This document shows positions 1-64,000 of a stretch of DNA of 64,000 nt, in pieces. Positions within the stretch are counted from its first letter, which is position 1, and the number at the start of each line of letters is the position of its first letter. Origin of the DNA: Verrucomicrobiota bacterium. Its GTDB lineage: Bacteria; Verrucomicrobiota; Verrucomicrobiia; Limisphaerales; JAXMHQ01. Under the pieces are notes generated by a model, which searched no databases, had not been told where the DNA came from, and saw nothing but the letters and a program-made list of their open reading frames with translations. The stretch lies in NCBI GenBank assembly GCA_046346665.1, contig JAXMHQ010000001.1, positions 131,896 through 195,895 of the forward strand, read 5' to 3'. The translations under genes and the position numbers were made by a program.

Positions 1-300
1 GCGATCATCCAGGGCGGGCTCGGCGTGGCGGCGGGCGGCAATATCAATCCGGATGGCGCCTCGATGTTTGAGCCGATGGGCGGCAGCGCCCCGAAATACA
101 CCGGCCAGAACGTCATCAATCCCCTGGCCGCCATCAACGCGGCGGGAATGCTGCTCGATTTCCTCGGCGAAGCGAAAGCCGGCGCCGCCATCGAAGCCGC
201 CGTCATCCAGGTGATCAATACCAAGATCAAATCCCTGGCGGCAGGCAAAATGGGCTACAGCACGACGGAAGTCGGCGACCTCGTCGCGGCGGCGCTATAG
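1..300 (+). CDS. isocitrate/isopropylmalate/tartrate dehydrogenase family protein, C-terminal fragment (5' end outside window)
   Basis: Frame 1 is open from the window edge. EPMGGSAPKYTGQNVINPLAAINAAGMLLDFLGE matches the conserved GSAP..G..-NP C-terminal core of this family. Confidence 0.75.
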   Translation, partial: AIIQGGLGVAAGGNINPDGASMFEPMGGSAPKYTGQNVINPLAAINAAGMLLDFLGEAKAGAAIEAAVIQVINTKIKSLAAGKMGYSTTEVGDLVAAAL

Positions 301-323
301 GCAGCGCCGGGTTAAGCGTTGCT

Positions 324-399
324 GGTTGCAAGTTGCAGGTTGCAGGTTTGACGCCCGAGAGCGTCTTTTCCTGCAACTTTCAACCTGCAACCTGCAACT
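324..399. repeat. word-periodic hairpin (GTTGCAG family) between convergent genes; likely bidirectional terminator
   Basis: Left arm ggttgcaagttgcaggttgcaggtt. Right arm cctgcaactttcaacctgcaacctgcaact. ~21-nt loop. Confidence 0.8.
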
Positions 400-413
400 C
401 GGTCAAAGTCCGC

Positions 414-1472
414 CTACTTCCTCTTCGCCGTCATGTCCCCTTCCCCGACCGAGAACCGGATTTCGCTGACGGGGTTGGTGCCGACAAAGTCGCATTGCAC
501 GTCGGTGGTGGTGGCGAAGAAATGGGTTGGAGACTCGGCGTGCAGGAGGAACGTGGCGCCGCCGAAGTTGAGGGACAACAGACCGTCGCCGGCCCGCCGC
601 ACCTGGACGAGGTCGTTGTGGCCTCGGTCGTAGTCGCCCGCGTAGCTGTCCAGCAACGCGTCCGGCAGCATCAATTCCTTCCGGCCCTTGCCGATTTCGC
701 GGACCCAAACGTTCCGGTATCGCACCGGGTTGCCGTGATCCTGGAAGGCGATCGGCAATTTCTCCGGGTGGGCTTTGTAGGGTGCGCGCTCCAGCCAGGA
801 GGTCGGCCCGGTGAGTTCCACGTGGTTCTGAACCAGCACGCCGTTTTGGAAAACGGTCAGGAACGCCTTGGAAAGCAGCTTGCCGTCGACGTCAAACCGC
901 GGGGCGGTCCAGACGATGTCGTAGGTCTGCCATTGGCCGGCGGGGCGGCAGACATTCACCAGGGGCGGATACTGTCCGTAAACGGAGGCCGCCGTGCCGT
1001 CCGCGTAACTCTTGCTTTCGTAGGAATCGAGCACCTGGATTTCGTAACGGTCGTAGCCGAAAAACACGCCGCTGTTGCCGCGGCCCTGTCCGCCGCCGTG
1101 CGGCGGCATCGGCGTGCACCATTCCACGTGCAACTGGCAGTCACCAAAACTTTGCAGCGTCCGCACATACCCGCTGCCGGGCACGCATTCCATCGCACCG
1201 TTCTTGATGATCCATTTCGTCGGCTTGCCGTCCATGGCCGCCCATTGCGACAGATCCTTTCCGTCGAACAACACGACCGCATCCGAAGGCGCCTGTCCCG
1301 GCTGTTCCTGGGTGCTGCACGAACCGGGCGTCACGGCCGGGGGCTGCGGCCGCAGCCGGTCGTGTTCCAGCCAGTTCGGATCCGGCTGCGCCTGAACCAG
1401 GGCGGCGCGGCCCGCGACAACGAGGGCGATGCACAGGGACCGGGACAACGGGGAGAGCGGGAATAGTTTCAT
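414..1472 (-). CDS. secreted DUF1080 (3-keto-disaccharide hydrolase-like, ConA/LamG fold) protein
   Basis: Signal-peptide-like start MKLFPLSPLSRSLCIALVVAG at an internal ATG of ORF 414..1547. DUF1080-type motifs are present: LFDGKDLSQW, WIIKNGAMEC, GNSGVFF, YEIQVLDS, NGVLVQN, IAFQDHGNPVRYRNVWVREI. Confidence 0.8.
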   Translation of the reverse strand: MKLFPLSPLSRSLCIALVVAGRAALVQAQPDPNWLEHDRLRPQPPAVTPGSCSTQEQPGQAPSDAVVLFDGKDLSQWAAMDGKPTKWIIKNGAMECVPGSGYVRTLQSFGDCQLHVEWCTPMPPHGGGQGRGNSGVFFGYDRYEIQVLDSYESKSYADGTAASVYGQYPPLVNVCRPAGQWQTYDIVWTAPRFDVDGKLLSKAFLTVFQNGVLVQNHVELTGPTSWLERAPYKAHPEKLPIAFQDHGNPVRYRNVWVREIGKGRKELMLPDALLDSYAGDYDRGHNDLVQVRRAGDGLLSLNFGGATFLLHAESPTHFFATTTDVQCDFVGTNPVSEIRFSVGEGDMTAKRK

Positions 1473-1548
1473 AGAATCAAGTGGGCCGAAGTTATCCGGG
1501 GCGCCCGGCGATGGCAACCTTTCAGCGTTCCCGAACTTTGACAGCATG

Positions 1549-1626
1549 GACAGAATTCACAGAATGAATAGTGCCATGCGGCGTTCCGTTTTCCGGAGTC
1601 ATTCGGTCCATTCGGTTCATTCTGTC
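1549..1626. repeat. word-periodic hairpin (CAGAAT family)
   Basis: gacagaattcacagaatgaata ... tcattcggtccattcggttcattctgtc, imperfectly complementary arms around a 28-nt loop. Confidence 0.7.
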
Positions 1627-1721
1627 AAACCGGATTTTCAAGGGGTCCTGCAAACAAACGAGGGTTCCCCGCGTTGACAATCGGCCGCGGGATACGCAAT
1701 TTGGGGCCGGAAGAACGGATT

Positions 1722-1967
1722 GTGCCCATTTACGAATACGAATTGTGCGACGGGGAGTGCAAGGTCTGCGGGGGCCGGTTCACGCTGCGCCGGCCGCTGA
1801 GCGCACCGCCTTTGGCCCAGTGCCCGGCCTGCAAAAAGCCCGTGCGCAAAATCATTTCCAGCTTCAATTCGCCGATGAAACTCAAGCCGCTTTCGGTGTC
1901 CGACGCGAAGAAGGCCGGGTTCACCGTGCTCAAAAAAGTCAGCAAGGGGGAATATGAGCGCCAATAA
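1722..1967 (+). CDS. FmdB-family zinc-ribbon protein (CxxC...CxxC)
   Basis: (V)PIYEYELCDGECKVCGGRF...CPACKKPVRKI is the typical FmdB/CxxC_CxxC_SSSS N-terminus. A GTG at 1722 gives the canonical PIYEY start. Confidence 0.7.
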   Translation: MPIYEYELCDGECKVCGGRFTLRRPLSAPPLAQCPACKKPVRKIISSFNSPMKLKPLSVSDAKKAGFTVLKKVSKGEYERQ

Positions 1968-2102
1968 CGCCGTCCAGGCGGTCCTGGTGAGAAAAAACAT
2001 TGCGCCATCCCAGCCAATTTGGCTTTATCAGGCGGGCCCGACCGGTGTGTCCGGGCGCCGGCGCCTGAGGATGGGGCTGGGATCGACGGGCAGCCGGGCG
2101 GT

Positions 2103-2387
2103 ATGAACCGACGCCGAATGACGGTGCTGTATTCGGGTCACGTCCAGGGTGTGGGATTCCGTTACGCCGTGAAGTCGACGGCGGCCGGGTATGAACTGGC
2201 CGGGACGGTTCGAAACCTGGCGGATGGGCGTGTGGAGTTGATTGCCGAAGGGCCGAGGGAGGAACTTGAAGCCTTCCGCGCAGCCATCCGGGATTCCGGG
2301 ATGGATCACTTCATCCGGCAGGAAGATGTGGCCTGGAGCGAAGCGACAGGATCGTTTCGCGGGTTTGAAATAGTGAGATCATACTGA
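2103..2387 (+). CDS. acyP: acylphosphatase
   Basis: VLYSGHVQGVGFRYAVKSTAAGYELAGTVRNLADGRVELIAEG is the acylphosphatase signature (V.G.VQGVGFR). The start is taken at the internal ATG 2103. Confidence 0.85.
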   Translation: MNRRRMTVLYSGHVQGVGFRYAVKSTAAGYELAGTVRNLADGRVELIAEGPREELEAFRAAIRDSGMDHFIRQEDVAWSEATGSFRGFEIVRSY

Positions 2388-3109
2388 TGAAGTTCGCGAT
2401 TATAGCCGATATTCACGCCAACCTGGACGCCTTCCAGGTTGTGCTCGAGGACATCAAGGCGCAAAAGTGCACCCACTACGCCTGCCTCGGCGACGTCGTC
2501 GGCTACAACGCCAACCCCAAGGAATGCCTCGAAATCGTCCGCTCCATGGGCATGCCCTGCGTCAAGGGCAACCACGACGAATACTGCTCCAGCAACACGG
2601 CGCTCGACGGCTTTAATCCCGCGGCCGCCGAAGCGGTCAACTGGACCCGGCAACAGCTCAGCGAGGAAGACCGTCAGTGGCTCCGCGACTTGAAATATGT
2701 CCGGATGGTCACCAGCTTTTCCATCGTTCACGCCACGCTCGACGGACCGCAGCGATGGGGTTACGTCTTCGACAAGCTCGCCGCCGCAGCCAGCTTCACC
2801 TACCAGAACACCGCCGTCTGCTTTTTCGGACACACCCACGTCCCGGTCGCCTTCATGCGCGACAACATGGTCCGCGGCGGCACCTACTCCAAGTTCAAGG
2901 TCGAACCGGGCAAGAAATATTTCGTCAACGTCGGCGCCGTCGGCCAGCCGCGCGACAATAATCCCAAATCCGCTTACGTCGTTTACGACATGGACGAGGG
3001 AACGATCGAACTGCGCCGGCTGGAATACGACATCGCGGCGGCCCAGAAAAAAATCCGCGACGCCGGCCTGCCGGAGCGCCTGGCGGAACGGCTCGCCTAC
3101 GGGCGCTGA
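2387..3109 (+). CDS. metallophosphoesterase family protein (YfcE/MJ0936-like)
   Basis: MKFAIIADIHAN...LGDVVGY...GNHDEY...GHTH metallophosphoesterase motifs. The start overlaps the acyP stop (ATGA). Confidence 0.85.
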   Translation: MKFAIIADIHANLDAFQVVLEDIKAQKCTHYACLGDVVGYNANPKECLEIVRSMGMPCVKGNHDEYCSSNTALDGFNPAAAEAVNWTRQQLSEEDRQWLRDLKYVRMVTSFSIVHATLDGPQRWGYVFDKLAAAASFTYQNTAVCFFGHTHVPVAFMRDNMVRGGTYSKFKVEPGKKYFVNVGAVGQPRDNNPKSAYVVYDMDEGTIELRRLEYDIAAAQKKIRDAGLPERLAERLAYGR

Positions 3110-3205
3110 ACCGACATCACCGGCGGACGCGGGTCCCGTCCTTCACACGGACCCCATTCAGGATCCGGCCCGCCTTCGCGGGCCCGGAAACCCTTCGTTC
3201 AACCT

Positions 3206-4222
3206 TTGAAGACCTTGATTCTCAAACCGAGTTCGCTCGGGGATGTCATCCAGGCGCTGCCCGTGCTGCGACTGCTCAAACGGCATCAGCCCGGCAACCA
3301 GGTCTATTGGTGGATCGATTCGGAACTGGCCCCGCTCCTGGAAGGCGACCCCGACCTCGCCGGGCTCGTCCTTTTCGAGCGGCGCCGCTGGACGTCCCCC
3401 CGCCGCTGGCCCGAAGTCTGGCGCAGCGTGCGCTGGATGCGGGATCAACACTTCGATCTTGTCCTCGACCTTCAATGCCTCGCCCGCAGCGGCGCGTTTG
3501 CGTGGCTCGCCAACGGCAAACTGCTCGTCGGACTCGACGACGCCCGCGAAGGCGCGCGCGGCTTCTACGACCTGGTCGTCCGGCGCGAATCCCCGCTCAC
3601 CCACGCCGTCGATTGGTACCTCGGCACCCTCCGCGCCCTCGGCATCCCAACCTCCGGCCGCTTCACCTGGCTGCCTGTCCGCGCCGCCGCCGCGGAGGAA
3701 ATTCGCCGGCGCGATGCCCACAACCATCGCTGGATCGTCCTTCAGCCGGGCGCACGCTGGATGAACAAGCGCTGGCCCGTCGAACACTTTTCCGAACTCG
3801 TCCGCCGGCTCGCCCAAAGCCACCCCGGCCATCGCCTGGCCATTCTCGGCGGAAAATCCGACGCGGAACTTGGCGCCGCCATCACCAGCGCCGCCCCGCG
3901 GGCATGCCTCGACCTCACCGGCAAACTGTCCCTGCCGGAAATGATCGAATGGATCCGGCTCGCGCGGCTCATGATCTCCAACGACACCGGCCCCATGCAC
4001 GTCGCCGCCGCCGTCGGCACCCCGCTCGTCGCCTTGTTCGGCCCGACCGAACCCTGCCGTACCGGCCCCTACGGACAGCTCCGCGAGTCCATCCAGGTCG
4101 CACTCCCCTGCGTTCCGTGCATGAAATCCCAGTGCACCTACGTCCGCCCCCTGGAATGCCTGCGCGCCATCACCCCCGAAATGGTCCACGCCCGCGCCGC
4201 CGCCGCGCTCAAGGACAGGTAA
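3206..4222 (+). CDS. glycosyltransferase family 9 (ADP-heptose:LPS heptosyltransferase-like)
   Basis: ILKPSSLGDVIQALPVLRLLK at the N-terminus and ISNDTGPMHVAAAVGTPLVALFGPT near the C-terminus are classic GT9 motifs. Confidence 0.85.
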   Translation: MKTLILKPSSLGDVIQALPVLRLLKRHQPGNQVYWWIDSELAPLLEGDPDLAGLVLFERRRWTSPRRWPEVWRSVRWMRDQHFDLVLDLQCLARSGAFAWLANGKLLVGLDDAREGARGFYDLVVRRESPLTHAVDWYLGTLRALGIPTSGRFTWLPVRAAAAEEIRRRDAHNHRWIVLQPGARWMNKRWPVEHFSELVRRLAQSHPGHRLAILGGKSDAELGAAITSAAPRACLDLTGKLSLPEMIEWIRLARLMISNDTGPMHVAAAVGTPLVALFGPTEPCRTGPYGQLRESIQVALPCVPCMKSQCTYVRPLECLRAITPEMVHARAAAALKDR

Positions 4223-4223
4223 G

Positions 4224-4388
4224 CTCCAAAAACCTGGTAATGTCCTGATCTGCAATTCGGAAGATGTCCGCTGTACCAGGGCTGCGCCCCGCGCAGCCGG
4301 CACCGCGGAGCGGCGGCTTACCAACCCGTTTGCTCGGTCGAAAACACACCTTTCAACAATAGGATTACCAAAGGGATTACCAAAGATC
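4224..4388. repeat. word-periodic inverted repeat (GGTAATCC/CCAAAG family) with ~110-nt loop containing an inner GC hairpin
   Basis: Left ctccaaaaacctggtaatgtcctgatc. Right aggattaccaaagggattaccaaagatc. The inner hairpin is ggctgcgc-cc-cgcgcagcc. Confidence 0.65.
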
Positions 4389-4424
4389 TTGCGACTTTCC
4401 CGCGTCCCCCTACAGTAGAGTTTC

Positions 4425-5348
4425 ATGAAGATTCCAGCTTTCGTCCTGGCCTTCTGGCTGGCGCTAACCGCCGCCGCCACAGCCCAGGTCTCCGTCGAAG
4501 TGGTGCTCGACCAGGAACATTTCCTCCCCGGCGAAACCATGAACGTCGCCGTCCGCATCATCAATCGATCCGGCCAAACCCTCCAACTGGGCGCCGACCC
4601 CGACTGGCTCACGTTCGCGGTGGAATCCAAGGACGGTTATGTGATCCTGAAAAACGGGGATGTGCCCGTCGTGCAACCCTTCACGCTGGAATCCTCCAAG
4701 CGCGCCACGAAGCATGTCGACCTGGCCCCCTACTTCAACCTCACCAAGGAAGGCGCCTACACGGTTTCCGCGACGGTGAACATCAAGGAATGGAACCGCC
4801 AGTTCACCAGCCAGGCGCGCATGTTTGAAATCATCAGGGCCGCTTCGCTGCGGGACATTGAAGTGGGCGTGCCGCGCCCCGCGGGTTCGACCAACTCCGA
4901 ACCCCAGCTCCGGAAATACAGCCTGCTCCAGGCCAATTACCTCCGAAAAACCCTCGTGCTCTACGTCCAGATCACCGACGGCGCCGGCAAACTCAAACGC
5001 GTCTTCCCCATCGGCCCCATGATCTCGTTCGGACAACCCGAACCGCAGATCGACAAAGACAGCAATCTCCACATTCTCTACCAGAGCGGCCCGCGCCTGT
5101 TCCGCTATTTCATCATCACGCCCGACGGCGAAGTCATCGGGCGCCAGACCTACGAATTCACAAACCGCCCGCGGTTGAAGGTGGGAGAGAATTCGCAGAT
5201 CTCTGTGGAAGGCGGACGCCGCCGGATCACGGACGAGGATATCCCGTCGCCCGACGCCGCCGATGCAGCCGGGACAAATTCGCCCGCCCTTCCGGCCACG
5301 AACGCCGCTCCGGCTTCGGCGCCGCCTCCCGCACCAGCCGTTAAATAA
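4425..5348 (+). CDS. secreted hypothetical protein (signal peptide, Pro/Ala-rich tail)
   Basis: MKIPAFVLAFWLALTAAATAQ signal peptide, GC3-rich coding frame, C-terminal low-complexity PALPATNAAPASAPPPAPA. No family recognised. Confidence 0.6.
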   Translation: MKIPAFVLAFWLALTAAATAQVSVEVVLDQEHFLPGETMNVAVRIINRSGQTLQLGADPDWLTFAVESKDGYVILKNGDVPVVQPFTLESSKRATKHVDLAPYFNLTKEGAYTVSATVNIKEWNRQFTSQARMFEIIRAASLRDIEVGVPRPAGSTNSEPQLRKYSLLQANYLRKTLVLYVQITDGAGKLKRVFPIGPMISFGQPEPQIDKDSNLHILYQSGPRLFRYFIITPDGEVIGRQTYEFTNRPRLKVGENSQISVEGGRRRITDEDIPSPDAADAAGTNSPALPATNAAPASAPPPAPAVK

Positions 5349-5353
5349 AAAAA

Positions 5354-5390
5354 TCAGGGGAATAAAAGCGCGCGGCTCTTATTCCCCTGA
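5354..5390 (-). terminator. intrinsic terminator-like hairpin downstream of gmhB (also after the convergent 4425..5348 gene)
   Basis: tcaggggaataa-N13-ttattcccctga (12-bp perfect stem), followed on the minus strand by a T7 run. Confidence 0.75.
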
Positions 5391-5420
5391 CTTCAACTCC
5401 CGCTCCGGGCGTTGCCGGTT

Positions 5421-5966
5421 CTACACGGCCACAGCCGGTCCGGGCACCTGCAATTGGAGAATCTTCTCCACGGCGGCCGTGAAATCCGGCAGCAGGAAAT
5501 CGTGGTGCACCGAGCCCACCCACGGCGATTTCAGCAGCACCGAGGTGCAACCCGCCGCACGCGCCGCTTCGGCATCCTGCCACTTGTCGCTGATCACAAA
5601 CGAACGGTCCATGTCCAGGTGCCACTTGAATTTCGCCTCGATCAACATGCCAGGCTTCGGCTTGCGGCAGGAACAACGGTCCACCTCCGCGTGCGGACAC
5701 ATGAAAATATCGTCGATCGGCAGCGTCCGGCGCAGCGCCTGGTGCATCAAATCCAGTTCACGCCGGGAAATCGACCCGTCGGAAAGCCCCGGCTGATTCG
5801 TCGTCGCTATCAACACAAGACCGGCCGCCTTCAACTGCTTCAGCAGCGGGAGAATCTCCCGGTTGATCTCAAAATCCTTGAGGGTGGCGGGAGTGACTTG
5901 GTGTTGCCGTTCGGTTCGCACTTTATTCAGTACGCCGTCGCGCTCAATAAAAATGCCGAGCTTCAT
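5421..5966 (-). CDS. gmhB: D-glycero-D-manno-heptose 1,7-bisphosphate phosphatase-like HAD-IIIA hydrolase
   Basis: MKLGIFIERDGVLN (DxDGxL-type motif I variant), TNQPG, CPH....C.CRKPKPGM (GmhB zinc/Cys motif), SDKWQDAEAARAAG. The start is taken at the internal ATG 5966. Confidence 0.8.
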   Translation of the reverse strand: MKLGIFIERDGVLNKVRTERQHQVTPATLKDFEINREILPLLKQLKAAGLVLIATTNQPGLSDGSISRRELDLMHQALRRTLPIDDIFMCPHAEVDRCSCRKPKPGMLIEAKFKWHLDMDRSFVISDKWQDAEAARAAGCTSVLLKSPWVGSVHHDFLLPDFTAAVEKILQLQVPGPAVAV

Positions 5967-6205
5967 ATGCCGGGCGAGATAGCATAAACCCGGCCCAGCA
6001 ACGGCCCGGACCAAAAAAAGGAAAATTCACCCCGGGAAATCTGCAGGAGAAAACCCGCCAATCTCAGTTCTGAGACGCAAAACAACCCCGCCCCGCCCTT
6101 CCCCGCCCGCCCGCCGGCATTCCGACTTGTCCCGGTTTCGGGCAGGAATCGTCTCAATCGATAACGCCTAACACCGAGGCCACGGTGCAGCCACCCGAAA
6201 ACAAC

Positions 6206-7258
6206 TCAACGCACCAGGTCGTCGAGCGATTGCACCCCGGCTTGCATCCGTTCGATAACCGGATTGGCCCGGGCCCGCGCATTGTCTTCCGTCTGGCCGG
6301 CAAAAGATTTCATCTTCACACAAATCGCCGCGATCGATTCGCCGTTCCGATCCGTCAACGGCGCCGTGATGGTCACCCACGATTTTCCGCGCGCCCAGTA
6401 ACGGGTGCCCCGCGCTATCACATCCTTCTCCACTTCCGTCCCAGCCCGCCCCACCTCGCCGGGATCGGTCGATGCGATCACCACCGGGGTTGACCCTGGC
6501 TTCTCAACGGTGTAAATCGCCAATCCCAGCAGGCGCGGAAACTCTTTCATCACCGAGGCGATCAGCCTCTGCGCCGGCGCTTCCTCGTGGGTGAACCGCA
6601 CCCGGGCATCGCGAAAATACGTCACCGCGTCCGACTTTGTCCAAAACCCGATCTTTCCCGCCTTCGGCCCCGCGCTGTCGATCAGCCTGATCAGGTCCTT
6701 GCCGTCCAGCGCACAGGTGATCCGGTTTCCCTCGCATTCAACCGACAACTCGTGCCATTCCCCCTTCGAAACGACGATGTCCGGGCCGATCGGCGGCTTC
6801 AATTCACCGTCCACCACCCGGTAACAGCGGAAATTCCCGCCCAACACACTGGCCCGCACCACGGAAAAATTCGATTCGTTCTGAAATCGGAACACCACGC
6901 CGCCCATCTGTTCCAGAGCGCCTCCCACACACTTGAACCGGGTCGTGAATTTGAAATCCCCGAAATCCTCGTTGGTGTAGACCAGGATCGGGTAGTGATC
7001 CGGCAACCCGCTGCGCGCCAACTGCGCCAGCACCGCCTGCTTGCTCACCACCATGGCTTTCGACGTCAACGGCGCCAGCAACGGCGCCACTTCGTCCAGG
7101 ATCACCTTCCAGTCCCCCGGCTTCCCCATCCCCGCCACCGCGCTCCGAAACCCCGGCGGCGGTTGATCCCCGGCTTCCTTGCCAAAATCAAACACCACGT
7201 CCGACCCGCGCACGCGCCCCACCGCCAGGACGGCTAAAATCACAAAAAACAATCGCAT
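6206..7258 (-). CDS. secreted hypothetical protein; N-terminal DUF1080/LamG-like domain plus C-terminal domain of unknown (possibly PDC/Cache-like) fold
   Basis: Signal peptide MRLFFVILAVLAVGRVRG. FGDFKFTTRFK...GGVVFRF...WHELSVECEGNRITCALDG...GKIGFWTKSDAVTYFRDARVRF resembles the DUF1080 pattern. The C-terminal 120 aa are unassigned. Confidence 0.65.
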   Translation of the reverse strand: MRLFFVILAVLAVGRVRGSDVVFDFGKEAGDQPPPGFRSAVAGMGKPGDWKVILDEVAPLLAPLTSKAMVVSKQAVLAQLARSGLPDHYPILVYTNEDFGDFKFTTRFKCVGGALEQMGGVVFRFQNESNFSVVRASVLGGNFRCYRVVDGELKPPIGPDIVVSKGEWHELSVECEGNRITCALDGKDLIRLIDSAGPKAGKIGFWTKSDAVTYFRDARVRFTHEEAPAQRLIASVMKEFPRLLGLAIYTVEKPGSTPVVIASTDPGEVGRAGTEVEKDVIARGTRYWARGKSWVTITAPLTDRNGESIAAICVKMKSFAGQTEDNARARANPVIERMQAGVQSLDDLVR

Positions 7259-7399
7259 CCGGCCTTCATCCTAAGGGATTCTCTCCCCGTCGAGAACCCG
7301 AATTTGCCTACATTTCAAGAAAAACAGGCTCGATTCCTGCTATGTTGGGCGCTGGCGTGGAATTACAAAACTCTTACAGGCCGAACAACATGCGCGGGT

Positions 7400-8617
7400 A
7401 TGGCTAAGATCCTGTTGGTGGAAGACGATTTGGTGATCGCCCGAATCTACCGGCGCAAGCTGGAGGAAGCCGGGCACGAGGTTGCCACGGCGGAGGACGG
7501 CCTGGAAGCGATGAAACAAATCCCGGTCTTCCGGCCCGACCTCGTCGTGCTCGACCTGATGATCCCCAAACTCAGCGGGATCGACGTTCTCAAATACATC
7601 CGTCAACACCCCGATTTCAACCGGCTGCCGGTGGTCGTTTTCACCAACGCATTTCTCAACAAACTCTGGGAGGAACTCACCGCGCTCGGCGTTCAGGAAA
7701 TGCTCCTGAAATCCTCCAGCACACCGCCCCAGCTCATCGCCGCCATCGCGCGCATCCTTCAGCAACACCATGCGCGGGAAATCTCCGCCGCGGATTCCGC
7801 CACGAGCCCCGCTGCCGCCCGGCCCAGCCCGGAATTCCCCCAGCCCCCGCCGTCCCGCAGCAGCGAAAGCGCCTCCCAGTTCCGCCAGCGCATTCAACAC
7901 GATTTCTTCGAACAAATCCCCGTCATCTGCGGCGGCATCCACCTCGCCGGCCGTGATTTTCTCAACGCACCCGATGCCTCCTCACGCCTGCTGCGACTGG
8001 AACCGCTCCGCCGCAAAATCGGGTTTGTCACCCACATGACGTCCATGGCCGGATGTTACCGGCTCGCCCAGCTCTCCAGCGCTTTCGAAGCGCTCCTCTT
8101 CGAACTCCAGTTGAAACCCTCCGCCATCAACGACTCCTCGCGACACACCATCTCGAATACCATCAGCCTGCTCACCTCCGGGCTCAACCTCGCCAACCAG
8201 CCCGACGAACAAAGCCTCACCCCCATCCAGGTGCTCGTTCTCGACGACGACCCCGTCTCCACCCGCGCCCTCGTCGTCACCCTGGACCGCGTCAATGTCA
8301 AAGCCACCGCCCTCGCCAACCCCTTCGAGGCCCTCGAGAAACTTCGCCAGAACCTCTACGACGCCGTCCTGCTCGATATCAATCTCCCCGAAATCACCGG
8401 GTTCGCCGTGTGCGAACAAATGCGCCAGATGCCGCACCACGCCCAGACCCCCGTCATTTTCGTCACGAGCTACGCCGAGTTCGAACCCCGCGCCCGCTCC
8501 ATCCTCAGCGCCGGCGACGATCTCATCGGCAAACCCATCATGCCTATCGAACTGACCGTCAAAGTCATCGCCCACGTGATGAAACAACGCGCCCGCCTCT
8601 CGCCCGCGGTGTTCTGA
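7400..8617 (+). CDS. response regulator with two receiver domains and a central HPt-like segment (REC-HPt-REC)
   Basis: N-terminal REC (KILLVEDD...DLVVLDLMIPKLSG...LLKS). C-terminal REC (VLVLDDDP...DAVLLDINLPEITG...GKP). The central VTHMTSMAGCYRLAQL resembles an HPt H-x-x-(K/S)-G helix. The start is taken at ATG 7400. Confidence 0.8.
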   Translation: MAKILLVEDDLVIARIYRRKLEEAGHEVATAEDGLEAMKQIPVFRPDLVVLDLMIPKLSGIDVLKYIRQHPDFNRLPVVVFTNAFLNKLWEELTALGVQEMLLKSSSTPPQLIAAIARILQQHHAREISAADSATSPAAARPSPEFPQPPPSRSSESASQFRQRIQHDFFEQIPVICGGIHLAGRDFLNAPDASSRLLRLEPLRRKIGFVTHMTSMAGCYRLAQLSSAFEALLFELQLKPSAINDSSRHTISNTISLLTSGLNLANQPDEQSLTPIQVLVLDDDPVSTRALVVTLDRVNVKATALANPFEALEKLRQNLYDAVLLDINLPEITGFAVCEQMRQMPHHAQTPVIFVTSYAEFEPRARSILSAGDDLIGKPIMPIELTVKVIAHVMKQRARLSPAVF

Positions 8618-8630
8618 TTGCCCGCCCGCC

Positions 8631-9059
8631 TCACGTGGGCAAATCCTTGCCGGTCGTGGTCACCGTGAGCTTCCCGTGCTTCACCCCGCGCGCGGCAATC
8701 AACTGGTCCGCTATGTGCCGCACCGCCCCCGCCTGCCCGCGCACAATCAATACCTCCAGGCAATTGTGATGATCTAGGTGCACGTGGACCGTCGACAGAA
8801 TGATGTCGTGATGATCATGCTGGATCCCCGTCAGCGTCTCCTGCACATGCCGGGTGTGATGATCGTACACCAGCGTGATGGTCCCCGCGATCTCGCCCGC
8901 GAGCGACCGGTGCCGGTGCTCCACCAACTGGTCCCGGATCATGTCCGCGATGGCCAGCGACCGGTTGTCGTATCCCTTCTGGCCGACCATCCGGTCGAGT
9001 TGCTCCAGCAATTGCGGCGGCAGCGAAACGCTGAACCGCGTGACGGTGTCCTTTTTCAT
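8631..9059 (-). CDS. nikR: nickel-responsive transcriptional regulator NikR
   Basis: Ribbon-helix-helix N-terminus (RFSVSLPPQLLEQLDRMV..GYDNRSLAIADMIR) and His-rich C-terminal metal-binding domain (HHTRH..HDHHD..HVHLDHHNCLEV). Confidence 0.9.
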   Translation of the reverse strand: MKKDTVTRFSVSLPPQLLEQLDRMVGQKGYDNRSLAIADMIRDQLVEHRHRSLAGEIAGTITLVYDHHTRHVQETLTGIQHDHHDIILSTVHVHLDHHNCLEVLIVRGQAGAVRHIADQLIAARGVKHGKLTVTTTGKDLPT

Positions 9060-9207
9060 TTGAATTCAGCCGAAGCTTAAACGCCGCTGCCGCCGGAGTA
9101 AAGAACCCGTCAGTAGCAGCCGGATTGCAGCCGCCAATGTGAGTTGGCGGAGCCCCCGCTCTCACGATCACGGCTAAGGAACGTCCTTCGCAGGCTTGAC
9201 CCCGGCG

Positions 9208-9252
9208 CCGGAAATATTACCATCCAAATAAAACGTGTTACGGTAATTCCGG
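9208..9252. promoter_or_regulatory. candidate NikR operator / promoter region in the nikR-cbiM divergent gap
   Basis: Imperfect inverted repeat ccggaaATATTACC-N20-GGTAATtccgg in the only AT-rich patch of the gap, ~25 bp upstream of the cbiM start. It is analogous in layout to known NikR dyad operators but not identical to any I can recall. Confidence 0.35.
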
Positions 9253-9277
9253 CGCGGCGGTCTGCGGCGGAGATGTG

Positions 9278-10237
9278 ATGCATATACCCGATGGATTTCT
9301 GGATGGCCGGACGGCGGCAGTGACCGGGGTGGTGGCGGCCGGGGGCGTGGGGCTGGCGCTGCGCCAAGTCCGGCGCGAGCTGCCGCCGCGGCGCATTCCC
9401 CTCCTCGGGCTGGCGGCGGCATTTTTGTTCGCGGCACAGATGGTGAATTTCCCGGTGCTCGGCGGCACGTCGGGCCACCTGGTCGGCGGCGTGCTGGTCG
9501 CCGCCCTGCTCGGACCCGGCGCCGCCATCGTCGTCCTCACCACGGTTCTCATCGTTCAGTGTTTCCTGTTCAACGACGGCGGCCTCCTGGCGCTCGGGGC
9601 AAACATTCTCAATATGGGCATCATTGGCGCCGGCGCCGGCTACGCCATCTACCGGGCGGTCGCCGCCGTGCTGCCCGGCACGCGCGGCCGCGTCACCGCC
9701 GTCGCCTTCGCCGGATGGTGCTCGACCGTTCTGGCCGCCATGGCCTGCGCCGGTGAACTTGCCGCCTCCGGCACCGTCGCCTGGTCGTCCGCGTTCACCG
9801 CCATGACGGTTACCCATATGCTCATCGGCGTCGGCGAAGGCCTGATCGGGGCGCTCGTTTACCTCGCCGTTCTCCGCACCCGTCCGGAGCTGGCCGAAAC
9901 AGGCGCGAACGGCGGCACCGGGGCCAGCCGCGGCTGGCGGGACATGCTGCGCTACGGCCTGCCGGCGGCGCTCGGCATCGCGCTGTTCGTCGCCCCGTTC
10001 GCCTGTCCGTGGCCGGACGGACTCGAAAAAGCCGCGGAACGGCTTGGATTCGCGCACCGGGAAGCGGCGCCCGCGCTCGCATCGCCCGCCGCCAACTACC
10101 AGTTTCCTGGAATCCATTGGGCCCCTGGCGCCACCGCCCTCGCCGGTGCCTCCGGCTGCCTCGTGGTGCTCGCATTGTCCTGGATGTTGGGCCGCTGGCT
10201 GGCACCGGAACCGCGCGATTACCCTCAGAAACAGTAG
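9278..10237 (+). CDS. cbiM: ECF-type nickel/cobalt transporter substrate-capture subunit CbiM/NikM fused to a PDGLE (CbiN/NikL-like) domain
   Basis: Canonical MHIPDGFL N-terminus and CbiM transmembrane core. The C-terminal WPDGLEKAAERLGF is the PDGLE-domain motif. Confidence 0.9.
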   Translation: MHIPDGFLDGRTAAVTGVVAAGGVGLALRQVRRELPPRRIPLLGLAAAFLFAAQMVNFPVLGGTSGHLVGGVLVAALLGPGAAIVVLTTVLIVQCFLFNDGGLLALGANILNMGIIGAGAGYAIYRAVAAVLPGTRGRVTAVAFAGWCSTVLAAMACAGELAASGTVAWSSAFTAMTVTHMLIGVGEGLIGALVYLAVLRTRPELAETGANGGTGASRGWRDMLRYGLPAALGIALFVAPFACPWPDGLEKAAERLGFAHREAAPALASPAANYQFPGIHWAPGATALAGASGCLVVLALSWMLGRWLAPEPRDYPQKQ

Positions 10238-10265
10238 CCGCATCGTGAAACCGGCCAGCCAATTT

Positions 10266-10305
10266 CTGCAACCTTTGTGTCGTACGTACGACAGAAAGGT
10301 TGCAG
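10266..10305. repeat. 38-40 bp palindromic element, copy 1 (cbiM-cbiQ intercistronic gap)
   Basis: ctgcaacctttGtgtcgtac|gtacgacaGaaaggttgcag, a 17-19 bp stem with one central mismatch. Near-identical copy at 62672..62709. Confidence 0.9.
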
Positions 10306-10414
10306 CTTCTAAGACGGCGCTGGGAGCTATAGAAGGACTTCGAGGATCGATGGCCGTGTTGCGCAGCGATCCGGGCTTTCCGGCGACCGGCTGTCCTGTT
10401 ATTGATTCACGCCC

Positions 10415-11029
10415 GTGAGCGCAGCGATTCTTGGACATCAACATCGGCGGCCGGACAGCCCGGTGCATCGCCTGTCGCCCGGCCCCAAGCTGGCCGTGGC
10501 GGTGGTGATCCTGGCAGGCACGGTGACGCTGCCGCTGGATTGGAAAGGCTGGTTCCTGGGCGTGCCGCTCATGCTCGGGATCACGATTGCGTTCAGCCGG
10601 ATTTCACCGTGGTTCCTGCTCAAACGGCTGCTCCTGCTGTCCCCGTTCGTCCTCGGGGTCGCGGTCCTGAACGCGTTTCAGCCGGGCGCGCGCGGGAGCT
10701 GGCTCGGGGTCGCGGTCCGCAGCGGCCTGTGCCTGCTCACCGTCCTGCTGGTGTCCAACACCACCCCGTTCAGCGGGATTTTGCGGACACTCCGGACGGT
10801 CCGGGTTCCGGCGCTGCTGATCACAACGCTGGCATTGATGTACCGCTACCTGTTCGTGCTCGCCGAGGAATCCGAGCGCATGCGGCGCGCGCGGGCGAGC
10901 CGCACGTTCACCACCGGCCGACGGTTCCATTGGCAGACTCTCTCAACCGTGATTTCCCAGTTGTTCATCCGGGCGTCGGAACGGGCGGAACACATTTACG
11001 ACGCCATGTGCGCGAGGGGATGGCGATGA
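10415..11029 (+). CDS. cbiQ: ECF transporter transmembrane (T) component CbiQ/NikQ
   Basis: Multi-TM protein with the conserved ..YRYLFVL.EE.ERMRRARASR motif typical of CbiQ/EcfT. Non-ATG start as given by the ORF track. Confidence 0.8.
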   Translation: MSAAILGHQHRRPDSPVHRLSPGPKLAVAVVILAGTVTLPLDWKGWFLGVPLMLGITIAFSRISPWFLLKRLLLLSPFVLGVAVLNAFQPGARGSWLGVAVRSGLCLLTVLLVSNTTPFSGILRTLRTVRVPALLITTLALMYRYLFVLAEESERMRRARASRTFTTGRRFHWQTLSTVISQLFIRASERAEHIYDAMCARGWR

Positions 11030-11769
11030 ACCCGGCCATTGAAGTCGCGGAACTGCGCTACGGTTACCATGACGGAACCGAGGCGCTGCGCGGCGTGAGT
11101 TTCCGGATCGAGCCGGGCGAATGCGTGGCGTTGTTGGGTCCGAACGGCTCCGGAAAATCCACCCTGCTCCTCCATCTGAACGGCATCCTGCCCGAGAAAC
11201 CCGACGGGTCGGTCCGGATCCTGGGCCAGCCCGTTGCGCCCGGCACACTGGCCGCGGTCCGGCGCCAGGTGGGGTTGCTGTTCCAGGATCCGGACGACCA
11301 GTTGTTTTGTCCGACGGTGCAGGAGGACGTGGCGTTCGGGCCGCAACAGCTTGGGTTGAAGGAAGCGGAGATCGAGAGCCGCGTGAGCAAGGCGCTGGCG
11401 CAGGTCGGCCTGTTGGATTTCGGCCGGCGGGCGACGCACCATCTGAGCCACGGCGAAAAACGCCGCGCCTGCCTGGCGGGAGTGCTGGCGTGCGCCCCGG
11501 AAATTCTCGTGCTCGACGAGCCGACGAGCGACCTCGACCCGCGCGGGCGGCGCGAATTCAAGGCCTTGCTGCGGCACATTCCCGCCACCAAGCTGATTGC
11601 GACGCACGACCTGGAACTGGCGGTCGAAATGTGCCCGCGCGCGATCATCCTGGATCGCGGACGGGTGGTGGCGGACGGCGCGACGGCGCAACTGCTGGAC
11701 AACGAGGAACTGATGATGGAACACGGCCTGGAGCGGCCGCATATTCTGCGGCATAAGCATCCGCACTGA
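11020..11769 (+). CDS. cbiO: ECF transporter ATPase CbiO/NikO (ABC ATP-binding protein)
   Basis: Walker [11 protein letters not shown]-loop, signature LSHGEKRR, Walker B ILVLDEP. The start overlaps the cbiQ stop. Confidence 0.9.
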
Positions 11770-11775
11770 CAAGCG

Positions 11776-11953
11776 GTCGAGGGTCGAAAGCCGAGAGTCG
11801 AGGGCAGGAGCTGGCGGCGGGTCGACGCGATCGTTGGATTCCAGGCGTACTGACAAGAGGGGCCTCCGCGATTTTACAATCGCGGCTACCGGTCAGGGTT
11901 GAGAACCATCCGCCACGTCGGGCCCTCGACTCTGGACCTTCGACTCTCGACTC
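11776..11953. repeat. word-periodic inverted repeat (GTCGAGGG family) with ~115-nt loop
   Basis: Left gtcgagggtcgaaagccgagagtcgagggc. Right gccctcgactctggaccttcgactctcgactc. The loop has an inner hairpin ccgcgatt-ttac-aatcgcgg. Confidence 0.8.
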
Positions 11954-11996
11954 TTTTGCTCTTGCCAAGAATTCGGGGCTTTTGGCAAGTTCCCAC

Positions 11997-13562
11997 ATGG
12001 CAGCACTCAAAGCTTCAGACGGTCTGGATTCCCAGTTCTACAAGCGCGCCGATTCCTTTTTCCCGGCTTACAGCAACATCGGGCTGACGTTCGACGACGT
12101 GACGCTGGCGACGTTGTATTCGGAAATTCTCCCGCGCGACACGCAATTGGGAACGGTGCTGGCGGAGGGGCTGGAGTTGAACATCCCGGTGATTTCGGCG
12201 GACATGGACACGGTGACGGAATCGCGCATGGCGATCGCGATGGCGCTGAACGGCGGGCTGGGATTGATCCATTACAACATGCCCGAGCGGCAGCAGTTGT
12301 CCGAGGTGAGCCGGGTGAAGAATAACGTGCACGGCCTCATCCAGGACCCGATCAAGGTGTCCCCGGAACAGCACATCGGCGACGTGCTGCACATGATGGA
12401 CGAGCGGAAGTTTGCGTTCAGCACGTTCCCGGTGGTGGACTCGACGGGCAAGCTGATCGGGTTGCTGTCGGGCCACGTGGTGAAGCCGCGCTACGCGCAG
12501 CGCACGGTGGCGGAGGCGCTGACGCCGCGCGCGCAGGTGCACACGATCGCGAAAAAGGAACTTGGCAAGAATCCGATCGCGAAGGCGGACAAGTTTTTCA
12601 CGGAACACCCGGGCATTCACAAGCTGCTGGTGGTGGATGAGCGGGATCATTTGCACGGGTTGTTCACGATGAGCGACGTGGAGCGGATCACGCAGGAGCG
12701 CAGCGCGCAGTTCAAGCCGGCCCGCGACAGCCATTTCCGCCTGCTGTGCGGCGCGGCGGTTTCCGCCACGCGCAACGCCTTCGGCGAACTCGACCGCGAA
12801 CGGATCCTCACCCACGTCGGCGGACTCGTCGAACGGGGCGTGGACGCGATCGCCGTCTCGACGGCCCACGGCCACAGCCGGGGCGTGGGCGACACGGTGC
12901 GCATGCTGCGCGACGCGTTTCCGAAACTGCCGATCATCGCCGGAAACGTGACCAGCGCCGAGGGCGTGGAATACCTCGCATCCAGCGGCGCCAACGCGAT
13001 CAAGATCGGCCAGGGGCCGGGATCCATCTGCACCACGCGCGTGGTGGCCGGCGTCGGCATTCCGCAGCTCACCGCCCTTTACATCGCCTCCCGCAGCGCC
13101 CGGAAAAACAAGGTGTCCATCATCGCCGACGGCGGCATCACGAAATCGGGCGACATCGTCAAGGCGCTTACGCTGGCTCAGGCGGTCATGTGCGGCGGCA
13201 TGTTTGCCGGCTGCACCGAGGCGCCGGGCGAGGTCATGGAAATCGACGGGAAACTTTACAAGCAATACCGCGGCATGGGCAGCCTAGCCGCCATGAAGGT
13301 CGGGTCCGCCGCGCGCTACGGTCATTCGAACAACCCCACCCAGAAAGTCGCCCCCGAAGGCGTCGAAGCGCTCAAGGAAGTCGCCGGCTCCGTCGACCGC
13401 GTGCTGGCCCAGCTCATCGGCGGCATCCAGTCCGGAATGGGCTACCTCGGCGCCGTCACCCTCGCCCAGCTCCGCGATAAAGCCCGCTACATCCGCGTCA
13501 GCCCCGCCGGCCAGCGCGAAGCCGCGCCGCACGATGTCATCGAGCTGAAGACCCGCGTCTAA
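11997..13562 (+). CDS. guaB: IMP dehydrogenase
   Basis: LTFDDV..., [13 protein letters not shown]-pair insert, [21 protein letters not shown] catalytic loop, GGI..SGD. ATG 11997 is preferred to the TTG at 11982. Confidence 0.95.
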
Positions 13563-13576
13563 ACCGGTTTTTATCG

Positions 13577-13629
13577 GCAGATTTCGCAGATCAACGCAGA
13601 TTATCTGCGAAAACTGTGTAATCTGCGGA
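13577..13629. repeat. word-periodic hairpin (CGCAGAT family) after the guaB stop; terminator-like
   Basis: ggcagatttcgcagatcaacgcagat-t-atctgcgaaaactgtgtaatctgcgg. Same word family as 63461..63518. Confidence 0.7.
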
Positions 13630-13657
13630 CGCCTTTTCGACCCGGGAACGGTTGAAT

Positions 13658-13882
13658 CTAAAACACGATCGGGTCGTTCATCTGCCCGCATTGCGTGCAG
13701 CGCGAACGGTCGACGTCGGGGTCGTCGGTGTAGACGCACCCGCAGCGTTTGCAGCGGAAAATCCGGTCGCTGCTGGGGGTGGGATTAAACCGCCGCTGGC
13801 GGAACTCGGTGTAAAGCGCGGCCCCGGCCAACCCACCTAACAGGATCAACACGTATGCCAGGATGAGCTGGGAGAATTCCAT
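13658..13882 (-). CDS. small membrane-anchored zinc-ribbon protein (74 aa)
   Basis: N-terminal TM helix (LILAYVLILLGGLAGAALY), then CKRCGC...CTQCG (two CxxC pairs). The ATG lies 2 nt after the stop of the upstream tonB-like gene. It is the internal portion of ORF 13658..14368. Confidence 0.55.
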   Translation of the reverse strand: MEFSQLILAYVLILLGGLAGAALYTEFRQRRFNPTPSSDRIFRCKRCGCVYTDDPDVDRSRCTQCGQMNDPIVF

Positions 13883-13884
13883 GG

Positions 13885-14658
13885 TCACCTTGGCGACGGA
13901 GGGACAATCCGGGTCTGCCACTCGAATTCCGCCGCCCCCGACGCCACCCCGCCCCCCGGCGCGTCCGCCGGTTGAAATCGAAGTCCGCCGGCCAGTTCCA
14001 ACGCCAGTTGGTCGGCCTTTTTCTGGTCTGCCCCCACCGGCCCGGCGGCGCCGGGAAGGAGGAAGGCCGAAACGGTTTCGCCGCGGGCGTTCACGAGCAG
14101 TTGCACCACGCTGTTGGTGAGCAGGTCGGTGGAGGTCCAGGACGGCAGCGCGGGGACGGAGAGGAGCGGGCGGGGCGCGAGGTCGCCGGTGATGCGGAGC
14201 CGGGAGGGATTGCCGGCGGGCGCGGGATCCGGGGGCGGCAGGGTGGCGCGCGGCGCGGCGAGGAGCGGCGGAAGGTCGGCTGGCCGGCCGGCCCAGGAGG
14301 GGGCCGCCAGCAGGGGGCCGCCGAGGGCGGACGGCTGCATCGCCAGCAGGCGGGCGGGGCGCGACCATTCGGTGATGTCGAAGGGGAGGATGGGAGGCTT
14401 GAGCCAGGCCTGGCCGGAGAACCCGGAAGCGTGGGGCAACGCGAGCAGGGTGGGATCCTCGACGGACAACAGGAGGTCGGCGGAATCCTCGGGCAGATGG
14501 AAAACGGGCGCAACGGGCGGCGGGGTGACGGGGTGCGGCGTGCGCCGTTCCAGCCGGGTGAACAGGAGCACCTGCAGGCCGAACACGACGAGCAACGCGG
14601 CGGACCAGCGGCCCAGCGAGCCCGGGCGGAGTTCGGCGGCGGCGCCGTTCAGGTTCAT
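13885..14658 (-). CDS. TonB-like energy transducer (Pro-rich linker, TonB_C-like C-terminus)
   Basis: N-terminal TM anchor (WSAALLVVFGLQVLLF), Pro-rich region, C-terminal VVQLLVNARGETVSAFLL....ADQLALELAGGLRFQP resembling the TonB C-terminal pattern. The ATGA overlap with the exbD stop and operon context support it. Confidence 0.6.
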   Translation of the reverse strand: MNLNGAAAELRPGSLGRWSAALLVVFGLQVLLFTRLERRTPHPVTPPPVAPVFHLPEDSADLLLSVEDPTLLALPHASGFSGQAWLKPPILPFDITEWSRPARLLAMQPSALGGPLLAAPSWAGRPADLPPLLAAPRATLPPPDPAPAGNPSRLRITGDLAPRPLLSVPALPSWTSTDLLTNSVVQLLVNARGETVSAFLLPGAAGPVGADQKKADQLALELAGGLRFQPADAPGGGVASGAAEFEWQTRIVPPSPR

Positions 14659-15089
14659 GGCAGGGCTGCCGCGGCAGGCAGCGGTTGCGGCAAGGTGGCG
14701 AGCAGCAGGGTTTGAATCCCCGCCTGCCTCGCCAACAGGGCCAGCCGGATCAGCTTCTCCTCCGTCACGGATTTGTCGGCGCGCACCACGAGGGTCATGG
14801 GAACGCCGGCGGCGGCGGCGGCGGATTTGAGGCGCGATTGGAGTGCGTCCGCGGCGATGGCCTGGTTCTCGTAATAAAAGCGGCCCGCGGCATCCACCGC
14901 CACCGACAGCGTGGGCTGGTCGGTGCCCGGCAATCCCTCCGCGTCCGCCGAGGGCAGCTCGACGCGGACGCCCGGGGTATAGAGCAGCGAACCCAGGAGG
15001 ACGAACATGAGCATGAGGAAGAAGACCGACGCGTAGGGGGTGGCGTCGAACTGGCCCCGGAAAATGCGCGCGTTGCGGGGAAATTTCAT
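14655..15089 (-). CDS. exbD: biopolymer transport protein ExbD/TolR
   Basis: Typical ExbD layout: short cytoplasmic N-terminus, one TM (VFFLMLMFVLLGSLL), periplasmic domain. 4-nt overlap with exbB. Confidence 0.85.
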   Translation of the reverse strand: MKFPRNARIFRGQFDATPYASVFFLMLMFVLLGSLLYTPGVRVELPSADAEGLPGTDQPTLSVAVDAAGRFYYENQAIAADALQSRLKSAAAAAGVPMTLVVRADKSVTEEKLIRLALLARQAGIQTLLLATLPQPLPAAAALP

Positions 15090-15727
15090 GGCTTGTCCGC
15101 CGCGACGGCCGCGCCGTTCTCGGTGACAATGTTCACGATTTCGGCCGCGGCGCGTTCCATGTCGAGCACGATGGAATTGACACGGCTGACGAGGTAATTG
15201 TAGGCGGCGTGGGTGGGGATGGAGACGGCAAGGCCGGCGGCGGAGCAGATGAGGGCCTGCCAGACGCCGGAGGACAGTGTGCCGAGGTGGGCCTGGACGC
15301 CGGCTTCCTGGAGTTTCTGGAAAACCTGGATGAACCCGAGCACGGTTCCAAAGAGCCCGAGCAGCGGGGCGAGCTGGGCAATGGTGGCCAGCAGGCTCAG
15401 CTTTTCCTCGAGGCGCGGCACTTCCACCAGGCCCGCCTCCTCGATCGCCTCGCGCACGCGATCCCTGCCGTGGTCACGGCTGAGGATCGCGGTTTTCACC
15501 AGGCGCGATACGGGGCCGGGCGTGGCGTCGCAGATCGACACGGCCTCGACGACGTTGTCGCGGCGGAGGACATTGCGCACGCCGTTGAGAAACTCGGTCG
15601 AGTTGATCTGGACGCGGTGATAATGCAGAAATCGCTGCAGAAAGACCACGATGGCGACGGCTCCCAGGAACAGGATGAGCCAGAAGACATAACGGCCTTC
15701 CACCAGGAAGTTCGGCAAACTTGACAT
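15086..15727 (-). CDS. exbB: MotA/TolQ/ExbB proton-channel protein
   Basis: Three-TM ExbB topology with the conserved LLGLFGTVLGFIQVF and ALICSAAGLAVSIP segments. Confidence 0.9.
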   Translation of the reverse strand: MSSLPNFLVEGRYVFWLILFLGAVAIVVFLQRFLHYHRVQINSTEFLNGVRNVLRRDNVVEAVSICDATPGPVSRLVKTAILSRDHGRDRVREAIEEAGLVEVPRLEEKLSLLATIAQLAPLLGLFGTVLGFIQVFQKLQEAGVQAHLGTLSSGVWQALICSAAGLAVSIPTHAAYNYLVSRVNSIVLDMERAAAEIVNIVTENGAAVAADKP

Positions 15728-15771
15728 GCCTTCGTTATACGTTTTCGCCCCAAAACTTAAAAGTATAAATC

Positions 15772-15850
15772 GTTAAAAGAGTTGAATGGTTGAATGGTTC
15801 AACCGTCCCGCGCGCCAGCTTTCAACCGTTCAACCGTTTAACAATTCAAC
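15772..15850. repeat. word-periodic hairpin (GTTGAATGGTT / AACCGTTCAAC family), copy upstream of the dUTPase gene
   Basis: gttgaatggttgaatggttcaaccg ... ctttcaaccgttcaaccgtttaacaattcaac. Confidence 0.75.
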
Positions 15851-15902
15851 GAACTGTCAGTTCCAGCTTGATTCCGGCGCCCAGTCCCGGACACTGGCGC
15901 GC

Positions 15903-16283
15903 ATGGAAAATGGCGATCAACTCCGCGATTTGTTTCGGATGCAGAAGGCCCTCAACGAACGCATCGGCGTTCGGACGGACGGGATGGATGAGGCCGAGAA
16001 GACGAAGTGGGTATTGAATTACTGCCGGGCCATGACGCAGGAGATCGCCGAGCTCACGGACAGCGTCCCGTGGAAATGGTGGGCGAAGTACCAGAAATTC
16101 GACGAGCAAAACGCGCGGGTCGAGGTGGTGGACCTGTTCCATTTCCTGATCAGCCTCGCCCAGGTGCTCGGCATGAGCGCCGACGACGTGTTCACGGCCT
16201 ATTGCAAGAAGAACGAGGTCAATTTCAAACGGCAGGAAACCGGCTACAGCGTCAAGGACGAGCAGGACTCCAAACATATTTGA
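15903..16283 (+). CDS. dimeric (all-alpha, dUTPase_2 family) dUTP pyrophosphatase
   Basis: W..NYCRAMTQEIAELTDSVPWKWW....NARVEVVDLFHFLISL parallels the Campylobacter/trypanosomatid dimeric dUTPase motifs (ECAELIDS..WKHW...IEIVDIWHFILSL). The start is at ATG 15903; upstream ORF-track residues come from a repeat. Confidence 0.75.
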   Translation: MENGDQLRDLFRMQKALNERIGVRTDGMDEAEKTKWVLNYCRAMTQEIAELTDSVPWKWWAKYQKFDEQNARVEVVDLFHFLISLAQVLGMSADDVFTAYCKKNEVNFKRQETGYSVKDEQDSKHI

Positions 16284-16291
16284 GCCGGGCT

Positions 16292-16379
16292 GTTGAATCG
16301 TTGAACTGTTAAACGGTTAAATGGGAATGCCGGCGCCGCTATCCACACTTTTAACGTTTTAACCGTTTAACGATTCAAC
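16292..16379. repeat. word-periodic hairpin (same GTTGAA/GTTAAACGGTT family), copy downstream of the dUTPase gene
   Basis: gttgaatcgttgaactgttaaacggttaaa - 27-nt loop - ttttaacgttttaaccgtttaacgattcaac. Confidence 0.8.
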
Positions 16380-16438
16380 TCAGCGAACGCTTCAATTGAC
16401 AATTGTAATACCCGGGGTTACTTAGGACAGGGATTCTG

Positions 16439-16915
16439 ATGAGAACGAGCTGCCGATTCGCGATGGCCGTGCACGTGCTGGCCGTCCTGGCCTACAAGGA
16501 CGGCGACCGGGTGACCTCGGCGCTGCTCGCCTCGAGCGTCAATACGAACCCGGTGATCATCCGGCGGCTCCTGCTGGACCTGAAGAAGGCGCGGCTCGTG
16601 GAGACCGGCAAAGGCGCGGGGTCGGGATCGCGCCTGAGCCGTTCCGCCGCCCGGATCAACCTGGCCCAGGTCTACCGCGCCGTGGAAGGATCGGAATCGT
16701 TCCGCAGCCCCGCCCGAAAACCCAGCGCCGCCTGCCCCGTCGGCCAGTGCATTCGCAACAGCCTCAACGCCGTGTTCGCCTCCGCCCAGCGCGCCCTGGA
16801 ACTGGACCTCGAACGCACAACCCTGGCGGACATCGCCCGGGCCGCGGAGGAATGCGCCTGCAAGGGCGTCGAGGGTCGACGGTCGAGGGGCGGGCGCCGG
16901 GCGAATGCGGAATAG
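16439..16915 (+). CDS. Rrf2 (BadM/IscR-like) family transcriptional regulator
   Basis: FAMAVHVLAVLAY.....TSALLASSVNTNPVIIRRLLLDLKKARLVE winged-helix N-terminus typical of Rrf2. The last ~16 codons run into a repeat arm. Confidence 0.85.
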   Translation: MRTSCRFAMAVHVLAVLAYKDGDRVTSALLASSVNTNPVIIRRLLLDLKKARLVETGKGAGSGSRLSRSAARINLAQVYRAVEGSESFRSPARKPSAACPVGQCIRNSLNAVFASAQRALELDLERTTLADIARAAEECACKGVEGRRSRGGRRANAE

Positions 16916-17033
16916 CCGGGGCACACCAGACCTTCTCACAGTTTGAACGCCGCCCGGGCGCAGGTGGTCGAACATCCCGACTACACGGCGCACGGACAGG
17001 CGGCCCTCGACACTCGACGATCGACTCTCGACG
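16868..17033. repeat. word-periodic inverted repeat (GTCGAGGG family) with ~110-nt loop; left arm overlaps the Rrf2 gene 3' end
   Basis: Left gtcgagggtcgacggtcgagggg. Right gccctcgacactcgacgatcgactctcgacg. Confidence 0.8.
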
Positions 17034-17064
17034 GCATTTGACACGCCCCGATTCGCGTGGCAGT

Positions 17065-17085
17065 ATGTAACAATCAGTGTTACAT
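17065..17085. promoter_or_regulatory. AT-rich perfect palindrome 18 bp upstream of the sigma-factor gene; candidate operator/promoter element
   Basis: ATGTAACA-atcag-TGTTACAT (8-bp arms). Confidence 0.35.
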
Positions 17086-17102
17086 TAAAACAGGCGATTA
17101 TT

Positions 17103-18068
17103 ATGAAAAGGCTGACAGCAACCCGGCCCAAGGCGGCCCGGCTGAGCCGGTCGCGAAACCGGCCCGCCGCCCCGGCGCCCGAACTCCATCCCGAACCCGC
17201 GCCCGCCCCGGCGGAATCGCTGCGGGGCGACGTCCTGCAGTTGTACCTGCGCGAAATCGGCCAGGTGAAACTGCTGACGGCGAAGGAGGAGCTGGACCTG
17301 GCGAAGCGGATCCGGAAAGGCGACAAGCACGCCCGGGAGCACATGATCAAGGCGAACCTGCGGCTGGTGGTGAAGATCGCCCGCGATTACGAGGGGCTGG
17401 GCCTTCCGCTGCTGGACCTGATCAATGAAGGCAACATCGGGCTGATGCAGGGGGTGGAACGATTTGACCCGCGCAAGGGCGCGAAGCTGTCGACCTATGC
17501 CGCGTGGTGGATCAAACAGGGCATCCGCCGCGCCCTGGCCAACCAGTCCAAGACCATCCGCCTGCCGGTCCACGTCGTGGACAAGGTGTCGCAGATCCAC
17601 CGGGCCGAGCGCAAGCTGCGCGAGCACCTGGACCGGGACCCGACGAACGAGGAATTGGCGAGCGAGCTCAAGATGAATCCGCGCCGGGTGGAGCAATACC
17701 GCCGGGCGTCGCTGGCGCCGGTGTCGCTCGATGCGGCGATCGGGGGCGACGAGGATTCCGGGCGGGTGGCGGACGTGGTGGCGGACCCGGACGCGGAGGC
17801 GCCGTTCAGCCGGCTGGTGCAGGAGACGGACACCGAGCTGGTGCGCGAAGTGATGTCGACGTTGAGTGAGCGCGAGCGGGCGATCCTGGTGCGGCGGTTC
17901 GGCCTGGAGACCGGCACCCCGGTGACGCTGGAGGAAGTCGGCGAGGAATTCGGGCTGACGCGGGAGCGGATTCGCCAGATCCAGGAAGAGGCGCTCTTGA
18001 AGCTGCGTGAGGCGATGGAGAAGCGGGACCGGCCGGATAAAGACCCGTCGTTCGCGATGGCAGCTTGA
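17103..18068 (+). CDS. RNA polymerase sigma-70 family factor, RpoD/SigA-like (regions 1.2-4)
   Basis: LQLYLREIG, ANLRLVVKIARDY....LLDLINEGNIGLMQGVERFDP.KG.KLSTYAAWWIKQGIRRA, RLPVH, and the region 4 HTH LTLEEVGEEFGLTRERIRQIQEEAL. Confidence 0.9.
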   Translation: MKRLTATRPKAARLSRSRNRPAAPAPELHPEPAPAPAESLRGDVLQLYLREIGQVKLLTAKEELDLAKRIRKGDKHAREHMIKANLRLVVKIARDYEGLGLPLLDLINEGNIGLMQGVERFDPRKGAKLSTYAAWWIKQGIRRALANQSKTIRLPVHVVDKVSQIHRAERKLREHLDRDPTNEELASELKMNPRRVEQYRRASLAPVSLDAAIGGDEDSGRVADVVADPDAEAPFSRLVQETDTELVREVMSTLSERERAILVRRFGLETGTPVTLEEVGEEFGLTRERIRQIQEEALLKLREAMEKRDRPDKDPSFAMAA

Positions 18069-18080
18069 CGATATCGAGCG

Positions 18081-18170
18081 GTTAAATGGTTAAAAGGGTT
18101 GAATGGTTGAATGGTTGATTCGCGCGAGCGGGTCGACCATTCAACTTTTTTAACCGTTCAACCATTCAAC
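18081..18170. repeat. word-periodic hairpin (GTTGAATGGTT family) after the sigma-factor stop
   Basis: gttaaatggttaaaagggttgaatggttgaatggttga ... gaccattcaacttttttaaccgttcaaccattcaac. Confidence 0.8.
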
Positions 18171-18179
18171 TCCAAGCAC

Positions 18180-18199
18180 AAGTAACTTGACAGTTACTT
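18180..18199. promoter_or_regulatory. candidate TetR operator overlapping a TTGACA -35-like hexamer upstream of the tetR-MFP-RND operon
   Basis: Perfect palindrome AAGTAACT-tgac-AGTTACTT, 39 bp upstream of tetR ATG 18238. Confidence 0.5.
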
Positions 18200-18237
18200 T
18201 GCGTCCGGTATGGTCCGGGTGTGCTTTTCCGGTCCCT

Positions 18238-18876
18238 ATGAAAGCGGAGCGCTCCAGCCGGTCCGCCAGCCGCAATCCGCACCAGAGCCAGGAGCGGATC
18301 CTGGATGCGGCCTTGCGTGAATTTGCGGCGAAGGGGTTTGCCGGCGCCCGGGTGGATGCCATCGCCCGCCGGGCGCGCATCAACAAACGGATGTTGTATC
18401 ATTACTTCGGGGACAAGGACCGGCTGTTCCGCGAGGTGTTGCGGCGCAAGTTGTCGGAACGGTCGGCGTGGCTGGCGTCAGCGCCGGAGGATGCAGGGGA
18501 CAGCCTGGCGTACTGGTTCCGGCTGGCGTGCAATGACATTGACTGGGTGCGGCTCCTGGAGTGGGAGGCGTTGCAGGGGGACAGCCGGGAATTGATCGAG
18601 GAGGAGCACCGGCGGGTGAACGTGCGTCGGGCGATCGACCGGCTGCGGCGCCAGCAGGCGGAAGGGCTGCTGCCCTCGGAGTATGATCCCGGCCAGTTGC
18701 TGCTCACGATGATGTCCCTGACGGCGTATCCGCTGGCGTTTCCCCAACTGACCCGGCTGATCACGGGCATGGAAGTCTCCGACCCGGCGTTCCAGGCGCA
18801 ACGCGAGAAGTTTTTACGGCTGATGGGCAGGGCGATTCGCAGAAAGCCGCGCGAGGGGGCTCCCGGCACCGATTGA
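18238..18876 (+). CDS. TetR/AcrR family transcriptional regulator
   Basis: ILDAALREFAAKGFAGARVDAIARRARINKRMLYHYFGDKDRLF TetR HTH. ATG 18238 is preferred because the ORF-track start lies inside an upstream palindrome. Confidence 0.85.
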   Translation: MKAERSSRSASRNPHQSQERILDAALREFAAKGFAGARVDAIARRARINKRMLYHYFGDKDRLFREVLRRKLSERSAWLASAPEDAGDSLAYWFRLACNDIDWVRLLEWEALQGDSRELIEEEHRRVNVRRAIDRLRRQQAEGLLPSEYDPGQLLLTMMSLTAYPLAFPQLTRLITGMEVSDPAFQAQREKFLRLMGRAIRRKPREGAPGTD

Positions 18877-18883
18877 AAATCCC

Positions 18884-20038
18884 ATGAGATCCCGAAATCC
18901 TTATTGGTCCCGCGCGGCGGGATTTGGCGTGCCGGGGCTGATGTTGTGCCTGGCGGTTTCGTGTTCGAAATCGCCAGCCGGCGCGGCCCGGCCCGCACGG
19001 CCCCCCGTGCCGGTGGTGACCGCCGAGTCTTCCACGCGCGATGTGCCGGTGCAGATCCAGGCGATCGGCAATGTGCAGGCGTATTCCCTGGTCCTGATCC
19101 GCTCGCTGCTCACGGGGCAATTGGAATCGGTCAACATCCGTGAAGGCCAGGATGTGCGGGCGGGGGATTTGTTGTTTACGCTGGATCCGAGGCCGTGGCA
19201 GACGGCGGTGAACGAGGCGCAGGCCAACCTGGCGCGGGACGAGGCGCAATGCATCCGGGCGCGGCTGGAATTCGAGCGCACGAGCAACCTGTTTGAAACG
19301 CAGATTGCGTCGAAGCAGGACTTCGATTCCGCGCTGGCGGCCTACCGCGGACTGGAGGCGTCCATCGAGGCCGACGCGGCCGCCCTTTCGAACGCGCAGG
19401 TGAACCTTGGTTACACATCGATCCGGGCGCCGATCGACGGGCGGACCGGGAGTCTGTCCGTGCGCAAGGGCAACGTGGTGAAGTCGCCGGACGACGTGTT
19501 GTTGCGGATCACGCAGGTGCACCCGGTGTATGTGGCGTTTTCGGTGCCTGAGGCGGAGCTGCCGGCGATCCGGCGCGAGGCGCGGCAGCGGGCGTTGCCG
19601 GTGACGGCGGCGGCGCCGGGCGACGACGGGGTGGCGACGGGGGAGCTGACGCTGATCGACAACCTGGTGGACACGAACACGGGCAGCATTTTGTTGAAGG
19701 CGACGTTTGCGAACCAGGACGAGGTGCTTTGGCCGGGACAGTATGTGCGCGTGACGCTGACCTTGAGCAACCTGGTGGACGCGGTGGTGGTGCCGACGCC
19801 GGCGGTGCAGACCGGGCAGTCCGGCCAGTTTGTGTTCGTCGTCAAACCGGACAAGACCGTGGAGACGCGGCCGGTGGTTGTGGGATTGAGTTACGGGAAC
19901 GAGACGGTGATTTTGCGCGGGTTGAGCGGGGGTGAAACGGTGGTGACCGACGGCCAGCTCCGGCTGAGCCCGGGCGCCGCCGTCATCGTGAAGTCGCCCG
20001 GCACACCCGGCACAAATTCCCCGGCGCCGGTCCCATGA
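18884..20038 (+). CDS. efflux RND transporter periplasmic adaptor (MFP)
   Basis: Lipoprotein-like N-terminus (LCLAVSCS). Motifs G.V..V.V.EGQ.V..GDLLF.LDPRP, LGYT.IRAPIDGR, and a beta-barrel/MP domain typical of AcrA/MexA-like adaptors. Confidence 0.9.
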   Translation: MRSRNPYWSRAAGFGVPGLMLCLAVSCSKSPAGAARPARPPVPVVTAESSTRDVPVQIQAIGNVQAYSLVLIRSLLTGQLESVNIREGQDVRAGDLLFTLDPRPWQTAVNEAQANLARDEAQCIRARLEFERTSNLFETQIASKQDFDSALAAYRGLEASIEADAAALSNAQVNLGYTSIRAPIDGRTGSLSVRKGNVVKSPDDVLLRITQVHPVYVAFSVPEAELPAIRREARQRALPVTAAAPGDDGVATGELTLIDNLVDTNTGSILLKATFANQDEVLWPGQYVRVTLTLSNLVDAVVVPTPAVQTGQSGQFVFVVKPDKTVETRPVVVGLSYGNETVILRGLSGGETVVTDGQLRLSPGAAVIVKSPGTPGTNSPAPVP

Positions 20039-23000
20039 ACGTCCCCGAGCTTTTCATCCGCCGCCCCGTCATGACCACCCTGGTCATGTCGGGCATCCTT
20101 CTGTTCGGCGCGATCAGCTACCGTTTCCTTCCCGTCAGCGATCTGCCGAGCGTGGATTACCCCACGATCCAGGTCTCCGCGAGCCTGCCGGGGGCGAGTC
20201 CTTCGACGATGGCGGCGGCGGTGGCGACGCCGCTGGAAAAGCAGTTCTCGACGATCGCGGGCATTGATTCGATGTCTTCGGCCAGCGCGCTGGGGAGCAG
20301 CCAGATCACGATTCAATTTTCGCTGGACCGGAACATCGACGCGGCGGCGCAGGACGTGCAGGCGGCGATTGCGAAGGCGGCGCGGCAATTGCCGCCGAAC
20401 ATGCCGACGCCGCCGACCTACAGCAAGGTCAACCCGGCGGATTCGCCGGTGCTCTACCTGGCGCTCGCCTCCCCCACCCTGCCGCTGTCCACCGTGGATG
20501 AATACGGCCAGACGCTGATGGCGCAGCGCATTTCGATGATCAACGGCGTGGCTCAGGTGTCGGTGTTTGGCGCGCAAACCTACGCGGTCCGGGTGCAGGT
20601 GGACCCGAACAAACTTGCCTCCTATGGCATCGGCCTCGACGAGGTGTCGGACGCCATCCAGGCCGGCAACGTGAATCTCCCCACGGGCACCTTGATGGGC
20701 AAGCGGCAGACCTACACCATCCTGGCCAACGGGCAGTTGACCCGGGCGGCGGATTACCGGCCGTTGATCGTGGCTTACCGCAACGGCAGACCGATCCGGC
20801 TCGAGCAGCTGGGCCGGGTGCTGGACAGCGTGCAGAACGACCGCATCGCGAGCTGGTTCAACAACACCCGAGCCGTCGTCCTCGCCATCCAGCGCCAGCC
20901 GGGCGCGAACACGATCGAGGTCGTGGACGGGATCAAGCGGCTGATGCCGCAATTCCGCGCCGCGCTTCCCGCTTCGCTGGAACTCAGCATCCTGTACGAC
21001 CGTTCGGAATCGATCCGCGATTCGGTGAACGACGTCCAGTTCACGCTCGGGCTGACCGTGGCCCTGGTGGTGATGGTGATTTTCATTTTCCTGCGCAACC
21101 TTTCCGCCACCGTGATCCCCAGCCTCGCGCTGCCCATGTCGATCGTCGGCACGTTCGCCGCCATGTACCTGCTCGGCTACAGCGTCGACAACCTGTCGCT
21201 GATGGCGCTCACGCTGTCGGTCGGGTTCGTCGTCGACGACGCGATCGTGATGCTGGAAAATATCGTGCGCCACATCGAGCTCGGCGAGACGCCCATGCAG
21301 GCGGCGTTGAAAGGATCGCGCGAGATCGGGTTCACGATCGTTTCGATGACGCTGTCGCTCGCGGCGGTGTTCATCCCGGTGCTGTTCATGAGCGGCATTC
21401 TCGGGCGGCTGCTGCACGAGTTCGCCGTCACCATCGCCGTCGCGGTGCTGGTGTCCGGGTTTGTGTCGCTGACGCTGACCCCGATGTTGTGCAGCCGGTT
21501 CCTGAAATCCGGGCACGACAGCCGGCATGGCAGGCTCTACGCCGCGTTCGAGCGGTTTTTCCAGGGGATGCACAACACCTACGACCGCACGCTCCAGGCG
21601 GTGCTCCGGCACCGCCGCGCAACGCTGCTCGTGTCCGTCGTGGTGCTGTTCGCCACCGCCTGGCTGTTCTACGTCATTCCCAAGGGATTTTTCCCGACGG
21701 AAGACACGGGCCAGGTGTTCGGCATCACCGAGGCGGCGCAGGACATTTCGTTCGAAGCGATGCGCGAACACCAGCAGGCCATCGCGAAGATCGTCGCGGA
21801 AGACCCGAACGTGGCGAATTTCATGTCCTCCATCGGCGCCGGTGGCCCGAATGCCACGGCGAACAGCGGCCGCATTTTCATGCGGCTCAAGCCGCGATCG
21901 GAGCGGAAGCTGCGCGCCGACCAGGTGATCCAGGAACTGCGGCCGAAGCTCGCCGCGGTCCCCGGCATCCAGGCCTACCTCCAGGTGCCCCCGCTCATCC
22001 GCATCGGCGGCATGCTCACCAAGGCGCTGTACCAGTTCAGCCTGCAGGACACCGACACAAAGGAGCTGTATCACTGGGCCCCGATCCTGATGGGGGAGAT
22101 GGCGAAGCTGCCGGGATTCCAGGACGTGACCAGCGACCTGTTGATCGCCAACCCGCAGTTGAACGTCGACATCGACCGCGACAAGGCCTCGGCCCTGGGC
22201 ATCACGCCGGACATGATCGAGAACGCGCTCTATGACGCCTACGGGCAGCGCCAGATCTCGACGATCTACACCGACGTCAATGAATACTGGGTGATCCTGG
22301 AGGTGGAACCGCAATACCAGTCGAATCCCTCGGCGCTCTCGCTGCTCTATGTCCGGTCCAACTCGGGCAAGCTGGTGCCGTTGAGCACGATTGCGAAACT
22401 GACGAAGGACATCGGGCCGATGACGGTGTCGCACGTCGGGCAGCTGCCGGCCGTGACGATCTCGTTCAACCTGGCTCCCGGCGTGTCGCTCGGCACCGCC
22501 GTGGAGCAGGTCCAGCGGTTGCAGAGTGAATTGCGCATGCCCCAAACCATCACCGGCAGTTTCCAGGGTTCCGCCCAGGTGTTCCAATCATCGGTCAAAG
22601 GCCTCGGCGTGCTCCTCGCCATGTCGGTCCTGATCATCTACATCATCCTGGGAATTTTGTATGAAAGCTTCGTTCATCCGCTGACGATCTTGTCGGGGCT
22701 GCCGTCGGCTGGGTTTGGGGCATTGCTGGCGCTGATTGTGTTCAGCTGGGGATCGGGCACGTGGGTGGACCTGGTGCACGCGCGCAGTTTGAAGGCGGTG
22801 CAGGACGCGCTGGTGTCGCGGGCGGACCTGAACATTTATGCGTTTGTGGGATTGATCATGCTGGTGGGCATTGTGAAGAAGAACGCGATCATGATGATTG
22901 ATTTCGCGCTCGACGCGGAGCGGCAGGGCAAGGCGCCGGAGGAAGCGATTTACCAGGGTTGCCTGCTGCGGTTCCGGCCGATCATGATGACGACGATGGC

Positions 23001-23220
23001 GGCGCTGATGGGCACGCTGCCGATTGCGCTCGGCATGGGAGCCGGCGGCGAATCCCGCCGCCCGCTCGGTCTTGCGGTGGTCGGCGGGCTCGTCGTGTCG
23101 CAACTGCTGACGCTTTACATCACGCCGGTGATTTATCTGTACCTGGAGGATTTCCAGCGGCGGGTCCGCGGCGCGCGCCGCCCCCACCCGCGCGCGGCCA
23201 AGCCGGTTGAGACGGGGTAG
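20035..23220 (+). CDS. efflux RND transporter permease (AcrB/MdtB/MdtC-like, HAE1)
   Basis: 1061 aa. FIRRPVMTTLVM N-terminus, 12-TM/2 large periplasmic loop layout, conserved VVDDAIVMLENI and KKNAIMMIDFA motifs. The start overlaps the MFP stop. Confidence 0.95.
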   Translation: MNVPELFIRRPVMTTLVMSGILLFGAISYRFLPVSDLPSVDYPTIQVSASLPGASPSTMAAAVATPLEKQFSTIAGIDSMSSASALGSSQITIQFSLDRNIDAAAQDVQAAIAKAARQLPPNMPTPPTYSKVNPADSPVLYLALASPTLPLSTVDEYGQTLMAQRISMINGVAQVSVFGAQTYAVRVQVDPNKLASYGIGLDEVSDAIQAGNVNLPTGTLMGKRQTYTILANGQLTRAADYRPLIVAYRNGRPIRLEQLGRVLDSVQNDRIASWFNNTRAVVLAIQRQPGANTIEVVDGIKRLMPQFRAALPASLELSILYDRSESIRDSVNDVQFTLGLTVALVVMVIFIFLRNLSATVIPSLALPMSIVGTFAAMYLLGYSVDNLSLMALTLSVGFVVDDAIVMLENIVRHIELGETPMQAALKGSREIGFTIVSMTLSLAAVFIPVLFMSGILGRLLHEFAVTIAVAVLVSGFVSLTLTPMLCSRFLKSGHDSRHGRLYAAFERFFQGMHNTYDRTLQAVLRHRRATLLVSVVVLFATAWLFYVIPKGFFPTEDTGQVFGITEAAQDISFEAMREHQQAIAKIVAEDPNVANFMSSIGAGGPNATANSGRIFMRLKPRSERKLRADQVIQELRPKLAAVPGIQAYLQVPPLIRIGGMLTKALYQFSLQDTDTKELYHWAPILMGEMAKLPGFQDVTSDLLIANPQLNVDIDRDKASALGITPDMIENALYDAYGQRQISTIYTDVNEYWVILEVEPQYQSNPSALSLLYVRSNSGKLVPLSTIAKLTKDIGPMTVSHVGQLPAVTISFNLAPGVSLGTAVEQVQRLQSELRMPQTITGSFQGSAQVFQSSVKGLGVLLAMSVLIIYIILGILYESFVHPLTILSGLPSAGFGALLALIVFSWGSGTWVDLVHARSLKAVQDALVSRADLNIYAFVGLIMLVGIVKKNAIMMIDFALDAERQGKAPEEAIYQGCLLRFRPIMMTTMAALMGTLPIALGMGAGGESRRPLGLAVVGGLVVSQLLTLYITPVIYLYLEDFQRRVRGARRPHPRAAKPVETG

Positions 23221-23237
23221 CGAGAGCGGGAGGATCG

Positions 23238-23335
23238 TTGGATTAATGGATTAATGGATTGATGGATTACTGGATAAAGCGCGATCGCCGCGTGGAGCCA
23301 AAAATCCAATCATCCATTTATCCAATAATCCAGCA
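23238..23335. repeat. word-periodic hairpin (GGATTAATGGATT family) after the RND pump stop
   Basis: ttggattaatggattaatggattgatggattactggataaa - loop - aaaatccaatcatccatttatccaataatccagca. Confidence 0.8.
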
Positions 23336-23388
23336 AAGATTGGGCTCGACCGAGTCCCACTCCACCGCGCTGGATACGCGGAGCATCG

Positions 23389-24084
23389 ATGCGCATATCC
23401 GAAACAGAAAAACTGTTCTGGCAAGCCCGGGCGCGGATCGTCTGGGGAGAATCGGCCCGTTCCGTCAGAACGTTCCTGATCGCGAACGGGGTCGCTCAAT
23501 CGCTTGCCGATGAAAGAATCGCCGCGTTCCTTCAGGAGAAGCATGCCGACATGCGGCGGAGTGGTTGCCGCGATTTATTGCAGGGCCTGGCCCTGGCGTG
23601 CGCCTCGGGAGGCGTTCTGTTTTACATCCTGAATTACGGCACAGCCGCTTTGGGCGCCATAGGCAGCGCCGGCGCCCCCCTTCTTCTCATCACCATTTAT
23701 GGTCTGTGGAAAAGCCTGGAGGGTCTGGGCTCGATCCTGGAACCCCTCTTCGACCCTGGAGTCAACGCCCCCAAAAAAGAGCCCCGAACCCGCCGGCGTC
23801 ACGATTCCGCCGCGCCCGACCGGGAAGTTGCCCAGGCGCAGACGTCGCCCTTTCACCAGGTGCTGGGCGTGACGCCTGGCGCCTCTCCAGCGGAAATCAA
23901 GAAAGCCTACCGCAATTGCGTCAAAATGTATCACCCGGACAGGTTTGAAAATGAACCGGAGGAAATGCGCTCCTGGGCCGACGAGATGACGAAATCGGTA
24001 AACGCCGCTTACGAAGCGCTGACAAAACTCCCTCCGCTTCCACAGAGCGAGCCAAAAGATCGGACGCGCACCTCATCCGATTGA
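23389..24084 (+). CDS. membrane protein with C-terminal J (DnaJ) domain
   Basis: Two predicted TM helices (LALACASGGVLFYIL, APLLLITIYGLW), then FHQVLGVTPGASPAEIKKAYRNCVKMYHPDRF (J-domain with HPD). Confidence 0.75.
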   Translation: MRISETEKLFWQARARIVWGESARSVRTFLIANGVAQSLADERIAAFLQEKHADMRRSGCRDLLQGLALACASGGVLFYILNYGTAALGAIGSAGAPLLLITIYGLWKSLEGLGSILEPLFDPGVNAPKKEPRTRRRHDSAAPDREVAQAQTSPFHQVLGVTPGASPAEIKKAYRNCVKMYHPDRFENEPEEMRSWADEMTKSVNAAYEALTKLPPLPQSEPKDRTRTSSD

Positions 24085-24183
24085 GCGGGCCAAGCCCCTG
24101 GAGTCGCAGCAGGGTGGCGATGCCACTTTATCCTAAACGCCTCTTGGCGGCGCCCGGTTATATTAATAATTTGGCGCAATCCT

Positions 24184-25866
24184 ATGTTACGCGACTGGTC
24201 CGCCGCGTTGAAGCTGCTCCTGCTGGGAATAGCATGCCTGCTGGCTTATTCGGTGAGCTTGTCCGTGGCGGTGGTCGGGCCGGCTCTTGTGGCCGGCCTT
24301 GCCGCCATTTTGGCGCAAAACCGATGGATTGAAGCCCGGCCTTTGGGCCCGAGAATCCTGTCGGGCTTGGCCTGGATTGCGACCGCCATGACCATCGCCT
24401 TCGCGCTGCTGCCCGGCAGCCGGTTTTATGTGGAAGTTTACGTGTCCATCATGGTTTGGCTGACGGCCATGGCCTTTTTCCCTCTGCGTGCAGCGGTTCG
24501 GGTTTCTGCTGAATGGAAGAAACTCGGGATGACATGGATACTCCTCGGAATTGTGATTTGGATCGCGTCCGGGTACGCGGAGAATCGCGCGATAACTTTC
24601 TATTGCGGCATGTTATTCCTGATCGCCTGGCTGATCGCTCTTCAGCTCCTGTGGAAACTTCCGGCCGCTCTGCGTGTCGGGGCGAATTCGCTCATCCTGC
24701 TCAATCTTGGGCTGCCCCTGGCGAGTTGGCTTACTCACCCCAAAAACGCGGCTTCAACAACCGCATTTCCGGAAGAAGAACTGTATCTGTATGAATCCGC
24801 TCGAACCAACCAGCCGGGATTCAACCGCTGGTGCGGCGCATTCGACGAACAATGGCACAAGGTGCTGACGGAGGCGTTTTTGATCAACGGGGGTTATCGG
24901 CTGCGGCCCAACAGCCACTCAGTGCTTTTTGAGAGCCCGATAGCCATCAACAGCCTTGGATTCCGCGGTTCCGAACTATCGAACGACACGAATGTCTACC
25001 GCATTGTCGCACTGGGAGAGTCCACAACATTCGGGATCACCATCCGTTCCAATGATTGTCCGTGGCCCGAACTCCTGCAGCAGCTTATTGAATCGCGGAT
25101 TCACCCGGCCCGTCCTGTGGAAGTCGTTAATGCGGGTATCCCGGCTCTCACTCTTCCCGCCAACCTGGATCGGCTTACCCCCGAAATCCTGCCGCTCAAA
25201 CCCAACTTGATCATTTCCTATCATGGTTACAACGGGTTTTATCTGCTGCGCAGCGGCCTTTCGATACCGTTTGTCATCAAGGCCCCGCATTACCAGAAGC
25301 GTCCCATCAGATTGTTGGCAGATATTGAGTATAAAATGCGACTGGCTCTGGCGGTGCGGTCCGAGAAAAGCATGCTCGCTCTGAATCCGCCCGACACCCG
25401 AAAACCGCTGGACACTCCTTACGCAGAGGCCTACCGGCGGCTCATAGAAGTCGCGCGGAGCAACCACGTCCACCTGGCGCTCTGCAATTATTCCATGGCG
25501 GTGAACAGTCGAAGCCCTTTCGAAGTGATCCAGTTTTTCCAGCGGCGATTCGCGACGGCATTCTGGCAAGTAAAGGCCAATGATGTCCATTCCATGATTG
25601 TCCGGGAATTGACACGGCAAACTCCTGACGTCCTTTATGTCGACACCCATCCAGGCCTGGATGGAGATTACGACGAGTTCATCGATCTGATGCATTTTGC
25701 CCATGCCGGCGAAGCGCAGATTGCCGAGAACATTTATCAAGGAATCGAAACATTCCTGAGACAGGAATTGGGAAGTTCCGGATCCACTTCAAATGCGTTT
25801 TCGGCGGCTTCCTCCGCCATTTCCGCGGATTCGACCCGTGAAAATGCTCGGGGCGGCACGTTCTGA
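24184..25866 (+). CDS. polytopic membrane protein with C-terminal SGNH/GDSL-like hydrolase domain
   Basis: About 190-aa N-terminal region with ~6 hydrophobic helices. The catalytic-type block I is IVALGESTTFG, with a later NAG block and a C-terminal DLMHF (D-x-x-H). Codon third positions are visibly less GC-rich than in neighbours. Confidence 0.65.
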   Translation: MLRDWSAALKLLLLGIACLLAYSVSLSVAVVGPALVAGLAAILAQNRWIEARPLGPRILSGLAWIATAMTIAFALLPGSRFYVEVYVSIMVWLTAMAFFPLRAAVRVSAEWKKLGMTWILLGIVIWIASGYAENRAITFYCGMLFLIAWLIALQLLWKLPAALRVGANSLILLNLGLPLASWLTHPKNAASTTAFPEEELYLYESARTNQPGFNRWCGAFDEQWHKVLTEAFLINGGYRLRPNSHSVLFESPIAINSLGFRGSELSNDTNVYRIVALGESTTFGITIRSNDCPWPELLQQLIESRIHPARPVEVVNAGIPALTLPANLDRLTPEILPLKPNLIISYHGYNGFYLLRSGLSIPFVIKAPHYQKRPIRLLADIEYKMRLALAVRSEKSMLALNPPDTRKPLDTPYAEAYRRLIEVARSNHVHLALCNYSMAVNSRSPFEVIQFFQRRFATAFWQVKANDVHSMIVRELTRQTPDVLYVDTHPGLDGDYDEFIDLMHFAHAGEAQIAENIYQGIETFLRQELGSSGSTSNAFSAASSAISADSTRENARGGTF

Positions 25867-26092
25867 CACCGTAATCACCGGGAACGATGCCAATCGCCGT
25901 CGGTCCAACCACCGCTCGAGTCCTCGAGATTGCTGAAGCAGGCAGTTGCACATCAGCATGCGGACGATCCCGCGAATACCGCATGCTTGGCATGAATTCA
26001 TCAGTCAGGCCATCTTCAACCGCTTGTTGCGGACGGGCTATGCAGTGCGTAGCATTTCGCGTCCGGACGTCTTCGCAGCGCCCGGGCGTCTC

Positions 26093-28165
26093 ATGAACAT
26101 CCGGCATAGTGCCCAGATTGCGTCCTGGGGGCTCCGAATCGCTGTCGCTTGCGCGGCGGCGTGGGCGTGGAGCGCGTTTGCCGCGCCGTCCCGGCAGGAA
26201 TACCTCGATCACTGGCGCAGCCTCACCGCCCCGCCCGGAGATCCCGTCCGCGTCTTCGTCAACGGAAACCGCATCCGCTTCTTCTTCAATACCGAATCCA
26301 ACATCGTGGAATACGAGGGATCCTGGAATCACCGCCGTGTTCCGTCGGACAGTTACGCGGTGAACTCGGCGCTGTTGCGGTGGACGGCCACCCTGCCCCG
26401 CCAGCCCGACCTGCGCAAGAGCTGGCGCGAGGCGACGGTGATCGCCGGATCCGAATGGCGGCGGCTCTCGACGAACCTGGTGCAGGAACTCACGCCCGCG
26501 GAACCCGGGCACGGCGCCTGTTACCAGGCGTTCCTGGGCGATCGCGTGTTCTTCCGGACGGCGCTGGGTGCCGTGCGGTCGATTCCGCAGGGCGATGTGC
26601 CCGAGCAGATCGTGATCGACCACCGGTATTCGGTGGATGAAACGCTGGATGTGCTGTCGGTGAAGGTGGAGGAGCAGCTCGTGCGGACGCATCCGGGGGA
26701 CAATTTGTTCCTGATCATGGCGCCAGATTCCGGCCGGTTCACGCAGCCGCTGCTGCTGGATCGCCAGCAGAAACAATGCATCTGGCTCTCCCCCGCGGCG
26801 CTGTATGACACCACCGAGCGCGGGCCGGGATTCGCGGCGTCGCTGCGGGGGTTTGCCGCCCTGATTTTCGAAAGCCACGGACTGGCTTTGATCAAGAACC
26901 CGGTGTCCTGCGCGGCGCGGCTGGCGGACCTGGGCGTGCAGAGCGCCGTGCACCTGCTCCAATTGCCGCTCCCGAAACCCGGCGTGGAACGCGCGGCGCT
27001 CTCGCAGACCAACGGCATGGACCTTCAGGCCTGGGAAAAATGGCTGGACACCTACACCGGCACGCGGCGCGAGCAGGGATCGATCGAATTGCTCATCGAC
27101 GGGGACCGGTTTTATTCCCGGCTGCAACACGCGATCGCGGGCGCCACAAACCATATCTCGGTCAACGTTTTCATTTTCGACCGGGACGACGTGGCGGTGT
27201 CGATCGCGGACGAATTGAAGCGGCGCTCGACGGAAGTGGAGGTGCGGGTGATCCTGGACCAGTTAGGCAGCCTCGGGGCGGGCCTCGCGCCGCCCACCAC
27301 GCCCATGGCGGAGGATTTCGTCATGCCCACGTCGATCGTGGATTACTTGAGAAGCGGCTCCGACGTCCATGTCCGCCCGTTCCTCAATCCGTGGCTGTCG
27401 ACGGATCATTCGAAAGTCTACCTGGTGGACGGCACACAGGCGTGGATCGGGGGCATGAACCTCGGGCGCGAATACCGGTATGAGTGGCACGACCTGATGA
27501 TCCAACTGGGCGGGCCGGTGGTGGGTTCGCTTGAGAATGAATTCGCCCGGCACTGGGCGCACGAGGGGCCGCTGGGGGATTTGTCATACGCCGCGGCGCT
27601 GTTGAGCCCGGGAAAGGCGTGGCCGGCGGGCACGAATGCCGGCAACTGGATCCCCCTGCGGCGGCTGCCGAGCCGGACCGGGTGGAAACCCTACAGCGCG
27701 GCGGTGCACGGAGCCATCGAGAAGGCGCGCGGTTATATTTACGTGGAAAATCCCTACCTGTTCGACAAGAACGTCATCTCCGAACTCGTCCTGGCCCGCC
27801 GCCGCGGGGTGGATGTGCGCGTCGTGCTCCCGCGGGTGAACGATTTCAAAACAGGCGGGCGCAGCAACCTGGTCATCGCCAATTATCTCCATGAACAGGG
27901 AGTGCGGGTTTATTTCTATCCGGGCATGACGCACGTCAAGGCGCTGCTCGCGGACGGCTGGGCGTGCGTCGGATCGGGCAACCTGACGCATCTCAGCCTG
28001 CACCTGAGCCAGGAGGAAAACATCGCGACGTCCGATCCGGCCTTCGCCGCGGAGTTGAAGAAAGCCCTGTTCGAACAGGATTTCGCGAGGAGCTACGAAT
28101 TGAACCAGCCGATTTCGGTGGACTGGGTCGACACGCTGGCGGACACGGTGCTGGAGAGTTTTTGA
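26093..28165 (+). CDS. secreted phospholipase D / cardiolipin synthase-like (two HKD motifs) protein with ~370-aa N-terminal domain of unknown function
   Basis: HKD motif 1 HSKVYLVDGTQAWIGGMN and motif 2 HVKALLADGWACVGSGN. The signal-peptide-like start MNIRHSAQIASWGLRIAVACAAAWAWSAFA is at internal ATG 26093. Confidence 0.8.
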   Translation: MNIRHSAQIASWGLRIAVACAAAWAWSAFAAPSRQEYLDHWRSLTAPPGDPVRVFVNGNRIRFFFNTESNIVEYEGSWNHRRVPSDSYAVNSALLRWTATLPRQPDLRKSWREATVIAGSEWRRLSTNLVQELTPAEPGHGACYQAFLGDRVFFRTALGAVRSIPQGDVPEQIVIDHRYSVDETLDVLSVKVEEQLVRTHPGDNLFLIMAPDSGRFTQPLLLDRQQKQCIWLSPAALYDTTERGPGFAASLRGFAALIFESHGLALIKNPVSCAARLADLGVQSAVHLLQLPLPKPGVERAALSQTNGMDLQAWEKWLDTYTGTRREQGSIELLIDGDRFYSRLQHAIAGATNHISVNVFIFDRDDVAVSIADELKRRSTEVEVRVILDQLGSLGAGLAPPTTPMAEDFVMPTSIVDYLRSGSDVHVRPFLNPWLSTDHSKVYLVDGTQAWIGGMNLGREYRYEWHDLMIQLGGPVVGSLENEFARHWAHEGPLGDLSYAAALLSPGKAWPAGTNAGNWIPLRRLPSRTGWKPYSAAVHGAIEKARGYIYVENPYLFDKNVISELVLARRRGVDVRVVLPRVNDFKTGGRSNLVIANYLHEQGVRVYFYPGMTHVKALLADGWACVGSGNLTHLSLHLSQEENIATSDPAFAAELKKALFEQDFARSYELNQPISVDWVDTLADTVLESF

Positions 28166-28217
28166 AGCCGCATGGCCGGGACTGCGGTTGGGATGAAACG
28201 AGGCGTTGTGGTGCGGG

Positions 28218-29135
28218 TTACTTTGATGGGTTCAGCCAGCCGCGACTGCGCATCCAATCGGCTGCGCGATCCGGCCAGGTGGTGATCGGGTTGTCGGTGC
28301 GGCGCAACCCATAGCCATGACCGCCGGTTGGGTAGATGTGCAATTCGAAGGGAACCTTGGATTCCTGCAACGATTCCGCATAGCGAAGAACGTTTTCGAC
28401 GCGAACGCGATCGTCCTGCGCCATGAGGAGGAACGTCGGCGGGGTGTGGCTGGAAACCGCAACTTCCGCTCCCGGGGAGGCGTCCGCCGGGGCATGTACC
28501 AGGCCGCCGGGATAGATCAGCAATTGAAAATCCGGGCGGCACGATTGCTCATCCGCCGCGTCCACGCGGGGATAGGCGCGGGTGGCGCTCTGGGCGCACA
28601 GCGTGGCGCACAAGTGGCCTCCGGCCGAGAAGCCCAGCACCCCGATCCGGTGCGGATCGATGCCGAATTCCGAGGAACGGGACCGGAGAATGCCCATGGC
28701 GCGTTGCACGTCCTGCAGCGGGGCCACATATTTGGGTGCACCTTCGCGGGCGGGGACGCGGTACTTGAGGAGCACACCCGTTACGCCAATGGAATCAAGC
28801 CATTCACAGACCTCTGTGCCTTCGAGGTCGTAGGCGAGAATGTTGTATCCGCCTCCCGGACAAACCACCACCGCGGCGCCGTTCTGTTTGCCGGAAGCAG
28901 GGCGGTAAACCGTGAGGGTCGGCCGGGTGACGTCTCCGAGGCGGATGAGAGGTTTCCCGGCAATGAGGTTATCGGAAGGTTGGGTCGTGTCGTGTTCCAC
29001 CAGGGCCAGGTTGGTTTCACCCGGGGCGCCGGAGGGCCAGAGCGCGATGGGTGCGGAAACATCGGCCGCAAGCACCGCGGTTGCCAGGAGGCTGATCCCG
29101 AGAAAACAGACGAGAGAAAACCTTTCAAAGTTCAT
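28218..29135 (-). CDS. secreted alpha/beta hydrolase (esterase/lipase, Abhydrolase_3/BD-FAE-like)
   Basis: Signal peptide. CPGGGY oxyanion-type motif and the nucleophile elbow GFSAGGHL. Confidence 0.8.
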   Translation of the reverse strand: MNFERFSLVCFLGISLLATAVLAADVSAPIALWPSGAPGETNLALVEHDTTQPSDNLIAGKPLIRLGDVTRPTLTVYRPASGKQNGAAVVVCPGGGYNILAYDLEGTEVCEWLDSIGVTGVLLKYRVPAREGAPKYVAPLQDVQRAMGILRSRSSEFGIDPHRIGVLGFSAGGHLCATLCAQSATRAYPRVDAADEQSCRPDFQLLIYPGGLVHAPADASPGAEVAVSSHTPPTFLLMAQDDRVRVENVLRYAESLQESKVPFELHIYPTGGHGYGLRRTDNPITTWPDRAADWMRSRGWLNPSK

Positions 29136-29239
29136 GGGCCGGATTCAACCCGAGAACTCCCGGAGTCGCAATCCCGCATCCCGCCTTTCGAAGGAGGAGC
29201 GGACGGCTATGGGTGGTAATTCGCCTTGAGCCCGCCGCG

Positions 29240-29731
29240 TTACCCGCGGACCGCCAGCGCGGAATGGATGGAGGCTTCGAGCTCGGGCCCGTTAATGGGC
29301 TTGGGCAGGAACGCCGCCGCGCCAGCCGCGGAGGCGCGCTGTTTGAATTCCGCCCGATCCGCGCCACTGATCATGATGAACGGAATTTTCGAATTGGAAT
29401 TCACACGCTGCACCCATTCGCAAATCAGGAATCCGTTCCACGGCACACCGCCGCCATGGCTGACGTCCGGCGGGAAATCCACGTCGAGCAACATCAGGTC
29501 CGGACGCGTGGTGCGGGTGCTGGTGATGGCTTCGGATCCGTCGCGGGCGGTCAGGACCTGGTAACCCAGCGACTTCAGCTTGAGCGTGAGCGCCTGCAGC
29601 ACGACGGGGTCGTCGTCGGCGACCAGGATGCGCTTGCCATTGGAGGGAACGGGCGCCGCAGGTTCGGGCGCCGTGACCGCGGAAGCGGGTTTGACGGCTT
29701 CCGCACAGGATTTTCTACGGCTGAAAAACAT
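29240..29731 (-). CDS. single-domain response regulator (REC)
   Basis: KRILVADDDP...DLMLLDVDFPPD...FLPKP receiver-domain pattern after a ~30-aa N-terminal extension. Confidence 0.8.
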   Translation of the reverse strand: MFFSRRKSCAEAVKPASAVTAPEPAAPVPSNGKRILVADDDPVVLQALTLKLKSLGYQVLTARDGSEAITSTRTTRPDLMLLDVDFPPDVSHGGGVPWNGFLICEWVQRVNSNSKIPFIMISGADRAEFKQRASAAGAAAFLPKPINGPELEASIHSALAVRG

Positions 29732-29963
29732 GCCTCAATATGGGCCGCCCCCGCGCGTTCCGCAAAACCGTTGATTACGGAACCCTCCGGAAATCCCCCC
29801 GGGCCGCGCACCGGATTTCACCGGGGGTCACCGGAAATCGGCAGCCTGTTTTTTCCCGCAGCCCGGCCCCGCACGCGTTCAAAATTCCTTCCCCGCATGA
29901 AAATGCGGCTCATCCCGATGAAAACAGCTTGTCCGGACATTCTCGCCGGTGTACTTAAATAAC

Positions 29964-31403
29964 ATGTCCAAACGCGACTTTCTCTCCTCGTCGTCCATGA
30001 CCCGCCGTCGGTTTATCTACTCCTCCGCCCTGGCCGGCGCCGCAGCCGCTTGCACTCCGCTGCTCGCGGCGGATTCCAAAATCCTCTCGCCCAACAGCAA
30101 ACTGAACATCGGCGTGATCGGGTTCGGCGGCAAAGGCGCCGGCGACACCGACGCGTGCGCGAGCGAAAACATCGTCGCGCTGTGCGACGTCGATGACCAC
30201 ATCGGCGCATCGGTCCGGTCCAAATATCCCAAGGCCAAGTATTACCAGGATTACCGCAAGATGCTGGATGCGGAGAAGAGCCTGGACGCGGTGGTGATTG
30301 CGACGCCCGACCACACGCACGCGGTGATCGCGGCGCACGCGATGCAGATGGGCAAGAACATTTACTGCCAGAAACCGCTGACCCAGACGATTTACGAGGC
30401 CCGGCTGCTGAGGAAAATGGCCCGCGACACCAAGGTCGTCACGCAGATGGGCAACCAGGGCAGCGCCGAGGACGGCCTGCGCCGCGCCGTCGAAGTCATC
30501 CAGTCCGGCATCATCGGCCCGGTCCGGGAAGTCTACGTCTGGAGCAGCCGCCCCGTCTGGCCGCAGGGCATCGACCGGCCGCCCGGCTCGGACCCGATCC
30601 CGGAAGGATTCGATTGGGACCTGTGGATCGGCCCGGCGCCGATGCGGCCGTTCAAGAAGGATGTGTATCATCCGTTCAACTGGCGCGGGTGGATGGATTT
30701 CGGGACGGGCGCGCTCGGGGACATGGCCTGTCACACGGTGAACATGCCGTTCCGCGCGTTGAAACTGGGTTACCCGACCGAGGTGGAGGCGCTGCTGCCG
30801 TTGACGAACAAGGAAACCTACCCGCTCAAGTCGAAGATCCGCTTCCAGTTCCCCGAACGCGAGGGGCTGGTCCCGCTCACGTTCTGGTGGTACGACGGCG
30901 GCAACCTGCTTCCCGACGCCCGGAACTGGCATATCCAGGACAACAGCAACAAGCCGCCGCGCGAAGTCACGGCCGACGTGGAACGCCTGCTGGACAAGGT
31001 GCCGGACAGCGGCTGCCTGCTCATTGGCGACAAGGGCAAGGTGTTCGCCCCGGACGATTACGGCACGCGCTTCTTCCTCAAGCTCGCGGACGAGCCGGAT
31101 TTCATCGACGGCAAGGATCATCCCGCCGTCAAAGCCATTCCCCAGACCATTCCGCGCAACGAATTCAAGGGCAGTTCCGACCTGCGCCAGCACCTGGAAT
31201 GGATTGCCGCCTGCAAAGGCGGGAAGCCGGGGTATTCGAACTTCGACATCGCCGCCTACCTCACGGAAATCATCCTGCTCGGCTGCGTGGCGATGCGGGT
31301 CGGCAAGAAGATCGAATGGGACGGCCCGAACATGCGCGCCACAAACGCCCCCGAAGCCGCCCAGTTCATCAAGCGCGATTACCGGAACGGCTGGCAGATT
31401 TGA
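29964..31403 (+). CDS. Gfo/Idh/MocA family oxidoreductase with twin-arginine (Tat) signal
   Basis: MSKRDFLSSSSMTRRRFIYSSALAGAAAA Tat signal. Rossmann motif IGVIGFGGKGAGD and ATPDHTHA. Confidence 0.9.
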   Translation: MSKRDFLSSSSMTRRRFIYSSALAGAAAACTPLLAADSKILSPNSKLNIGVIGFGGKGAGDTDACASENIVALCDVDDHIGASVRSKYPKAKYYQDYRKMLDAEKSLDAVVIATPDHTHAVIAAHAMQMGKNIYCQKPLTQTIYEARLLRKMARDTKVVTQMGNQGSAEDGLRRAVEVIQSGIIGPVREVYVWSSRPVWPQGIDRPPGSDPIPEGFDWDLWIGPAPMRPFKKDVYHPFNWRGWMDFGTGALGDMACHTVNMPFRALKLGYPTEVEALLPLTNKETYPLKSKIRFQFPEREGLVPLTFWWYDGGNLLPDARNWHIQDNSNKPPREVTADVERLLDKVPDSGCLLIGDKGKVFAPDDYGTRFFLKLADEPDFIDGKDHPAVKAIPQTIPRNEFKGSSDLRQHLEWIAACKGGKPGYSNFDIAAYLTEIILLGCVAMRVGKKIEWDGPNMRATNAPEAAQFIKRDYRNGWQI

Positions 31404-31407
31404 GGCG

Positions 31408-31475
31408 TGGGGTGTTGGAGTAATGGAGTATTGGATTACCGGGACCCATCACTCCACCACTCCACCACCCCATTC
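31408..31475. repeat. word-periodic hairpin (GGAGTAATGGAGT / ACTCCACCACTCC family) after the Gfo/Idh/MocA stop
   Basis: tggggtgttggagtaatggagtattggattacc ... ccatcactccaccactccaccaccccattcc (imperfect). Confidence 0.65.
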
Positions 31476-31527
31476 CCCCCCCGATCTGCCTTGTCCGAAA
31501 CCATCGGCCCGGCTTACTCTCTAGCAT

Positions 31528-32226
31528 ATGAAGAGAACGATTTCTGATTCGTGGTTTTCGTGGTTGGGCTGCGTGATCATCGCGTGCTGGCTGGCGGCCG
31601 CCGCGACGGCGTCGGCGGACGGCACCAACCTGGTTCCGCTCAAACTCAAGCTCCCCTCGCCCGCCTTCGTGGGAACGCCCGTGAACCTGCAGATTGGACC
31701 GGAAGTCGAGCCAATGCCCAAGGGCCCGCGGCCGCCGTTCCTGGTGCCCGCCGGACTGACCAACCTGGCCCCCGCCGGCAAACTCACCTGCAGCGACACC
31801 AACGCCAGCCCGGATGCCCTCGCCAAAATCGTCGACGGCAACAAGGACCTGACGGACGGCAGCGTGGTGCTGATCCGGAAGGGCCCGCAGTATGTTCAGT
31901 TCGATTTAGGCGCCCCGGAGGAAATCTACGCGATCCTGATCTGGCACGCTTATGACGCGCCGAAAATTTACCGCGACGTGGTGGTCCAGGTGGCGGACGA
32001 CGCCGCGTTCACGCAGAATGTCCGGACGCTGTTCAACAACGATCGCGAGAACCACGCGGGCCGCGGCGCGGGCACGGACAAGCAGTATTTTGAGACCAAC
32101 GAGGGACGGCTCATTGACGCGAAGGGCCAGGTGGCGCAGTTCGTCCGCACGTATTCTCGCGGGAGCACCGAGAGCGCGTTGAACGAGTACACCGAAGTGG
32201 AGATTTACGGACGCCCGGCGAAATGA
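31528..32226 (+). CDS. secreted F5/8 type C (discoidin, galactose-binding-like) domain protein
   Basis: Signal peptide. KIVDGNKDL......PQYVQFDLG...IYAILIWH.......VVVQVADDAAF and the terminal EVEIYG follow the discoidin-domain pattern. Confidence 0.65.
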   Translation: MKRTISDSWFSWLGCVIIACWLAAAATASADGTNLVPLKLKLPSPAFVGTPVNLQIGPEVEPMPKGPRPPFLVPAGLTNLAPAGKLTCSDTNASPDALAKIVDGNKDLTDGSVVLIRKGPQYVQFDLGAPEEIYAILIWHAYDAPKIYRDVVVQVADDAAFTQNVRTLFNNDRENHAGRGAGTDKQYFETNEGRLIDAKGQVAQFVRTYSRGSTESALNEYTEVEIYGRPAK

Positions 32227-33728
32227 CCCGCGGCCTTCTTCCCGGGATCCTGCTGGCGGCGCTCATCGCCCTCCTCCTCCGCTGGCCCGGGCTGGAACAG
32301 AGGCCGTTCCATAACGACGAAGCCGTCAACGCGGTCAAGTTCGGCCAGCTCTGGAACGGGGACGGCTACCGCTACGATCCCAACGAACATCACGGCCCAG
32401 TCCTGGCCTATGCCACCTGCGCCTGGGCGGGCGCAACCGGCGGGGGACCGTTGTCCGGCTTCACGGAGGCGCGATTCCGGCAACTCACCGCGCTGTTTGG
32501 CGTCGCCCTGATTCTCCTGCTTCCGCTCCTCGCCGACGGCCTCGGTGCCGCGGCGGCGTTTTGGTCGGCTTGCCTGCTGGCCGTTTCGCCGGCCATGGTT
32601 TTCTACAGCCGCGATTACATCCATGAAATGCTGCTGGCCTTTTTCACTTTCCTGGCGCTGGCCGCAGCCTGGCGGTATTCATGCACACGCGGGATCGGCT
32701 GGGCAATCCTGGCCGGCGCGGCCGCCGGGCTCGCGCAGGCCACCAAGGAAACGTTTGTCCTGGCCGGAATCGCCGCCGCCGTCGCCTGGCTGCTGAACCG
32801 GTTCTGCGAATCCAGGATTTACCCGGCCCAGGCTGCCGGGCGGCGGCGGCTGAATCGGCGTCACCTGGCCGCCGGACTCGTTTCGGGACTGGTTGCGGCG
32901 GGAGTTCTTTACAGCTCGTTTTTCCAGCATCGGGCCGGAATCATCGATGCCTTCCGCGCTTTTGATCCGTGGATTCACCGCGCTGAAGGCGCCTCTCCAC
33001 ATGTTCACCCTGTCGGTTTCTATTTCTCCCGGCTGGCCTCCGGCGAAGGACTCGTGCTGCTGCTCGGCGCTGCCGGCGGCTGGTTCTGCCTGGCAGGCCG
33101 CCGCCCGCGATGCAGCCACGCGGGGTTTCTCAGGTTCCTGGCGTTTTACACGGCGATCCTGACGCTGATTTACTGCGCGATTCCCTACAAAACGCCCTGG
33201 TGCCTGGTGCAGTTCTACCTGGGCTGGGTTCTCCTGGCCGGCATCGGCGCAACCGCGCTGCTGGAACGAATCCCGGGAAGGGCACTGAAGATCCTCGCCA
33301 CGGTTGCCTTGGGCGCCGGGGTCCTGCAACTCGCAGCCCGATCCCGGCGCGCGGCGCTATCGGAAGATCTGCGGCGGAATCCTTATGCCTACGCAGAAAC
33401 CTCCCCGGACGTGCGGGAATTGGTCGCGGCCGTCGAACGCGTGGCCGCCGCCGCACCTCAACCGGCCGAGGTGCGCATCAACGTCGTGGCGCCCGCGGAT
33501 GATTACTGGCCTCTGCCCTGGTACCTGGGCTCGTTCCACGAGATCGGCTGGTGGCATGACCTGCCTGCAGACGCCCCGGCTCCTATCCAAATCCTGTCGC
33601 TGCGCCTTCAAAATCGACCCGGTGACAGTGCCTCCAACATCATCGCCGGGACTTTCGAGCTGCGCCCGGGCAACTTCTTCGAGCTTCAAGTGGAGACAAA
33701 CCTCTGGCAATCGCACCTCGCGCGCTGA
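32223..33728 (+). CDS. TIGR03663/GT39 (PMT_2, ArnT-like) family polytopic membrane glycosyltransferase-like protein
   Basis: LRWPGLEQRPFHNDEAVNAVKF......YRYDPNEHHGPVLAY matches the characteristic N-terminus of the TIGR03663 family, with multiple TM helices. The start overlaps the upstream stop (ATGA). Confidence 0.7.
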   Translation: MTRGLLPGILLAALIALLLRWPGLEQRPFHNDEAVNAVKFGQLWNGDGYRYDPNEHHGPVLAYATCAWAGATGGGPLSGFTEARFRQLTALFGVALILLLPLLADGLGAAAAFWSACLLAVSPAMVFYSRDYIHEMLLAFFTFLALAAAWRYSCTRGIGWAILAGAAAGLAQATKETFVLAGIAAAVAWLLNRFCESRIYPAQAAGRRRLNRRHLAAGLVSGLVAAGVLYSSFFQHRAGIIDAFRAFDPWIHRAEGASPHVHPVGFYFSRLASGEGLVLLLGAAGGWFCLAGRRPRCSHAGFLRFLAFYTAILTLIYCAIPYKTPWCLVQFYLGWVLLAGIGATALLERIPGRALKILATVALGAGVLQLAARSRRAALSEDLRRNPYAYAETSPDVRELVAAVERVAAAAPQPAEVRINVVAPADDYWPLPWYLGSFHEIGWWHDLPADAPAPIQILSLRLQNRPGDSASNIIAGTFELRPGNFFELQVETNLWQSHLAR

Positions 33729-33925
33729 CCCATCTCACTCTCAGGCTGGTTTCGACAAAGCCCCATACTTTTCGGAAAGCACCGGACGTTATCGATACCT
33801 GAGACTTGAAAACCCCGTATGGAAGCATTATTGCCGTCAAAAATCGCTCCATAGGCCCAAATTCGGCTCCATTTTCTGCGGATATCATTCACCGACAAGA
33901 GCTTGCTCTGGTCAGACGAGCCTTA

Positions 33926-34016
33926 CGCAGGTAGGGACGCCGCGCTGCGGCGTCCGCGGTCGGCGCAGCGCGCCGACCCTACCTTTTGCGGCTACGACAT
34001 TTCTTGAGCCGCTCTA
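33926..34016 (+). repeat. 91-bp structured repeat, copy 1 (100% identical to 55537..55627)
   Basis: cgcaggtagggacgccgcgctgcggcgtccgcggtcggcgcagcgcgccgaccctaccttttgcggctacgacatttcttgagccgctcta, compared base by base with the second copy. Confidence 0.95.
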
Positions 34017-34610
34017 GGAGAGCTGATTCGCAATGAAGGCGGCGCACTCGGCGGCGTGGGTCATGGAGATCAGGTGTCCGCCTTCCAGGGCCAGATCCGG
34101 TGCGGGCGGACAGGGAATGATGCGGTCCTTCCGTCCGTGGAGCCGGTAACAGGGAGTGGACGAGGAGTGCAGTCCTTTCCATTGGAACACAGCGTGGCAC
34201 ATTGCCCGGACAAAATCGGTGTCGCTGTCGGCAAACATCAGGGTGAAATCGTGTGGCAAATGGCGCGCGGCGCGACGCAGGGTTTTCCAGGGCGTCACCG
34301 CGGCCAACGGATGGAGCAAGCTGAAGAATCGGTTGATTTCCTGTCGGTGCGTGGCGCTGCCGACGAGGAACAGGGCGCGCAGATTCCGGATCCGGGCGAT
34401 CTCACACGCGACCATGCCGCCCAGCGAAGCGCCGATGACAGTATCCTGATCCTGGATGCCGAAGTGTTCCACCACCTGACGGGCCAGCGCGGGCAGGTCG
34501 CGTTCTCCCCGGTAAGGCGGCCAGTTATGGGCCGCGAAGGACGGGAGCGATTCCCAGGGGCGCGGGAACATCCGCCGATCCGCGCCCATGCCGGGGAGCG
34601 CGTGAATCAT
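34014..34610 (-). CDS. alpha/beta hydrolase fold protein
   Basis: MIHALPGMGAD N-terminus and the nucleophile elbow GASLGGMVA. Confidence 0.65.
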   Translation of the reverse strand: MIHALPGMGADRRMFPRPWESLPSFAAHNWPPYRGERDLPALARQVVEHFGIQDQDTVIGASLGGMVACEIARIRNLRALFLVGSATHRQEINRFFSLLHPLAAVTPWKTLRRAARHLPHDFTLMFADSDTDFVRAMCHAVFQWKGLHSSSTPCYRLHGRKDRIIPCPPAPDLALEGGHLISMTHAAECAAFIANQLS

Positions 34611-34623
34611 GATGTCGTCCGGC

Positions 34624-35955
34624 TCACATCTTCCAGGGCTCGCGGTAGGGCCGGGTCAGGAGCTTGCTGGCATCCGGGTCGTTCAGAATGACTTCCTTCT
34701 CGACGTCCCAGTTGATTTTCCGTCCGACGATCATGGAGATGAGGCCGAGATGGCCGGGGATGGCGGAGTGATGCGCGGTCTGAACCGGTGTGATGGTGGG
34801 CTGCCGGGATTTGACGCAATCGAGGAAGTTGCGCACATGATTCTTCGAGATGTAGAGTTTCACTTTGCGCATTTCCTCGGGCAGCGTTTTGTAATCCTCC
34901 CAATCGGTATTGGAAGCCGCGAACCCGCCGCGGTCGACCCAGACCCAGCCCTTGGTGCCGATCCATTTCGTGCCGCTTTTGATTTCGGGGTGTCCGCCGG
35001 CGATGATCATCTCGATATTCCGCGGGTATTTGAGGCGGATATAATACTTCGTGCAGGTGTTCCAGACGGCGTCGGCGGGCGGGAATTCGCCGTGGCCTTC
35101 CACCTCGGACGGACCGGCGTTGTCGAAATCGAGCCCCCAATGGGCGATGTCGGCATGGTGCCCGACCCAATCCAGGAGTTGTCCGGCGCCGGTGTTGTAA
35201 TTCCAGCGCCAATTCATGTGCACGCGGCCGCGGATGTAAGGCTCCATCTTCGACGGCCCGATCCAGAAATCGTAATCCAGCTCGGGCGGCGGCGGGGTGG
35301 GCGTCATGAACTTGCCGGTCCCGGCGAAGTCGTGGTGGCCCTGGGGCAGTCCGACTTCGACGCGGGTGACATCGCCGATGAGGCCGTTCCGAACGATTTC
35401 GGCGGCCTTGTGGAAATTCGCGACGGAACGCTGCCACGAGCCGGTTTGCCAGATGCGATTGTTTTGTTCGACGGCGCGGACGATGTGCTGTTGCTCGGCG
35501 ATGGTGCGGGCGAGGGGTTTTTCGCCGTAGATATCCTTCTTTTGCCGCGCGGCCTCGGTGGCGACGAGCATGTGCCAATGGTCGGGAATGGCGATCATGA
35601 CGGCGTCGATGTCGGGCCGGGCCATCATTTCGCGGTAATCGTGATAGGATTTGCAATCCTGGTTGCCGTAGTGCGAATTGACGGTATCGACGGCCGACTT
35701 GAGGTGGTCGCGGTCGAGGTCGCAGGCGGCGACCACCTGGCAATCGGCTTGGGAGAGAAAATCGCGGGTATTGCCGGGCCCCTGCATTCCCCAGCCGACG
35801 ATGCCGACGGTGATGCGTTTGGAAGGCGCGGGCCGGTCGGATTGCGCGAACAATCCGGAGGGCAGCAGGGTGGGCAGCGCGGCGGCGGCGGCGGTGCGGG
35901 TGATGAAACGGCGGCGGGAGAATTTGGAGTGGCGCGGCATTTTCGACATAAGCAA
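34624..35955 (-). CDS. Gfo/Idh/MocA family oxidoreductase with Tat signal
   Basis: SRRRFITRTAAAAALPTLL Tat signal. VGIVGWGMQGPGN Rossmann motif and IPDHWH. This is the real frame opposite the spurious ORF 34609..35991. Confidence 0.9.
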   Translation of the reverse strand: MLMSKMPRHSKFSRRRFITRTAAAAALPTLLPSGLFAQSDRPAPSKRITVGIVGWGMQGPGNTRDFLSQADCQVVAACDLDRDHLKSAVDTVNSHYGNQDCKSYHDYREMMARPDIDAVMIAIPDHWHMLVATEAARQKKDIYGEKPLARTIAEQQHIVRAVEQNNRIWQTGSWQRSVANFHKAAEIVRNGLIGDVTRVEVGLPQGHHDFAGTGKFMTPTPPPPELDYDFWIGPSKMEPYIRGRVHMNWRWNYNTGAGQLLDWVGHHADIAHWGLDFDNAGPSEVEGHGEFPPADAVWNTCTKYYIRLKYPRNIEMIIAGGHPEIKSGTKWIGTKGWVWVDRGGFAASNTDWEDYKTLPEEMRKVKLYISKNHVRNFLDCVKSRQPTITPVQTAHHSAIPGHLGLISMIVGRKINWDVEKEVILNDPDASKLLTRPYREPWKM

Positions 35956-36095
35956 GAGACAGACGTTTTAGCCCGGCGTGATCTTCAATGAACTTTCTTG
36001 AAAAAAGCCGTAACATGGCCACGCTCCAAAGTAAACCCCGGATTCAGGGAACCTGGAAGCGTTAACCACGGATAAACAGAATCGTTGCGCCTTAC

Positions 36096-36285
36096 CCGTC
36101 TCTATGCAGTCGGTTTTCCTGGGGATAAACGCAGAGGCGCGGAGGGCGCAGAGATTCGCAGAGAACTGGCGGCTTTTTCGGGGTCACCGATTGGTGAGCG
36201 ATTTGCCTGACCCATTTCTCTGCGGTCCTCCGCGTCCTCTGCGTCTCTGCGTGAGTTTGAGTTTTTTTGAATTGCATAGAGACGG
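36096..36285. repeat. nested inverted repeats: outer 15-bp pair plus inner word-periodic arms (CGCAGAGG family)
   Basis: Outer ccgtctctatgcagt / attgcatagagacgg. Inner acgcagaggcgcggagggcgcagagattcgcagagaa / ttctctgcggtcctccgcgtcctctgcgtctctgcgt. A T-run (gagttttttt) follows the right inner arm on the plus strand. Confidence 0.8.
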
Positions 36286-36286
36286 C

Positions 36287-36859
36287 TTAGTGCCGCGGCG
36301 GCCGGGAGACCCAGGGGTTGCCGCGGATGTAAAACCTGAGATGGCGGCGCGCCCAGTGGCGGGCGTAATCGACCCCGATCCTGGGGCTGCGACCGATGCG
36401 AAAGGATTCGGAGACGAGCGGTTCGGCGACGAACAAATCGTCGCTGAGCAGGTCGTGGCCATTGAAGCGGAGGTCGATGTCGAGAGCGCGGCAGAGCAAG
36501 GCGGGGCCGCGGGTGTTGGCGGGGAGATTCTCGATGGGTTCCAGGGCCCGGAGCAGGACGGCGGCGGCGTGCCCGGCGGGTTCCGTCACCACGTTCATGC
36601 AATGGTGCATTCCGTAAACGAAATACACATACGCATGACCCGGCGGGCCGAACATGATCCGGGTGCGCGCGGTCAGGCCCCTGGAGGAATGAGCGGCCAG
36701 GTCGTGCGGGCCCAGGTAGGCTTCGACTTCCACGATGCGGCCGACGCGAGCAGCACCGTCAGGGGCGTGCACAAGGCATTTTCCGAGCAAATCCCGCGCG
36801 ACCTGGATTGTGTCGCGGTCGTAAAAACTTCGGGGCAAACGCCGGTCGATCCACTGCAT
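36287..36859 (-). CDS. mpg: DNA-3-methyladenine glycosylase (Mpg/AAG family)
   Basis: LPRSFY.RDT..VARDLLGK.LVH.......GRIVEVEAY.G..D.A.HS..G.T.R...MFGP.GHAYVYF.YGMH.C.NVV is the AAG-family signature. Confidence 0.9.
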   Translation of the reverse strand: MQWIDRRLPRSFYDRDTIQVARDLLGKCLVHAPDGAARVGRIVEVEAYLGPHDLAAHSSRGLTARTRIMFGPPGHAYVYFVYGMHHCMNVVTEPAGHAAAVLLRALEPIENLPANTRGPALLCRALDIDLRFNGHDLLSDDLFVAEPLVSESFRIGRSPRIGVDYARHWARRHLRFYIRGNPWVSRPPRH

Positions 36860-36972
36860 GCGGCAGCATAGTGGAAATCAGGGGGAGCGCCACGCGCGAA
36901 CAGCTTTTGACAGGAGTACGCGTGAGGATTAGTTTCAGCGAAGGGACGAACCCGATGAAAGGATGAATTGTT

Positions 36973-37203
36973 ATGGCTCGTGAATTGCCGAAGATGTCTC
37001 AACAACAGCAGAAAACCATCCGGCCGACGCACGATGAGATTGCCCGGCGCGCCTATGAGATTTTCCTGGAACGCGGGAGCCCGGAAGGCCGGGACCAGGA
37101 GCACTGGTACGCGGCGGAGTCGGAACTTTCGGGTCTGACAGCGGCAAGACAGGCTCGGCCGGCGCCCGCGGCGAAACCGGGTGCTACGGCGCCGCGCAAG
37201 TGA
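36973..37203 (+). CDS. DUF2934 domain protein
   Basis: IARRAYEIFLERGSPEGRDQEHWYAAESEL is the DUF2934 core motif. Confidence 0.7.
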   Translation: MARELPKMSQQQQKTIRPTHDEIARRAYEIFLERGSPEGRDQEHWYAAESELSGLTAARQARPAPAAKPGATAPRK

Positions 37204-37211
37204 AGTGACAA

Positions 37212-38084
37212 TCAGGACCGTTTTTGCGGCAGCAGCAGGGCGAGCCGTTTCCGGGTCCGGGCCGGCCACAAGTCGGGCGCGGTCATGATGGCATTGCGCA
37301 GCGCGTCGTGGCAGGAGCAGCCGGGTTGCTCAGGGATTTTGGGAACGGTGCGTTCCACCATGGCGCGGGCGAGATCGGCGTTTCGGCGCAGATTGGAAAG
37401 CACCATGTCCACCGTGACGTGCGCCTCATCGGCTTTCCAGCAATCGAAATCGGTCACCATGGCCATGGTGGCGTAGGCGATCTCGGCTTCGCGCGCGCAC
37501 TTGGCCTCGCCGAGACTGGTCATCCCGATCACGTCGTAGCCGAGTCGATGGTTCGTCAGGGATTCCGCCCGGGTGGAAAACGCGGGTCCTTCCATGTTCA
37601 CATACGTGCCGCCGTTGTGCACGCGCGCCTTGAGTGAACGGGAGGATTTCAGGAGCAACTGCCGCAGTTCCCGGCAAACCGGTTCCGCGAAAGCGATGTG
37701 CGCCACGATTCCATCGCCGAAAAATGTGTGCGCGGCGGACTGCTTGGTGCGGTCGACGTATTGATCCGGGAGGACGATGTCGCAGGGTCTATAGCGGGCC
37801 TGGAGGGATCCAACGGCACTGATGCTGAGAATCCAGCGCACGCCGAGCTTTCGCATGGCCCAGATGTTGGCGCGATGGTTCAGTTCGCTGGGGAGGATTC
37901 GGTGTCCGCGGCCGTGACGGGGCAGGAACGCCACATCGCGGCCGGCGAGTGTGCCGGTGAGAAAGGCGTCGGACGCTTCCCCGAATGGCGTGCGGACGCG
38001 AATCCATTTCTGGCGCTGGAATCCTTCCAGGTGATACAGACCGCTGCCGCCGATGATTCCGATGCGATGCATTGCCATGGGCAC
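37212..38084 (-). CDS. mtnP: S-methyl-5'-thioadenosine phosphorylase
   Basis: IGIIGGSGLY.........TPFG..S......G..V.FL.RHG.GH...PSE.N.RANI.A....GV and the MT..PE..LARE-like blocks of MTAP/PNP family 2. Confidence 0.9.
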   Translation of the reverse strand: MPMAMHRIGIIGGSGLYHLEGFQRQKWIRVRTPFGEASDAFLTGTLAGRDVAFLPRHGRGHRILPSELNHRANIWAMRKLGVRWILSISAVGSLQARYRPCDIVLPDQYVDRTKQSAAHTFFGDGIVAHIAFAEPVCRELRQLLLKSSRSLKARVHNGGTYVNMEGPAFSTRAESLTNHRLGYDVIGMTSLGEAKCAREAEIAYATMAMVTDFDCWKADEAHVTVDMVLSNLRRNADLARAMVERTVPKIPEQPGCSCHDALRNAIMTAPDLWPARTRKRLALLLPQKRS

Positions 38085-38118
38085 GGTATAAGGACGGGAG
38101 GGAGAGCTGGCGAGAACT

Positions 38119-38805
38119 TTATGGATGGCAGCAGGAGCCTGAGCCGCTGGTGAGAACGGGGCTGACGTAGGGGATGCCGAGGGCGAGTCCGCGCAGGATG
38201 AGCAGGACGGCGAGGACCACCACGGTGGCGGGGACGGCCTTCAGCAGTTTCAACCGGACGGTGGCGGGCACGAGCCGGCCGGAGAGGCCGATGGCGAGCA
38301 TCATGGGGAAAGTGCCGAGTCCGAACAGGATCATGTAGAGCGCGCCGTCGAGGATGCCGCCGGTGCTGGTGGCGGCGGTGGCGGCGACGTAGACCAGTCC
38401 GCACGGGAGCAGGCCGTTGAGCAGGCCGAGCAGGCCGAGAGAGGCCAGGGTGCGTTCGCGCAGGAGGCGGGCGAAGGTGGATTTCAAGGCGGCGACGAAG
38501 CGGCTGACGGGGACTGCGGCGGCGAGTTTGCGGGAGGCGAACAGGCCGGCGAGCAGGGCGGCGCCGAGGGTGATGGAAAGCCATTGTTGAACCCCGGCGA
38601 GAACGAAGCTGCGGCCCAGCAGGCCGAAGACAAGACCCAGCGCGGCGTAGGTGGCGAGCCGGCCGAGATTGTAGGCGATTCGTCCCGCGACAAATCCGGT
38701 GCGCGACCCGGCGCCGGCGGGAAGCGCCAGCGCAAGCGGCCCGCACATGCCGGCGCAGTGCAGGCTGCCAAGGAATCCCAGGATGAATGCCGTCCACAAT
38801 GCCAT
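38119..38805 (-). CDS. DsbD_2 / TauE-SafE-like membrane protein commonly found at the end of cbb3 oxidase clusters
   Basis: N-terminal GSLHCAGMCGP motif and a 6-TM profile. Last gene of the cco cluster. Confidence 0.75.
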   Translation of the reverse strand: MALWTAFILGFLGSLHCAGMCGPLALALPAGAGSRTGFVAGRIAYNLGRLATYAALGLVFGLLGRSFVLAGVQQWLSITLGAALLAGLFASRKLAAAVPVSRFVAALKSTFARLLRERTLASLGLLGLLNGLLPCGLVYVAATAATSTGGILDGALYMILFGLGTFPMMLAIGLSGRLVPATVRLKLLKAVPATVVVLAVLLILRGLALGIPYVSPVLTSGSGSCCHP

Positions 38806-38815
38806 AAGGTGCGGA

Positions 38816-39325
38816 TCAGTTTGTGGCGCGGGGGGCGACGGGGTTCAGCCGGGCCTGGAGGCTCGGCGGGCCAAGCACGATTTTCTGGCCGTGAAAATAC
38901 TCCACGCCGGCCACGGTCCAGGTGATGCCGATTTGCCAGAGGCCGCGCGGCAGGCTGGAGACGTCGATCGTCTGCCGGCCATCGGGCCCGGGTACGAGCG
39001 CGACCTGCCGGTCCAGGCCGGCCGCGGCGGGGCGGTAGAGGACGATTTCGCCGGTGACGGGTTTCGCGGCATGTTCGGGCGGGAGCGTGAAGAGCACGGC
39101 GCGAGTGCTGTCGTCGTAGGCAACGCGGGCCGGGGTGGCGAGACTGGCGGCGCGTTTCTGGCTGTCGATGCGCGACTGGAACCGGATTTCCTGGTCGTAA
39201 TAATTGGCGGCGACCAGTTCGGATTTATGGGTGCAGGCGAGCCAGGCGCAGACGCCGATGCCGCTGAGGTAGAACACGCAGCCGGCGACAATGCCGAGGG
39301 GCCACCAGGATCGGGATGTTTTCAT
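38816..39325 (-). CDS. FixH/CcoH-like protein
   Basis: W.WPLGIVAG TM anchor followed by NYYDQEIRFQ..ID, typical of FixH. Located directly after ccoG. The start is at internal ATG 39325. Confidence 0.75.
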   Translation of the reverse strand: MKTSRSWWPLGIVAGCVFYLSGIGVCAWLACTHKSELVAANYYDQEIRFQSRIDSQKRAASLATPARVAYDDSTRAVLFTLPPEHAAKPVTGEIVLYRPAAAGLDRQVALVPGPDGRQTIDVSSLPRGLWQIGITWTVAGVEYFHGQKIVLGPPSLQARLNPVAPRATN

Positions 39326-39332
39326 GGATTGA

Positions 39333-40796
39333 TCAGAAGGAATCATCGCGCGGGCCGATGAAGGCGGATTTGACCGTGCCGATTTTTCGGTTGCCGGAAT
39401 AGACGCCGATGACGAGCGGCGTGGTGCCGCGCTGCATGTCGGCGCGGTTGAGTTGAACCAGCAGCGAGGTTTCGACCAGCTTTTCGCCGGGAACGACGAT
39501 GTCCTGTCCGAGCACCTGGAGTTCGCCGGCGGGGGATTCGAGCTTGAGCTGGACCGGGAGGGTGTGGCTGGTTTTGTTGACCACTTTGACCGTGTAAAGA
39601 TTGCTGAACCGGCCGTCGGGCATTTGCTGGAACAGGGCGCCCTGGGCGCGGAGGACGACGGCTTCGACGTCGGGCCGGGTGAAAACGAGGACGGACCAGA
39701 GGGCGATCAGGGCGGCGAGCACGACGCAGTAGCCGGCCATGCGCGGGGTCCAGCGGAGCGGTTCGCCGCGTTCGATGCCGTTGAGCGACGCGAACCGGAC
39801 GAGGCCGCGGGGGCGGCCGACCCGGTCCATGACTTCGTCGCAGGCGTCGATGCAGGCGGTGCAGTTGACGCATTCCATCTGGGTGCCGTTGCGGATGTCG
39901 ATGCCGGTGGGGCAGACGACGACGCAGCGGTGGCAATCCACGCAATCGCCCACGCCGGAGGCGCGCCGGCTTTCCGGGGTTTCATCGCGGCGAAGTGTCC
40001 CGCGCAGTTCGCCGCGTTTATAATCATAGGCGACGACGATGGTGTTTTCATCCATCACCGTGGCCTGGTGGCGGCCGTAGGGGCAGATGAAGGTGCAGGC
40101 CTGTTCGCGGAACCGGGCGAAGATGCCGTAGAACACGAGCGAGAACAGGACCATGAAGGTGAGGCCGGTGAGGTGATTGGCGGGGTTGTCGGTGACGATG
40201 CGGTAGAGCTGTTCCGTGCCGATGATGTAGGCGAGGAGGGTGTTTCCGACGAGGAACGAGAGCGCGAAGAAGAGGATGTGCTTTGCGGATTTCTTGAGGA
40301 TTTTTTCCGCGTTCCACGGGGCGCCGGCGAGGCGGCGCTGTTCGGGCGCATCGCCTTCGATGGCGTATTCGATCTTTCGAAACACCATTTCCATGAGGAC
40401 CGTTTGCGGACAAGTCCAACCGCACCAGATGCGGCCGAAAGCGGCGGTGAAAATGAGGATGCCGGTGACGAAGATGAGGAGTGTAACCGCGGTGATCACC
40501 ATGTCCTGGGGCCAGAAAATGTGGCCGAGGATGATGAACTTGCGCTCGATGACGTTGAGAAGGAGCAGCGGGTTCCCGTTGATTCGGACAAACGGCCCGA
40601 CGAACATGATCGCGAGCAAAAACCAGCTCACCCAGGTGCGGGCGCGGTAAAATCGGCCGCTGGGCCTGCGGGGGTAGAGCCACATGCGGCGCCCCTCCCG
40701 GTCGGCCGTGGAAAGGTGGTTCCGGTAATCCTGCCAGTCTTCCGCGGGTGCGGCGGCGGGCTTTGCGGGCGGCGTGGGATCGATGTCGGTGCTCAT
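39333..40796 (-). CDS. ccoG: cytochrome c oxidase accessory protein CcoG/FixG (polyferredoxin)
   Basis: RFYRARTWVSW N-terminal pattern, CGW.CPQT, two ferredoxin clusters CVDCHRCVVVCPTG and CVNCTACIDAC, C-terminal IPT-like domain. Confidence 0.9.
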   Translation of the reverse strand: MSTDIDPTPPAKPAAAPAEDWQDYRNHLSTADREGRRMWLYPRRPSGRFYRARTWVSWFLLAIMFVGPFVRINGNPLLLLNVIERKFIILGHIFWPQDMVITAVTLLIFVTGILIFTAAFGRIWCGWTCPQTVLMEMVFRKIEYAIEGDAPEQRRLAGAPWNAEKILKKSAKHILFFALSFLVGNTLLAYIIGTEQLYRIVTDNPANHLTGLTFMVLFSLVFYGIFARFREQACTFICPYGRHQATVMDENTIVVAYDYKRGELRGTLRRDETPESRRASGVGDCVDCHRCVVVCPTGIDIRNGTQMECVNCTACIDACDEVMDRVGRPRGLVRFASLNGIERGEPLRWTPRMAGYCVVLAALIALWSVLVFTRPDVEAVVLRAQGALFQQMPDGRFSNLYTVKVVNKTSHTLPVQLKLESPAGELQVLGQDIVVPGEKLVETSLLVQLNRADMQRGTTPLVIGVYSGNRKIGTVKSAFIGPRDDSF

Positions 40797-40844
40797 GTCG
40801 GGGGCGGGACCGGCGCGTGCCCTTGCGCGCCGGTCCGTGCAAGC

Positions 40845-41432
40845 CTATTCGAACTGGCTGGGGCCGGTGTTTACCGGCGCCTGGTTTTCCGGCGGCTTCG
40901 GATTTTTCGGGTTGGTGCCGCGCAGGGTGTAGATGTAGCTGGCCACGGCCCTGATCTGGTCGGGATTCAGGTAGTTTTTCCAGGTAATCATGCCCTTCGC
41001 CGGCACGCCGTTCCAGATGGTGGTGACGTTGTCGGTGAAGTTGGAGCCGTGGATCCAGTAATCGTCGCACAGGTTCGGCCCCACCAATCCGCCGCCGTCG
41101 GCCCGGTGACACGGGGCGCAGCGGGTGACGAAGATGGATTTGCCCTCGTCGAGGGCGGCGGGATCCTTGACCGGGGTGAGCGTCGGGATGCCGGCTTCGA
41201 ACTTGGTCATGGCGGCGGCCTTCACCTCGGCGCCGCGGGCCATTTCCTTGCGGTACTCGGCGGCGCTGAGATCGCCGGCGTGCAGCAGGTGGAAATAGCC
41301 GAGGTAAAACGCGGCAAACACGATGGTGATGTTGAAGAGCCACACCCACCAGCGGGGCAGCTTGTTGTCGAGCTCGCGAATGCCGTCCACTTCATGGTCG
41401 AGCAGCAGCGGGTCCTGTTCGTTCTTATTCAT
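40845..41432 (-). CDS. ccoP: cbb3-type cytochrome c oxidase subunit CcoP-like (FixP_N domain, single heme c site seen)
   Basis: DGIRELDNKLPRWW (FixP N-terminal motif). Only one CxxCH (CAPCH) is visible, so it is a monoheme variant. Confidence 0.85.
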   Translation of the reverse strand: MNKNEQDPLLLDHEVDGIRELDNKLPRWWVWLFNITIVFAAFYLGYFHLLHAGDLSAAEYRKEMARGAEVKAAAMTKFEAGIPTLTPVKDPAALDEGKSIFVTRCAPCHRADGGGLVGPNLCDDYWIHGSNFTDNVTTIWNGVPAKGMITWKNYLNPDQIRAVASYIYTLRGTNPKNPKPPENQAPVNTGPSQFE

Positions 41433-41634
41433 GGCGCGTATCGTCAGGGTTGGAGGTTTGGGCGTGCTCGACCAGACTGTCGTCCAGAGGGAGCACTTTC
41501 ATCGAATTCACATAACTTTTCTTGAGCCGGAACACCCAAACGAGCATTCCGATGAAGCAGCCGAAGAATAGCAGGATCGAAAACACCCCGATGGTGTCGA
41601 CCTGCTCCAGGTGTTCCACAACGTTCTTGATCAT
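41425..41634 (-). CDS. ccoQ: CcoQ/FixQ-like small membrane subunit
   Basis: 69 aa with a single TM (IGVFSILLFFGCFIGMLVWVF). Located between ccoNO and ccoP and overlaps the ccoP start. Confidence 0.6.
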   Translation of the reverse strand: MIKNVVEHLEQVDTIGVFSILLFFGCFIGMLVWVFRLKKSYVNSMKVLPLDDSLVEHAQTSNPDDTRHE

Positions 41635-41641
41635 GGTCGCC

Positions 41642-43825
41642 TCACTGGGGGTTGACCGACGCGGTGCCGGCGGTGGGAGCGGGCGCCGCGGGCGCTGTCT
41701 TGATGTCCGTCCCGAGCCGCTGCAAATAGGCGATCAGGGCGATGATTTCCCGGTCGGACTTCGCCGTCACGGACCCGGCCTTGAGGTTCGCCACCACTTT
41801 TTCCTGCTGGGCGGCGAGTTCCTTCTGCGCGGCGCCGTCTTCATAGCCGGTGGGGTAAGGCACGCCCACCTTGCGCAGCGCGCGAATGCGGGCCGACAGG
41901 ACGTCGGTGTTCAGCTTGTCCGTCAACAACCACGGGAAGCGCGGCATGATCGATCCCGGCGACGTGGAGCGCGGGTCGTCCATGTGATTGTAGTGCCACG
42001 CGTCGGGATACTTGCCCCCGATGCGCTGCAAATCGGGCCCGGTGCGCTTGGAACCCCACAGGAACGGATGATCGTAGACGAACTCGCCGGCCTTGGAGTA
42101 ATCGCCATAGCGCTCGGTTTCGGACCGGAACGGGCGGATCATCTGGGAATGGCAGCCGACGCAGCCTTCGCGGATGTAGATATCGCGGCCGAGGAGCTCG
42201 AGCGGCGTGTACGGTGTGACCGAGGTGATGGTGGGGATGTTGGATTTGACGAGGAACAGGGGGAGGATTTCGACCATGCCGCCGATGGCGACGGCGACGA
42301 AGGCGAGCACGGTGAAGAAGAGCGGTTTGCCTTCGAGCCAGCGGTGGCCGTGCCATTTGCTGTGAGGCGCGGCGGCGCCCGCGGCATGTTCGGGCGCGGC
42401 CACGGCCGCCTGGGCCTGTTCCTCGGGCAGGAACTGTCCGCTGCGCGCGGTCATGTAAAGGTTCACAACCATCATAAGCGCACCGGCAATGTAGAGGGAT
42501 CCGCCGATGGCGCGGAGTTCATACATCGGGATGATGTGCAGGACCGTGTCGAGGAAGTTTGGATACAGCAGGAAACCGTCCGCGTTGAACTGTTTCCACA
42601 TGAGGCCCTGGGTGACGCCGGAGGCATACATGGCGATGACGTAGAAGGCGATTCCGAGCAGGCCGGTCCAGAAATGGTAATTGGCCAGCTTGACCGACCA
42701 GAGGCGGGTGCGGTAGAGGCGCGGGAAGAGCCAGTAGAGCAGCGAGAAGGTCAGGAACCCGTTCCAGCCGAGCGCGCCGTTATGCACGTGGCCGATGCCC
42801 CAGTCGGTGTAGTGGGAAAGGGAGTTGACGGATTTGATGGACATCAGGGGTCCTTCGAGGGTGGCCATGCCGTAGGCGGTGACGGCGACGACCATGAACT
42901 TGAGCATGGGTTCCTCGCGGAGCTTGTTCCAGGCGCCGCGGAGGGTGAGCAGGCCGTTGAGCATGCCGCCCCAGGACGGCGCGATGAGCATGAGGGAGAA
43001 GACCATGCCGAGCGACTGCGCCCAGTCGGGGAGCGCGGTGTAGATCAGGTGGTGCGGCCCGGCCCAGATGTAGAGGAAAATCAGGGCCCAGAAATGGATG
43101 ATCGACAACCGGTAGCTGAACACCGGCCGGCCGGAGGCTTTGGGGAGGAAATAATACATCAGGCCGAGGTAAGGCGTGGTGAGGAAAAACGCGACGGCGT
43201 TGTGGCCGTACCACCATTGGACGAGGGCGTCCTGGACGCCGGCGTAGGCGGAGTAGCTCTTCCAGAGGCCGGCCGGCATTTCCATCGAATTGAAGATGTG
43301 CAGCATCGCGACCGTGAGGGCACTGGCGATGTAGAACCAGATGGCGACATACATGTGCTTCTCGCGCCGGACCGCCACCGTGCCGAGTAGGTTCACCGTG
43401 AACGCCACCCAGACAACCGCGATGGCGATGTCGATCGGCCATTCCAGTTCCGCGTATTCCTTGCTGCTGGTGATGCCCAGCGGAAGGGTGAGCGCGGCGG
43501 AGACGATGATTAATTGCCAGCCCCAGAAATTGAACCAGCTCAGGAAATCGCTGAACATCCGCGCCCGGCACAGGCGCTGGAGGGAATAGTAAATGCCCAT
43601 GAACATGCCGTTGCCCACGAACGCGAAGATCACCGCGTTGGTGTGCAGCGGCCGCAGCCGGCTGAAGGTGGTGTAAGGCAGGTTCAGGTTCAGCGCCGGG
43701 AAAAACAGCTGGCAGGCGATCAGCAGCCCGACACTGAATCCCACGATGCCCCACACGACCGTGGCGATCGCGAAGGCGCGGACGATTCGATTATCGTATT
43801 TAAACGTCTCTACGTTGGTGTTCAT
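41642..43825 (-). CDS. ccoNO: cbb3-type cytochrome c oxidase, fused subunits I and II (CcoN-CcoO)
   Basis: 727 aa. Heme-copper oxidase core (HFWALIFLYIW.GPHH, WGIGHVHNGALGW), then the CcoO part with CVGCHSQMIRPF heme c site. Confidence 0.95.
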   Translation of the reverse strand: MNTNVETFKYDNRIVRAFAIATVVWGIVGFSVGLLIACQLFFPALNLNLPYTTFSRLRPLHTNAVIFAFVGNGMFMGIYYSLQRLCRARMFSDFLSWFNFWGWQLIIVSAALTLPLGITSSKEYAELEWPIDIAIAVVWVAFTVNLLGTVAVRREKHMYVAIWFYIASALTVAMLHIFNSMEMPAGLWKSYSAYAGVQDALVQWWYGHNAVAFFLTTPYLGLMYYFLPKASGRPVFSYRLSIIHFWALIFLYIWAGPHHLIYTALPDWAQSLGMVFSLMLIAPSWGGMLNGLLTLRGAWNKLREEPMLKFMVVAVTAYGMATLEGPLMSIKSVNSLSHYTDWGIGHVHNGALGWNGFLTFSLLYWLFPRLYRTRLWSVKLANYHFWTGLLGIAFYVIAMYASGVTQGLMWKQFNADGFLLYPNFLDTVLHIIPMYELRAIGGSLYIAGALMMVVNLYMTARSGQFLPEEQAQAAVAAPEHAAGAAAPHSKWHGHRWLEGKPLFFTVLAFVAVAIGGMVEILPLFLVKSNIPTITSVTPYTPLELLGRDIYIREGCVGCHSQMIRPFRSETERYGDYSKAGEFVYDHPFLWGSKRTGPDLQRIGGKYPDAWHYNHMDDPRSTSPGSIMPRFPWLLTDKLNTDVLSARIRALRKVGVPYPTGYEDGAAQKELAAQQEKVVANLKAGSVTAKSDREIIALIAYLQRLGTDIKTAPAAPAPTAGTASVNPQ

Positions 43826-44004
43826 GGTTGGTTCTTCGGTTCCGATTCAACGGCAGGCTTCGGCGACTCCTCCTCCATCAGGACCCGGAGGGCCGGCGTG
43901 GAGATGTCTTCAAACTGGCCGCTCCGCGCGGCCCAAATGAATGCAAACAGAAATAAGACGGCCATGCCCAGGCTGGCCAAAATCAAAATCACAATCACGC
44001 TCAT
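43822..44004 (-). CDS. ccoS: cbb3 oxidase maturation protein CcoS
   Basis: MSVIVILILASLGMAVLFLFAFIWAARSGQFED is the CcoS signature. ATGA overlap with the ccoI stop. Confidence 0.8.
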   Translation of the reverse strand: MSVIVILILASLGMAVLFLFAFIWAARSGQFEDISTPALRVLMEEESPKPAVESEPKNQP

Positions 44005-46580
44005 GCCCCGCCCTCCTCCCCGGCGTCCGCCCGGCATTCCAAACCGCGCCCCGCCAGCCGCGTCACACCGCAGGCGAATAAAACCACGGAAAATGAGCTC
44101 AGCGGCATCAGGATCGCCGACACCAGGGGCGACAACAGCCCGGCCGCCGCGACGGAAATGCCCACCAGGTTATAAAGCGCGGAAATGCCAAATCCCACCC
44201 GCACGATCGTCGCGCTCCGCCGCGCCACGGCCAGGGTCCGCCCCAGGTGCGCCACCCGCGTCGCGTCCAGGATCACGTCGCTCGCCGGCGAAAACGCCCC
44301 GGCCCGCTCCACCACCGCCACGCCCACGTCGCTCTGCCGGAACGCCCCGGCGTCGTTCAATCCGTCCCCCACCATCATCACGGTCCGGCCCGCGCGCTGC
44401 CGGTCCCGCACATAATGCAATTTGTCCAGCGGACTCTGGTTGAACAACAGCGGCGCACCCGGCCCCATCAGCTTCCGGAACCGGTCGGCCTCGCGCGGAT
44501 TGTCCCCGCTCACCAGCGACACTTCCATCCTGCCCGCAAGATCCATCGTCATTTGGTCCGCCTCCGGCCGCATGTCGTTGGCGATCACGAAGGCCCCCTG
44601 GAATTCGCCGTCGACGGCCAGTGCGACGAGGCTGCCGGGGCGGTTGGGAAGGGATTGGACCGCGATGCCGCGGGACAGGAGCCAGGCGGGGGAGCCGAGC
44701 AGCAGCGAGCGGCCGTGGACGCGGCCTTCGACACCGCAGCCGGCGGTTTCCCGGAAATCCTGGACCGGGTCGAGCAGGCAGTGGGCGGACAGGAAATTGG
44801 CGATGCGGGAGGCGTGCGGGTGCGAGGACTGGAGGGCGAGGGAAAAGACGCGCTGCTCGTCCGGGCGGCTCAGGGCGGGTCCGTGGAAGCGGACGCCGCC
44901 GACGGACGCCGTGGTGAGCGTGCCGGTCTTGTCGAAAACCACCGAGTCGATGCGGGCCATTTCCTCGATGACATCGACGTTGCGGACGAACACGCCGGCG
45001 CGGGCGAACAGGCGCTGGGCGGTGCCGAGCGTGAACGGCGCGGCCAGCGCGAGCGCGCAGGGACAGGCCACGATGAGAATGGAGGTGAACGCTTTGGCCG
45101 CGCGCGCGGAATCGCCGGAGGCAAGCCAGAACACGGCCGCGCCCGCGGCGAGGCAGATCACCGCGATCGTGAACGCGAGGCTGAAGCGGTTCGTGAGCGA
45201 TTCAAAGCCGGCCTTGCGAGTCTTGCGGAAGGCCTCGTGGTTCCAGAGCGAGGTCAGGTAGCTGTGGGAAACCGGTTTGACGGTCTCGAGCTCGATGGCC
45301 CCTCCGATCTGCTTGCCGCCTGCGTAAAGGTAATCGCCGCGGGATTTCGGCAGCGGCTCGGATTCGCCGGTGACAAAGCTGTAATCGATGAGCGCGGCAT
45401 CGCTGGCGAGGCGCGCGTCGGCCGGGATGAGTTCGCCGTGCCGCAGCACAAGGCGGTCGCCCACCTTGAGCCGCTCGAGCGACACGTGCTCCTCACGGCC
45501 GCCACCGGGCAGGCGGCGGGCGACGGAGATCGGGAAAAACGACCGGTAATCGCGGTTGAACGCGAATCGTTCCTGCGTGGTCTGCTGAAACGCGCGCCCG
45601 CACAGCAGAAAGAACACGAGGCCCGCGAGCGAATCCAGGTAGCCGTCGCCCCGCTGCACCACGATCGACCAGGCGCTCTGCACGTAGAGCGCGCCCAGGC
45701 CGAGCGCAATCGGCACGTCCAGCGTCAGACGGCGGCGGCGGATGGAGAGCGCGGCGGATTTCCAGTAATCCGAGGCGCTGTAGACCACGACGGGGAATGC
45801 CAGGGCGAGGCTGATCCAGCCGAACACGGCGCGGAACAGCGGCGCCGTCCAGATGTCCAGACCAAGATAGGCGGGGAGGCTGAACAGCATGATGTTTCCG
45901 AACGCGAACCCGGCCACGGCGATCTGGATCCACTGCCGGTGCCGGCGCGCCCGTTGCGGCGCCCCGTCGAGCCGGTCGAGCGTGAGCACCGGTTCGTAGC
46001 CGAGCGACACCAGGAGCGCGACCAGGCCGCTGAGCGTCAGGCGGTCGTTGGAAAAGGCGAACGAGGCTTCGCGGCGGGCGAAGTTGACCCGGACGGTTCC
46101 GACGCCGGGATGCAGGCGGAAAAGGTTTTCGAGCAGCCAGACACAGGCGACGCAATGGATGGCGGGGAGCTGAAAGGTGACGCGGCTCGTCCGGCCATCG
46201 GTGAAATCGAGGAGCTTCGCGGCAACCTCCGGTTCGTCGAGGAAAGCCCAGCGCCGGGCGGGATCGCGCCGGAACGCGCGCACGCCGGGATGCCGCTGCA
46301 GCTCGTAATAATTGCCCAAGCCGCTCTCCGTCAGGAGATCGTGCACCACCCGGCAGCCGGCGCAGCAGAAATGACGGCCGGCGGCGGCCACGGACCCCTC
46401 CGCGCAAGGCTCGCCGCAATGATAACACGCGGGATCGCCGGTCTCGGAGACGCCCGCCGAATTCCGGCGCGCGCTTGCCCCGGCGGCAGCCAAATCGGGC
46501 TGTATCCGGTCAACCCCGGCGGCGTGCCGGGCCCTGTCGGGCGGCCGCTTTGCTTCAACGAATCCCATTGCAACAATCAC
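44001..46580 (-). CDS. ccoI: heavy-metal (copper) translocating P1B-type ATPase CcoI/FixI
   Basis: CPC transmembrane motif (VACPCAL), phosphorylation site FDKTGTLT, hinge GDGLNDAGA, N-terminal CxxC metal sites (CYHCGEPC). The start is ambiguous: GTG 46580 or ATG 46567. Confidence 0.9.
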   Translation of the reverse strand: MIVAMGFVEAKRPPDRARHAAGVDRIQPDLAAAGASARRNSAGVSETGDPACYHCGEPCAEGSVAAAGRHFCCAGCRVVHDLLTESGLGNYYELQRHPGVRAFRRDPARRWAFLDEPEVAAKLLDFTDGRTSRVTFQLPAIHCVACVWLLENLFRLHPGVGTVRVNFARREASFAFSNDRLTLSGLVALLVSLGYEPVLTLDRLDGAPQRARRHRQWIQIAVAGFAFGNIMLFSLPAYLGLDIWTAPLFRAVFGWISLALAFPVVVYSASDYWKSAALSIRRRRLTLDVPIALGLGALYVQSAWSIVVQRGDGYLDSLAGLVFFLLCGRAFQQTTQERFAFNRDYRSFFPISVARRLPGGGREEHVSLERLKVGDRLVLRHGELIPADARLASDAALIDYSFVTGESEPLPKSRGDYLYAGGKQIGGAIELETVKPVSHSYLTSLWNHEAFRKTRKAGFESLTNRFSLAFTIAVICLAAGAAVFWLASGDSARAAKAFTSILIVACPCALALAAPFTLGTAQRLFARAGVFVRNVDVIEEMARIDSVVFDKTGTLTTASVGGVRFHGPALSRPDEQRVFSLALQSSHPHASRIANFLSAHCLLDPVQDFRETAGCGVEGRVHGRSLLLGSPAWLLSRGIAVQSLPNRPGSLVALAVDGEFQGAFVIANDMRPEADQMTMDLAGRMEVSLVSGDNPREADRFRKLMGPGAPLLFNQSPLDKLHYVRDRQRAGRTVMMVGDGLNDAGAFRQSDVGVAVVERAGAFSPASDVILDATRVAHLGRTLAVARRSATIVRVGFGISALYNLVGISVAAAGLLSPLVSAILMPLSSFSVVLFACGVTRLAGRGLECRADAGEEGGA

Positions 46581-46726
46581 TGCTCATCCAAAGTGCGCTT
46601 CGAAAAATCCTATCAGAACTGTTCGGCATGACTTCGAAAAAAGCTTAGCTTTAATTGCCCAAGGCTCGCCATTTTTTGACCAGTCGAGCGGTGAACCCCG
46701 GGAGGCGGGATGGGGAGCGAAGGGGC

Positions 46727-46802
46727 GGATTAATGGATGAATGGATTCCTGGATTCAGGATGCCCAATCCAACAATCCAATTATCCAGCGATCCAACAAT
46801 CC
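46727..46802. repeat. word-periodic hairpin (GGATTAATGGATT family) in the ccoI-glgC divergent gap
   Basis: ggattaatggatgaatggattcctggattcag ... caatccaacaatccaattatccagcgatccaacaatcc. Confidence 0.75.
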
Positions 46803-46898
46803 GCTTCTTCCCTTTCCCCGCTTGCCCGTTTTGCGGAGGGAGCGTATAAGTTTGGCGTAGCGAGTGCGGTCAACCCAGAAGAGAGATTCATCAATACT

Positions 46899-48206
46899 AT
46901 GTCACAGACAGGGCGGCAGACCATCAACACGAGCAACGTGCTTTCGGTGATCATGGGCGGCGGACAGGGCACGCGGCTGTTCCCGCTCACCAAGGAGCGG
47001 TCCAAGCCCGCGGTGCCGCTGGCGGGCAAATACCGGCTGGTCGACATCCCGATTTCCAACTGCATCAATTCCGGCCTGCGCCGCATCTACCTGCTCACCC
47101 AGTTCAATTCCGCCTCGCTGCACCGCCACATTTCCCAGTCGTACAAGTTCGATCATTTCACCGGCGGTTTCGTGGAGATCCTGGCGGCGGAGCAGACGAT
47201 GACGGACAATTCCTGGTACCAGGGCACGGCCGACGCGGTGCGGAAAAACCTGATTCATTTTCTGAACCACGATTTCGATTACCTGCTGATCCTGAGCGGC
47301 GACCAATTGTATCACATGGATTTCCGGCGGATTATCGCGCAGCACCAGGAGACGGGGGCGGACATCACCGTGGCGACCATCCCCGTGTCGCGGCGCGAAT
47401 CGGAATCGCTGGGCATCATGCAAATCGATGCCGAACGGCGGATCACGCGGTTTGTGGAGAAGCCGAAGGACCCGGCGGTGCAGGATTCCCTTCGGCTGAC
47501 GCCGGACTGGCTGGAGCGGCTGGGGATTGAGGCGGGCAAGGAGTGTTTCCTGGCGTCGATGGGCATCTACGTGTTCAACCGGGATGTTGTCCGCAAGCTC
47601 CTGGACAACAACCTGACGGATTTCGGCAAGCACATCATCCCGGGCGCGATCGGGACGCAGCGCGTGTTCTCGTTTGTGTTCCAGGGTTACTGGGAGGATA
47701 TCGGGACGATCCGGTCGTTTTTCGAAGCCAACCTCGACGTCACGTCGGAGCTGCCGCGGTTTAATTTCTTCGACATGGGCGCGCCGATCTTCAGCCGGCC
47801 GCGGTTCCTGCCGGGCTCAAAAATCAACAGCGCGCAGGTGGACCACGCGGTGATTTCCGACGGCTGCATCATCAATCATTCGCGCATTTCGCACAGCATC
47901 GTGGGCGTGCGCAGCATCGTGGGCGCCGGGACCGAACTGAACCGCGTCATCCTGCTGGGCTGCGATTATTATGAATCGGCCGAGTCGATCGCCGCCAATG
48001 AACAGGCGGGCCGGCCGCGGATCGGGGTGGGGATGAACACGCGCATTGAAAACGCGATCATCGACAAAAATGCGCGCATCGGGGACAACGTGACCATTTC
48101 GCCCGCCGGCAAGCCCGAACAGGTGGATCACCCGCTGTATTACATCCGCGACGGCATTGTAATCATCCCCAAGAGCGGCGTCGTCCCGCACGGCACGGTC
48201 ATTTGA
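46899..48206 (+). CDS. glgC: glucose-1-phosphate adenylyltransferase
   Basis: VIMGGGQGTRLFPLTKERSKPAVPLAGKYRLVDIPISNCINSG, WYQGTADAV, and the left-handed beta-helix C-terminus. ATG 46899; upstream ORF-track residues are encoded by a repeat. Confidence 0.95.
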   Translation: MSQTGRQTINTSNVLSVIMGGGQGTRLFPLTKERSKPAVPLAGKYRLVDIPISNCINSGLRRIYLLTQFNSASLHRHISQSYKFDHFTGGFVEILAAEQTMTDNSWYQGTADAVRKNLIHFLNHDFDYLLILSGDQLYHMDFRRIIAQHQETGADITVATIPVSRRESESLGIMQIDAERRITRFVEKPKDPAVQDSLRLTPDWLERLGIEAGKECFLASMGIYVFNRDVVRKLLDNNLTDFGKHIIPGAIGTQRVFSFVFQGYWEDIGTIRSFFEANLDVTSELPRFNFFDMGAPIFSRPRFLPGSKINSAQVDHAVISDGCIINHSRISHSIVGVRSIVGAGTELNRVILLGCDYYESAESIAANEQAGRPRIGVGMNTRIENAIIDKNARIGDNVTISPAGKPEQVDHPLYYIRDGIVIIPKSGVVPHGTVI

Positions 48207-48216
48207 CCGCGAAGTT

Positions 48217-48247
48217 CTTTTCACCACGAAGGCGCGAAGCGCACGAA
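48217..48247 (+). repeat. 31-bp direct repeat, copy 1 (orphan left arm, CACGAAG family) just after the glgC stop
   Basis: ttttcaccacgaaggcgcgaagcgcacgaag is 29/31 identical to 48799..48829. Confidence 0.9.
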
Positions 48248-48255
48248 GTTCAGAA

Positions 48256-48687
48256 TTACATCTGTTCCGGGCGGGCTTCCGGATTTTTCCGCGTGTGCCC
48301 CGTGTCCAGGATCAGGCGGGTGATGCCGTCTTTCAGAAGGCTGACATTGAAATTCAGCAAGAGCCCGACCCGAACATTCGCGAGCTTCATATAGGTTAGC
48401 AACTGGGCTTTGTGAATTGGATCAATGTTTGCGACGGATTTAAGCTCCACGATGATACCTCGATCCACCATCAAATCCAGCCGGTAGCCGCAATCGATGG
48501 CCATCCCCTTGTAGCAAACAGGCAATGGCACTTGCGCCTGAAATGGAATTTTTTGCAAAGCGAGTTCGTGCGCGAGGCAGTGTTCGTAAGCGGATTCCAG
48601 CAAACCCGGCCCGAGGGCGCGATGCACTTCTATGGCGCAGCCGATCAACCGGTTCGAGAGTTCTTCAAACTGAATGGTTCCCTGCAT
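48256..48687 (-). CDS. GxxExxY protein (PDDEXK_3 / PD-(D/E)XK nuclease-like family)
   Basis: IGCAIEVHRALGPGLLESAYEHCLAHEL carries the family-defining G..E..Y motif. D...VELK and QLLTYMK blocks follow. Lower GC than its neighbours. Confidence 0.85.
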   Translation of the reverse strand: MQGTIQFEELSNRLIGCAIEVHRALGPGLLESAYEHCLAHELALQKIPFQAQVPLPVCYKGMAIDCGYRLDLMVDRGIIVELKSVANIDPIHKAQLLTYMKLANVRVGLLLNFNVSLLKDGITRLILDTGHTRKNPEARPEQM

Positions 48688-48798
48688 GCTATTCCCTTTC
48701 CTTTATGAACCACGAGAATTCGAGATTCAACCTTGCATGAGAGAATAAAGCCGCGGGTAGGACAATGGCAGTCCAACCTCACAGAAACAGGGAAGACA

Positions 48799-48911
48799 TT
48801 TTTACCACGCAGGCGCGAAGCGCACGAAGATTTGTTCAGGGATAGCCTAACAAGAAAAACTTCGCGCTCTTCGCGCCTTCGTGGTGAACAAAGTCTTCGC
48901 CCTTCGTGGTC
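48799..48911. repeat. 31-bp direct repeat copy 2 plus its complementary arm (intact CACGAAG-family hairpin abutting the CBM48 gene stop)
   Basis: tttttaccacgcaggcgcgaagcgcacgaag - 30-nt loop - cttcgcgctcttcgcgccttcgtggtgaa, followed by a partial extra word gtcttcgcccttcgtggtc. Confidence 0.85.
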
Positions 48912-48919
48912 AGCGCCGG

Positions 48920-49345
48920 CTACTTGGTCTGCGCGTAGAGCATGAAGACGCGCCCGCCGCGGGCGGTTTGGAGCTGGAACTGTTCCTCCTGCGGCCCGTG
49001 CGGAATCGCCAGCCCGTCCGCATTTTTATCCTGCACCGGTTTGCCATCCACCAGGATCATGTAGTGATGGGTGCGGTTCCCGGGGATGTGGTGAAGCGTG
49101 ACGTGCCAGGCGTCAACTTCGCTGTCGCGTGTGAGCGGCACTTTCTGCCAGTTGTTGAAGGAGCCGACGATCTCGACCGTGGCCGGCGCCTGGGTTTGTC
49201 CGTCGGGCAACCGCCAGCGGAATACCTTGGAATAAGTCGGGCGCCGGTCGGGGGAGTCCTGGTGTTTCAGCGGCGATCCGGCGAAAGGTTCTGGAACCAT
49301 CGGCCCGCCCTTGGAGGATTTCTGACCAAAAAAACTGTTCAGCAT
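48920..49345 (-). CDS. glycogen-binding (CBM48 / AMPK1_CBM-like) domain protein
   Basis: VFRWRLPDG...VEIVGSFNNWQKVPLTRD.....WHVTL.L.PG.H.Y..LVDG is the AMPK beta/CBM48 pattern. Confidence 0.7.
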   Translation of the reverse strand: MLNSFFGQKSSKGGPMVPEPFAGSPLKHQDSPDRRPTYSKVFRWRLPDGQTQAPATVEIVGSFNNWQKVPLTRDSEVDAWHVTLHHIPGNRTHHYMILVDGKPVQDKNADGLAIPHGPQEEQFQLQTARGGRVFMLYAQTK

Positions 49346-49363
49346 ACGACAAAAAACAATTCC

Positions 49364-49458
49364 GGGAGGGACGAGCTACCGCGAGTCCCATTCCAGGCTG
49401 GCGACAAAACCGCTTCTTCTGTGCATTGTGTTGGGGACTCGCATAGCTCGTCCCTCCC
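49364..49458. repeat. long imperfect hairpin (26-nt arms, 43-nt loop), distinct non-periodic repeat type
   Basis: gggagggacgagctaccgcgagtccc ... ggggactcgcatagctcgtccctccc (about 24/26 complementary). Confidence 0.75.
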
Positions 49459-49469
49459 ATATTTACACC

Positions 49470-49509
49470 ATCCGGGAATCCAGTCCAGCGGGAGCTGGAA
49501 TTCCCGGAT
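49470..49509 (-). terminator. hairpin immediately downstream of fba (terminator-like, no U-tract)
   Basis: atccgggaatccag-tccagcgggag-ctggaattcccggat. Confidence 0.45.
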
Positions 49510-49546
49510 AAACGAGGGAGAAATCCGCCGGCGGGGGAGGTTGCGC

Positions 49547-50512
49547 TCAGTCGAAGGCGTGCCCGGCGCAGCACAGGACGTTTCTGACCTTGTGCCGGAC
49601 GAGTTCCTTGACCTTGTTGCGGGCGGGGCCGAGATACTTGCGGGGATCGAATTCCTTGGGATTCTCGAACAGCGCCTTGCGGATGGCGGCCGTCATGGCC
49701 AGGCGCAGGTCGGTGTCGATGTTGACCTTGGTGCAACCGGTGCGGCGCGCGACTTCGATATCCGATTCCGAAACGCCGGCGGTGTCGGTGCCGAGTTTGC
49801 CGCCGTACTTGTTGATTTCCTCCGCGAGATCCTTCGGAACGCTGGAAGCGCCGTGCAGCACGAGCGGGTAATCGCCCAGCCCGGCGTCCATCAGCGCCTT
49901 CTTGATCGCCTTGAGCCGCTCCAGGTCGAGGTGCTGTTCGCCCTTGAATTTATAGGCCCCGTGGGAATTGCCGATGGCGACCGCGAGGGAATCGACGCCG
50001 GATTCGCGCACGAATCGGACGGCTTCCTCGGGGTGGGTGTAATGGCCGGTGGTGGAGTAATTGCCGCCCTCCTCGCCTTCGTCGAACTGCGCGCCGACGA
50101 GGTGGCCGAGTTCGCCTTCCACAACGCAATTGTGCTTGTGGGCGTATTCCACGACGCGCTTGCAGATCTCCACGTTCTTGTCGAACGGCTCGTGGCTCGC
50201 GTCGATCATCACGCTGGTGAACCCCTCATCGATGCAATCCTTGCACAGCTCGAACGAGTCGCCATGGTCCAGGTGGACGGCGATCGGGATGTTCGAGAGG
50301 CTGACGGCGGCTTCGATCAGTTTCTTCAGGTAAACCGGGTTGGCATACTGCCGGGCGCCCTTGGAAATCTGGAGCATGACCGGCGCTTTTTCCTCCTCGC
50401 AGGCCTCAACGATGGCCTGGAGCAGCTCCATGTTGTTGACGTTGAAAGCTCCCAGCGCGTATTTTCCCTTGAGCGCCTTGGCAAACAATTCCCGCGTATG
50501 TGTCAATGGCAT
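49547..50512 (-). CDS. fba: class II fructose-1,6-bisphosphate aldolase
   Basis: YALGAFNVNNMELLQAIVEA, VHLDHG, SVMIDASH, EGELG, AIGNSHG motifs. The start is at internal ATG 50512. Confidence 0.95.
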   Translation of the reverse strand: MPLTHTRELFAKALKGKYALGAFNVNNMELLQAIVEACEEEKAPVMLQISKGARQYANPVYLKKLIEAAVSLSNIPIAVHLDHGDSFELCKDCIDEGFTSVMIDASHEPFDKNVEICKRVVEYAHKHNCVVEGELGHLVGAQFDEGEEGGNYSTTGHYTHPEEAVRFVRESGVDSLAVAIGNSHGAYKFKGEQHLDLERLKAIKKALMDAGLGDYPLVLHGASSVPKDLAEEINKYGGKLGTDTAGVSESDIEVARRTGCTKVNIDTDLRLAMTAAIRKALFENPKEFDPRKYLGPARNKVKELVRHKVRNVLCCAGHAFD

Positions 50513-50626
50513 AAAGTGTCGTTCTGTTTCACGCGCCGCACGGGCGCATATCCGGAACATTTTAGGCGGACCCGGTCAAAAGGAAACAAAAAACACAGGA
50601 CTCACCTCGAAGCAGGGAAGGATTTA

Positions 50627-50881
50627 TCAACCACGAAGACACGAAGAACACGAAGGTTTTGGGGGGGCAGATTGTTTCGATGTTGGGACCGGATGAGGCC
50701 GGCCCTCCAATCGATCCGCTATCGACGATGCAAAGTGAAATGCCTGGAAAAGACCAATCGCGGAAATCAGCCGCAGACTCAGCAAGCGCGCAAAATTCGA
50801 TGTGCACGGAATGAACGAGCAGCCTGGTCCGGCTTTCCCCCGAAAAAGACTTCGCGTTCTCCGCGTCTTCGTGGTGAAAAA
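50627..50881. repeat. word-periodic inverted repeat (CACGAAG family) with ~168-nt lower-GC loop, between the sigma-54 activator gene and fba
   Basis: Left tcaaccacgaagacacgaagaacacgaaggttttggggggg. Right cccccgaaaaagacttcgcgttctccgcgtcttcgtggtgaaaaa. Confidence 0.8.
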
Positions 50882-50894
50882 TTTCCCTCCCCGT

Positions 50895-52364
<1,470 letters not shown>

Positions 52365-52439
52365 CGGCCGACATTAACGGAATTTCTTCCCGGCGGGCAA
52401 GCTTTTCAACCGCGCGACGCAACAACACGAACCGGCTCT

Positions 52440-52466
52440 CACCACGAAGACACGAAGGACGCGAAG
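52440..52466. repeat. orphan left-type arm of the CACGAAG family upstream of the sigma-54 activator gene
   Basis: caccacgaagacacgaaggacgcgaag. No complementary arm lies nearby. It is complementary (~22/27) to the right arm at 50850..50876 on the other side of the gene. Confidence 0.75.
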
Positions 52467-52554
52467 AAATCTCTTTTGAGGGAAGTGCTGCTCCCGATTT
52501 TGCTTTTGCGCGGCTGCCGGATTTCCGACGCCGCGCCCGATCTCGCGAAGGCGG

Positions 52555-52588
52555 CCATTCCGCACTCCGCGTTCCGCATTCCGCATTT
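52555..52588. repeat. orphan right-type arm of the AATGCGG family abutting the pilC stop
   Basis: ccattccgcactccgcgttccgcattccgcattt. About 29/31 identical to the reverse complement of 55418..55450, 2.8 kb away. Confidence 0.8.
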
Positions 52589-53798
52589 AGCGCGCCTGGT
52601 TGATGATGTCCGCCATTTTAAAGATGGGCAGGAACATACAGATCACCATGCCGCCGATGACGATGCCGAGGCCGACGATCAGGATGGGCTCGATCAGCGA
52701 GGTCAGGCCGGACAGGGTGGTTTCGATTTCCTCGTCCAGGAAGTCGGAGATGCGTTCCAGCATGTTGTCGATCTTGCCGGTTTGTTCGCCGGCCGTGATC
52801 ATGCGGATGATCATGCTGGGGAAAATGGGATGCTTGCTGAGCGCGGTGGAAATGCTTTCGCCGCGTTCGATGTCGGCGGAGGCGTCCTTGATGGCCTTCT
52901 CCATCACCACGTTGCCGACAGTCTGGGAAACGATCTGCAGCACTTCGAGGATCGGCACGCCGGAGCGGATCAGCGACGCCAGGGTGCGGGTGAATCGTGC
53001 AAGGCAGATCTTGTGGGCAATCATGCCGAAGATCGGGAGCTTGATGCGGCGCGAATCCCAGAACCAGCGGCCGGGCTTGGTCTTGATGAAGGCGAACCAG
53101 CCGTAAACGATGCCGGCGCCGGCGAGAACAAACAGGAGGATGAAGCGCTTGACGATTTCGCTCAGGTCGATGAGGAACTGGGTCGGACCGGGCAGCTTGG
53201 CGCCGAATCCCTGGTAAATTTCACCGAACACCGGCACGACCTTGATGAGCAGGAACGTGGTGATCAGGATAGCCACGATGGTGACGACCGTGGGATACAT
53301 CATCGCCGATTTGACCTTCTTGCGCAGGCGCGCAGCGTTTTCGAGGTAAATGGCCAGGCGCGCCATGATTTCGGCGAGCAAACCGCCCTTTTCACCGGCG
53401 GACACCATGGAATAATACAGGCGGTCGAAAACCTTCGGATGCTTCTGCAGCGCCTCGGAAAAGCTGTCGCCGGCTTCCACGCGGGCGCAAATGTCGCGAA
53501 TGACATCGCGCATCGCCTTGTTCGTGGTCTGTTCGGCGAGCGCCTGGAGCGACTGAACCATCGCAAGACCGGCGTCGATCATCGTGGCGAGTTGCCGGGT
53601 GAAAATGACCTGGTCGGCAAGGCTGACCCTGCCGCCGCTGGTGCGTCCTTTCTTGCCGACCTTTTCCTGGATGGAAACCACCAGGAGATTGCGGTTGAGC
53701 AGCGCCGTGATGGCCGCCTGCTCGGTGGCCGCTTCGACGGAGCTGCGGATCTCTCGGCCGGAGGCCGTCTCCCGCGCAATATACAAGTATGAAGGCAT
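52587..53798 (-). CDS. pilC: type II secretion system F-family / type IV pilus platform protein (PilC/GspF-like)
   Basis: 403 aa with duplicated T2SSF domains (LATMIDAGL..., LASLIRSGVPI...), a 3-TM layout, and the typical Y.A.....G N-terminus. Confidence 0.9.
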   Translation of the reverse strand: MPSYLYIARETASGREIRSSVEAATEQAAITALLNRNLLVVSIQEKVGKKGRTSGGRVSLADQVIFTRQLATMIDAGLAMVQSLQALAEQTTNKAMRDVIRDICARVEAGDSFSEALQKHPKVFDRLYYSMVSAGEKGGLLAEIMARLAIYLENAARLRKKVKSAMMYPTVVTIVAILITTFLLIKVVPVFGEIYQGFGAKLPGPTQFLIDLSEIVKRFILLFVLAGAGIVYGWFAFIKTKPGRWFWDSRRIKLPIFGMIAHKICLARFTRTLASLIRSGVPILEVLQIVSQTVGNVVMEKAIKDASADIERGESISTALSKHPIFPSMIIRMITAGEQTGKIDNMLERISDFLDEEIETTLSGLTSLIEPILIVGLGIVIGGMVICMFLPIFKMADIINQAR

Positions 53799-54108
53799 AG
53801 CTTATCGAAACGGCCTCCCGCAGGTTCGCAACCTGGTTGTTCAGTTCAGGACGGCTCGTTCGCGGCATGTTGAGCAGGGTTTATTCCACTCATTCACAAA
53901 ACCTCATCCAAGCTCCCGCCACGGCGCGTTTTGCGGTTTTTCAGTGGCGCTCCCGGCTGCTTCTGCCCCAAGCCCGGACAGTTCTGTACCGGTCCGCGGG
54001 AAGAATCTTGTTGTCAAAGCCCCCGGTTTGGCTTTGAATCGGATCCATCAACCGGGGCCGGCCCGCCCGGCGGGTAACTGTTCAGGAACCGGGACGGATC
54101 CAGCCCCT

Positions 54109-54124
54109 TGGCGCAGAAGATGCC
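54109..54124 (+). promoter_or_regulatory. candidate sigma-54 (-24/-12) promoter for porin paralog 1
   Basis: TGGCGCagaagATGCC. The GG and GC dinucleotides sit at the consensus spacing of TGGCAC-N5-TTGCW, 16-31 nt upstream of the possible starts. Confidence 0.35.
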
Positions 54125-54139
54125 CATTATAAGTTTATT

Positions 54140-55417
54140 ATGTCGGAGGAACGCATGAGAGTGAACAAATGGACGCTGGGCCTCGCCGCCGCGGGCGTCG
54201 TCAGCCTGGGATCCGCGGTCCAGGCCGAGGAAACTTCAAACACCGTCCTCACCGGCCTGTCCTCAACCACCTTGAGCGGCTACGTCGATACGTCCGCCAT
54301 GTGGAACTTCGGCACCGGCAACGCCAACCCCGTCCCGGTCCGGTTCAACCAGGGCAAACAGGACGGATTCAACCTCAACGTCGTCCAGCTCTCCCTCGCC
54401 CGGCCCCTGTCCGAAAATAACTGGGCCGCCGGATACCGCGTCGACCTCTGGATGGGACCCGACGCCGCCCAGCTCGACACTGCCAGTCTCCAGTCCGGTT
54501 TCACCCAGGGCGATTTAGCCATCCGCCAGGCCTACGTCGCCCTCCGCACCCCCCTCGGCAACGACATCGAATGGAAGATCGGCGTTTTTGACAGCATCAT
54601 CGGCTACGAATCCGTCGCCTCCCCGAGCGATCCCAATTACACCCGCTCCTACGGCAACACCCTCGAACCCACCTCGAACACGGGCCTGCTGGCGTCCTAC
54701 CGCTTCTGCGAGGAATTCAACATCTCCGCCGGCATCGCCAATACCGTCGGACCTAACATCAACCAGCGCGCATTCAACACCCCCGGCGTCCCGCCGCTCA
54801 CCAATCCCCAGGCCGAGTCCTTCAAGACTTACATGGGATCGTTCACGGTGGTCGCCCCCGACAGCCTCGGATTCCTGGCGGGATCCAGCCTCTACGGCGG
54901 CATCGTGAATGGATTCAATGACGCGGTGAACGAAACCGCGTATCAGAACAACAGCACCAGCTATTACCTCGGCGCCACCTTCGTCACCCCCGTCAACGGG
55001 CTCCGCTTCGGCACCGCCTTCGACTGGCTCCATATCCATAACTGGTCCGAAGTCCTCGCCTCCGCCCCCGTCCCGCTTTTCGGCGGCGACGGCAATAGCT
55101 GGTCCCTGGGACTCTACGGCTCCCTGCAGGCTACGGAAGCCTTCAGCATCCATCTCCGCGGCGAATACGTGAACGACAACGCCGGATTCTTCTTCGGCCC
55201 CTTCGGCGAAGACCAGACCGGCAACGTCGTGGAACGCGCCCAGGTGTTCGAAGTGACCACCACCGCCCAATACGATCTCTGGAAAAACGTGATCAGCCGC
55301 GCGGAATTCCGCTGGGATCACATCGAACACGGCAACGCCTTCGGCGGCACCATCCCCGGCTCCCCCATCTACGCCAACGCCTACATGCTGGCCGCAAATA
55401 TCATCTACCAGTTCTGA
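54140..55417 (+). CDS. outer-membrane beta-barrel porin (BBP2/OmpL-like), paralog 1
   Basis: Signal peptide ending AVQA, alternating beta-strand pattern, C-terminal aromatic (IIYQF). About 45% identical by eye to 55804..57075. Alternative start at ATG 54155. Confidence 0.75.
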   Translation: MSEERMRVNKWTLGLAAAGVVSLGSAVQAEETSNTVLTGLSSTTLSGYVDTSAMWNFGTGNANPVPVRFNQGKQDGFNLNVVQLSLARPLSENNWAAGYRVDLWMGPDAAQLDTASLQSGFTQGDLAIRQAYVALRTPLGNDIEWKIGVFDSIIGYESVASPSDPNYTRSYGNTLEPTSNTGLLASYRFCEEFNISAGIANTVGPNINQRAFNTPGVPPLTNPQAESFKTYMGSFTVVAPDSLGFLAGSSLYGGIVNGFNDAVNETAYQNNSTSYYLGATFVTPVNGLRFGTAFDWLHIHNWSEVLASAPVPLFGGDGNSWSLGLYGSLQATEAFSIHLRGEYVNDNAGFFFGPFGEDQTGNVVERAQVFEVTTTAQYDLWKNVISRAEFRWDHIEHGNAFGGTIPGSPIYANAYMLAANIIYQF

Positions 55418-55698
55418 GGAATGCGGAATGCGGAGTGCGGAGTGCGGAATCCTGGCGGAATGCGGGGTTCACGGATATAACCATCCTTTGATCCATTGAT
55501 GCCGCTCCATTATAGCGGTTTAACATAAACCGTAGCCGCAGGTAGGGACGCCGCGCTGCGGCGTCCGCGGTCGGCGCAGCGCGCCGACCCTACCTTTTGC
55601 GGCTACGACATTTCTTGAGCCGCTCTAAGGACAAGAACGAGCAGGGCTCCCCTGTTGCGCCGCCAGGATTCCGCACTCCGCACTCCGCACTCCGCGTT
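55418..55698. repeat. word-periodic inverted repeat (GAATGCGG/GAGTGCGG family) abutting the porin-1 stop, with a ~200-nt loop carrying the 91-bp repeat
   Basis: Left ggaatgcggaatgcggagtgcggagtgcggaatcctggcg. Right cgccaggattccgcactccgcactccgcactccgcgtt. Confidence 0.85.
55537..55627 (+). repeat. 91-bp structured repeat, copy 2 (fuller copy; outer stem extends to 55531..55600)
   Basis: Identical to 33926..34016. Here cgtagccgca (55531-55540) additionally pairs with tgcggctacg downstream of the ggtaggg...ccctacc stem. Confidence 0.95.
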
Positions 55699-55803
55699 TA
55701 AAATGGCGGGGCGGGCGGCGTCTGAATGGACAAACAGACGCGCCCGCCCGCGGGATCACCGGAGATACTGGCGATCAAATTCGATCGCCAGCTCCCGGGT
55801 GGT

Positions 55804-57075
55804 TTAGAACATGTAGATGATGTTCAGAGTCAGAGTTTCGGCGTTGGCCTTGCTCGGATTGCCAGGGGTCGCCGGAGTCGTGCTGAAATCGGCGGCCACC
55901 GTGCCACCGAAGGGCTTGTCATCCGTCAAGCAATGATCCCAGCGGAATTCCACGCGGCTGATCACGTTCTTCCACAGGGAATAATCCAGCGTTTCGGTGA
56001 GCGACATGAGCTGGTTGCAGCTCCCCTGCGAGACGTAGCCGAACGAGCCGTTCTCGCCGTTGGCATAGGAGCCGTTGCTGCCCCAACCGAAGTCGAGGCG
56101 GCTGCCGCTCTTCAGTTTCTCGGTGATCTGCCACATCAAGTAGGTGCCCAGGGCATTCGCGTAGGAGTTCTGGAACACGCTGCTGGTGGTCAGGTCGTAG
56201 GCCACACCCAGGCTCAGGCCCGTGATCGGCAACGGCGTCGTGCCGCCGATATACAGGTTGCGCTGGTTGTAATCCGTGCCGCCGCTCGAAGCGCCGCCGC
56301 CCGACACGTTCGGAATCACGGCCGGGAAATGACCGCCGTCCGTCCAGCCGGCCGAGAGCGTCGCGCCCTTCATGAACCCGAAACTCTCGGGAGCCGTGAA
56401 CGAAGCCATCACCAGGTAGGCCTTCTTGGATTCGACACCGTTCTTCACGTCGACCTGGTTGTTGTAACCGGCCTGGTTGCCGATGCCCGCCTGCAGGGCG
56501 AAGCAGTCAGTCACCTTGTAGGTGCCCGCAATGCCCGTGTGCGCGGAGGATTCAATGTAGAACCCGTAGGAACGGCTGAAATTCGGATCCTTGTAGGTGT
56601 CGTAGGATTCGTAGCCGTTGAACGTTCCGAATTGGCCCATGTGCAGCTCCAGGCCGTTGCCAATCGGGACGCGCAGGTTCACATACGCCTCGTTAAAGGC
56701 GAAATCCGTCGTGCCGGACGAGGCAAAAATCCCCGTGCCGCGCTGCGCAGCGCCGGGCCCCATCAGCATCTGGAAATGATAACCCGAGGCCCACTGGGAA
56801 TCGTCCAGCGGCTTGTCCAGCGTCAGGCTCACCACGTCAAGGTTGAAGCCGTCCATCATGGTCGGACCATCATACACGCGGCCCGGCATGTTCGCGTTGC
56901 CGGTTCCCATGTTCCAGATCGCGGAGGTATCCACATAACCGCTCAGCGTCGTGGCGGAAAGGGATGTCAGCACGGAATTCGGTTTCGCAGCCGGAGCCTC
57001 ATCAGCCTGTGCCAAAGCAGGCGCACTGATCAGGCCGGCGCTCAACAGGACTTGTGTCCATTTACTCATGTTCAT
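55804..57075 (-). CDS. outer-membrane beta-barrel porin (BBP2/OmpL-like), paralog 2
   Basis: Signal peptide ending ALAQA. Shared blocks with paralog 1 (TTLSGYVDTSA.WN.GTGNAN, DGFNL.VV.L.L..PL, LWKNVISR.EFRWDH). C-terminal IIYMF. Confidence 0.75.
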   Translation of the reverse strand: MNMSKWTQVLLSAGLISAPALAQADEAPAAKPNSVLTSLSATTLSGYVDTSAIWNMGTGNANMPGRVYDGPTMMDGFNLDVVSLTLDKPLDDSQWASGYHFQMLMGPGAAQRGTGIFASSGTTDFAFNEAYVNLRVPIGNGLELHMGQFGTFNGYESYDTYKDPNFSRSYGFYIESSAHTGIAGTYKVTDCFALQAGIGNQAGYNNQVDVKNGVESKKAYLVMASFTAPESFGFMKGATLSAGWTDGGHFPAVIPNVSGGGASSGGTDYNQRNLYIGGTTPLPITGLSLGVAYDLTTSSVFQNSYANALGTYLMWQITEKLKSGSRLDFGWGSNGSYANGENGSFGYVSQGSCNQLMSLTETLDYSLWKNVISRVEFRWDHCLTDDKPFGGTVAADFSTTPATPGNPSKANAETLTLNIIYMF

Positions 57076-57160
57076 AGTTCTTGTATAGGTTTGGTTTCTA
57101 GTTCTTCTCTAACTTCTAGCTTCGTGCGTCAACCGCACAACTCGGTTCGCCGCGCCACCC

Positions 57161-57176
57161 AGCAAAAACGGTGCCT
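57161..57176 (-). promoter_or_regulatory. candidate sigma-54 (-24/-12) promoter for porin paralog 2
   Basis: The minus strand reads aGGCACcgtttTTGCT, a near-consensus GGCAC-N5-TTGCT, ~85 nt upstream of ATG 57075. Confidence 0.5.
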
Positions 57177-57230
57177 CGCCCAAAAAATGCGCCACACCGC
57201 TCGGCCCTGGCCCGATGGCCCGGTTCAATT

Positions 57231-57269
57231 GCCGAAGTGTAAACACTTGCTCCGCCGAAGTGCAACCAC
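57231..57269. promoter_or_regulatory. tandem 16-nt direct repeat (one copy containing a 14-bp palindrome) between the divergent porin-2 and urtA promoters; candidate activator binding sites
   Basis: gccgaagtgtaaacac (57231-57246, containing AAGTGTaaACACTT) and gccgaagtgcaaccac (57254-57269), spaced 23 bp start to start. Confidence 0.3.
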
Positions 57270-57448
57270 CGTTTTGACCCGCAATTTTTCCGTGCCCACA
57301 AGCCCCACGACTCCACACCTCAACCCGACCCGCGCTGTTCAGGTTTGACCGCGATGCGCAGAATGCAACTGGCGATTTTCCCATCGCCCGCCCGCACGCG
57401 CGCTCCATTCCCCTGCAAATGCTGCATCCGACCCGCGCCGGCTCCCCG

Positions 57449-57464
57449 TGGCATATCGGGTGCT
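57449..57464 (+). promoter_or_regulatory. candidate sigma-54 (-24/-12) promoter for urtABCDE
   Basis: TGGCATatcggGTGCT with consensus GG/GC spacing, ~125 nt upstream of urtA ATG 57589. Confidence 0.45.
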
Positions 57465-57588
57465 GAAGCGCCGCTGGACCAGCCCGGCAACACGAACACA
57501 GTCCTCGTGCGCCCCGATGAAACGCGGGAACGCCGGCCGATCCGAGAAACCAAACGAACCCAGAACTGAACTGAACGCAAACGGAACC

Positions 57589-58884
57589 ATGAAAACCAAA
57601 CCCTCCGCTTTTAAGAAATTACTGCTCCTGGCAAGCCTAACGGCCGGGCTCGCCCTCTCATCCCAGGCCGCAGAAACCATCAAGGTCGGCATCCTCCACT
57701 CGCTCAGCGGCACCATGGCCATCAGCGAAACTTCCCTCCGCGATGTCCTCCTCTTCGCCTTCGACGAAATCAACAAGTCCGGCGGCATCAAGGTCGACGG
57801 CAAAAGCTACATGATCGAACCCGTCATCGTCGACGGCGCCTCGAACTGGCCCCTCTTCGCCGAAAAAGCCAAACAATTGCTCGAACAGGACAAGGTCGCC
57901 GTCGTCTTCGGATGCTGGACGTCCGTGAGCCGCAAATCCGTCCTCCCCGTGTTCGAAAAAGACAACGGACTCCTCTTCTACCCGGTCCAGTATGAAGGCG
58001 AGGAGTTGTCGAAAAACATCTTCTACACCGCCGAAGCCGTCAACCAGCAGGCCACCCCAGCCATCGATTACCTGCTCGCCAACGGCAAAAAGAAATTCTA
58101 CCTGATCGGCACCGATTACGTCTATCCCCAGACCACCAACCTGATCCTCTACAAATACCTCCTCCTCCACGGCATTCCCCTCGAAAACATCGGCGGCGGA
58201 CTGCGCAAGGACGAATCCGGCAAGGTCATCTCCGCCGGCAAATACACCCCCTTCGGCCACACCGATTACCAGCAGATTGTCGCCGAAATCAAACAGTTCT
58301 CCGCCGGCGGCGACGCCTGCGTGATCAATACCATCAACGGCGATTCCAACGTCCCCTTCTTCAAGGAAATCGCCGCCGCCGGCCTCACCCCCGCCGAATG
58401 CCCCGTCGTCTCCTTCAGCCTCGCCGAAGATGAACTCCGCGCCCTGCCCACCAAGGACCTCGTCGGCGAACTCGGCTGCTGGACCTACTTCATGTCCCTC
58501 CCCGGCGCCGAAAACAAAGCCTTCCTCAAAGACTGGGACGCCTGGCTCAAAGCCCAGAAATACCCCGGCGTGATCAAGGAAAAACGCGCCGTCGACAGCC
58601 CCATGGTCCTCTCCTATAACGGCGTTTACCTCTGGAAAAATGCCGTCGAAAAAGCCAACTCCTTCAACGTCGACAAAGTCCGCGAAACCCTCGAGTCCGG
58701 CACCATCTCCTTCGACGGCCCCGGCGGCAAAAACACGATGCAGAAAAACCATCACACCACCAAGAATGTCTACATCGGCGAGACCCGCGCCAACGGCCAG
58801 TTCAAAATCCTCAAGTCCTACGACAACATCCCCGGCGAACCCTTCCTTCTGAAGGGCCTCGACGAACAATTGGCCGCGAAATAA
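57589..58884 (+). CDS. urtA: urea ABC transporter substrate-binding protein
   Basis: Signal peptide, then [34 protein letters not shown] blocks characteristic of UrtA. The start is at ATG 57589. Confidence 0.9.
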
Positions 58885-58957
58885 GGCCCCCCACATTCCC
58901 CATCTCGGTTAACCGGGAGGGGTGGACCTGATGACTCCACCCCTCCCTATTCCGCGA

Positions 58958-60709
58958 ATGAAATCCCACGTGATCGCGATCCTCGCCCTCCTCCTGGCCT
59001 CCGCCTGGACCTGCTCCGCCCAGCCGTCCGCCTCTCCCGCGACGGATTCCGCCGTCCGGCAGAAACTCGCCCGCACCCTCGCCGCCGAACCCGCCGAACA
59101 AAAACAATTGCTCGCCGATCTCGCCGACTCCGGATCCCGAACCGCCCGCGATATCCTCATCGCCTGGACCCGCGACAACGTCTACCTCTGGGATTCACCC
59201 GGCGGCGCCAAAATTCCCGTCACCCTCGAGGACGCCACCGACGCCGACGGCAAGGCCCGCGCCCTCCGCGTCGATAACAACGAATTTGCCCGCGACGATC
59301 ACGGCGCCGAACTCCGCTTCGCCGCCAGCGACCTCGCACCCGTCGACACCGACATGCAGCTCCGCGCCGCCATCCAGCAAACCCTCGACGCCCTCGGACT
59401 TTCCGATCCCGACCCCGACGCCCGGCGCTCCGCCATCCAGAAACTCGGCAACACCGGGAAGGAAAAAAATCTGCCGCTCCTCAAAAACCGCCTGTCCCGC
59501 GAAACCGACGCCTCCGTCCGCCGCAGCCTCGAGGAGGCCGTCGCCATGATCGGTCTCAACAGCAGCGACCGCCAGGTCCAGATCAACGCCGTCCGTGACC
59601 TCGCCCGCCTCAATTCCATCGGCAGCCTCGACGCCCTGAAAAAACTGGCCGCCGCGTCCCAGACCTCCTCCGCCCTCGCCCAGGCCGCCAACGCCGCCGT
59701 CTACTCCATCAACCAGCACATCATGTGGGTGAATTTCTGGGGCACACTCTTCCGCGGACTCAGCCTCGGATCCATCCTCCTCGTCGTCGCCCTCGGGCTC
59801 GCCATCACCTTCGGCCTCATGGGCATCATCAACATGGCACACGGCGAAATGATCGCCATCGGCGCCTACACCTGCTACGTCGTCCAAAACCTCTTCGGCA
59901 CCGGGTTCGGATTCAGCATCAACCTGCCCTTCTCCATCTTCGGCCACCCGCTCGGGTTCGGCCTCCACCTGCCCGGCCTCAACACCACCGGCCTGCTCTA
60001 CGAAAGCTACTTCCTGTTCGCGCTCCCCCTCAGCTTTCTCACCGCCGCCCTCGCCGGTATCCTCATCGAACGCACCGTCATCCGGTTTCTCTACCGCCGC
60101 CCCCTCGAATCCCTCCTCGCCACCTGGGGCGTCTCGCTCGTCATGCAGCAATGCTTCCGAATGGTCTTCGGCGCCAATAATGTCCAGGTCAATTCGCCAT
60201 CCTGGCTGCTCGGACATTTCACGGTCTACGACATCCTCTTCGGATACAACCGCGTCTTCGTCATCGCCTTCGCCGCCCTCATCGTCCTCGGCACCTGGCT
60301 GCTCCTCACCCGCACCCCGCTCGGCCTCCTGATCCGCGCCGTCATGCAAAACCGCAACATGGCCGCCTGCATGGGCGTCCGCACCCAGCGCGTCAACCTC
60401 CTCACCTTCGCCTTCGGATCCGGCCTCGCCGGCCTCGCCGGCGCCTTCCTGTCCCAAATCGGCAACGTCGGACCCAGCCTTGGCCAAACCTACATCGTCG
60501 ACAGCTTCATGACCGTCGTCGTCGGCGGCGTCGGCAGCATCGTCGGCACCGTCTGCTCCGCCGTCGGCATCGGCACCTCCGACCAGGTCCTCCAACAGGT
60601 CACCGGCTCGCCCGTCACCGGTAAAATCGTCGTGCTCGTCGCCATCATCCTCTTCCTCCAATGGAAACCCGGCGGCCTGTTCTCCATCCGCAGCCGAAGC
60701 CTCGACTGA
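58958..60709 (+). CDS. urtB: urea ABC transporter permease UrtB with ~270-aa N-terminal signal-peptide/HEAT-like repeat extension
   Basis: The C-terminal 300 aa are a LivH/UrtB-type permease (NMAHGEMIAIGAY..., GLAGLAGAF...). The N-terminal part has a signal peptide and repeated D..RR.A...LG..G......L helical repeats. Confidence 0.9.
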   Translation: MKSHVIAILALLLASAWTCSAQPSASPATDSAVRQKLARTLAAEPAEQKQLLADLADSGSRTARDILIAWTRDNVYLWDSPGGAKIPVTLEDATDADGKARALRVDNNEFARDDHGAELRFAASDLAPVDTDMQLRAAIQQTLDALGLSDPDPDARRSAIQKLGNTGKEKNLPLLKNRLSRETDASVRRSLEEAVAMIGLNSSDRQVQINAVRDLARLNSIGSLDALKKLAAASQTSSALAQAANAAVYSINQHIMWVNFWGTLFRGLSLGSILLVVALGLAITFGLMGIINMAHGEMIAIGAYTCYVVQNLFGTGFGFSINLPFSIFGHPLGFGLHLPGLNTTGLLYESYFLFALPLSFLTAALAGILIERTVIRFLYRRPLESLLATWGVSLVMQQCFRMVFGANNVQVNSPSWLLGHFTVYDILFGYNRVFVIAFAALIVLGTWLLLTRTPLGLLIRAVMQNRNMAACMGVRTQRVNLLTFAFGSGLAGLAGAFLSQIGNVGPSLGQTYIVDSFMTVVVGGVGSIVGTVCSAVGIGTSDQVLQQVTGSPVTGKIVVLVAIILFLQWKPGGLFSIRSRSLD

Positions 60710-60711
60710 TC

Positions 60712-61890
60712 ATGATGACCCGATTTTCAAGCCGGTCCGAATGGTGGGGCGTGGGCGCGGCCCTCGCCGTGCTGCTGGTCCTCCTGCCCGCGCTCAACGC
60801 GTTCACACCTGAAACCAGCTTCCTCCACGTCAGCAATTTCACCATCAATCTCTACGGCAAATACCTCTGCTACGCCCTGCTCGCCATCAGCGTCGATTTG
60901 CTCTGGGGTTACACCGGCCTGCTCAGCCTCGGCCAGGCCCTCTTCTTCACCCTCGGCGGCTACATGATCGGCATGCACCTCATGCGCCTGATCGGCAACC
61001 TCGGCCAGTATCACCAGGAAATCCCCGATTTCCTCGTCTTTCTCGGCTGGAACACCCTGCCCACCTTCTGGCGCCCGTTCAGCAGCCTCGCCTTCGCCCT
61101 GCTCATGGCCATCCTCCTCCCCGGCACCCTCGCCCTCGCCTTCGGCTACCTCGCGTTCCGTTCCCGCATCCGCGGCGTCTACTTTTCCATCCTCACCCAG
61201 GCCCTCACCTACGGCGCCTGCCTCCTGTTCTTCCGCAACAGCCTCCTCATGGGCGGCAATAACGGGTTCACCGATTTCAAATTCCTCCTCGGCCACGACC
61301 TCCGCTCCCCCGGCACCCAGCGCGCCCTCTACATGGCCACCGTCATCGCCCTGCTCGCCGTCTACCTCGGCTGCCGCTGGCTCAGCCGGTCCAAGTTCGG
61401 CCTCGTCCAACGCGCCATTCGCGACAGCGAAAACCGCGTCCTGTTCAGCGGCTACGCCGCCGGCAATTTCAAACTGTTCGTCTTCGTCCTCGCCGCCATC
61501 ATCGCCTCCATCGGCGGCGTGCTCTATGTCCCCCAGGTCGGCATCATCAACCCCGGCGAAATGCAGCCCGACAAATCCCTCGAAGCCGTCGTCTGGGTCG
61601 CCGTCGGCGGCCGCGCCACCCTGCTCGGCCCCATCCTCGGCGCGTTCGGCGTCAATGCCCTCAAAAGCTGGGCCACCCGCGCCTACCCCGACCTCTGGCT
61701 CCTGTTCCTCGGAGGACTCTTCGTCCTGGTCACCCTCTTCATGCCCAAAGGAATCGCCGGCATCCCCGCCCAGATCCACAGCCTCAGCCAACGATTCATG
61801 GCCCGGCGCCGCACCACCCCCGATCCCAAAAGCCCCCCCGCCCTCGTCACACCCGCCGCCAACCCCGGCACCCCCGTCGAAACCGAATGA
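60712..61890 (+). CDS. urtC: urea ABC transporter permease UrtC
   Basis: LivM-type permease (LLWGYTGLLSLGQALFF..GGY). The ATG lies 2 nt after the urtB stop. Confidence 0.9.
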   Translation: MMTRFSSRSEWWGVGAALAVLLVLLPALNAFTPETSFLHVSNFTINLYGKYLCYALLAISVDLLWGYTGLLSLGQALFFTLGGYMIGMHLMRLIGNLGQYHQEIPDFLVFLGWNTLPTFWRPFSSLAFALLMAILLPGTLALAFGYLAFRSRIRGVYFSILTQALTYGACLLFFRNSLLMGGNNGFTDFKFLLGHDLRSPGTQRALYMATVIALLAVYLGCRWLSRSKFGLVQRAIRDSENRVLFSGYAAGNFKLFVFVLAAIIASIGGVLYVPQVGIINPGEMQPDKSLEAVVWVAVGGRATLLGPILGAFGVNALKSWATRAYPDLWLLFLGGLFVLVTLFMPKGIAGIPAQIHSLSQRFMARRRTTPDPKSPPALVTPAANPGTPVETE

Positions 61891-62645
61891 TCCCCAAGGA
61901 ATTCATCCTCATGCTCGAAGACGTCCACAAGACCTTCGACGGTTTCAAAGCCATCTCCAACCTGACGTTCTACATGGATGACGGCGAACTCCGCGTCATC
62001 ATCGGACCCAATGGCGCCGGCAAAAGCACCATGCTCGACCTCATCACCGGCCGCACCCGGCCGGACAAAGGCCGCATCGAATTCGGCAGAAACACCGACC
62101 TGACCGAACTGAACGAATACCAGATCAACCGCCTCGGCATCGGCCGCAAATTTCAAACCCCCTCGGTCTACATCGACCACACCGTCGCGGAAAACATCTG
62201 GCTCTCCCTCAAAGGCGGCCGCTCCGTCTGGAGCACGCTGCTCGCCCGCCAATCGTCCGACCAGCAGGACCGCATCCAGGACGTGCTGAAAACCGTGGGA
62301 CTCGCCGGCTGGGCCGATTCCAAGGCGGGCGCCCTGAGTCACGGCCAGAAGCAATGGCTGGAAATCGGCATGCTGCTCGCCCAGGACCCGAAGCTCCTGC
62401 TCGTCGACGAACCGGCCGCAGGCATGACCGACGAGGAAACGCACAAGACCGGCGAACTGCTCCTCAGCCTCGAAGGCAAACACAGCATCGTCGTGATCGA
62501 ACACGACATGACCTTCGTCCGCCAGCTCGCCCGCCGCGTCACCGTCCTCCACCAGGGCACCGTCCTCTGCGAAGGCTCCGTCGACGAAGTCCAAAACAAC
62601 GAAAAAGTCATCGAGGTCTACCTTGGCCGAAAAAAGAAACATTAA
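61887..62645 (+). CDS. urtD: urea ABC transporter ATP-binding protein UrtD
   Basis: Walker A GPNGAGKST, signature LSHGQKQWLEIG, Walker B LLLVDEP. The start overlaps the urtC stop. Confidence 0.9.
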   Translation: MIPKEFILMLEDVHKTFDGFKAISNLTFYMDDGELRVIIGPNGAGKSTMLDLITGRTRPDKGRIEFGRNTDLTELNEYQINRLGIGRKFQTPSVYIDHTVAENIWLSLKGGRSVWSTLLARQSSDQQDRIQDVLKTVGLAGWADSKAGALSHGQKQWLEIGMLLAQDPKLLLVDEPAAGMTDEETHKTGELLLSLEGKHSIVVIEHDMTFVRQLARRVTVLHQGTVLCEGSVDEVQNNEKVIEVYLGRKKKH

Positions 62646-62671
62646 CCCCCCGCGCAACCTCGTTCCCCGGC

Positions 62672-62709
62672 TACAACCTTTTTGTCGTACGTACGACACA
62701 AAGGTTGCA
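62672..62709. repeat. 38-bp palindromic element, copy 2 (urtD-urtE intercistronic gap)
   Basis: tacaaccttttTtgtcgtac|gtacgacaCaaaggttgca. Same core as 10266..10305, with the mismatch at the same stem position. Confidence 0.9.
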
Positions 62710-62738
62710 CAGTCTGGCTGCGCGGATCCCTTGCACGC

Positions 62739-63434
62739 ATGCTGAACGTCTCCAGTCTCTCGGTTTCCTACGACGGCTCCCGCATCCTCCGGGGCGTGGA
62801 CCTCGCCGTGCCCGAACGCAGCCTCGTCTGCCTCATGGGCCGCAACGGCGTCGGCAAAACCACCACGCTCAAATCCATTGTCGGCCTCGTCAAACCCGAC
62901 GCCGGATCCGTCCGGCTCGCGGGCGAGGAACTGGCGGGATTGCCCCCCGAGGAGCGCGCCCGACGCGGGCTCGGTTATGTGCCGCAGGGACGCGACATCT
63001 TTCCGCACCTCACCGTCTGGGAAAACCTGAAAATCGGCCTGCTCGTGCGGGGCACGCGCCCCAACGGACAGGTGGACCGGGTCCTCGAACTCTTTCCCGT
63101 GCTCAAAGACATGCTTCAGCGCAAAGGCGGCGTGCTCAGCGGCGGCCAGCAACAGCAACTCGCCATCGCCCGCGCCCTGCTCACGGATCCCAAGGTGCTC
63201 ATCCTCGACGAACCCACCGAAGGCATCCAGCCCAACATCATCGACCAGATCGGCGACACCCTGCTCAAGATCAAGGGCGAAGGCCGGCTCAGCATCCTGC
63301 TGGTGGAACAATACCTCGATTTCTGCCGCTCCATCGGCGACAGCTTCTTTATCATGGACCGCGGCGCCGTCGTCGCCAGCGGCCCCATCGGCGGCCTCAA
63401 CGAGGAAACCGTCCGGCAACACCTGACCGTTTAG
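62739..63434 (+). CDS. urtE: urea ABC transporter ATP-binding protein UrtE
   Basis: Walker A GRNGVGKTT, signature LSGGQQQQLAIARAL, Walker B ILILDEP. ATG 62739; the upstream ORF-track residues are encoded by a palindromic repeat. Confidence 0.9.
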   Translation: MLNVSSLSVSYDGSRILRGVDLAVPERSLVCLMGRNGVGKTTTLKSIVGLVKPDAGSVRLAGEELAGLPPEERARRGLGYVPQGRDIFPHLTVWENLKIGLLVRGTRPNGQVDRVLELFPVLKDMLQRKGGVLSGGQQQQLAIARALLTDPKVLILDEPTEGIQPNIIDQIGDTLLKIKGEGRLSILLVEQYLDFCRSIGDSFFIMDRGAVVASGPIGGLNEETVRQHLTV

Positions 63435-63460
63435 CCATTCACGGTTTGCGGCGAAGAAAC

Positions 63461-63518
63461 GTCCGCAGTTTCCACAGATCTCGCAGAAAATCTGCGTCCG
63501 TCTGCGAAATCTGCGGAC
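63461..63518 (+). terminator. word-periodic hairpin (CGCAGA family) after the urtE stop; terminator-like
   Basis: gtccgcag-tttccacagatctcgcagaaaatctgcgtccgtctgcgaaat-ctgcggac. The outer 8-bp stem is perfect, with inner tctgcg/cgcaga words. Confidence 0.55.
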
Positions 63519-63694
63519 AAGTGCCCCCTGCCGCCTTGTAGTCACCCTGTTCAAATCCGCTCAGGCACCTGACCACTTCAGCGCACCTCCGCGCGACTCA
63601 ATTCAGTCGCCAACAATTTCCCGGCCGCTTGATTTTGCTTCCTGCCTCGCAAATGGAATCATTCGCCGGGCAGGAGCCACGGCCCGCAGCCTCG

Positions 63695-63710
63695 TGGCAC
63701 GTGCGCTGCT
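63695..63710 (+). promoter_or_regulatory. candidate sigma-54 (-24/-12) promoter upstream of the partial ORF at the window end
   Basis: TGGCACgtgcgCTGCT is a near-consensus match (TGGCACG-N4-TTGCW), ~190 nt upstream of ATG 63898. Confidence 0.5.
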
Positions 63711-63897
63711 CTCCAGCGCGCATGACCATCATCCTGACCTCGCGCGCGTCGCAGACGTTCGATGATCGTCGTTTCTTCCAGCGGCTCACGCTGATCGACA
63801 TCTGCTGCGGACCGCCGGACCGGGATTGATTTGCCGTCCGCGCCGGTTCGAACAATTCCCAACACCTTTAACGCAGTCAATCCCTGTTCCTGTACCT

Positions 63898-64000
63898 ATG
63901 GGTTTCGGTCATTCACATTCAAAGAAACGCCCCGCCCAACGCCGGGTCCGGTCGGTCACCCGCGAAGCGCAGCACGATCTCGCGCACCTGGAGGGCAAAG
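63898..64000 (+). CDS. possible 5' end of an unidentified gene (runs off window)
   Basis: ATG at 63898 opens a frame (MGFGHSHSKKRPAQRRVRSVTREAQHDLAHLEGK...) that stays open to the window end, ~190 nt downstream of a strong sigma-54-like promoter. No family recognised from 34 aa. Confidence 0.25.
   Translation, partial: MGFGHSHSKKRPAQRRVRSVTREAQHDLAHLEGK

Follow-up and report, generated by a model that had tools for sequence, protein, structure and literature searches.

REP/REPIN elements are short intergenic palindromes near gene ends that also occur as dispersed solo copies, and they reportedly go together with a RAYT gene, which encodes a Y1 transposase and is flanked by inverted copies of the repeat. 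Foldback-type transposons and MITEs, such as the FB elements of Drosophila and the Correia elements of Neisseria, carry terminal inverted repeats of short tandem subrepeats around a variable middle. In integrons, gene-sized units lie between imperfect hairpin sites (attC), with hybrid sites at the joints, while the Hin/Gin, Fim and shufflon systems have DNA segments bracketed by inverted repeats. Cyanobacterial STRR are heptanucleotide tandem repeats, and the same holds for the TAACTGA repeats of Beggiatoaceae (PMC4679880).

The locus described here resembles each of these in part. It lies in a 64 kb (64,000-nucleotide) stretch of a metagenome-assembled genome (MAG) of a Verrucomicrobiota bacterium (the window), where hairpin arms of two families, A and B, bracket genes for a type IV pilus, porins and a sigma-54 regulator. 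Like the REP/REPIN–RAYT system, these are short palindromes near gene ends with dispersed solo copies, and a candidate enzyme gene is flanked by inverted repeat copies. Unlike it, families A and B are local and few here, their arms consist of tandem 7–9-nt units, and the repeat-flanked gene in these 64 kb encodes a PD-(D/E)XK (GxxExxY) protein, not a Y1 transposase. A GTAG-headed palindrome is absent from the A and B arms and present only in a separate 91-nt element, which speaks against REP/REPIN identity. With foldback elements and MITEs they have in common terminal inverted repeats built of 7–9-nt subrepeats (38 nt, extending to 55 nt, in element A2; 39 nt in B1), a variable middle that sometimes contains an ORF, and halves and hybrids, here probably formed through deletion or recombination. 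They differ in being bacterial and 90–290 nt long and in having unrelated interiors; no target-site duplication is visible at the ends of A2 or B1, and we know of no transposase for them.

Hybrid sites at the joints of gene-sized units recall integron cassettes, but no integrase was detected among the genes called from 37.2 to 63.4 kb, and there is no attI. What lies between the arms are ancestral core genes, some of which run divergently (pilC and porin-1) and have upstream regions of their own, such as the conserved upstream box of the activator. Nor are the arms attC sites: they lack the GTTRRRY core, their tandem units being CRCRRAG or GCGGART and their ends TCACC or TAAAYGC. The STRR and TAACTGA repeats likewise form intergenic arrays of 7-nt units beside gene ends; those are mostly direct arrays, whereas here every array pairs with an inverted counterpart into a long stem. 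Stable stems right past stop codons are also typical of rho-independent terminators. However, the stems here span 30–45 bp without a U tract, none of the A and B arms is among the terminator calls, all of which fall inside loops, and 4 of the window's 15 complete hairpins are located in divergent 5'-5' promoter spacers, so this assignment was rejected as well.

Results

The coordinates and gene calls of an earlier, sequence-only reading of the window were confirmed. The genes of this region are as follows.

48256-48687, minus strand: GxxExxY / PD-(D/E)XK_3 gene, between A0L and the A1 hairpin
50895-52364, minus strand: sigma-54-dependent response regulator, the activator (Pfam Response_reg, Sigma54_activat and HTH_8)
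52587-53798, minus strand: pilC/GspF-type platform protein gene (Pfam T2SSF)
54140-55417, plus strand: BBP2 porin-1 (Pfam), divergent from pilC
55804-57075, minus strand: BBP2 porin-2, convergent with porin-1

The strand of porin-2, and hence its convergence with porin-1, had been missed. The two porins share 44% amino-acid identity, and the divergent pilC/porin-1 spacer is 340 nt long. The GxxExxY gene belongs to PF13366 (Pfam, E = 2e-43) and TIGR04256 (E = 6e-44). The source organism is present in sample SRR14234082, and searches for exact copies of the pilC, activator, porin-1 and porin-2 proteins matched no further contig.

Family A is operationally defined by a TCACC-type terminus followed by three CRCRRAG units at 8–9-nt spacing, while family B consists of GCGGART heptamers with a period of 7 and no TCACC end. 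The following copies and parts were identified (L and R denote left and right arms).

48218-48250, plus strand: A0L, partnerless family-A left arm, 12 nt past the glgC stop, loop side toward the GxxExxY gene
48801-48888: A1, complete family-A hairpin; arms 48801-48833 and 48856-48888, 22-nt loop
50614-50888: A2, complete family-A element; arms 50628-50667 and 50838-50877, 170-nt interior
52439-52484, plus strand: A3L, family-A left arm with its loop-side flank and no right arm; TCACC outer terminus toward the activator
52485-52555: interior of a hybrid element, 71 nt
52556-52589, plus strand: B0R, family-B right arm of about 4.6 heptamer units (Tandem Repeats Finder), no left arm
55415-55700: B1, complete family-B hairpin between the convergent porins; arms 55415-55458 and 55660-55700
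55537-55627: REPIN-like doublet, 91 nt, inserted in the B1 loop

As had been proposed, near-perfect 31-bp inverted arms are found at the ends of the pilC–porin-1 pair (52557-52587 versus 55450-55420; 29/31, 93.5%), and complementary arms bracket the activator, where the match (50850-50877 versus 52439-52466; 25/28, 89%) is above the earlier estimate of about 22/27 and extends to 46 nt at 80% if gaps are allowed. The null was drawn from the arms of the remaining tandem-unit hairpins of the window: unrelated arms mostly have 9–14 of 24 positions in common, as against 23/24 for B0R/B1L, 22/24 for A2L/A3L and 21/24 for A2R/A3L. These values equal or exceed those between two arms of one hairpin and are far outside the unrelated-arm distribution, which upholds the view that the arms are true same-family copies.

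Both distal arms also have local partners. The stretch 50838-50875 pairs with 50630-50667 (38 nt, 79%, 170 nt apart) and 55420-55458 with 55660-55698 (39 nt, 95% complementary, 201 nt apart); these partners had been overlooked. For family A the distal and local duplexes are equally good (A2R/A3L, -55/-58 kcal/mol, the latter on the minus strand; A2L/A2R, -48/-55 kcal/mol). The inverted match of A2 covers 55 nt at 80%, and its stem is more stable on the transcribed strand (-55.3 versus -48.4 kcal/mol) owing to G-U pairs; the B1 arms are 95% complementary and reach -85 kcal/mol. Arms begin 0–18 nt past stop codons, and the outer end of B0R overlaps that of pilC. The longest exact inverted run in the pilC–porin-1 bracket is 15 nt. 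There the match is prolonged into the coding ends (ATCATCNACCAG), corresponding to ...IINQ of pilC and ...IIYQ of the porin; the NII part of the terminus is common to both porins, pilC's ATCATCAA is kept by some relatives, and we treat this extension as coincidence.

The outer ends of all four bracketing arms are directed toward the genes (for A2R and A3L the TCACC terminus, for B0R and B1L the TTTA end) and their loop-side ends away from them, which places the genes between elements and not within a split loop. The GxxExxY cassette of the window has the opposite polarity, with loop sides toward the gene, and is truly in-loop. Polarity is a strong but not absolute argument, because in L162 and Gemmatirosa the GxxExxY gene itself is found between outward-facing arms.

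At 52439-52589, a left arm of one family is joined to a right arm of another, and the two are indeed unable to pair. Their RNA duplex (A3L/B0R) has -22.8 (sense) and -14.3 kcal/mol (antisense) compared to -19.7 ± 3.9 for shuffled arms, is equalled by 19% of shuffles, and the whole pilC–activator spacer folds with z = -0.78. Within the interior are a local G+C hairpin (52508-52536) and a single CGCGAAG unit (52543-52549), with z = -2.6 and z = -1.8, and this unit pairs locally with the last two B units. The junction has the geometry of one hybrid element, an A left arm and a B right arm with their loop sides facing, which most likely originated by a loop-to-loop deletion between two abutting elements.

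Four family-A copies are located within 4.2 kb of the sole GxxExxY gene of the window. Between A0L and 48858-48888 complementarity is 94%, and with 48787-48829 this arm makes up a direct repeat of 43 nt (84%); A0L and A1, on either side of the GxxExxY gene, had escaped the sequence-only reading. A2 is situated between the activator stop and the promoter-like box of the aldolase gene, while A3L, which has the same loop-side flank as A2 (46 nt, 80%), lies upstream of the activator's conserved promoter-like box.

Of 9 GxxExxY (PF13366) gene contexts examined, which span at least three phyla and unclassified metagenome contigs, 8 have family A flanking the gene. The architecture is present in the window, in L138, L162, L163 and L166, and in Gemmatirosa, Bernardetia and Bacteroides finegoldii, and A0L, both arms of A1 and A2, and A3L can be aligned with the arms of the seven other contexts. 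In 5 of the 9 contexts the gene is inside a hairpin loop, and in Gemmatirosa two hairpins are nested within the loops of others. Other genomes also have solo copies with unrelated interiors, nested copies and one orphan right arm, while 1.79 Mb of related pilC loci are nearly devoid of the family. Family A is a hairpin repeat found in company with GxxExxY (PD-(D/E)XK) genes of different phyla. A survey of PD-(D/E)XK proteins lists the GxxExxY/PD-(D/E)XK_3 family as of unknown function (PMC3424549), and our literature search found no description of the association.

Family B is lineage-specific. Its units, (Y)GCGGAR, agree with the family-A core at 6/7 positions, so it is possibly a derivative of the same type, a link carried only by this core of 6–7 nt. 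The start of B1R, TAAACGCGGAG, resembles H10 (TAAACGCAGAG). The GTAG-headed doublet in the B1 loop is a separate element, 100% identical to 33926-34016.

Same-family sites are adjacent, in consecutive spacers of this window, in 6 of 16 cases where 1.64 would be expected (P = 0.0026), and in relatives, too, hairpins of one family are found on both sides of ordinary genes (L010, L077, L034). Period-7/8 arrays number 27 per 64 kb here versus 132 per 1.79 Mb in relatives, indicating a lineage-specific expansion.

The order porin (divergent)–pilC–activator–aldolase occurs in the same orientation in distant Limisphaerales relatives, including L007, L022, L028, L032 and L056. Identity of pilC to 160 related loci is 76–88%, so that every relative compared is at most 88% identical in this gene. 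Of 126 related loci, 88 have a divergent porin upstream of pilC, 32 of 133 have an activator orthologue in the corresponding place, and relative orientation is constant wherever these genes adjoin pilC. In 10 relative loci with both spacers comparable, no arms are shared across the activator, and the hairpins found in orthologous spacers are unrelated, some of them (L007, L034) being built with tandem units. The gene order being ancestral and the relatives being without these arms, the genes are older than the arms. A2 amounts to about 250 nt of extra DNA: the distance from activator stop to aldolase promoter-like box is only 25–50 nt in L002 and L007, and the element is not present in the activator–aldolase spacers of relatives, distant as these are (pilC identity up to 88%). 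Many relatives have no activator between pilC and aldolase, and the post-pilC spacer is a frequent synteny breakpoint; the pilC–aldolase spacer is evolutionarily unstable.

Discussion

Of several explanations we favour, with moderate confidence, one in which the arms are the ends of small foldback/REP-like elements in consecutive spacers of an old, intact gene block. Each element would consist of two inverted arms of 3–5 tandem 7–9-nt units around a variable interior, and copies of one family would land in, or be copied into, neighbouring spacers. Any gene between two such spacers would automatically be bracketed by complementary right and left arms, so producing the bracketing noted earlier with the genes unmoved. 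Between pilC and the activator, an A left half and a B right half would have remained after one loop-to-loop deletion. We infer this order of events, rather than observe it, from relatives with at most 88% pilC identity. Copying would probably proceed through a hairpin or cruciform intermediate, possibly processed by the GxxExxY nuclease, and the very stable stems may act as RNA-level barriers at gene ends. The interiors of the copies are unrelated, some holding terminator-like hairpins, which is odd for the insertion of a ready-made element; the arms could have been added around existing DNA.

We thus read the locus as a system of foldback/REP-like repeats for which a nuclease is the candidate partner, and its type IV pilus, porin and sigma-54 regulator genes neither as mobile cassettes nor as a phase-variable switch. 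This points to a wider class of tandem 7–9-nt-unit hairpins that spread to adjacent spacers and leave halves and hybrids. Such repeats matter in practice because direct and inverted repeats arise around single genes. The GxxExxY/PD-(D/E)XK_3 family also gains a testable DNA partner, the conserved triple-unit inverted repeat.

A stronger proposal, which we consider tentative and on balance unlikely, is that GxxExxY (PF13366) proteins are the nuclease partner of widespread tandem-unit hairpin repeats, a PD-(D/E)XK counterpart of RAYT–REP. A nuclease cutting extruded hairpins could give rise to local copy-and-paste of arms, loop insertions, and half and hybrid elements such as that at 52439-52589. 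Its breaks could occasionally delete or rearrange adjacent host genes, which would fit the unstable post-pilC spacer and the loss of the activator in relatives. If the nuclease does act on hairpins, this would be a second REP–RAYT-like system, built on an unrelated enzyme fold.

It is equally doubtful that no mobility is involved and that the hairpins are resident gene-end terminators or insulators, with slippage-grown arms and spacers homogenised by gene conversion or template switching, the chimera being a terminator with arms converted from different neighbours. The hairpins of orthologous spacers, the terminator-like hairpins within long-loop copies, the local clustering of families and the stabilisation of A2 by G-U pairs on the transcribed strand would all agree with such an origin. 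However, family A has conserved its architecture across phyla beside GxxExxY genes and so did not arise in place, and the extra DNA of A2, the position of four complete hairpins in divergent spacers and the missing U tract are further arguments against it.

An RNA-level design appears improbable. Here, common mRNA tails would be tags for one RNA-binding factor, (RRUGCGG)n on pilC, porin-1 and porin-2 and UCACCACGAAG on glgC, CBM48 and the activator, and in read-through transcripts the A2 stem would face competition from long-range pairing across the activator ORF. The start of the arms just past stop codons, the identical sense-strand tails (a consequence of the inverted geometry) and the strong distal duplex on the minus strand are compatible with this. 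The arms are, however, not conserved in relatives and have no Rfam matches, the same hairpin class occurs in promoter spacers, and A3L precedes the promoter-like box of the activator.

We give as little credence to the model first put forward, that hairpins are break-and-join sites between whose split arms genes are inserted, shuffled or inverted. It was based on the near-identical inverted arms around both units. Part of it stands, as loops of this kind do accept insertions (GxxExxY genes, nested hairpins, the REPIN-like element in B1), and the synteny breakpoint after pilC and the patchy occurrence of the activator would suit it. But the activator and the pilC–porin pair are not in split loops, as outer termini face the genes and the distal arms are partnered locally, and both units have their ancestral order and orientation with lineage-specific arms. 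We found no positive evidence for a flip-flop inversion of the pilC–porin segment either. This 2.8-kb segment is bracketed by inverted repeats (29/31) as in the Hin/Gin, Fim and shufflon systems, but it is unlikely to be a site-specific invertible segment: a Pfam scan of called genes from 37.2 to 63.4 kb detected no recombinase or integrase, and orientation is constant among the relatives examined. The exact identity of at most 15 nt is also below the roughly 23–27 bp that efficient RecA recombination in E. coli reportedly needs.

That low-complexity repeats resemble each other by chance, or that the assembly is at fault, is conceivable for simple tandem repeats in a MAG but highly improbable, given that same-family similarity far exceeds the unrelated-arm range, that arms of 30–45 nt are shorter than the large k-mers common in short-read assemblers, and that over 48027-49721, the A0L/A1 arrangement included, the sequence matches an independent Logan contig (L161) at 100% identity.

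Genes and hairpin arms of the region

The region lies in an NCBI MAG (protein MFO1475184.1) of the Verrucomicrobiota (Limisphaerales-like, genome with 63% G+C) and carries the following genes:

46737-48206, plus strand, glgC
48256-48687, minus strand, GxxExxY/PD-(D/E)XK_3 gene
48920-49345, minus strand, CBM48-like gene
49547-50560, minus strand, class II aldolase gene
50895-52364, minus strand, sigma-54 response regulator gene (the activator gene)
52587-53798, minus strand, pilC/T2SSF gene
54140-55417, plus strand, BBP2 porin-1 gene
55804-57075, minus strand, BBP2 porin-2 gene, convergent with porin-1, not co-oriented
from 57448, urea-type ABC transporter

Between these genes lie hairpin repeats of family A (TCACC and three CRCRRAG units; sites A0 to A3, with L and R for left and right arms) and family B (GCGGART heptamers; sites B0 and B1). 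A sequence-only reading had noted that the arms abutting the pilC and porin-1 stops are near-perfect inverted copies, that two family A arms bracket the activator gene, and that a junction of unlike arms separates the two units. These observations are confirmed: 52557-52587 agrees with the reverse complement of 55420-55450 at 29 of 31 positions, 50850-50877 and 52439-52466 are complementary at 25 of 28, and the junction places a left arm (52439-52484) beside a right arm (52556-52589) of a different family. Over 24 positions, arms of unrelated hairpins mostly agree at 9-14, while those in question agree at 21-23, which is also the level between both arms of a single hairpin. The inverted repeat also runs into the coding ends (ATCATCNACCAG), which we regard as coincidence because this extension falls on the C-terminal residues ...IINQ (pilC) and ...IIYQ (porin).

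Both distal arms have a partner close by. The distal A arm pairs locally (50630-50667 with 50838-50875, 170 nt apart), as does the distal B arm (55420-55458 with 55660-55698, 201 nt apart, 95% complementary, -85 kcal/mol), so that the plus strand reads A2 (left arm, 170 nt, right arm), activator gene, A3 (left arm only), 71 nt, B0 (right arm only), pilC, porin-1, B1 (left arm, 201 nt, right arm), porin-2. Left of A2, A0L (48218-48250) and the complete hairpin A1 (48801-48888) stand on either side of the GxxExxY gene. A catalogue of hairpins with tandem 7-9-nt units in their arms has 15 complete entries for the window, plus 3 arms that lack a partner.

The two arms of the chimeric junction have a duplex energy of -22.8 kcal/mol, against -19.7 +/- 3.9 for shuffles; pairing as RNA through G-U wobble (ACGCGGAG with CUUCGCGU), plausible by eye, was rejected, being no better than the shuffles. 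The structure of the full-length spacer is not unusual (folding z = -0.78).

Further CACGAAG-like units flank A1 on both sides (48889-48913 and 48787-48800), and the A arrays are thus longer and more composite than their core arms. The B1 loop contains a 91-nt REPIN-like element (55537-55627), with a 100% identical second copy at 33926-34016; it consists of two inverted GTAG-headed G+C palindromes within an outer stem, and related motifs of 30-45 nt occur in five comparison loci (L083, L096, L113, L131, L152).

Arm polarity

Whether a gene lies in a split loop or between two elements is decided by the polarity of the arms. In family A arms the outer terminus is conserved (T-rich, followed by TCACC) and the opposite end is a loop-side flank, which in A3L is shared with A2 (46 nt, 80%). 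A2R and A3L direct their outer termini at the activator gene. Likewise, the outer end of B0R (…CATTTA) overlaps the pilC stop codon and is directed at pilC, and that of B1L abuts the porin-1 stop codon and is directed at porin-1. The GxxExxY gene faces the loop sides of A0L and A1R, as expected for a gene inserted in a loop. The spacer from A3L to B0R has exactly the geometry of a single element, loop sides in and outer ends out, with a left arm of family A and a right arm of family B.

Gene order in relatives

We compared 160 related loci, in none of which the pilC product exceeds 88% identity to that of the window; genome and metagenome scans for closer relatives or other assemblies gave the same ceiling, and searches for exact matches to pilC, the activator and both porins yielded no further contig. 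The sole other assembly (Logan SRR14234082, contig L161) matches the window without a difference over 48027-49721 and ends short of the arms in question. As synteny matches were lacking for glgC, CBM48 and the transporter, the comparison is confined to porin, pilC, activator and aldolase.

The order porin(-)-pilC(+)-activator(+)-aldolase(+), in locus orientation, occurs in five loci (L007, L022, L028, L032, L056), and in part in many more; the window has therefore kept the ancestral order and orientation. In 88 of 126 informative loci, pilC has a divergent porin upstream. Gene order often breaks in the spacer after pilC: of 133 informative loci, 32 have the activator as the next gene, 23 the aldolase gene and 78 some other gene. 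Across L001-L160 these neighbours are diverse (sigma-54 regulator, aldolase, NadB-like, GAPDH and Xer-type recombinase genes, among others), and in Limisphaerales loci the regulator is often absent between pilC and the aldolase gene.

None of the 10 relatives with both spacers comparable has arms common to both sides of the activator; their pilC-activator spacers contain unrelated hairpins, some with tandem units (L007, L034). That of L034 (3811-4105) is very large (MFE -123 kcal/mol), with units unrelated to A and B. A2 represents about 250 nt of extra DNA relative to relatives: the distance from the activator stop to the box TTTTGTTTCCTTT…TAnnAT is only 25-50 nt in L002 and L007, and in the window this box lies just outside A2L. 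From these comparisons, the genes appear to predate the arms.

This box, upstream of the aldolase gene (50561-50627), and a second, GGTTCC..GCTTGC, upstream of the regulator gene (52365-52438), are conserved in relatives, lie outside the repeat arms and are likely promoters.

The sequence-only reading had further proposed that the activator gene and the pilC-porin pair are cassettes in split loops, and that the latter may undergo flip-flop inversion. Arm polarity, the local partners and the ancestral gene order oppose the first proposal. Inversion is not supported either: no recombinase gene was found from 37.2 to 63.4 kb, the inverted identity is exact over at most 15 nt, shorter than RecA needs for efficient exchange in E. 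coli, and the pilC-porin orientation is that of all relatives. The more general idea that the hairpins are break-and-join sites is supported where loops have taken up small insertions or the GxxExxY gene, and the cassette reading is not supported for the activator and pilC-porin genes.

In relatives with two porins these are in tandem, unlike the convergent pair of the window; as the second porin of relatives is no closer to porin-2, no inversion can be claimed for it. The two porins of the window share 44% amino-acid identity. Gene conversion between them, considered for a 44-nt patch of 93% identity, was dropped, as such patches of nucleotide identity fall on protein motifs conserved between the paralogues.

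Association of family A with GxxExxY genes

Tandem-unit arms lie beside the GxxExxY gene in all nine retrieved contexts, clearly so in eight:

Window, gene at 48256-48687, with A0L and A1
L138 (another Limisphaerales), 11173-11620, gene exactly in the loop, CACAGAG units
L162, L163 and L166 (metagenome or MAG), CACGAAG units
Gemmatirosa kalamazoonensis plasmid, CGCAGAG units, one complete hairpin on either side of the gene
Bernardetia
Bacteroides finegoldii, gene in the loop
L141 (the ninth context), cut by the locus end, degenerate array only

GxxExxY (PF13366) genes in or next to hairpins with triple CRCRRAG units were located at L163 2415-2958, L168 300-963, L169 463-913 and L170 425-896. 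The contexts span at least three phyla (Verrucomicrobiota, Gemmatimonadota, Bacteroidota) and the unclassified metagenome contig L163. Their alignment gives one common arm architecture, a T-rich stretch, (T)CACC and three CRCRRAG units 8-9 nt apart, which fits A0L, A1, A2 and A3L and also H10, a hairpin of CGCAGAG type (36129-36252). Across 1.79 Mb of related pilC loci, which contain only two GxxExxY genes, arrays of this kind hardly occur, and all four family A sites lie within 4.2 kb of the window's single GxxExxY gene.

GxxExxY genes number in the thousands. In a survey of PD-(D/E)XK proteins (PMC3424549), their family is entered as "unknown" and as having undergone multiple horizontal transfers. 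We found no description of the hairpin association in the literature, no PDB relative and no PADLOC family or model for GxxExxY; Rfam gave no family at gathering score, only meaningless sub-threshold hairpin matches. That the long loops are decayed GxxExxY genes was rejected: when the interiors of A2, B1, H3 and H6 and the chimeric spacer were searched by blastx, no match was obtained.

In B. finegoldii and Gemmatirosa, solo hairpin copies also occur, with mutually unrelated interiors. In those of B. finegoldii (L172 5405-5580 and 8749-8890) the arms agree at about 90% with the arms flanking its GxxExxY gene, and one interior, read by eye, contains a canonical-looking terminator hairpin between convergent genes. 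Two sites of the Gemmatirosa plasmid (L171 6470-6680 and 19200-19430) have a CGCAGAG-type hairpin whose loop houses one of CACGGAG type. At a third (16370-16560), an orphan right arm of one type comes after a complete hairpin of the other, a mixed junction of the same kind as that of the window.

Origin of the hybrid spacer

We favour a history in which the spacers of an ancestral, still intact gene block received foldback or REP-like elements: those of family A would have spread from the GxxExxY cassette, and those of family B would have settled there too. Two elements may then have become direct neighbours in the spacer that separates pilC from the activator gene, where a loop-to-loop deletion could have taken out A3R and B0L and left the hybrid. 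The unrelated interiors hint at an alternative in which arms were added around pre-existing DNA. Another alternative is that the two arms of an older hairpin were converted separately.

Tandem-unit hairpins elsewhere in the window

Eleven further hairpins with units of 7-9 nt (307-402, 1537-1629, 11776-11951, 15775-15850, 16292-16379, 16868-17032, 18080-18170, 23239-23332, 31408-31472, 36129-36252, 46727-46802) each belong to one of a few locally clustered families, and their density in the window is about 6 times that of related genomes. Copies of one family occupy consecutive spacers (H4/H5/H7 with GTTGAAT, H3/H6 with GTCGAGG, A0-A3, B0/B1); adjacent sites of one family numbered 6 of 16, with 1.64 expected (P = 0.0026). 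Ordinary genes are bracketed in this way in the window (a dUTPase-like gene, an Rrf2 regulator, a sigma factor) and in relatives (a MacB/FtsX-type permease in L010, an OmpR-type regulator in L077).

These hairpins do not qualify as classical terminators: no arm has a U tract after it, and 4 of the 15 complete ones lie in divergent 5'-5' (promoter) spacers. On the transcribed strand, G-U pairs make A2 somewhat more stable, which weakly suggests a role at the RNA level.

Follow-up and report, generated by a model that had tools for sequence, protein, structure and literature searches.

Guanidine has lately been recognised as an environmental source of nitrogen and energy, and the genes known for its use are controlled by riboswitches. 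The guanidinases of Synechocystis (GdmH) and N. inopinata, which are governed by the guanidine-I (ykkC) riboswitch, convert guanidine into urea and ammonia and are coupled to urea metabolism. In Proteobacteria, control of urt by NtrC is documented, and a high-affinity urea importer is produced when nitrogen is scarce (PMC5343134). In addition, an outer-membrane porin beside urea uptake genes has been reported for comammox Nitrospira (PMC6311188). Full-text literature searches returned no paper describing sigma-54-controlled urea uptake in Verrucomicrobia. To our knowledge, transcriptional control in this phylum is almost unstudied.

The locus considered here lies in a 64-kb stretch of Verrucomicrobiota DNA, the window (Table 1). 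A preliminary description had proposed four sigma-54-type promoters, in front of two porins, urtABCDE and the next gene, adjacent to a sigma-54 activator. The coordinates, strands, exact GG-N10-GC spacing and downstream genes of the four 16-mers were all verified, and Pfam and NCBIfam confirmed the REC-AAA+(GAFTGA)-HTH_8 activator, the two BBP2 porins and urtABCDE. Our preferred reading, with a probability of roughly 0.78, is a nitrogen-scavenging module with three promoters (porin 2, urtABCDE and a guanidinase operon), next to a separate left-hand block with its own promoter. Transcription would run leftward from the first promoter into a BBP2 outer-membrane porin, and rightward from the second into urtABCDE, a predicted high-affinity urea ABC importer. 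The third, behind urtE, would produce a transcript that opens with the start codon (ATG) of a leader ORF of 35 codons and continues, after ~70 nt, into a Ni-type guanidine hydrolase, whose predicted reaction yields urea and NH3 from guanidine. Because the sigma-54 holoenzyme is unable to open DNA alone, an AAA+ enhancer-binding protein would be needed at each promoter. Nitrogen limitation, acting through an NtrC-like activator encoded elsewhere, is the likely signal at urtA and porin 2, and at the guanidinase promoter a distinct activator probably binds the conserved 35-nt element ~140 nt upstream. The left part (porin 1, T2SS-F, the activator or EBP, and an aldolase) would be a conserved block of its own, with a sigma-54 promoter ahead of T2SS-F, and the window would be the junction of two blocks. 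The presence, rank, placement and conservation of the motifs, the identities of the genes and the protein-coding character of the small ORF come directly from the comparisons. We infer from them that sigma-54 is used in vivo, and likewise the activators with the signals they answer to, translation of a leaderless mRNA and a regulatory function, if any, for the small ORF.

Table 1. Features of the locus, with positions counted from the first letter of the window
Feature	Position	Strand	Remarks
Orphan REC-AAA+(GAFTGA)-HTH_8 sigma-54 activator (EBP)	50895..52364	-	Pfam; GAFTGA motif present
PilC/GspF-like T2SS-F gene	52587..53798	-	Upstream of EBP; Pfam T2SSF, NCBIfam
T2SS-F sigma-54 promoter candidate, TGGAATAAACCCTGCT	53873..53888	-	75 nt before ATG; rank 6 generic, rank 3 lineage PWM
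Previously proposed porin-1 site, TGGCGCAGAAGATGCC	54109..54124	+	Weak -24/-12 match, 31 nt before ATG
BBP2 porin 1	54155..55417	+	Pfam PF07642, 4.7e-42, above gathering score
BBP2 porin 2, urt-associated	55804..57075	-	Divergent from urtA; Pfam PF07642, 6.1e-31, above gathering score
Predicted porin-2 sigma-54 promoter, AGGCACCGTTTTTGCT	57161..57176	-	Top PWM match of the window, 15.4 bits
Predicted urtABCDE sigma-54 promoter, TGGCATATCGGGTGCT	57449..57464	+	Rank 5 generic, rank 1 lineage PWM
urtABCDE, urea ABC transporter	57589..63434	+	Pfam; binding protein, two permeases, two ATPases in order
urtA	57589-58884	+	NCBIfam TIGR03407, 482.4 bits, just below 492.75 cut-off
urtB	58922-60709	+	TIGR03409, 382 bits (cut-off 250); ~270-aa N-terminal extension with HEAT repeats
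urtC	60661-61890	+	
urtD	61887-62645	+	
urtE	62682/62739-63434	+	
Conserved, partly palindromic element, TGCnnnnTTGTAaTCAnnCTGtTCAAATCnnnnCA	63529..63563	+	35 nt; ~130-165 nt upstream of guanidinase promoter
Predicted sigma-54 promoter of small-ORF/guanidinase operon, TGGCACGTGCGCTGCT	63695..63710	+	Rank 2 in generic and lineage PWM
Small ORF, MTIILTSRASQTFDDRRFFQRLTLIDICCGPPDRD and stop	63722..63829	+	35 codons; conserved homologues; ATG 11-12 nt past GCT of -12 element
Guanidinase-like arginase-family gene	63898..64000	+	First 34 codons (MGFGHSHSKK...), cut by window end

By number, the sigma-54-type motifs of the window do not exceed chance. The consensus TGGCACN5TTGCW, with up to two mismatches, matches 19 times where 29 matches are expected, and a generic position weight matrix (PWM), whose frequencies are modelled on the compilation of Barrios et al. 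1999, gives five matches of at least 12 bits, compared with 4.8+-2.1 in Markov simulations. Rank and placement, on the other hand, go beyond chance. Among the 1282 GG-N10-GC sites of the window, those ahead of porin 2, the gene after urtE (13.6 bits) and urtA (12.0 bits) occupy ranks 1, 2 and 5. Three of the five matches of at least 12 bits fall inside correctly oriented promoter zones (binomial p=0.0015), which make up 5.4% of the strand positions in the window. The rank-3 match, at 36974, was discarded, as it overlaps a small gene's start codon. Under a lineage PWM trained on 33 related Verrucomicrobial sigma-54 sites, the porin-2 site drops to rank 9 because of an A at -26. Since the total number of good matches equals chance expectation, the argument depends on where the sites lie and how well they are conserved. 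Neither rpoN nor an RpoN box is found in the 64-kb window, and the intact GAFTGA activator encoded there suggests that this genome uses sigma-54.

All three sites recur in orthologous loci, and in these cases the promoters first proposed hold up. Porin 2 is 56% identical to its orthologue in L001, which is also divergent from urtA. Its promoter (predicted start near 57150, 5' UTR of ~75 nt) corresponds to AGGCATTGATTTTGCT in L001, the top match of that locus, and to AGGCACCGATTCTGCT in L085. For the urtA promoter, from which transcription is predicted to start near 57475 with a 5' UTR of ~114 nt, conservation is sharper: when the porin-2/urtA intergenic regions of the window and L001 are compared, it is the sole significant conserved island (19 nt, E=2.8e-4), and the remainder has diverged. 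Its counterpart in L085 is TGGCATATCGAGTGCT, and three further loci (L004, L022 and L023) have strong urtA sites at the matching distance, -105 to -112. The whole three-promoter layout is repeated in L001 and L085.

More broadly, a site reaching 12 bits or more is present in 14 of 23 Verrucomicrobial urt loci, where it lies either ~110 nt ahead of urtA or before the porin or outer-membrane gene upstream of urtA (against a background of 8.9%). Of 57 proteobacterial loci scored with the same generic PWM as a positive control, 72% have such a site no more than 400 nt before urtA (background 1.9%), mostly at -57 to -132. The locus is similar to the NtrC/sigma-54-controlled urtABCDE (plus ureABC and speB) of Proteobacteria in having a -24/-12 promoter ~60-130 nt before urtA, as well as in the transporter family and in its presumed logic. 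UrtA is 54-58% identical to the matched proteobacterial UrtA. In contrast to the proteobacterial regulon, the host phylum is Verrucomicrobiota, no NtrB/NtrC pair or NtrC-type binding sites were identified here, UrtB carries its HEAT-containing extension and the unit includes a BBP2 porin, either divergent with its own promoter or as the first gene of the operon. Such a porin adjoins urtA in 13 of the 23 Verrucomicrobial loci, often with a sigma-54 site ahead of it, which bears out the earlier suggestion that a dedicated porin accompanies urt in this phylum. Both porins of the window have signal-like N-termini and match PF07642 over their full length. A dedicated outer-membrane channel gene adjoining urea uptake genes is also found with the FmdC-type SAP porins and in comammox Nitrospira. 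The porin family involved here is BBP2 (PF07642) and not FmdC/SAP, to which those urea/short-chain-amide porins belong.

The gene that follows urtE is predicted, from its 34 codons in the window and from a syntenic orthologue, to encode a GdmH-like guanidinase. The N-terminus matches 498-aa orthologues in L001 and L083-L089. The syntenic orthologue in L001 matches Synechocystis GdmH (7ESR/7OI1; 4e-155) and the N. inopinata guanidinase (9FEK; 1e-152), the identities of these entries being taken from PMC11410670, while matches to guanidinobutyrase (3nio; 9.7e-46) and agmatinases (~5e-35 or weaker) are far weaker. With urea as the predicted product, this assignment agrees with the nitrogen-scavenging theme originally suggested for the locus. 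In related loci, creatininase-family, GlnA-like, ABC-transporter or urease-accessory genes come after the guanidinase. Compared with GdmH and the N. inopinata enzyme, the protein has a His-rich N-terminal extension of ~120-170 aa. The promoter of this operon, with a predicted transcript start near 63721, is kept in eight distinct loci at a fixed spacing to the ATG of the small ORF, and it is the top PWM match on every contig with the small ORF. The 35-nt element is found at the matching relative position in 8/8 loci. A PWM built from it finds a single site each in the window, L001, L083, L085 and L086, and none in the urtA/porin-2 region. This element is a candidate enhancer (upstream activating sequence, UAS) for a dedicated activator.

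The small ORF between this promoter and the guanidinase gene was missed by the preliminary description, as was the conserved promoter ahead of T2SS-F. Homologues comprise P0001-P0006 and ~22 further representatives, and the ORF consistently lies ~62-99 nt upstream of the guanidinase gene. Two multi-repeat 'homologues' (P0127 and P0148; ~44-53% identity) were set aside as apparently unrelated tandem-repeat proteins. In a 23-codon core, the variable sites are distributed 3/1/16 over the three codon positions, and pairwise comparisons give 195 synonymous and 36 non-synonymous codon differences. The small ORF is therefore coding and under purifying selection at the protein level. Given that its ATG follows the GCT of the -12 element so closely, the mRNA is probably leaderless, and the ORF would be translated from its extreme 5' end.

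What this peptide does is a matter for a more speculative proposal, which we regard as rather doubtful: the small ORF (core SQTFDDxxFFQRLTLIDICCGPP) might be a cis-regulatory sensor peptide, for instance through ligand- or proline-dependent pausing of the ribosome on the CCGPP codons, and might replace the guanidine-I riboswitch of cyanobacteria and Nitrospira. The CCGPP codons are able to pair with the AUGGG start region of the guanidinase. Regulatory leader or ribosome-arrest peptides of the TnaC, SpeFL, SecM and ErmL types are the relevant class for comparison. The small ORF resembles them in being short, in directly preceding a catabolic gene and in having a strictly conserved C-terminal peptide that ends in proline codons. 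It differs in that it has no sequence similarity to them and that its translation would begin at the very start of a sigma-54 transcript. Neither a terminator or anti-terminator nor covarying structure was detected in the small-ORF/guanidinase leader, and a consensus RNA structure is unsupported, with a covariation term of zero and a compensatory change in one of 30 predicted pairs. The window has no Rfam match to a guanidine riboswitch (ykkC, mini-ykkC, ykkC-III or guanidine-IV) at the gathering threshold, and none was found in seven related loci. At E<=1, the region 53700-64000 with its long 5' leaders gave no match to a riboswitch or other known RNA. Unlike in the riboswitch-controlled guanidinases, the gene is preceded here by a putative leaderless ORF of 35 codons, a predicted sigma-54 promoter and, further upstream, the conserved element.

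According to the preliminary description, the locus would be one regulon, in which the EBP would be the equivalent of NtrC and would activate all four promoters, including that of porin 1. We consider this unlikely. The EBP has intact REC, GAFTGA and HTH_8 parts, gives a full-length alignment of 436 bits to the NtrC model TIGR01818 and is strongly conserved in the lineage (75-87% identity, >100 clusters), as expected for a core regulator. Moreover, the porin-1 orthologue of L093 has a strong sigma-54 site that adjoins the EBP block. Nevertheless, the TIGR01818 cut-off is 558.6 bits, the EBP lies below every NCBIfam equivalog cut-off, NtrC and AtoC included, and its neighbours include neither a histidine kinase nor a glnA or PII gene. 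Relatives with 78-83% identity carry the gene in a block of BBP2 porin, T2SS-F, EBP and fructose-bisphosphate aldolase (FBA), and in three of them no urt was called within the ~6.6-8 kb examined on each side; an 81% relative (P0021) has just EBP-FBA in common. Conversely, 0/23 Verrucomicrobial urt loci have a sigma-54 activator in their flanks (up to 10 kb, shorter at contig ends), where tblastn gave one weak receiver-domain match only. Adjacency to the activator is no evidence for a link to urt, and these comparisons suggest that urt is probably regulated by something other than this EBP. Nor is a single common regulon supported: the guanidinase promoter has a private upstream element, which is missing from the porin-2/urtA region. 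Porin 1, which is 50% identical to an L093 porin divergent from T2SS-F-EBP-FBA, is by synteny part of that block and apart from urt. A metagenome scan for close relatives of it gave just two matches, at ~40% identity, which are uninformative. Within the block, the T2SS-F promoter candidate has an orthologous site in L093/L094 (TGGAATAAGGACTGCT), and no other stretch of that intergenic region is as well conserved as its -24 part; an ORF at 52374-52586, between T2SS-F and the EBP, was rejected as a non-gene, being the Arg-rich translation of heptamer repeats.

The proposed porin-1 site is a further weakness of the one-regulon view, as it is indistinguishable from background: it scores 7.2 bits (rank 40 of 1282, one among 47 matches at that level) and <6 bits under the lineage PWM. 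The odds are about even that this 16-mer binds a regulator or represents a promoter that has decayed, inactive as a -24/-12 element, and that porin 1 is transcribed from another promoter. At three positions with 84-96% conservation in the lineage it matches poorly, and it lies much nearer to the ATG than the strong site of the L093 orthologue (TGGCATAAACATTGCC, ~87 nt), from which it differs and to which it is not positionally orthologous. Besides, CTGTTCAGG-N22-GGCGCAGAAGATGC resembles CTGTTCAGG-N11-TGCGCAGAATGC upstream of urtA, although two intergenic regions this long would be expected to share each of these 8-9-mers by chance. The good motif in L093 means that a weak functional promoter is possible as well. 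That the motifs arose by chance in GC-rich intergenic DNA, with sigma-70-type promoters driving the genes, we regard as very improbable. In favour of this reading, the matches overall do not exceed the expected number, and high scores also occur within genes (48418 and 42340) and across the start codon at 36974. However, the best-placed matches all belong to one functional cluster, each of the three sites is retained in orthologues despite diverged intergenic surroundings, and loci across the phylum, as well as the proteobacterial control, show the arrangement again. A simple sigma-70 scan found nothing ahead of these genes, which is weak evidence in this phylum.

If the three-promoter module is correct, the sigma-54 control that governs urea uptake in Proteobacteria would be conserved in Verrucomicrobia, an abundant phylum of soil and freshwater, where it is accompanied by BBP2 porins and a new guanidinase leader. 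As a regular member of the unit, the BBP2 porin becomes a candidate outer-membrane route for urea, and urea uptake would be linked to a guanidinase operon. Control of the latter by a peptide or an activator, as an alternative to riboswitches, would broaden the recognition of guanidine metabolism in metagenomes. Should the small ORF act as a sensor peptide, it would represent a new family of leader peptides, and a sigma-54 promoter combined with a leaderless regulatory ORF would be described for the first time. The promoter, the upstream element and the 35-codon ORF lie within 300 bp and form a simple testable system.

The urtA and porin-2 promoters showed no common enhancer motif, just a weak recurring TGTTCA(GG) ~100-125 nt upstream, and no boxes similar to TGCACC-N5-GGTGCA, the NtrC type, were noticed on reading the intergenic regions by eye. 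The top k-mers enriched upstream of 27 Verrucomicrobial sigma-54 sites derive from the conserved 3' end of the urtA coding sequence and not from a UAS. Palindromes of the form CGCAG-N(3-12)-CTGCG were dropped as a shared motif, as they occur just in the window (63482) and L001 (9660). CTGTTCA occurs 13 times in the window, and three of these copies lie in the three promoter regions. It is a post hoc and statistically weak candidate for a shared element that was not adopted but is kept as a lead. The same heptamer recurs ahead of urtA in L001 and L085.

Sigma-54 promoters of the -24/-12 type had been proposed in front of porin 1, porin 2, urtA and the ORF truncated by the window end. All four 16-mers are present at the positions in the table, have the GG-N10-GC spacing and are oriented toward these genes. 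There is no excess of sigma-54-like motifs over expectation in the window, either by consensus search (TGGCACN5TTGCW with at most two mismatches, 19 observed versus 29 expected) or with a generic position weight matrix (PWM) with frequencies after the Barrios et al. 1999 compilation (5 matches of at least 12 bits versus 4.8±2.1 in first-order Markov simulations). While the number of matches is that of chance, rank and placement set three sites apart. Among the 1282 GG-N10-GC sites, the porin-2 site ranks first (15.4 bits), the site after urtE, ahead of what is described below as a guanidinase-like gene, second (13.6 bits) and the urtA site fifth (12.0 bits). Three of the five matches of at least 12 bits fall in correctly oriented non-coding promoter zones, which make up 5.4% of strand positions in the window (binomial p=0.0015). 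A lineage PWM, trained on 33 Verrucomicrobial sites with those of the window left out, places the urtA site first, the guanidinase site second and a site ahead of the T2SS-F gene third. The porin-2 site is ninth with this matrix, penalized for an A at -26 that is also present in its orthologues.

Conservation points in the same direction. In L001, a related contig whose UrtA is 84% identical to that of the window, three matching sites are found: AGGCATTGATTTTGCT ahead of the divergent porin, TGGCACATCGGGTGCT ahead of urtA and TGGCATGTCCACTGCT past urtE. The porin-2/urtA intergenic regions of the two loci are otherwise diverged, and the urtA promoter is their sole significant island in a word-7 local comparison (19 nt, E=2.8e-4). 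All three sites are repeated in the metagenomic contig L085. Thus, by all computational tests available, the porin-2, urtA and guanidinase sites look like real sigma-54 promoters. The porin-1 site (TGGCGCAGAAGATGCC) is unproven: it reaches 7.2 bits and rank 40 with the generic PWM, a level shared by 47 matches, and less than 6 bits with the lineage PWM, deviating from the lineage consensus at three positions with 84-96% conservation.

Features of the window and of related contigs
Feature	Sequence	Position	Strand	Basis or remark
REC-AAA+(GAFTGA)-HTH_8 activator	window	50895-52364	-	Pfam, NCBIfam
PilC/GspF-like T2SS-F	window	52587-53798	-	Pfam, NCBIfam
T2SS-F site	window	53873-53888	-	TGGAATAAACCCTGCT, 75 nt upstream of gene
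Porin-1 site	window	54109-54124	+	
BBP2 porin 1	window	54155-55417	+	Pfam, NCBIfam
BBP2 porin 2	window	55804-57075	-	Pfam, NCBIfam
Porin-2 site	window	57161-57176	-	
urtA site	window	57449-57464	+	
urtA	window	57589-58884	+	Pfam, NCBIfam
urtB with N-terminal HEAT extension	window	58922-60709	+	Pfam, NCBIfam
urtC, urtD, urtE	window	60661-63434	+	Pfam, NCBIfam
35-nt element	window	63529-63563	+	TGCnnnnTTGTAaTCAnnCTGtTCAAATCnnnnCA
Guanidinase site	window	63695-63710	+	
Small ORF	window	63722-63829	+	
ORF truncated by window end	window	63898-64000	+	
Small ORF	L001	16382-16489		
Small ORF	L083	7001-7108		
Small ORF	L085	7001-7108		
Small ORF	L086	2449-2556		
Small ORF	L087	2156-2260		
Small ORF	L088	2417-2551		
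Small ORF	L089	435-542		
Acido-Lenti-1 RNA	L085	10014-10059	+	upstream of ABC-transporter permease gene
Acido-Lenti-1 RNA	L088	4369-4414	+	upstream of a gene located after guanidinase
Motif just past urtA copy	L003	11316		
Motif just past urtA copy	L006	11312		
Motif just past urtA copy	L009	11307		
Motif just past urtA copy	L010	2275		
Motif just past urtA copy	L012	11288		
Motif just past urtA copy	L014	5242		

NtrC control of urt has been described in Proteobacteria (PMC5343134). A UrtA scan of genome contigs gave 57 proteobacterial loci, which served as positive control, and 23 Verrucomicrobial ones. In 72% of the former, the 400 nt upstream of urtA contain a site scoring 12 bits or more, mostly at -57 to -132, against a background of 1.9%; thus, the generic PWM works. 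Such sites occur in 14 of the 23 Verrucomicrobial loci (background 8.9%), either ~105-125 nt before urtA (L001, L004, L022, L023 and the window) or before the gene immediately upstream of it. In 13 of the 23 loci, a BBP2 porin occupies this upstream position, which bears out the earlier idea of a dedicated porin beside urt. Taken together, these frequencies argue that Verrucomicrobia repeatedly combine urt with a porin behind a sigma-54 motif. Sigma-54 control of urt is well established in Proteobacteria; what is new is its apparent extension to this phylum, with BBP2 porins.

Just past a urtA copy, ~1250 nt into the locus, several other Verrucomicrobia have a strong sigma-54 motif, scoring up to 17 bits. 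It occupies the urtA-urtB spacer in L003, L012 and L014, and in L006 and L009 urtBCDE lies upstream of it; the window, with a urtA-urtB gap of 37 nt, has no counterpart of this motif. In addition, the 595-aa UrtB has a ~270-aa N-terminal extension before the permease domain, containing HEAT repeats (Pfam HEAT_2, residues 124-207). This extension can be aligned in most other Verrucomicrobial urt loci and is thus a lineage feature.

The preliminary description placed the four proposed promoters in one putative nitrogen-scavenging regulon with the adjacent activator. This protein is highly conserved, falls below all NCBIfam equivalog cut-offs (436 versus 558.6 for NtrC) and has no kinase partner gene beside it. 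In relatives with a 78-83% identical activator, it belongs to a block in which a divergent BBP2 porin is followed by T2SS-F, the activator and a fructose-bisphosphate aldolase, and no urt gene was called within the ~6.6-8 kb examined near that block; one relative keeps only activator and aldolase. Likewise, none of the 23 Verrucomicrobial loci showed a sigma-54 activator in the urt flanks examined, which extend up to 10 kb. With the porin of L093, a relative with this block, porin 1 shares 50% identity and porin 2 shares 39%. Together with the synteny, this makes porin 1 part of the activator block and porin 2 part of the urt block. The gene order thus indicates that the window is a junction of two blocks, where adjacency of the activator is not evidence of regulation, and its proposed role is not supported.

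Porin-1-type genes can nevertheless be sigma-54-dependent, as suggested by the L093 orthologue, where TGGCATAAACATTGCC (13.7 bits) is the best match of the locus and lies ~87 nt before the ATG. A fifth promoter candidate, absent from the preliminary list, is the T2SS-F site, which is conserved in L093 (as TGGAATAAGGACTGCT) and in L094, a further relative, and is the best-conserved island of the porin/T2SS-F intergenic region between window and L093. Within this 864-nt region of L093, at ~6080-6260, is a remnant resembling a BBP2 porin 5′ end (signal peptide and ...WNFGTGNANTP), which suggests past porin duplication or decay.

Arginase-family proteins of 498 aa, encoded in L001 and seven further contigs, have an N-terminus that matches the truncated ORF (MGFGHSHSKK...). 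The L001 protein aligns with Synechocystis GdmH (7ESR/7OI1; 4e-155) and Nitrospira inopinata guanidinase (9FEK; 1e-152), the entries being identified from PMC11410670, while guanidinobutyrase and agmatinases score far lower. At their N-terminus, these orthologues (L001 16559-18055 and others) carry a His-rich stretch of ~120-170 additional residues (MGFGHSH...HHEAPGH...HHH), which the GdmH and Nitrospira enzymes of known structure lack and which may bind metal (Ni). Downstream, a creatininase-family gene is followed by a GlnA-like gene in L001 and L084; in L086 the next gene encodes an aldo-keto reductase. The L085 guanidinase gene is directly followed by genes for an NMT1-type ABC transporter and UreD. 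Two guanidinase operons contain the orphan Rfam motif Acido-Lenti-1 RNA (RF01687; 50.5 and 48.5 bits versus a gathering score of 37).

Known guanidinase genes are preceded by guanidine-I riboswitches. By contrast, an Rfam riboswitch search of the window and of seven related loci gave no match, and the genes are instead preceded by a sigma-54 motif, an upstream element and a small ORF, a control region that is new for a guanidinase operon. The element, 35 nt long and partly palindromic, lies ~130-165 nt upstream of the promoter in 8 of 8 loci; L001 and L086 have a second, weaker copy ~60 nt upstream. A matrix derived from it matched only that site in the window, L001, L083, L085 and L086, with no match in the urtA and porin-2 regions. 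Given its position, it is a candidate enhancer for a dedicated enhancer-binding activator, and its restriction to the guanidinase promoter argues against one regulator for all promoters; a single common regulon is thus not shown. Other sequences may be regulator sites, with weak statistics. The regions ahead of porin 1 (54078-54124, N22 spacing, overlapping the porin-1 site) and of urtA (57335-57369, N11 spacing) share CTGTTCAGG with GCGCAGAA(g)ATGC after it, and in L001 and L085 TGTTCA(GG) recurs ~100-125 nt before the urtA promoter.

Immediately 3′ of the guanidinase promoter, a 70-nt block with 89% identity between window and L001 corresponds to a 35-codon ORF, unannotated and without a Pfam family. 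Homologues occur in several metagenomes, with ~22 further representatives at 50% clustering. In all contigs carrying it, the sigma-54 motif is the top PWM match and is followed after 11-12 nt by the small-ORF ATG, and the guanidinase gene begins 62-99 nt after the ORF. The core SQTFDDxxFFQRLTLIDICCGPP is invariant across eight aligned loci, with few differences in distant representatives. Variable sites are mostly third positions (3/1/16 by codon position), and in pairwise comparison synonymous codon differences outnumber non-synonymous ones (195 versus 36), which indicates that the small ORF is translated. Sigma-54 transcripts begin ~12 nt past the GC, which would put the ATG at +2 or +3, and the mRNA is probably effectively leaderless. 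RNAalifold gave no structure with covariation support in the small-ORF/guanidinase leader; the Pro-Pro codons could pair with the guanidinase AUGGG, a speculative interaction.

Right after the urtE stop (63455-63515, +), a cluster of CGCAG/CTGCG palindromes, such as CGCAGAAAATCTGCG flanked by GTCCGCAG...CTGCGGAC, could be a terminator or REP-like structure; the similar CGCAGATTATCTGCG lies at 13595. The convergent porin spacer (55418-55698) is a ~280-bp element that looks MITE- or REP-like: long internal hairpins are enclosed by terminal inverted repeats of 39 nt, 95% complementary and built of GCGGAGT/GCGGAAT heptamers. The heptamers also run through 52560-52584, between T2SS-F and activator, and an ORF there (52374-52586) was rejected as translated heptamer repeats. 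Matches number 9, with 0.02 expected. The remainder of the window holds housekeeping genes without relation to the urt/sigma-54 cluster. A single 727-aa ORF (41642-43825, -) combines COX1 (CcoN) and FixO (CcoO) domains as a fused cbb3 oxidase subunit, adjoined by FixP, FixG and a P-type ATPase.

Follow-up and report, generated by a model that had tools for sequence, protein, structure and literature searches.

A perfect 91-bp repeat in a Verrucomicrobiota genome carries a REP doublet of a family that brackets RAYT genes in related genomes

The DNA analyzed here is a 64-kb stretch (64,000 nucleotides) of a Verrucomicrobiota genome, referred to below as the window. Two segments of it, 33926-34016 (copy 1) and 55537-55627 (copy 2), are 100% identical over 91 bp in direct orientation, 21.6 kb apart (repeat family D5 in the window). 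The initial annotation had reported this exact direct repeat, and its length, orientation and distance were all reproduced. Copy 2 sits in the 3' spacer shared by two convergent porin genes (Table 1). Copy 1 sits between two convergent ORFs, one at 32223-33728 (+) and an alpha/beta-hydrolase ORF at 34014-34610 (-), and its final CTA is the TAG stop codon of the hydrolase. The hydrolase ORF encodes 198 aa, equal to the annotation of the source MAG, and its homologues are about 198-200 aa long with full coverage. The gene is of normal length, and copy 1 therefore abuts it without truncating it.

Within the 91 bp lies a 54-nt core, GGTAGGG...CCCTACC, which occurs exactly twice in the window compared to 0 occurrences in 100 shuffles. 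Around the core, copy 2 has a left and a right outer arm. The right outer arm is identical in copy 1, and the left outer arm was not found there. Copy 1 had been described as 5'-truncated. Its left arm is absent or strongly diverged, with only a faint resemblance remaining (GAGCCTTA--CGCA versus GAGCCGTAGCCGC). That the two copies are perfectly identical is consistent with recent copying, in line with the earlier proposal of recent spread or gene conversion; as the identity involves just two copies, it could equally have originated by gene conversion or a small duplication.

Copy 2 is built of nested palindromes, all of which were recovered: the outer stem, the inner hairpins and the 10-bp extension. 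The core contains two 9-bp hairpins (I10 and I11) within an imperfect long palindrome with 28-nt arms at 86% complementarity (I2). The weakly similar terminal inverted sequences noticed earlier correspond to the 31-nt outer arms (I3, 74% complementarity), which include the perfect 10-bp stem CGTAGCCGCA/TGCGGCTACG. All of this lies in the loop of a hairpin of period-8 words (I1, 39-nt arms at 95% complementarity with 201 nt between), also as previously noticed. The 128-nt unit has a predicted DNA fold of -44.6 kcal/mol (z = -6.8 versus shuffles) and a predicted RNA fold of -78.6 kcal/mol (z = -8.1 versus shuffles).

The inner hairpins themselves need a different description. The initial annotation drew them as 5-bp stems with 7-nt loops; they are 9-bp stems with 3-nt loops (GCT and AGC). 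On the plus strand, the first half of the core reads GTAG followed directly by the perfect palindrome GTAGGGACGCCGC-GCT-GCGGCGTCC. On the minus strand, the other half reads GTAG followed directly by GTAGGGTCGGCGC-GCT-GCGCCGACC, again a perfect palindrome. Each monomer in both copies and on both strands thus consists of GTAG, a perfect 9-bp stem and a 3-nt loop. The mutual complementarity of the loops, which had been read as switch-like, is present, but a switch is not supported: the complementarity is an automatic outcome of the core being two inverted copies of one monomer.

REP sequences are defined by a 5' GTAG tag with a GC-rich palindrome behind it, and REP doublets (REPINs or BIMEs) by two such units in inverted orientation. 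The 54-bp core matches this anatomy and is a REPIN made of two inverted REP monomers. Work on the Stenotrophomonas REPtron (PMC8266576) dealt with REPs of this kind, in which GTAG stands directly before a perfect palindrome with a 3-nt loop. The repeat accordingly matches a known repeat family, an outcome that the initial annotation had named as one that would refute its reading; REP doublets are established as small, non-coding mobile DNA. The earlier description as a MITE-like mobile unit holds as far as the element is small, non-coding and dispersed; it is very probably a RAYT-linked REP doublet rather than a MITE of the TIR/DDE type. The window contains two such doublets (four monomers). 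One further GTAG hairpin, at 11889, is unrelated to the REP monomers.

Table 1. Coordinates of the features discussed; positions refer to the window unless a locus (L number) is given.
Feature	Position	Strand	Remarks
BBP2-type outer-membrane porin gene, upstream of copy 2	54140..55417	+	PF07642; 100% match to a Verrucomicrobiota MAG protein
Paralogous BBP2 porin gene, convergent	55804..57075	-	
Period-8 word hairpin, left arm	55420..55458	.	I1; context, outside the element
Left outer arm of ~120-bp composite (TTATAGCGGTTTAA ... CCGTAGCCGCA)	55510..55540	.	copy 2 only; I3; conserved in L123
REPIN core, copy 2: GGTAGGG-hairpin-GC-hairpin-CCCTACC	55541..55594	.	exact 54-mer; arms I2, I10, I11; folds
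REP monomer A (GTAGGGACGCCGCGCTGCGGCGTCC)	55542..55566	+	GTAG, then 9-bp stem, GCT loop
REP monomer B (GTAGGGTCGGCGCGCTGCGCCGACC)	55569..55593	-	inverted relative to A, other stem type (heterodimer)
Right outer arm of composite, copy 2 (TGCGGCTACG ACATTTC TTGAGCCGCTCTAA)	55598..55628	.	I3
Period-8 word hairpin, right arm	55660..55698	.	I1; context, outside the element
REPIN core, copy 1	33930..33983	.	monomers 33931-33955 (+), 33958-33982 (-)
Right outer arm, copy 1	33984..34016	.	identical to copy 2; last 3 bases CTA
Word hairpins in the window	55420-55458 / 55660-55698, 15758-15807, 18075-18124, 23232-23284, 31409-31445, 46719-46763, 48206-48891, 50613-50881, 52424-52589		
RAYT gene, 151 aa	L037 5515-5970		NF047646 match, flanked by REP doublets
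Four-hairpin REPIN subfamily	L017 184-281, L024 685-782, L077, L078 5621-5718, L080 4798-4894, L106 1347-1445		

The 25-mer of monomer A is found identically in dozens of Verrucomicrobiota MAG loci. We scanned one genome per species for the exact pattern GTAGGGNCGSCGCGCTGCGSCGNCC and extracted 8-kb stretches around matches; this pattern-biased scan gave more than 116 stretches from at least 77 species-level assemblies. Among the matches listed, 68 of the 77 assemblies are labelled as Verrucomicrobiota lineages, comprising Chthoniobacterales, Ca. Udaeobacter, Verrucomicrobiia/-ae, 'Spartobacteria' and subdivision 3. The remaining ones, again among the matches listed, are one Lentisphaerae assembly, three labelled only 'bacterium' and five with other labels, which are probably mis-binned contigs. 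Several MAGs contribute four to six separate loci each among the matches listed.

The Verrucomicrobiota REP was also seen on contigs attributed to Ca. Acidoferrum (L044, L108), Ca. Sulfotelmatobacter (L104, L107), Bifidobacterium or Bifidobacteriaceae (L089, L094, L097) and Hyphomicrobiales (L046), and on an IMG/VR viral contig (L001). These off-phylum and 'viral' contigs are most likely mis-binned or misclassified Verrucomicrobiota DNA, and the repeat could therefore serve as a contamination marker.

The loci listed contain 237 monomers, and 96 pairs of them form doublets with GTAG facing outward (G-GTAGGG...CCCTAC-C). Of these doublets, 35 have no spacer between the two monomers, 6 have a 2-nt spacer like the window copies, and the others have spacers of 20-122 nt. 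Outside the doublets, sequence is unrelated between loci. For 54 monomers whose stems were free of the search pattern, the GTAGGG tag and the GCGCTGC centre are constant, and Watson-Crick pairs make up 89-98% at each of the five free stem positions. The pair type switches at three of these positions (A-T/T-A; G-C/A-T; G-C/C-G/T-A). The monomer hairpin is maintained by compensatory change. Monomers are also depleted from potential coding sequence: 34% lie deep in a frame that runs for 150 aa or more without a stop, compared to 82% of random 25-mers, as counted on stop-free frames rather than real gene calls. All-against-all clustering of ORFs from 117 REP-bearing loci found no dominant neighbouring gene family, and an 'ORF family' near REPs at four loci was rejected as merely translated REPIN.

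Nearly all doublets pair two different stem types. In the combined set of loci L002-L131 and the window, 109 of 112 doublets are heterodimers, with pairs such as ACGCC/ACGGC, ACGCC/TCGGC, ACATC/ACGGC and others. Homodimers account for 3 of 112, compared to about 21% expected by random pairing, and for 0 of the 51 short-spacer doublets. This excess suggests selection against perfect long palindromes. It also weakens, across the family, the switch-like alternative long hairpin that had been proposed for the core. One REPIN subfamily has a spacer of about 48 nt in which two more hairpins are conserved, gcgccgcg-ttca-gcggcgc and ccgcccgc-tgcttc-gcgggcgg, so that the unit has four hairpins in all (Table 1).

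In other bacteria, REPs are paired with REP-associated tyrosine transposases (RAYTs), which are HUH/Y1 enzymes. A tblastn search found no RAYT in the 64-kb window. Using E. coli RayT as a query against about 0.85 Mb of REP-bearing loci, we found an ORF at locus L037 that matches with a phmmer E-value of 1.6e-13. This ORF scores 104.6 bits on the NCBIfam equivalog model NF047646, 'REP-associated tyrosine transposase' (cut-off 80), but only 17.9 bits on the IS200 model, with a weak PF01797 match. The HUH histidines (P-x-H-x-H) and the catalytic tyrosine (DYIxxNPV, Y-x3-NPV) are invariant, E. coli RayT included. REP doublets at 5445-5494 and 5967-6016 bracket the L037 gene. RAYT genes or remnants also adjoin doublets at loci L012, L074 and L007. 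The L074 remnant (5134-5362, minus strand) is a degraded RAYT that retains residues 1-46 and 115-149 and has lost the middle; it lies between REP doublets at 4939-5110 and 5405-5529, a case of RAYT decay with the REPINs remaining. Locus L072, with two inverted REPs 1.9 kb apart, has no RAYT there.

As a test independent of the repeat, we used the L037 protein as a query against a protein database. At E <= 1e-10 there were 1105 homologues, and many of them carry the name RayT or REP-associated tyrosine transposase in their source records. Four homologues (L119-L122, gene from position 3001 onward) were picked by protein similarity and long contigs only. All four have doublets of the window's REP family on both sides. 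Together with L037, all five loci share the gene order DoxX-DLH-RAYT, and at all five the TAG stop codon of the RAYT gene is the TAG of the downstream GTAGGG repeat (...CCN TGG TAG GG...). A RAYT bracketed by doublets is the REPtron arrangement, and it is present in these relatives. RAYTs are described as behaving like single-copy, vertically inherited genes (PMC5581495), and the conserved synteny fits this behaviour.

The identity between the two window copies continues beyond the core for 33 bp on the right and 4 bp on the left, and these stretches do not belong to the pan-family element. A metagenome scan with the core/arm junction CCCTACCTTTTGCGGCTACG gave no match. The same kind of scan with the exact 52-nt core gave nine contigs, eight with unrelated flanks and one (L123) with the ~120-bp composite of core and outer arms. 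The L123 composite is 95% identical to the window's over 99 bp; from the outside in, its parts are the 14-nt ends, the 7-nt linker, a stem of 9-10 bp and the core. It comes from a soil metagenome and sits in an unrelated convergent spacer, adjoining a moaE-like ORF. Because L123 carries the whole composite elsewhere, the ~120-bp composite is itself a dispersed unit in the sub-lineage. A comparable case is MAG AV2, in which a ~180-bp unit (a four-hairpin-subfamily REPIN with ~40-nt flanks, 91% identical) is found on three contigs. Lineage-specific extended units recur.

A relative with 81% identity (L133) has another arrangement at the orthologous porin spacer. There, the word hairpin (2508-2585) is uninterrupted, and its loop is short, at about 30 nt. 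Next to the hairpin rather than within it, at 2404-2479, lies a different palindrome of 86 nt bounded by GTAG (GTAGCCGCCGACG...CGTCGGCAGCTAC; DNA fold z = -3.6), similar at its ends to the outer arms of the window composite but with a different centre. This comparison suggests that nested insertions may have produced the window arrangement. As an empty-site comparison, L133 is too rearranged to give a precise site, and the nearest relatives of the hydrolase next to copy 1 are at most 59% identical.

Copy 2 has three layers: the REPIN core at the apex of a GTAG-bounded palindrome (CCGTAGCCGC.../...GCGGCTACG), which is itself in the loop of the terminator-like period-8 word hairpin. One idea that we regard as unlikely is that the replicating unit in this lineage is this three-layer palindrome, with REPINs of the family preferentially inserting into single-stranded apical loops of existing hairpins and the composites then spreading as a whole. 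Hints in its favour are the composite at the unrelated L123 locus and the L133 spacer with its separate GTAG palindrome and uninterrupted word hairpin. Flank stems of at least 6 bp anchored at the junction occur at 8 of 95 doublets compared to about 1.5 expected, and three of the eight are copies within one MAG. If true, apical-loop insertion would build composite elements and remodel the 3' ends of genes.

Word hairpins like the one around copy 2, with arms made of tandem 8-nt 'words' (GGAATGCG, CACGAAG-, GGATTAAT, GGTTGAAT and others), follow genes at several places in the window (Table 1). Hairpins of other words occur on other Verrucomicrobiota contigs: L092 (gtgacgag), L109 (cttcgtg), L079 (acggatga) and L133 (ggagtaat, 2508-2585). 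They look like a lineage-wide terminator-like feature with fast-evolving words. A Logan contig from an independent short-read assembly of the same organism (SRR14234082_218595, L132) breaks at about window position 55437, 20 nt past the porin stop codon. This break is inside the word-hairpin/REPIN region and fits assembly breaks caused by repeats. Separately, a 39-nt near-perfect palindrome, CTGCAACCTTTGTGTCGTACGTACGACAGAAAGGTTGCA, occurs at 10266-10304 and 62671-62709 with 92% identity, 52 kb apart (D14), and is unrelated to the REP family. A possible second REP family in the window, suggested by GTAGCCGC (9 occurrences versus 1.4 expected), was rejected because the extra occurrences are not palindromic elements.

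We consider it very probable that the repeat as a whole is explained by a REPIN core of a soil-Verrucomicrobiota REP family, presumably copied by a RAYT and carried here within a lineage-specific composite. Alternatively, the repeat could encode a structured small RNA, or a riboswitch-like RNA able to adopt two folds, kept for its function as RNA; the small-RNA gene family raised by the initial annotation belongs here. The very stable predicted RNA fold and the stem covariation across many genomes would be expected from such an RNA. However, no Rfam family reaches its gathering score anywhere in the window, and the matches at an E-value threshold are generic long-hairpin (miRNA-precursor) and CRISPR-DR models far below their cut-offs. 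No promoter-like site was found in a scan near either copy, the element can point either way with respect to the genes beside it, and the spacers range from 0 to 122 nt and are not conserved in sequence. The stems have few non-Watson-Crick cells and no strand-specific G-U excess, suggesting that conservation is equal on both strands. The long hairpin needed as the second fold is disfavoured by the 109 heterodimers among 112 doublets, and the element brackets a gene of a transposase family. We give this explanation very little chance of being correct.

A host element acting at 3' ends, such as a terminator or an mRNA-stabilizing hairpin, kept identical by selection and not mobile, would explain why both window copies and the L123 composite are in convergent 3' spacers. 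A terminator scan flags GGTCGGCGCAGCGCGCCGACC followed by CTACCTTTTG on the plus strand in both copies, and REPs are reported to act on mRNA 3' ends in other bacteria (PMC3733652). Against this, the T-run is specific to the composite, short and offset, and the bases past CCCTACC vary at other loci. Predicted terminators per region are not clearly above shuffles (2 versus a mean of 0.6; 1 versus 0.5), copy 2 is already inside a long terminator-like word hairpin, and the association with RAYT is left unexplained. As a full account this is very improbable; as a secondary role of a REPIN, a 3'-end function is possible and compatible. A further alternative is a classical MITE, meaning a deletion derivative of an insertion sequence with a DDE transposase, defined by terminal inverted repeats and target-site duplications, that merely happens to hold REP-like hairpins. 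The ~120-bp unit does have 31-nt imperfect inverted ends (I3, 74%), and the composite is also found at a third, unrelated locus in another organism (L123). But flanking direct repeats are not apparent where copy 2 or the L123 unit seems to end, searches of the window and of about 1 Mb of related loci brought up no insertion sequence whose ends match, and the part conserved family-wide is the inner GTAG doublet rather than the ends. We judge a MITE origin highly improbable.

For the REPIN explanation, anatomy, family distribution, covariation, extragenic bias and the REPtron of relatives are observed, and the copying mechanism is inferred from the biochemistry of the E. coli, S. maltophilia and Marinomonas REPtrons (PMC8266576). 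By analogy with these, RAYT would bind the folded, single-stranded REP hairpin, with the GTAG tag helping it to select a nearby cleavage site. The doublet would be copied or moved via a single-stranded DNA intermediate, the REPs behaving as non-autonomous elements, and the expected outcome is a population of identical or near-identical copies in intergenic 3' spacers. In the source genome, the copied unit would be the lineage-specific ~120-bp composite, with the REPIN core between outer arms that contain GTAG. The two copies identical over 91 bp may be recent products of REPIN copying, or of gene conversion between copies, with the left arm of copy 1 lost or replaced. Any effect on flanking mRNAs, by hairpin stabilization of 3' ends or by termination, would be secondary.

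REPs, REPINs and RAYTs are well known. An odd perfect repeat here is explained as ordinary REPIN biology and so does not need to be pursued as a new RNA. The analysis documents a REP family outside the Proteobacteria whose tag and loop are constant in at least 77 species-level genomes and whose RAYT is single-copy and syntenic. Such a family is useful for comparison where REPIN-RAYT pairs are proposed to be old partners of the bacterial chromosome that are passed on vertically. REPINs may also help explain assembly breaks in MAGs of soil Verrucomicrobiota.

A literature search for the monomer sequence returned only unrelated primer matches in the searchable literature. Close published parallels from the phylum are the GTAG-17 to GTAG-20 repeats, GTAG-tagged palindromes of the verrucomicrobium Opitutus terrae (Di Nocera et al. 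2013, PMC3733652). Many of these are reported there as dimers with 1-2 bp spacers, and REPtrons are reported in hosts of GTAG repeats. O. terrae and the window share GTAG-tagged palindromes in a Verrucomicrobiota genome and dimers with short spacers. The O. terrae genome is called 'highly enriched' in repeats in the same text, compared to two doublets in the 64 kb of the window. The peptides given there for intragenic REPs (VGPALAAG and GTGVPPV, for example) do not match the translation of the window monomer (VGTPRCGV). Judged by these peptides, the O. terrae REPs are therefore probably a different family.

IS200/IS605 elements resemble the REP/RAYT system in having a related transposase fold (the weak PF01797 match), subterminal hairpins preceded by a guide tetranucleotide and single-stranded DNA chemistry. 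They differ in that the L037 protein scores far higher as a RAYT than as an IS200 transposase (104.6 versus 17.9 bits), its gene is single-copy and syntenic, and the REP hairpins are dispersed alone in the chromosome.

The system closely resembles the REPtrons of Gammaproteobacteria that have perfect-palindrome REPs, such as REPtron Sm of Stenotrophomonas maltophilia (PMC8266576) and the Pseudomonas REPINs (PMC3116915). Like these, it has GTAG immediately before a perfect, GC-rich palindrome whose loop is 3 nt long, inverted doublets in extragenic 3' spacers and a single RAYT gene, with HUH motif and catalytic tyrosine, bracketed by its own REPs in conserved synteny, as vertical inheritance would produce. 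Unlike them, it belongs to the phylum Verrucomicrobiota and has the REP sequence GTAGGG-N5-GCGCTGC-N5-CC. Its tag and loop are constant over at least 77 species-level genomes, nearly all of its doublets are heterodimers, and in the source genome its core is nested in extra lineage-specific arms. Two points are mildly notable: how widely the tag and loop are conserved among species, and that the source genome carries the core in a nested composite.
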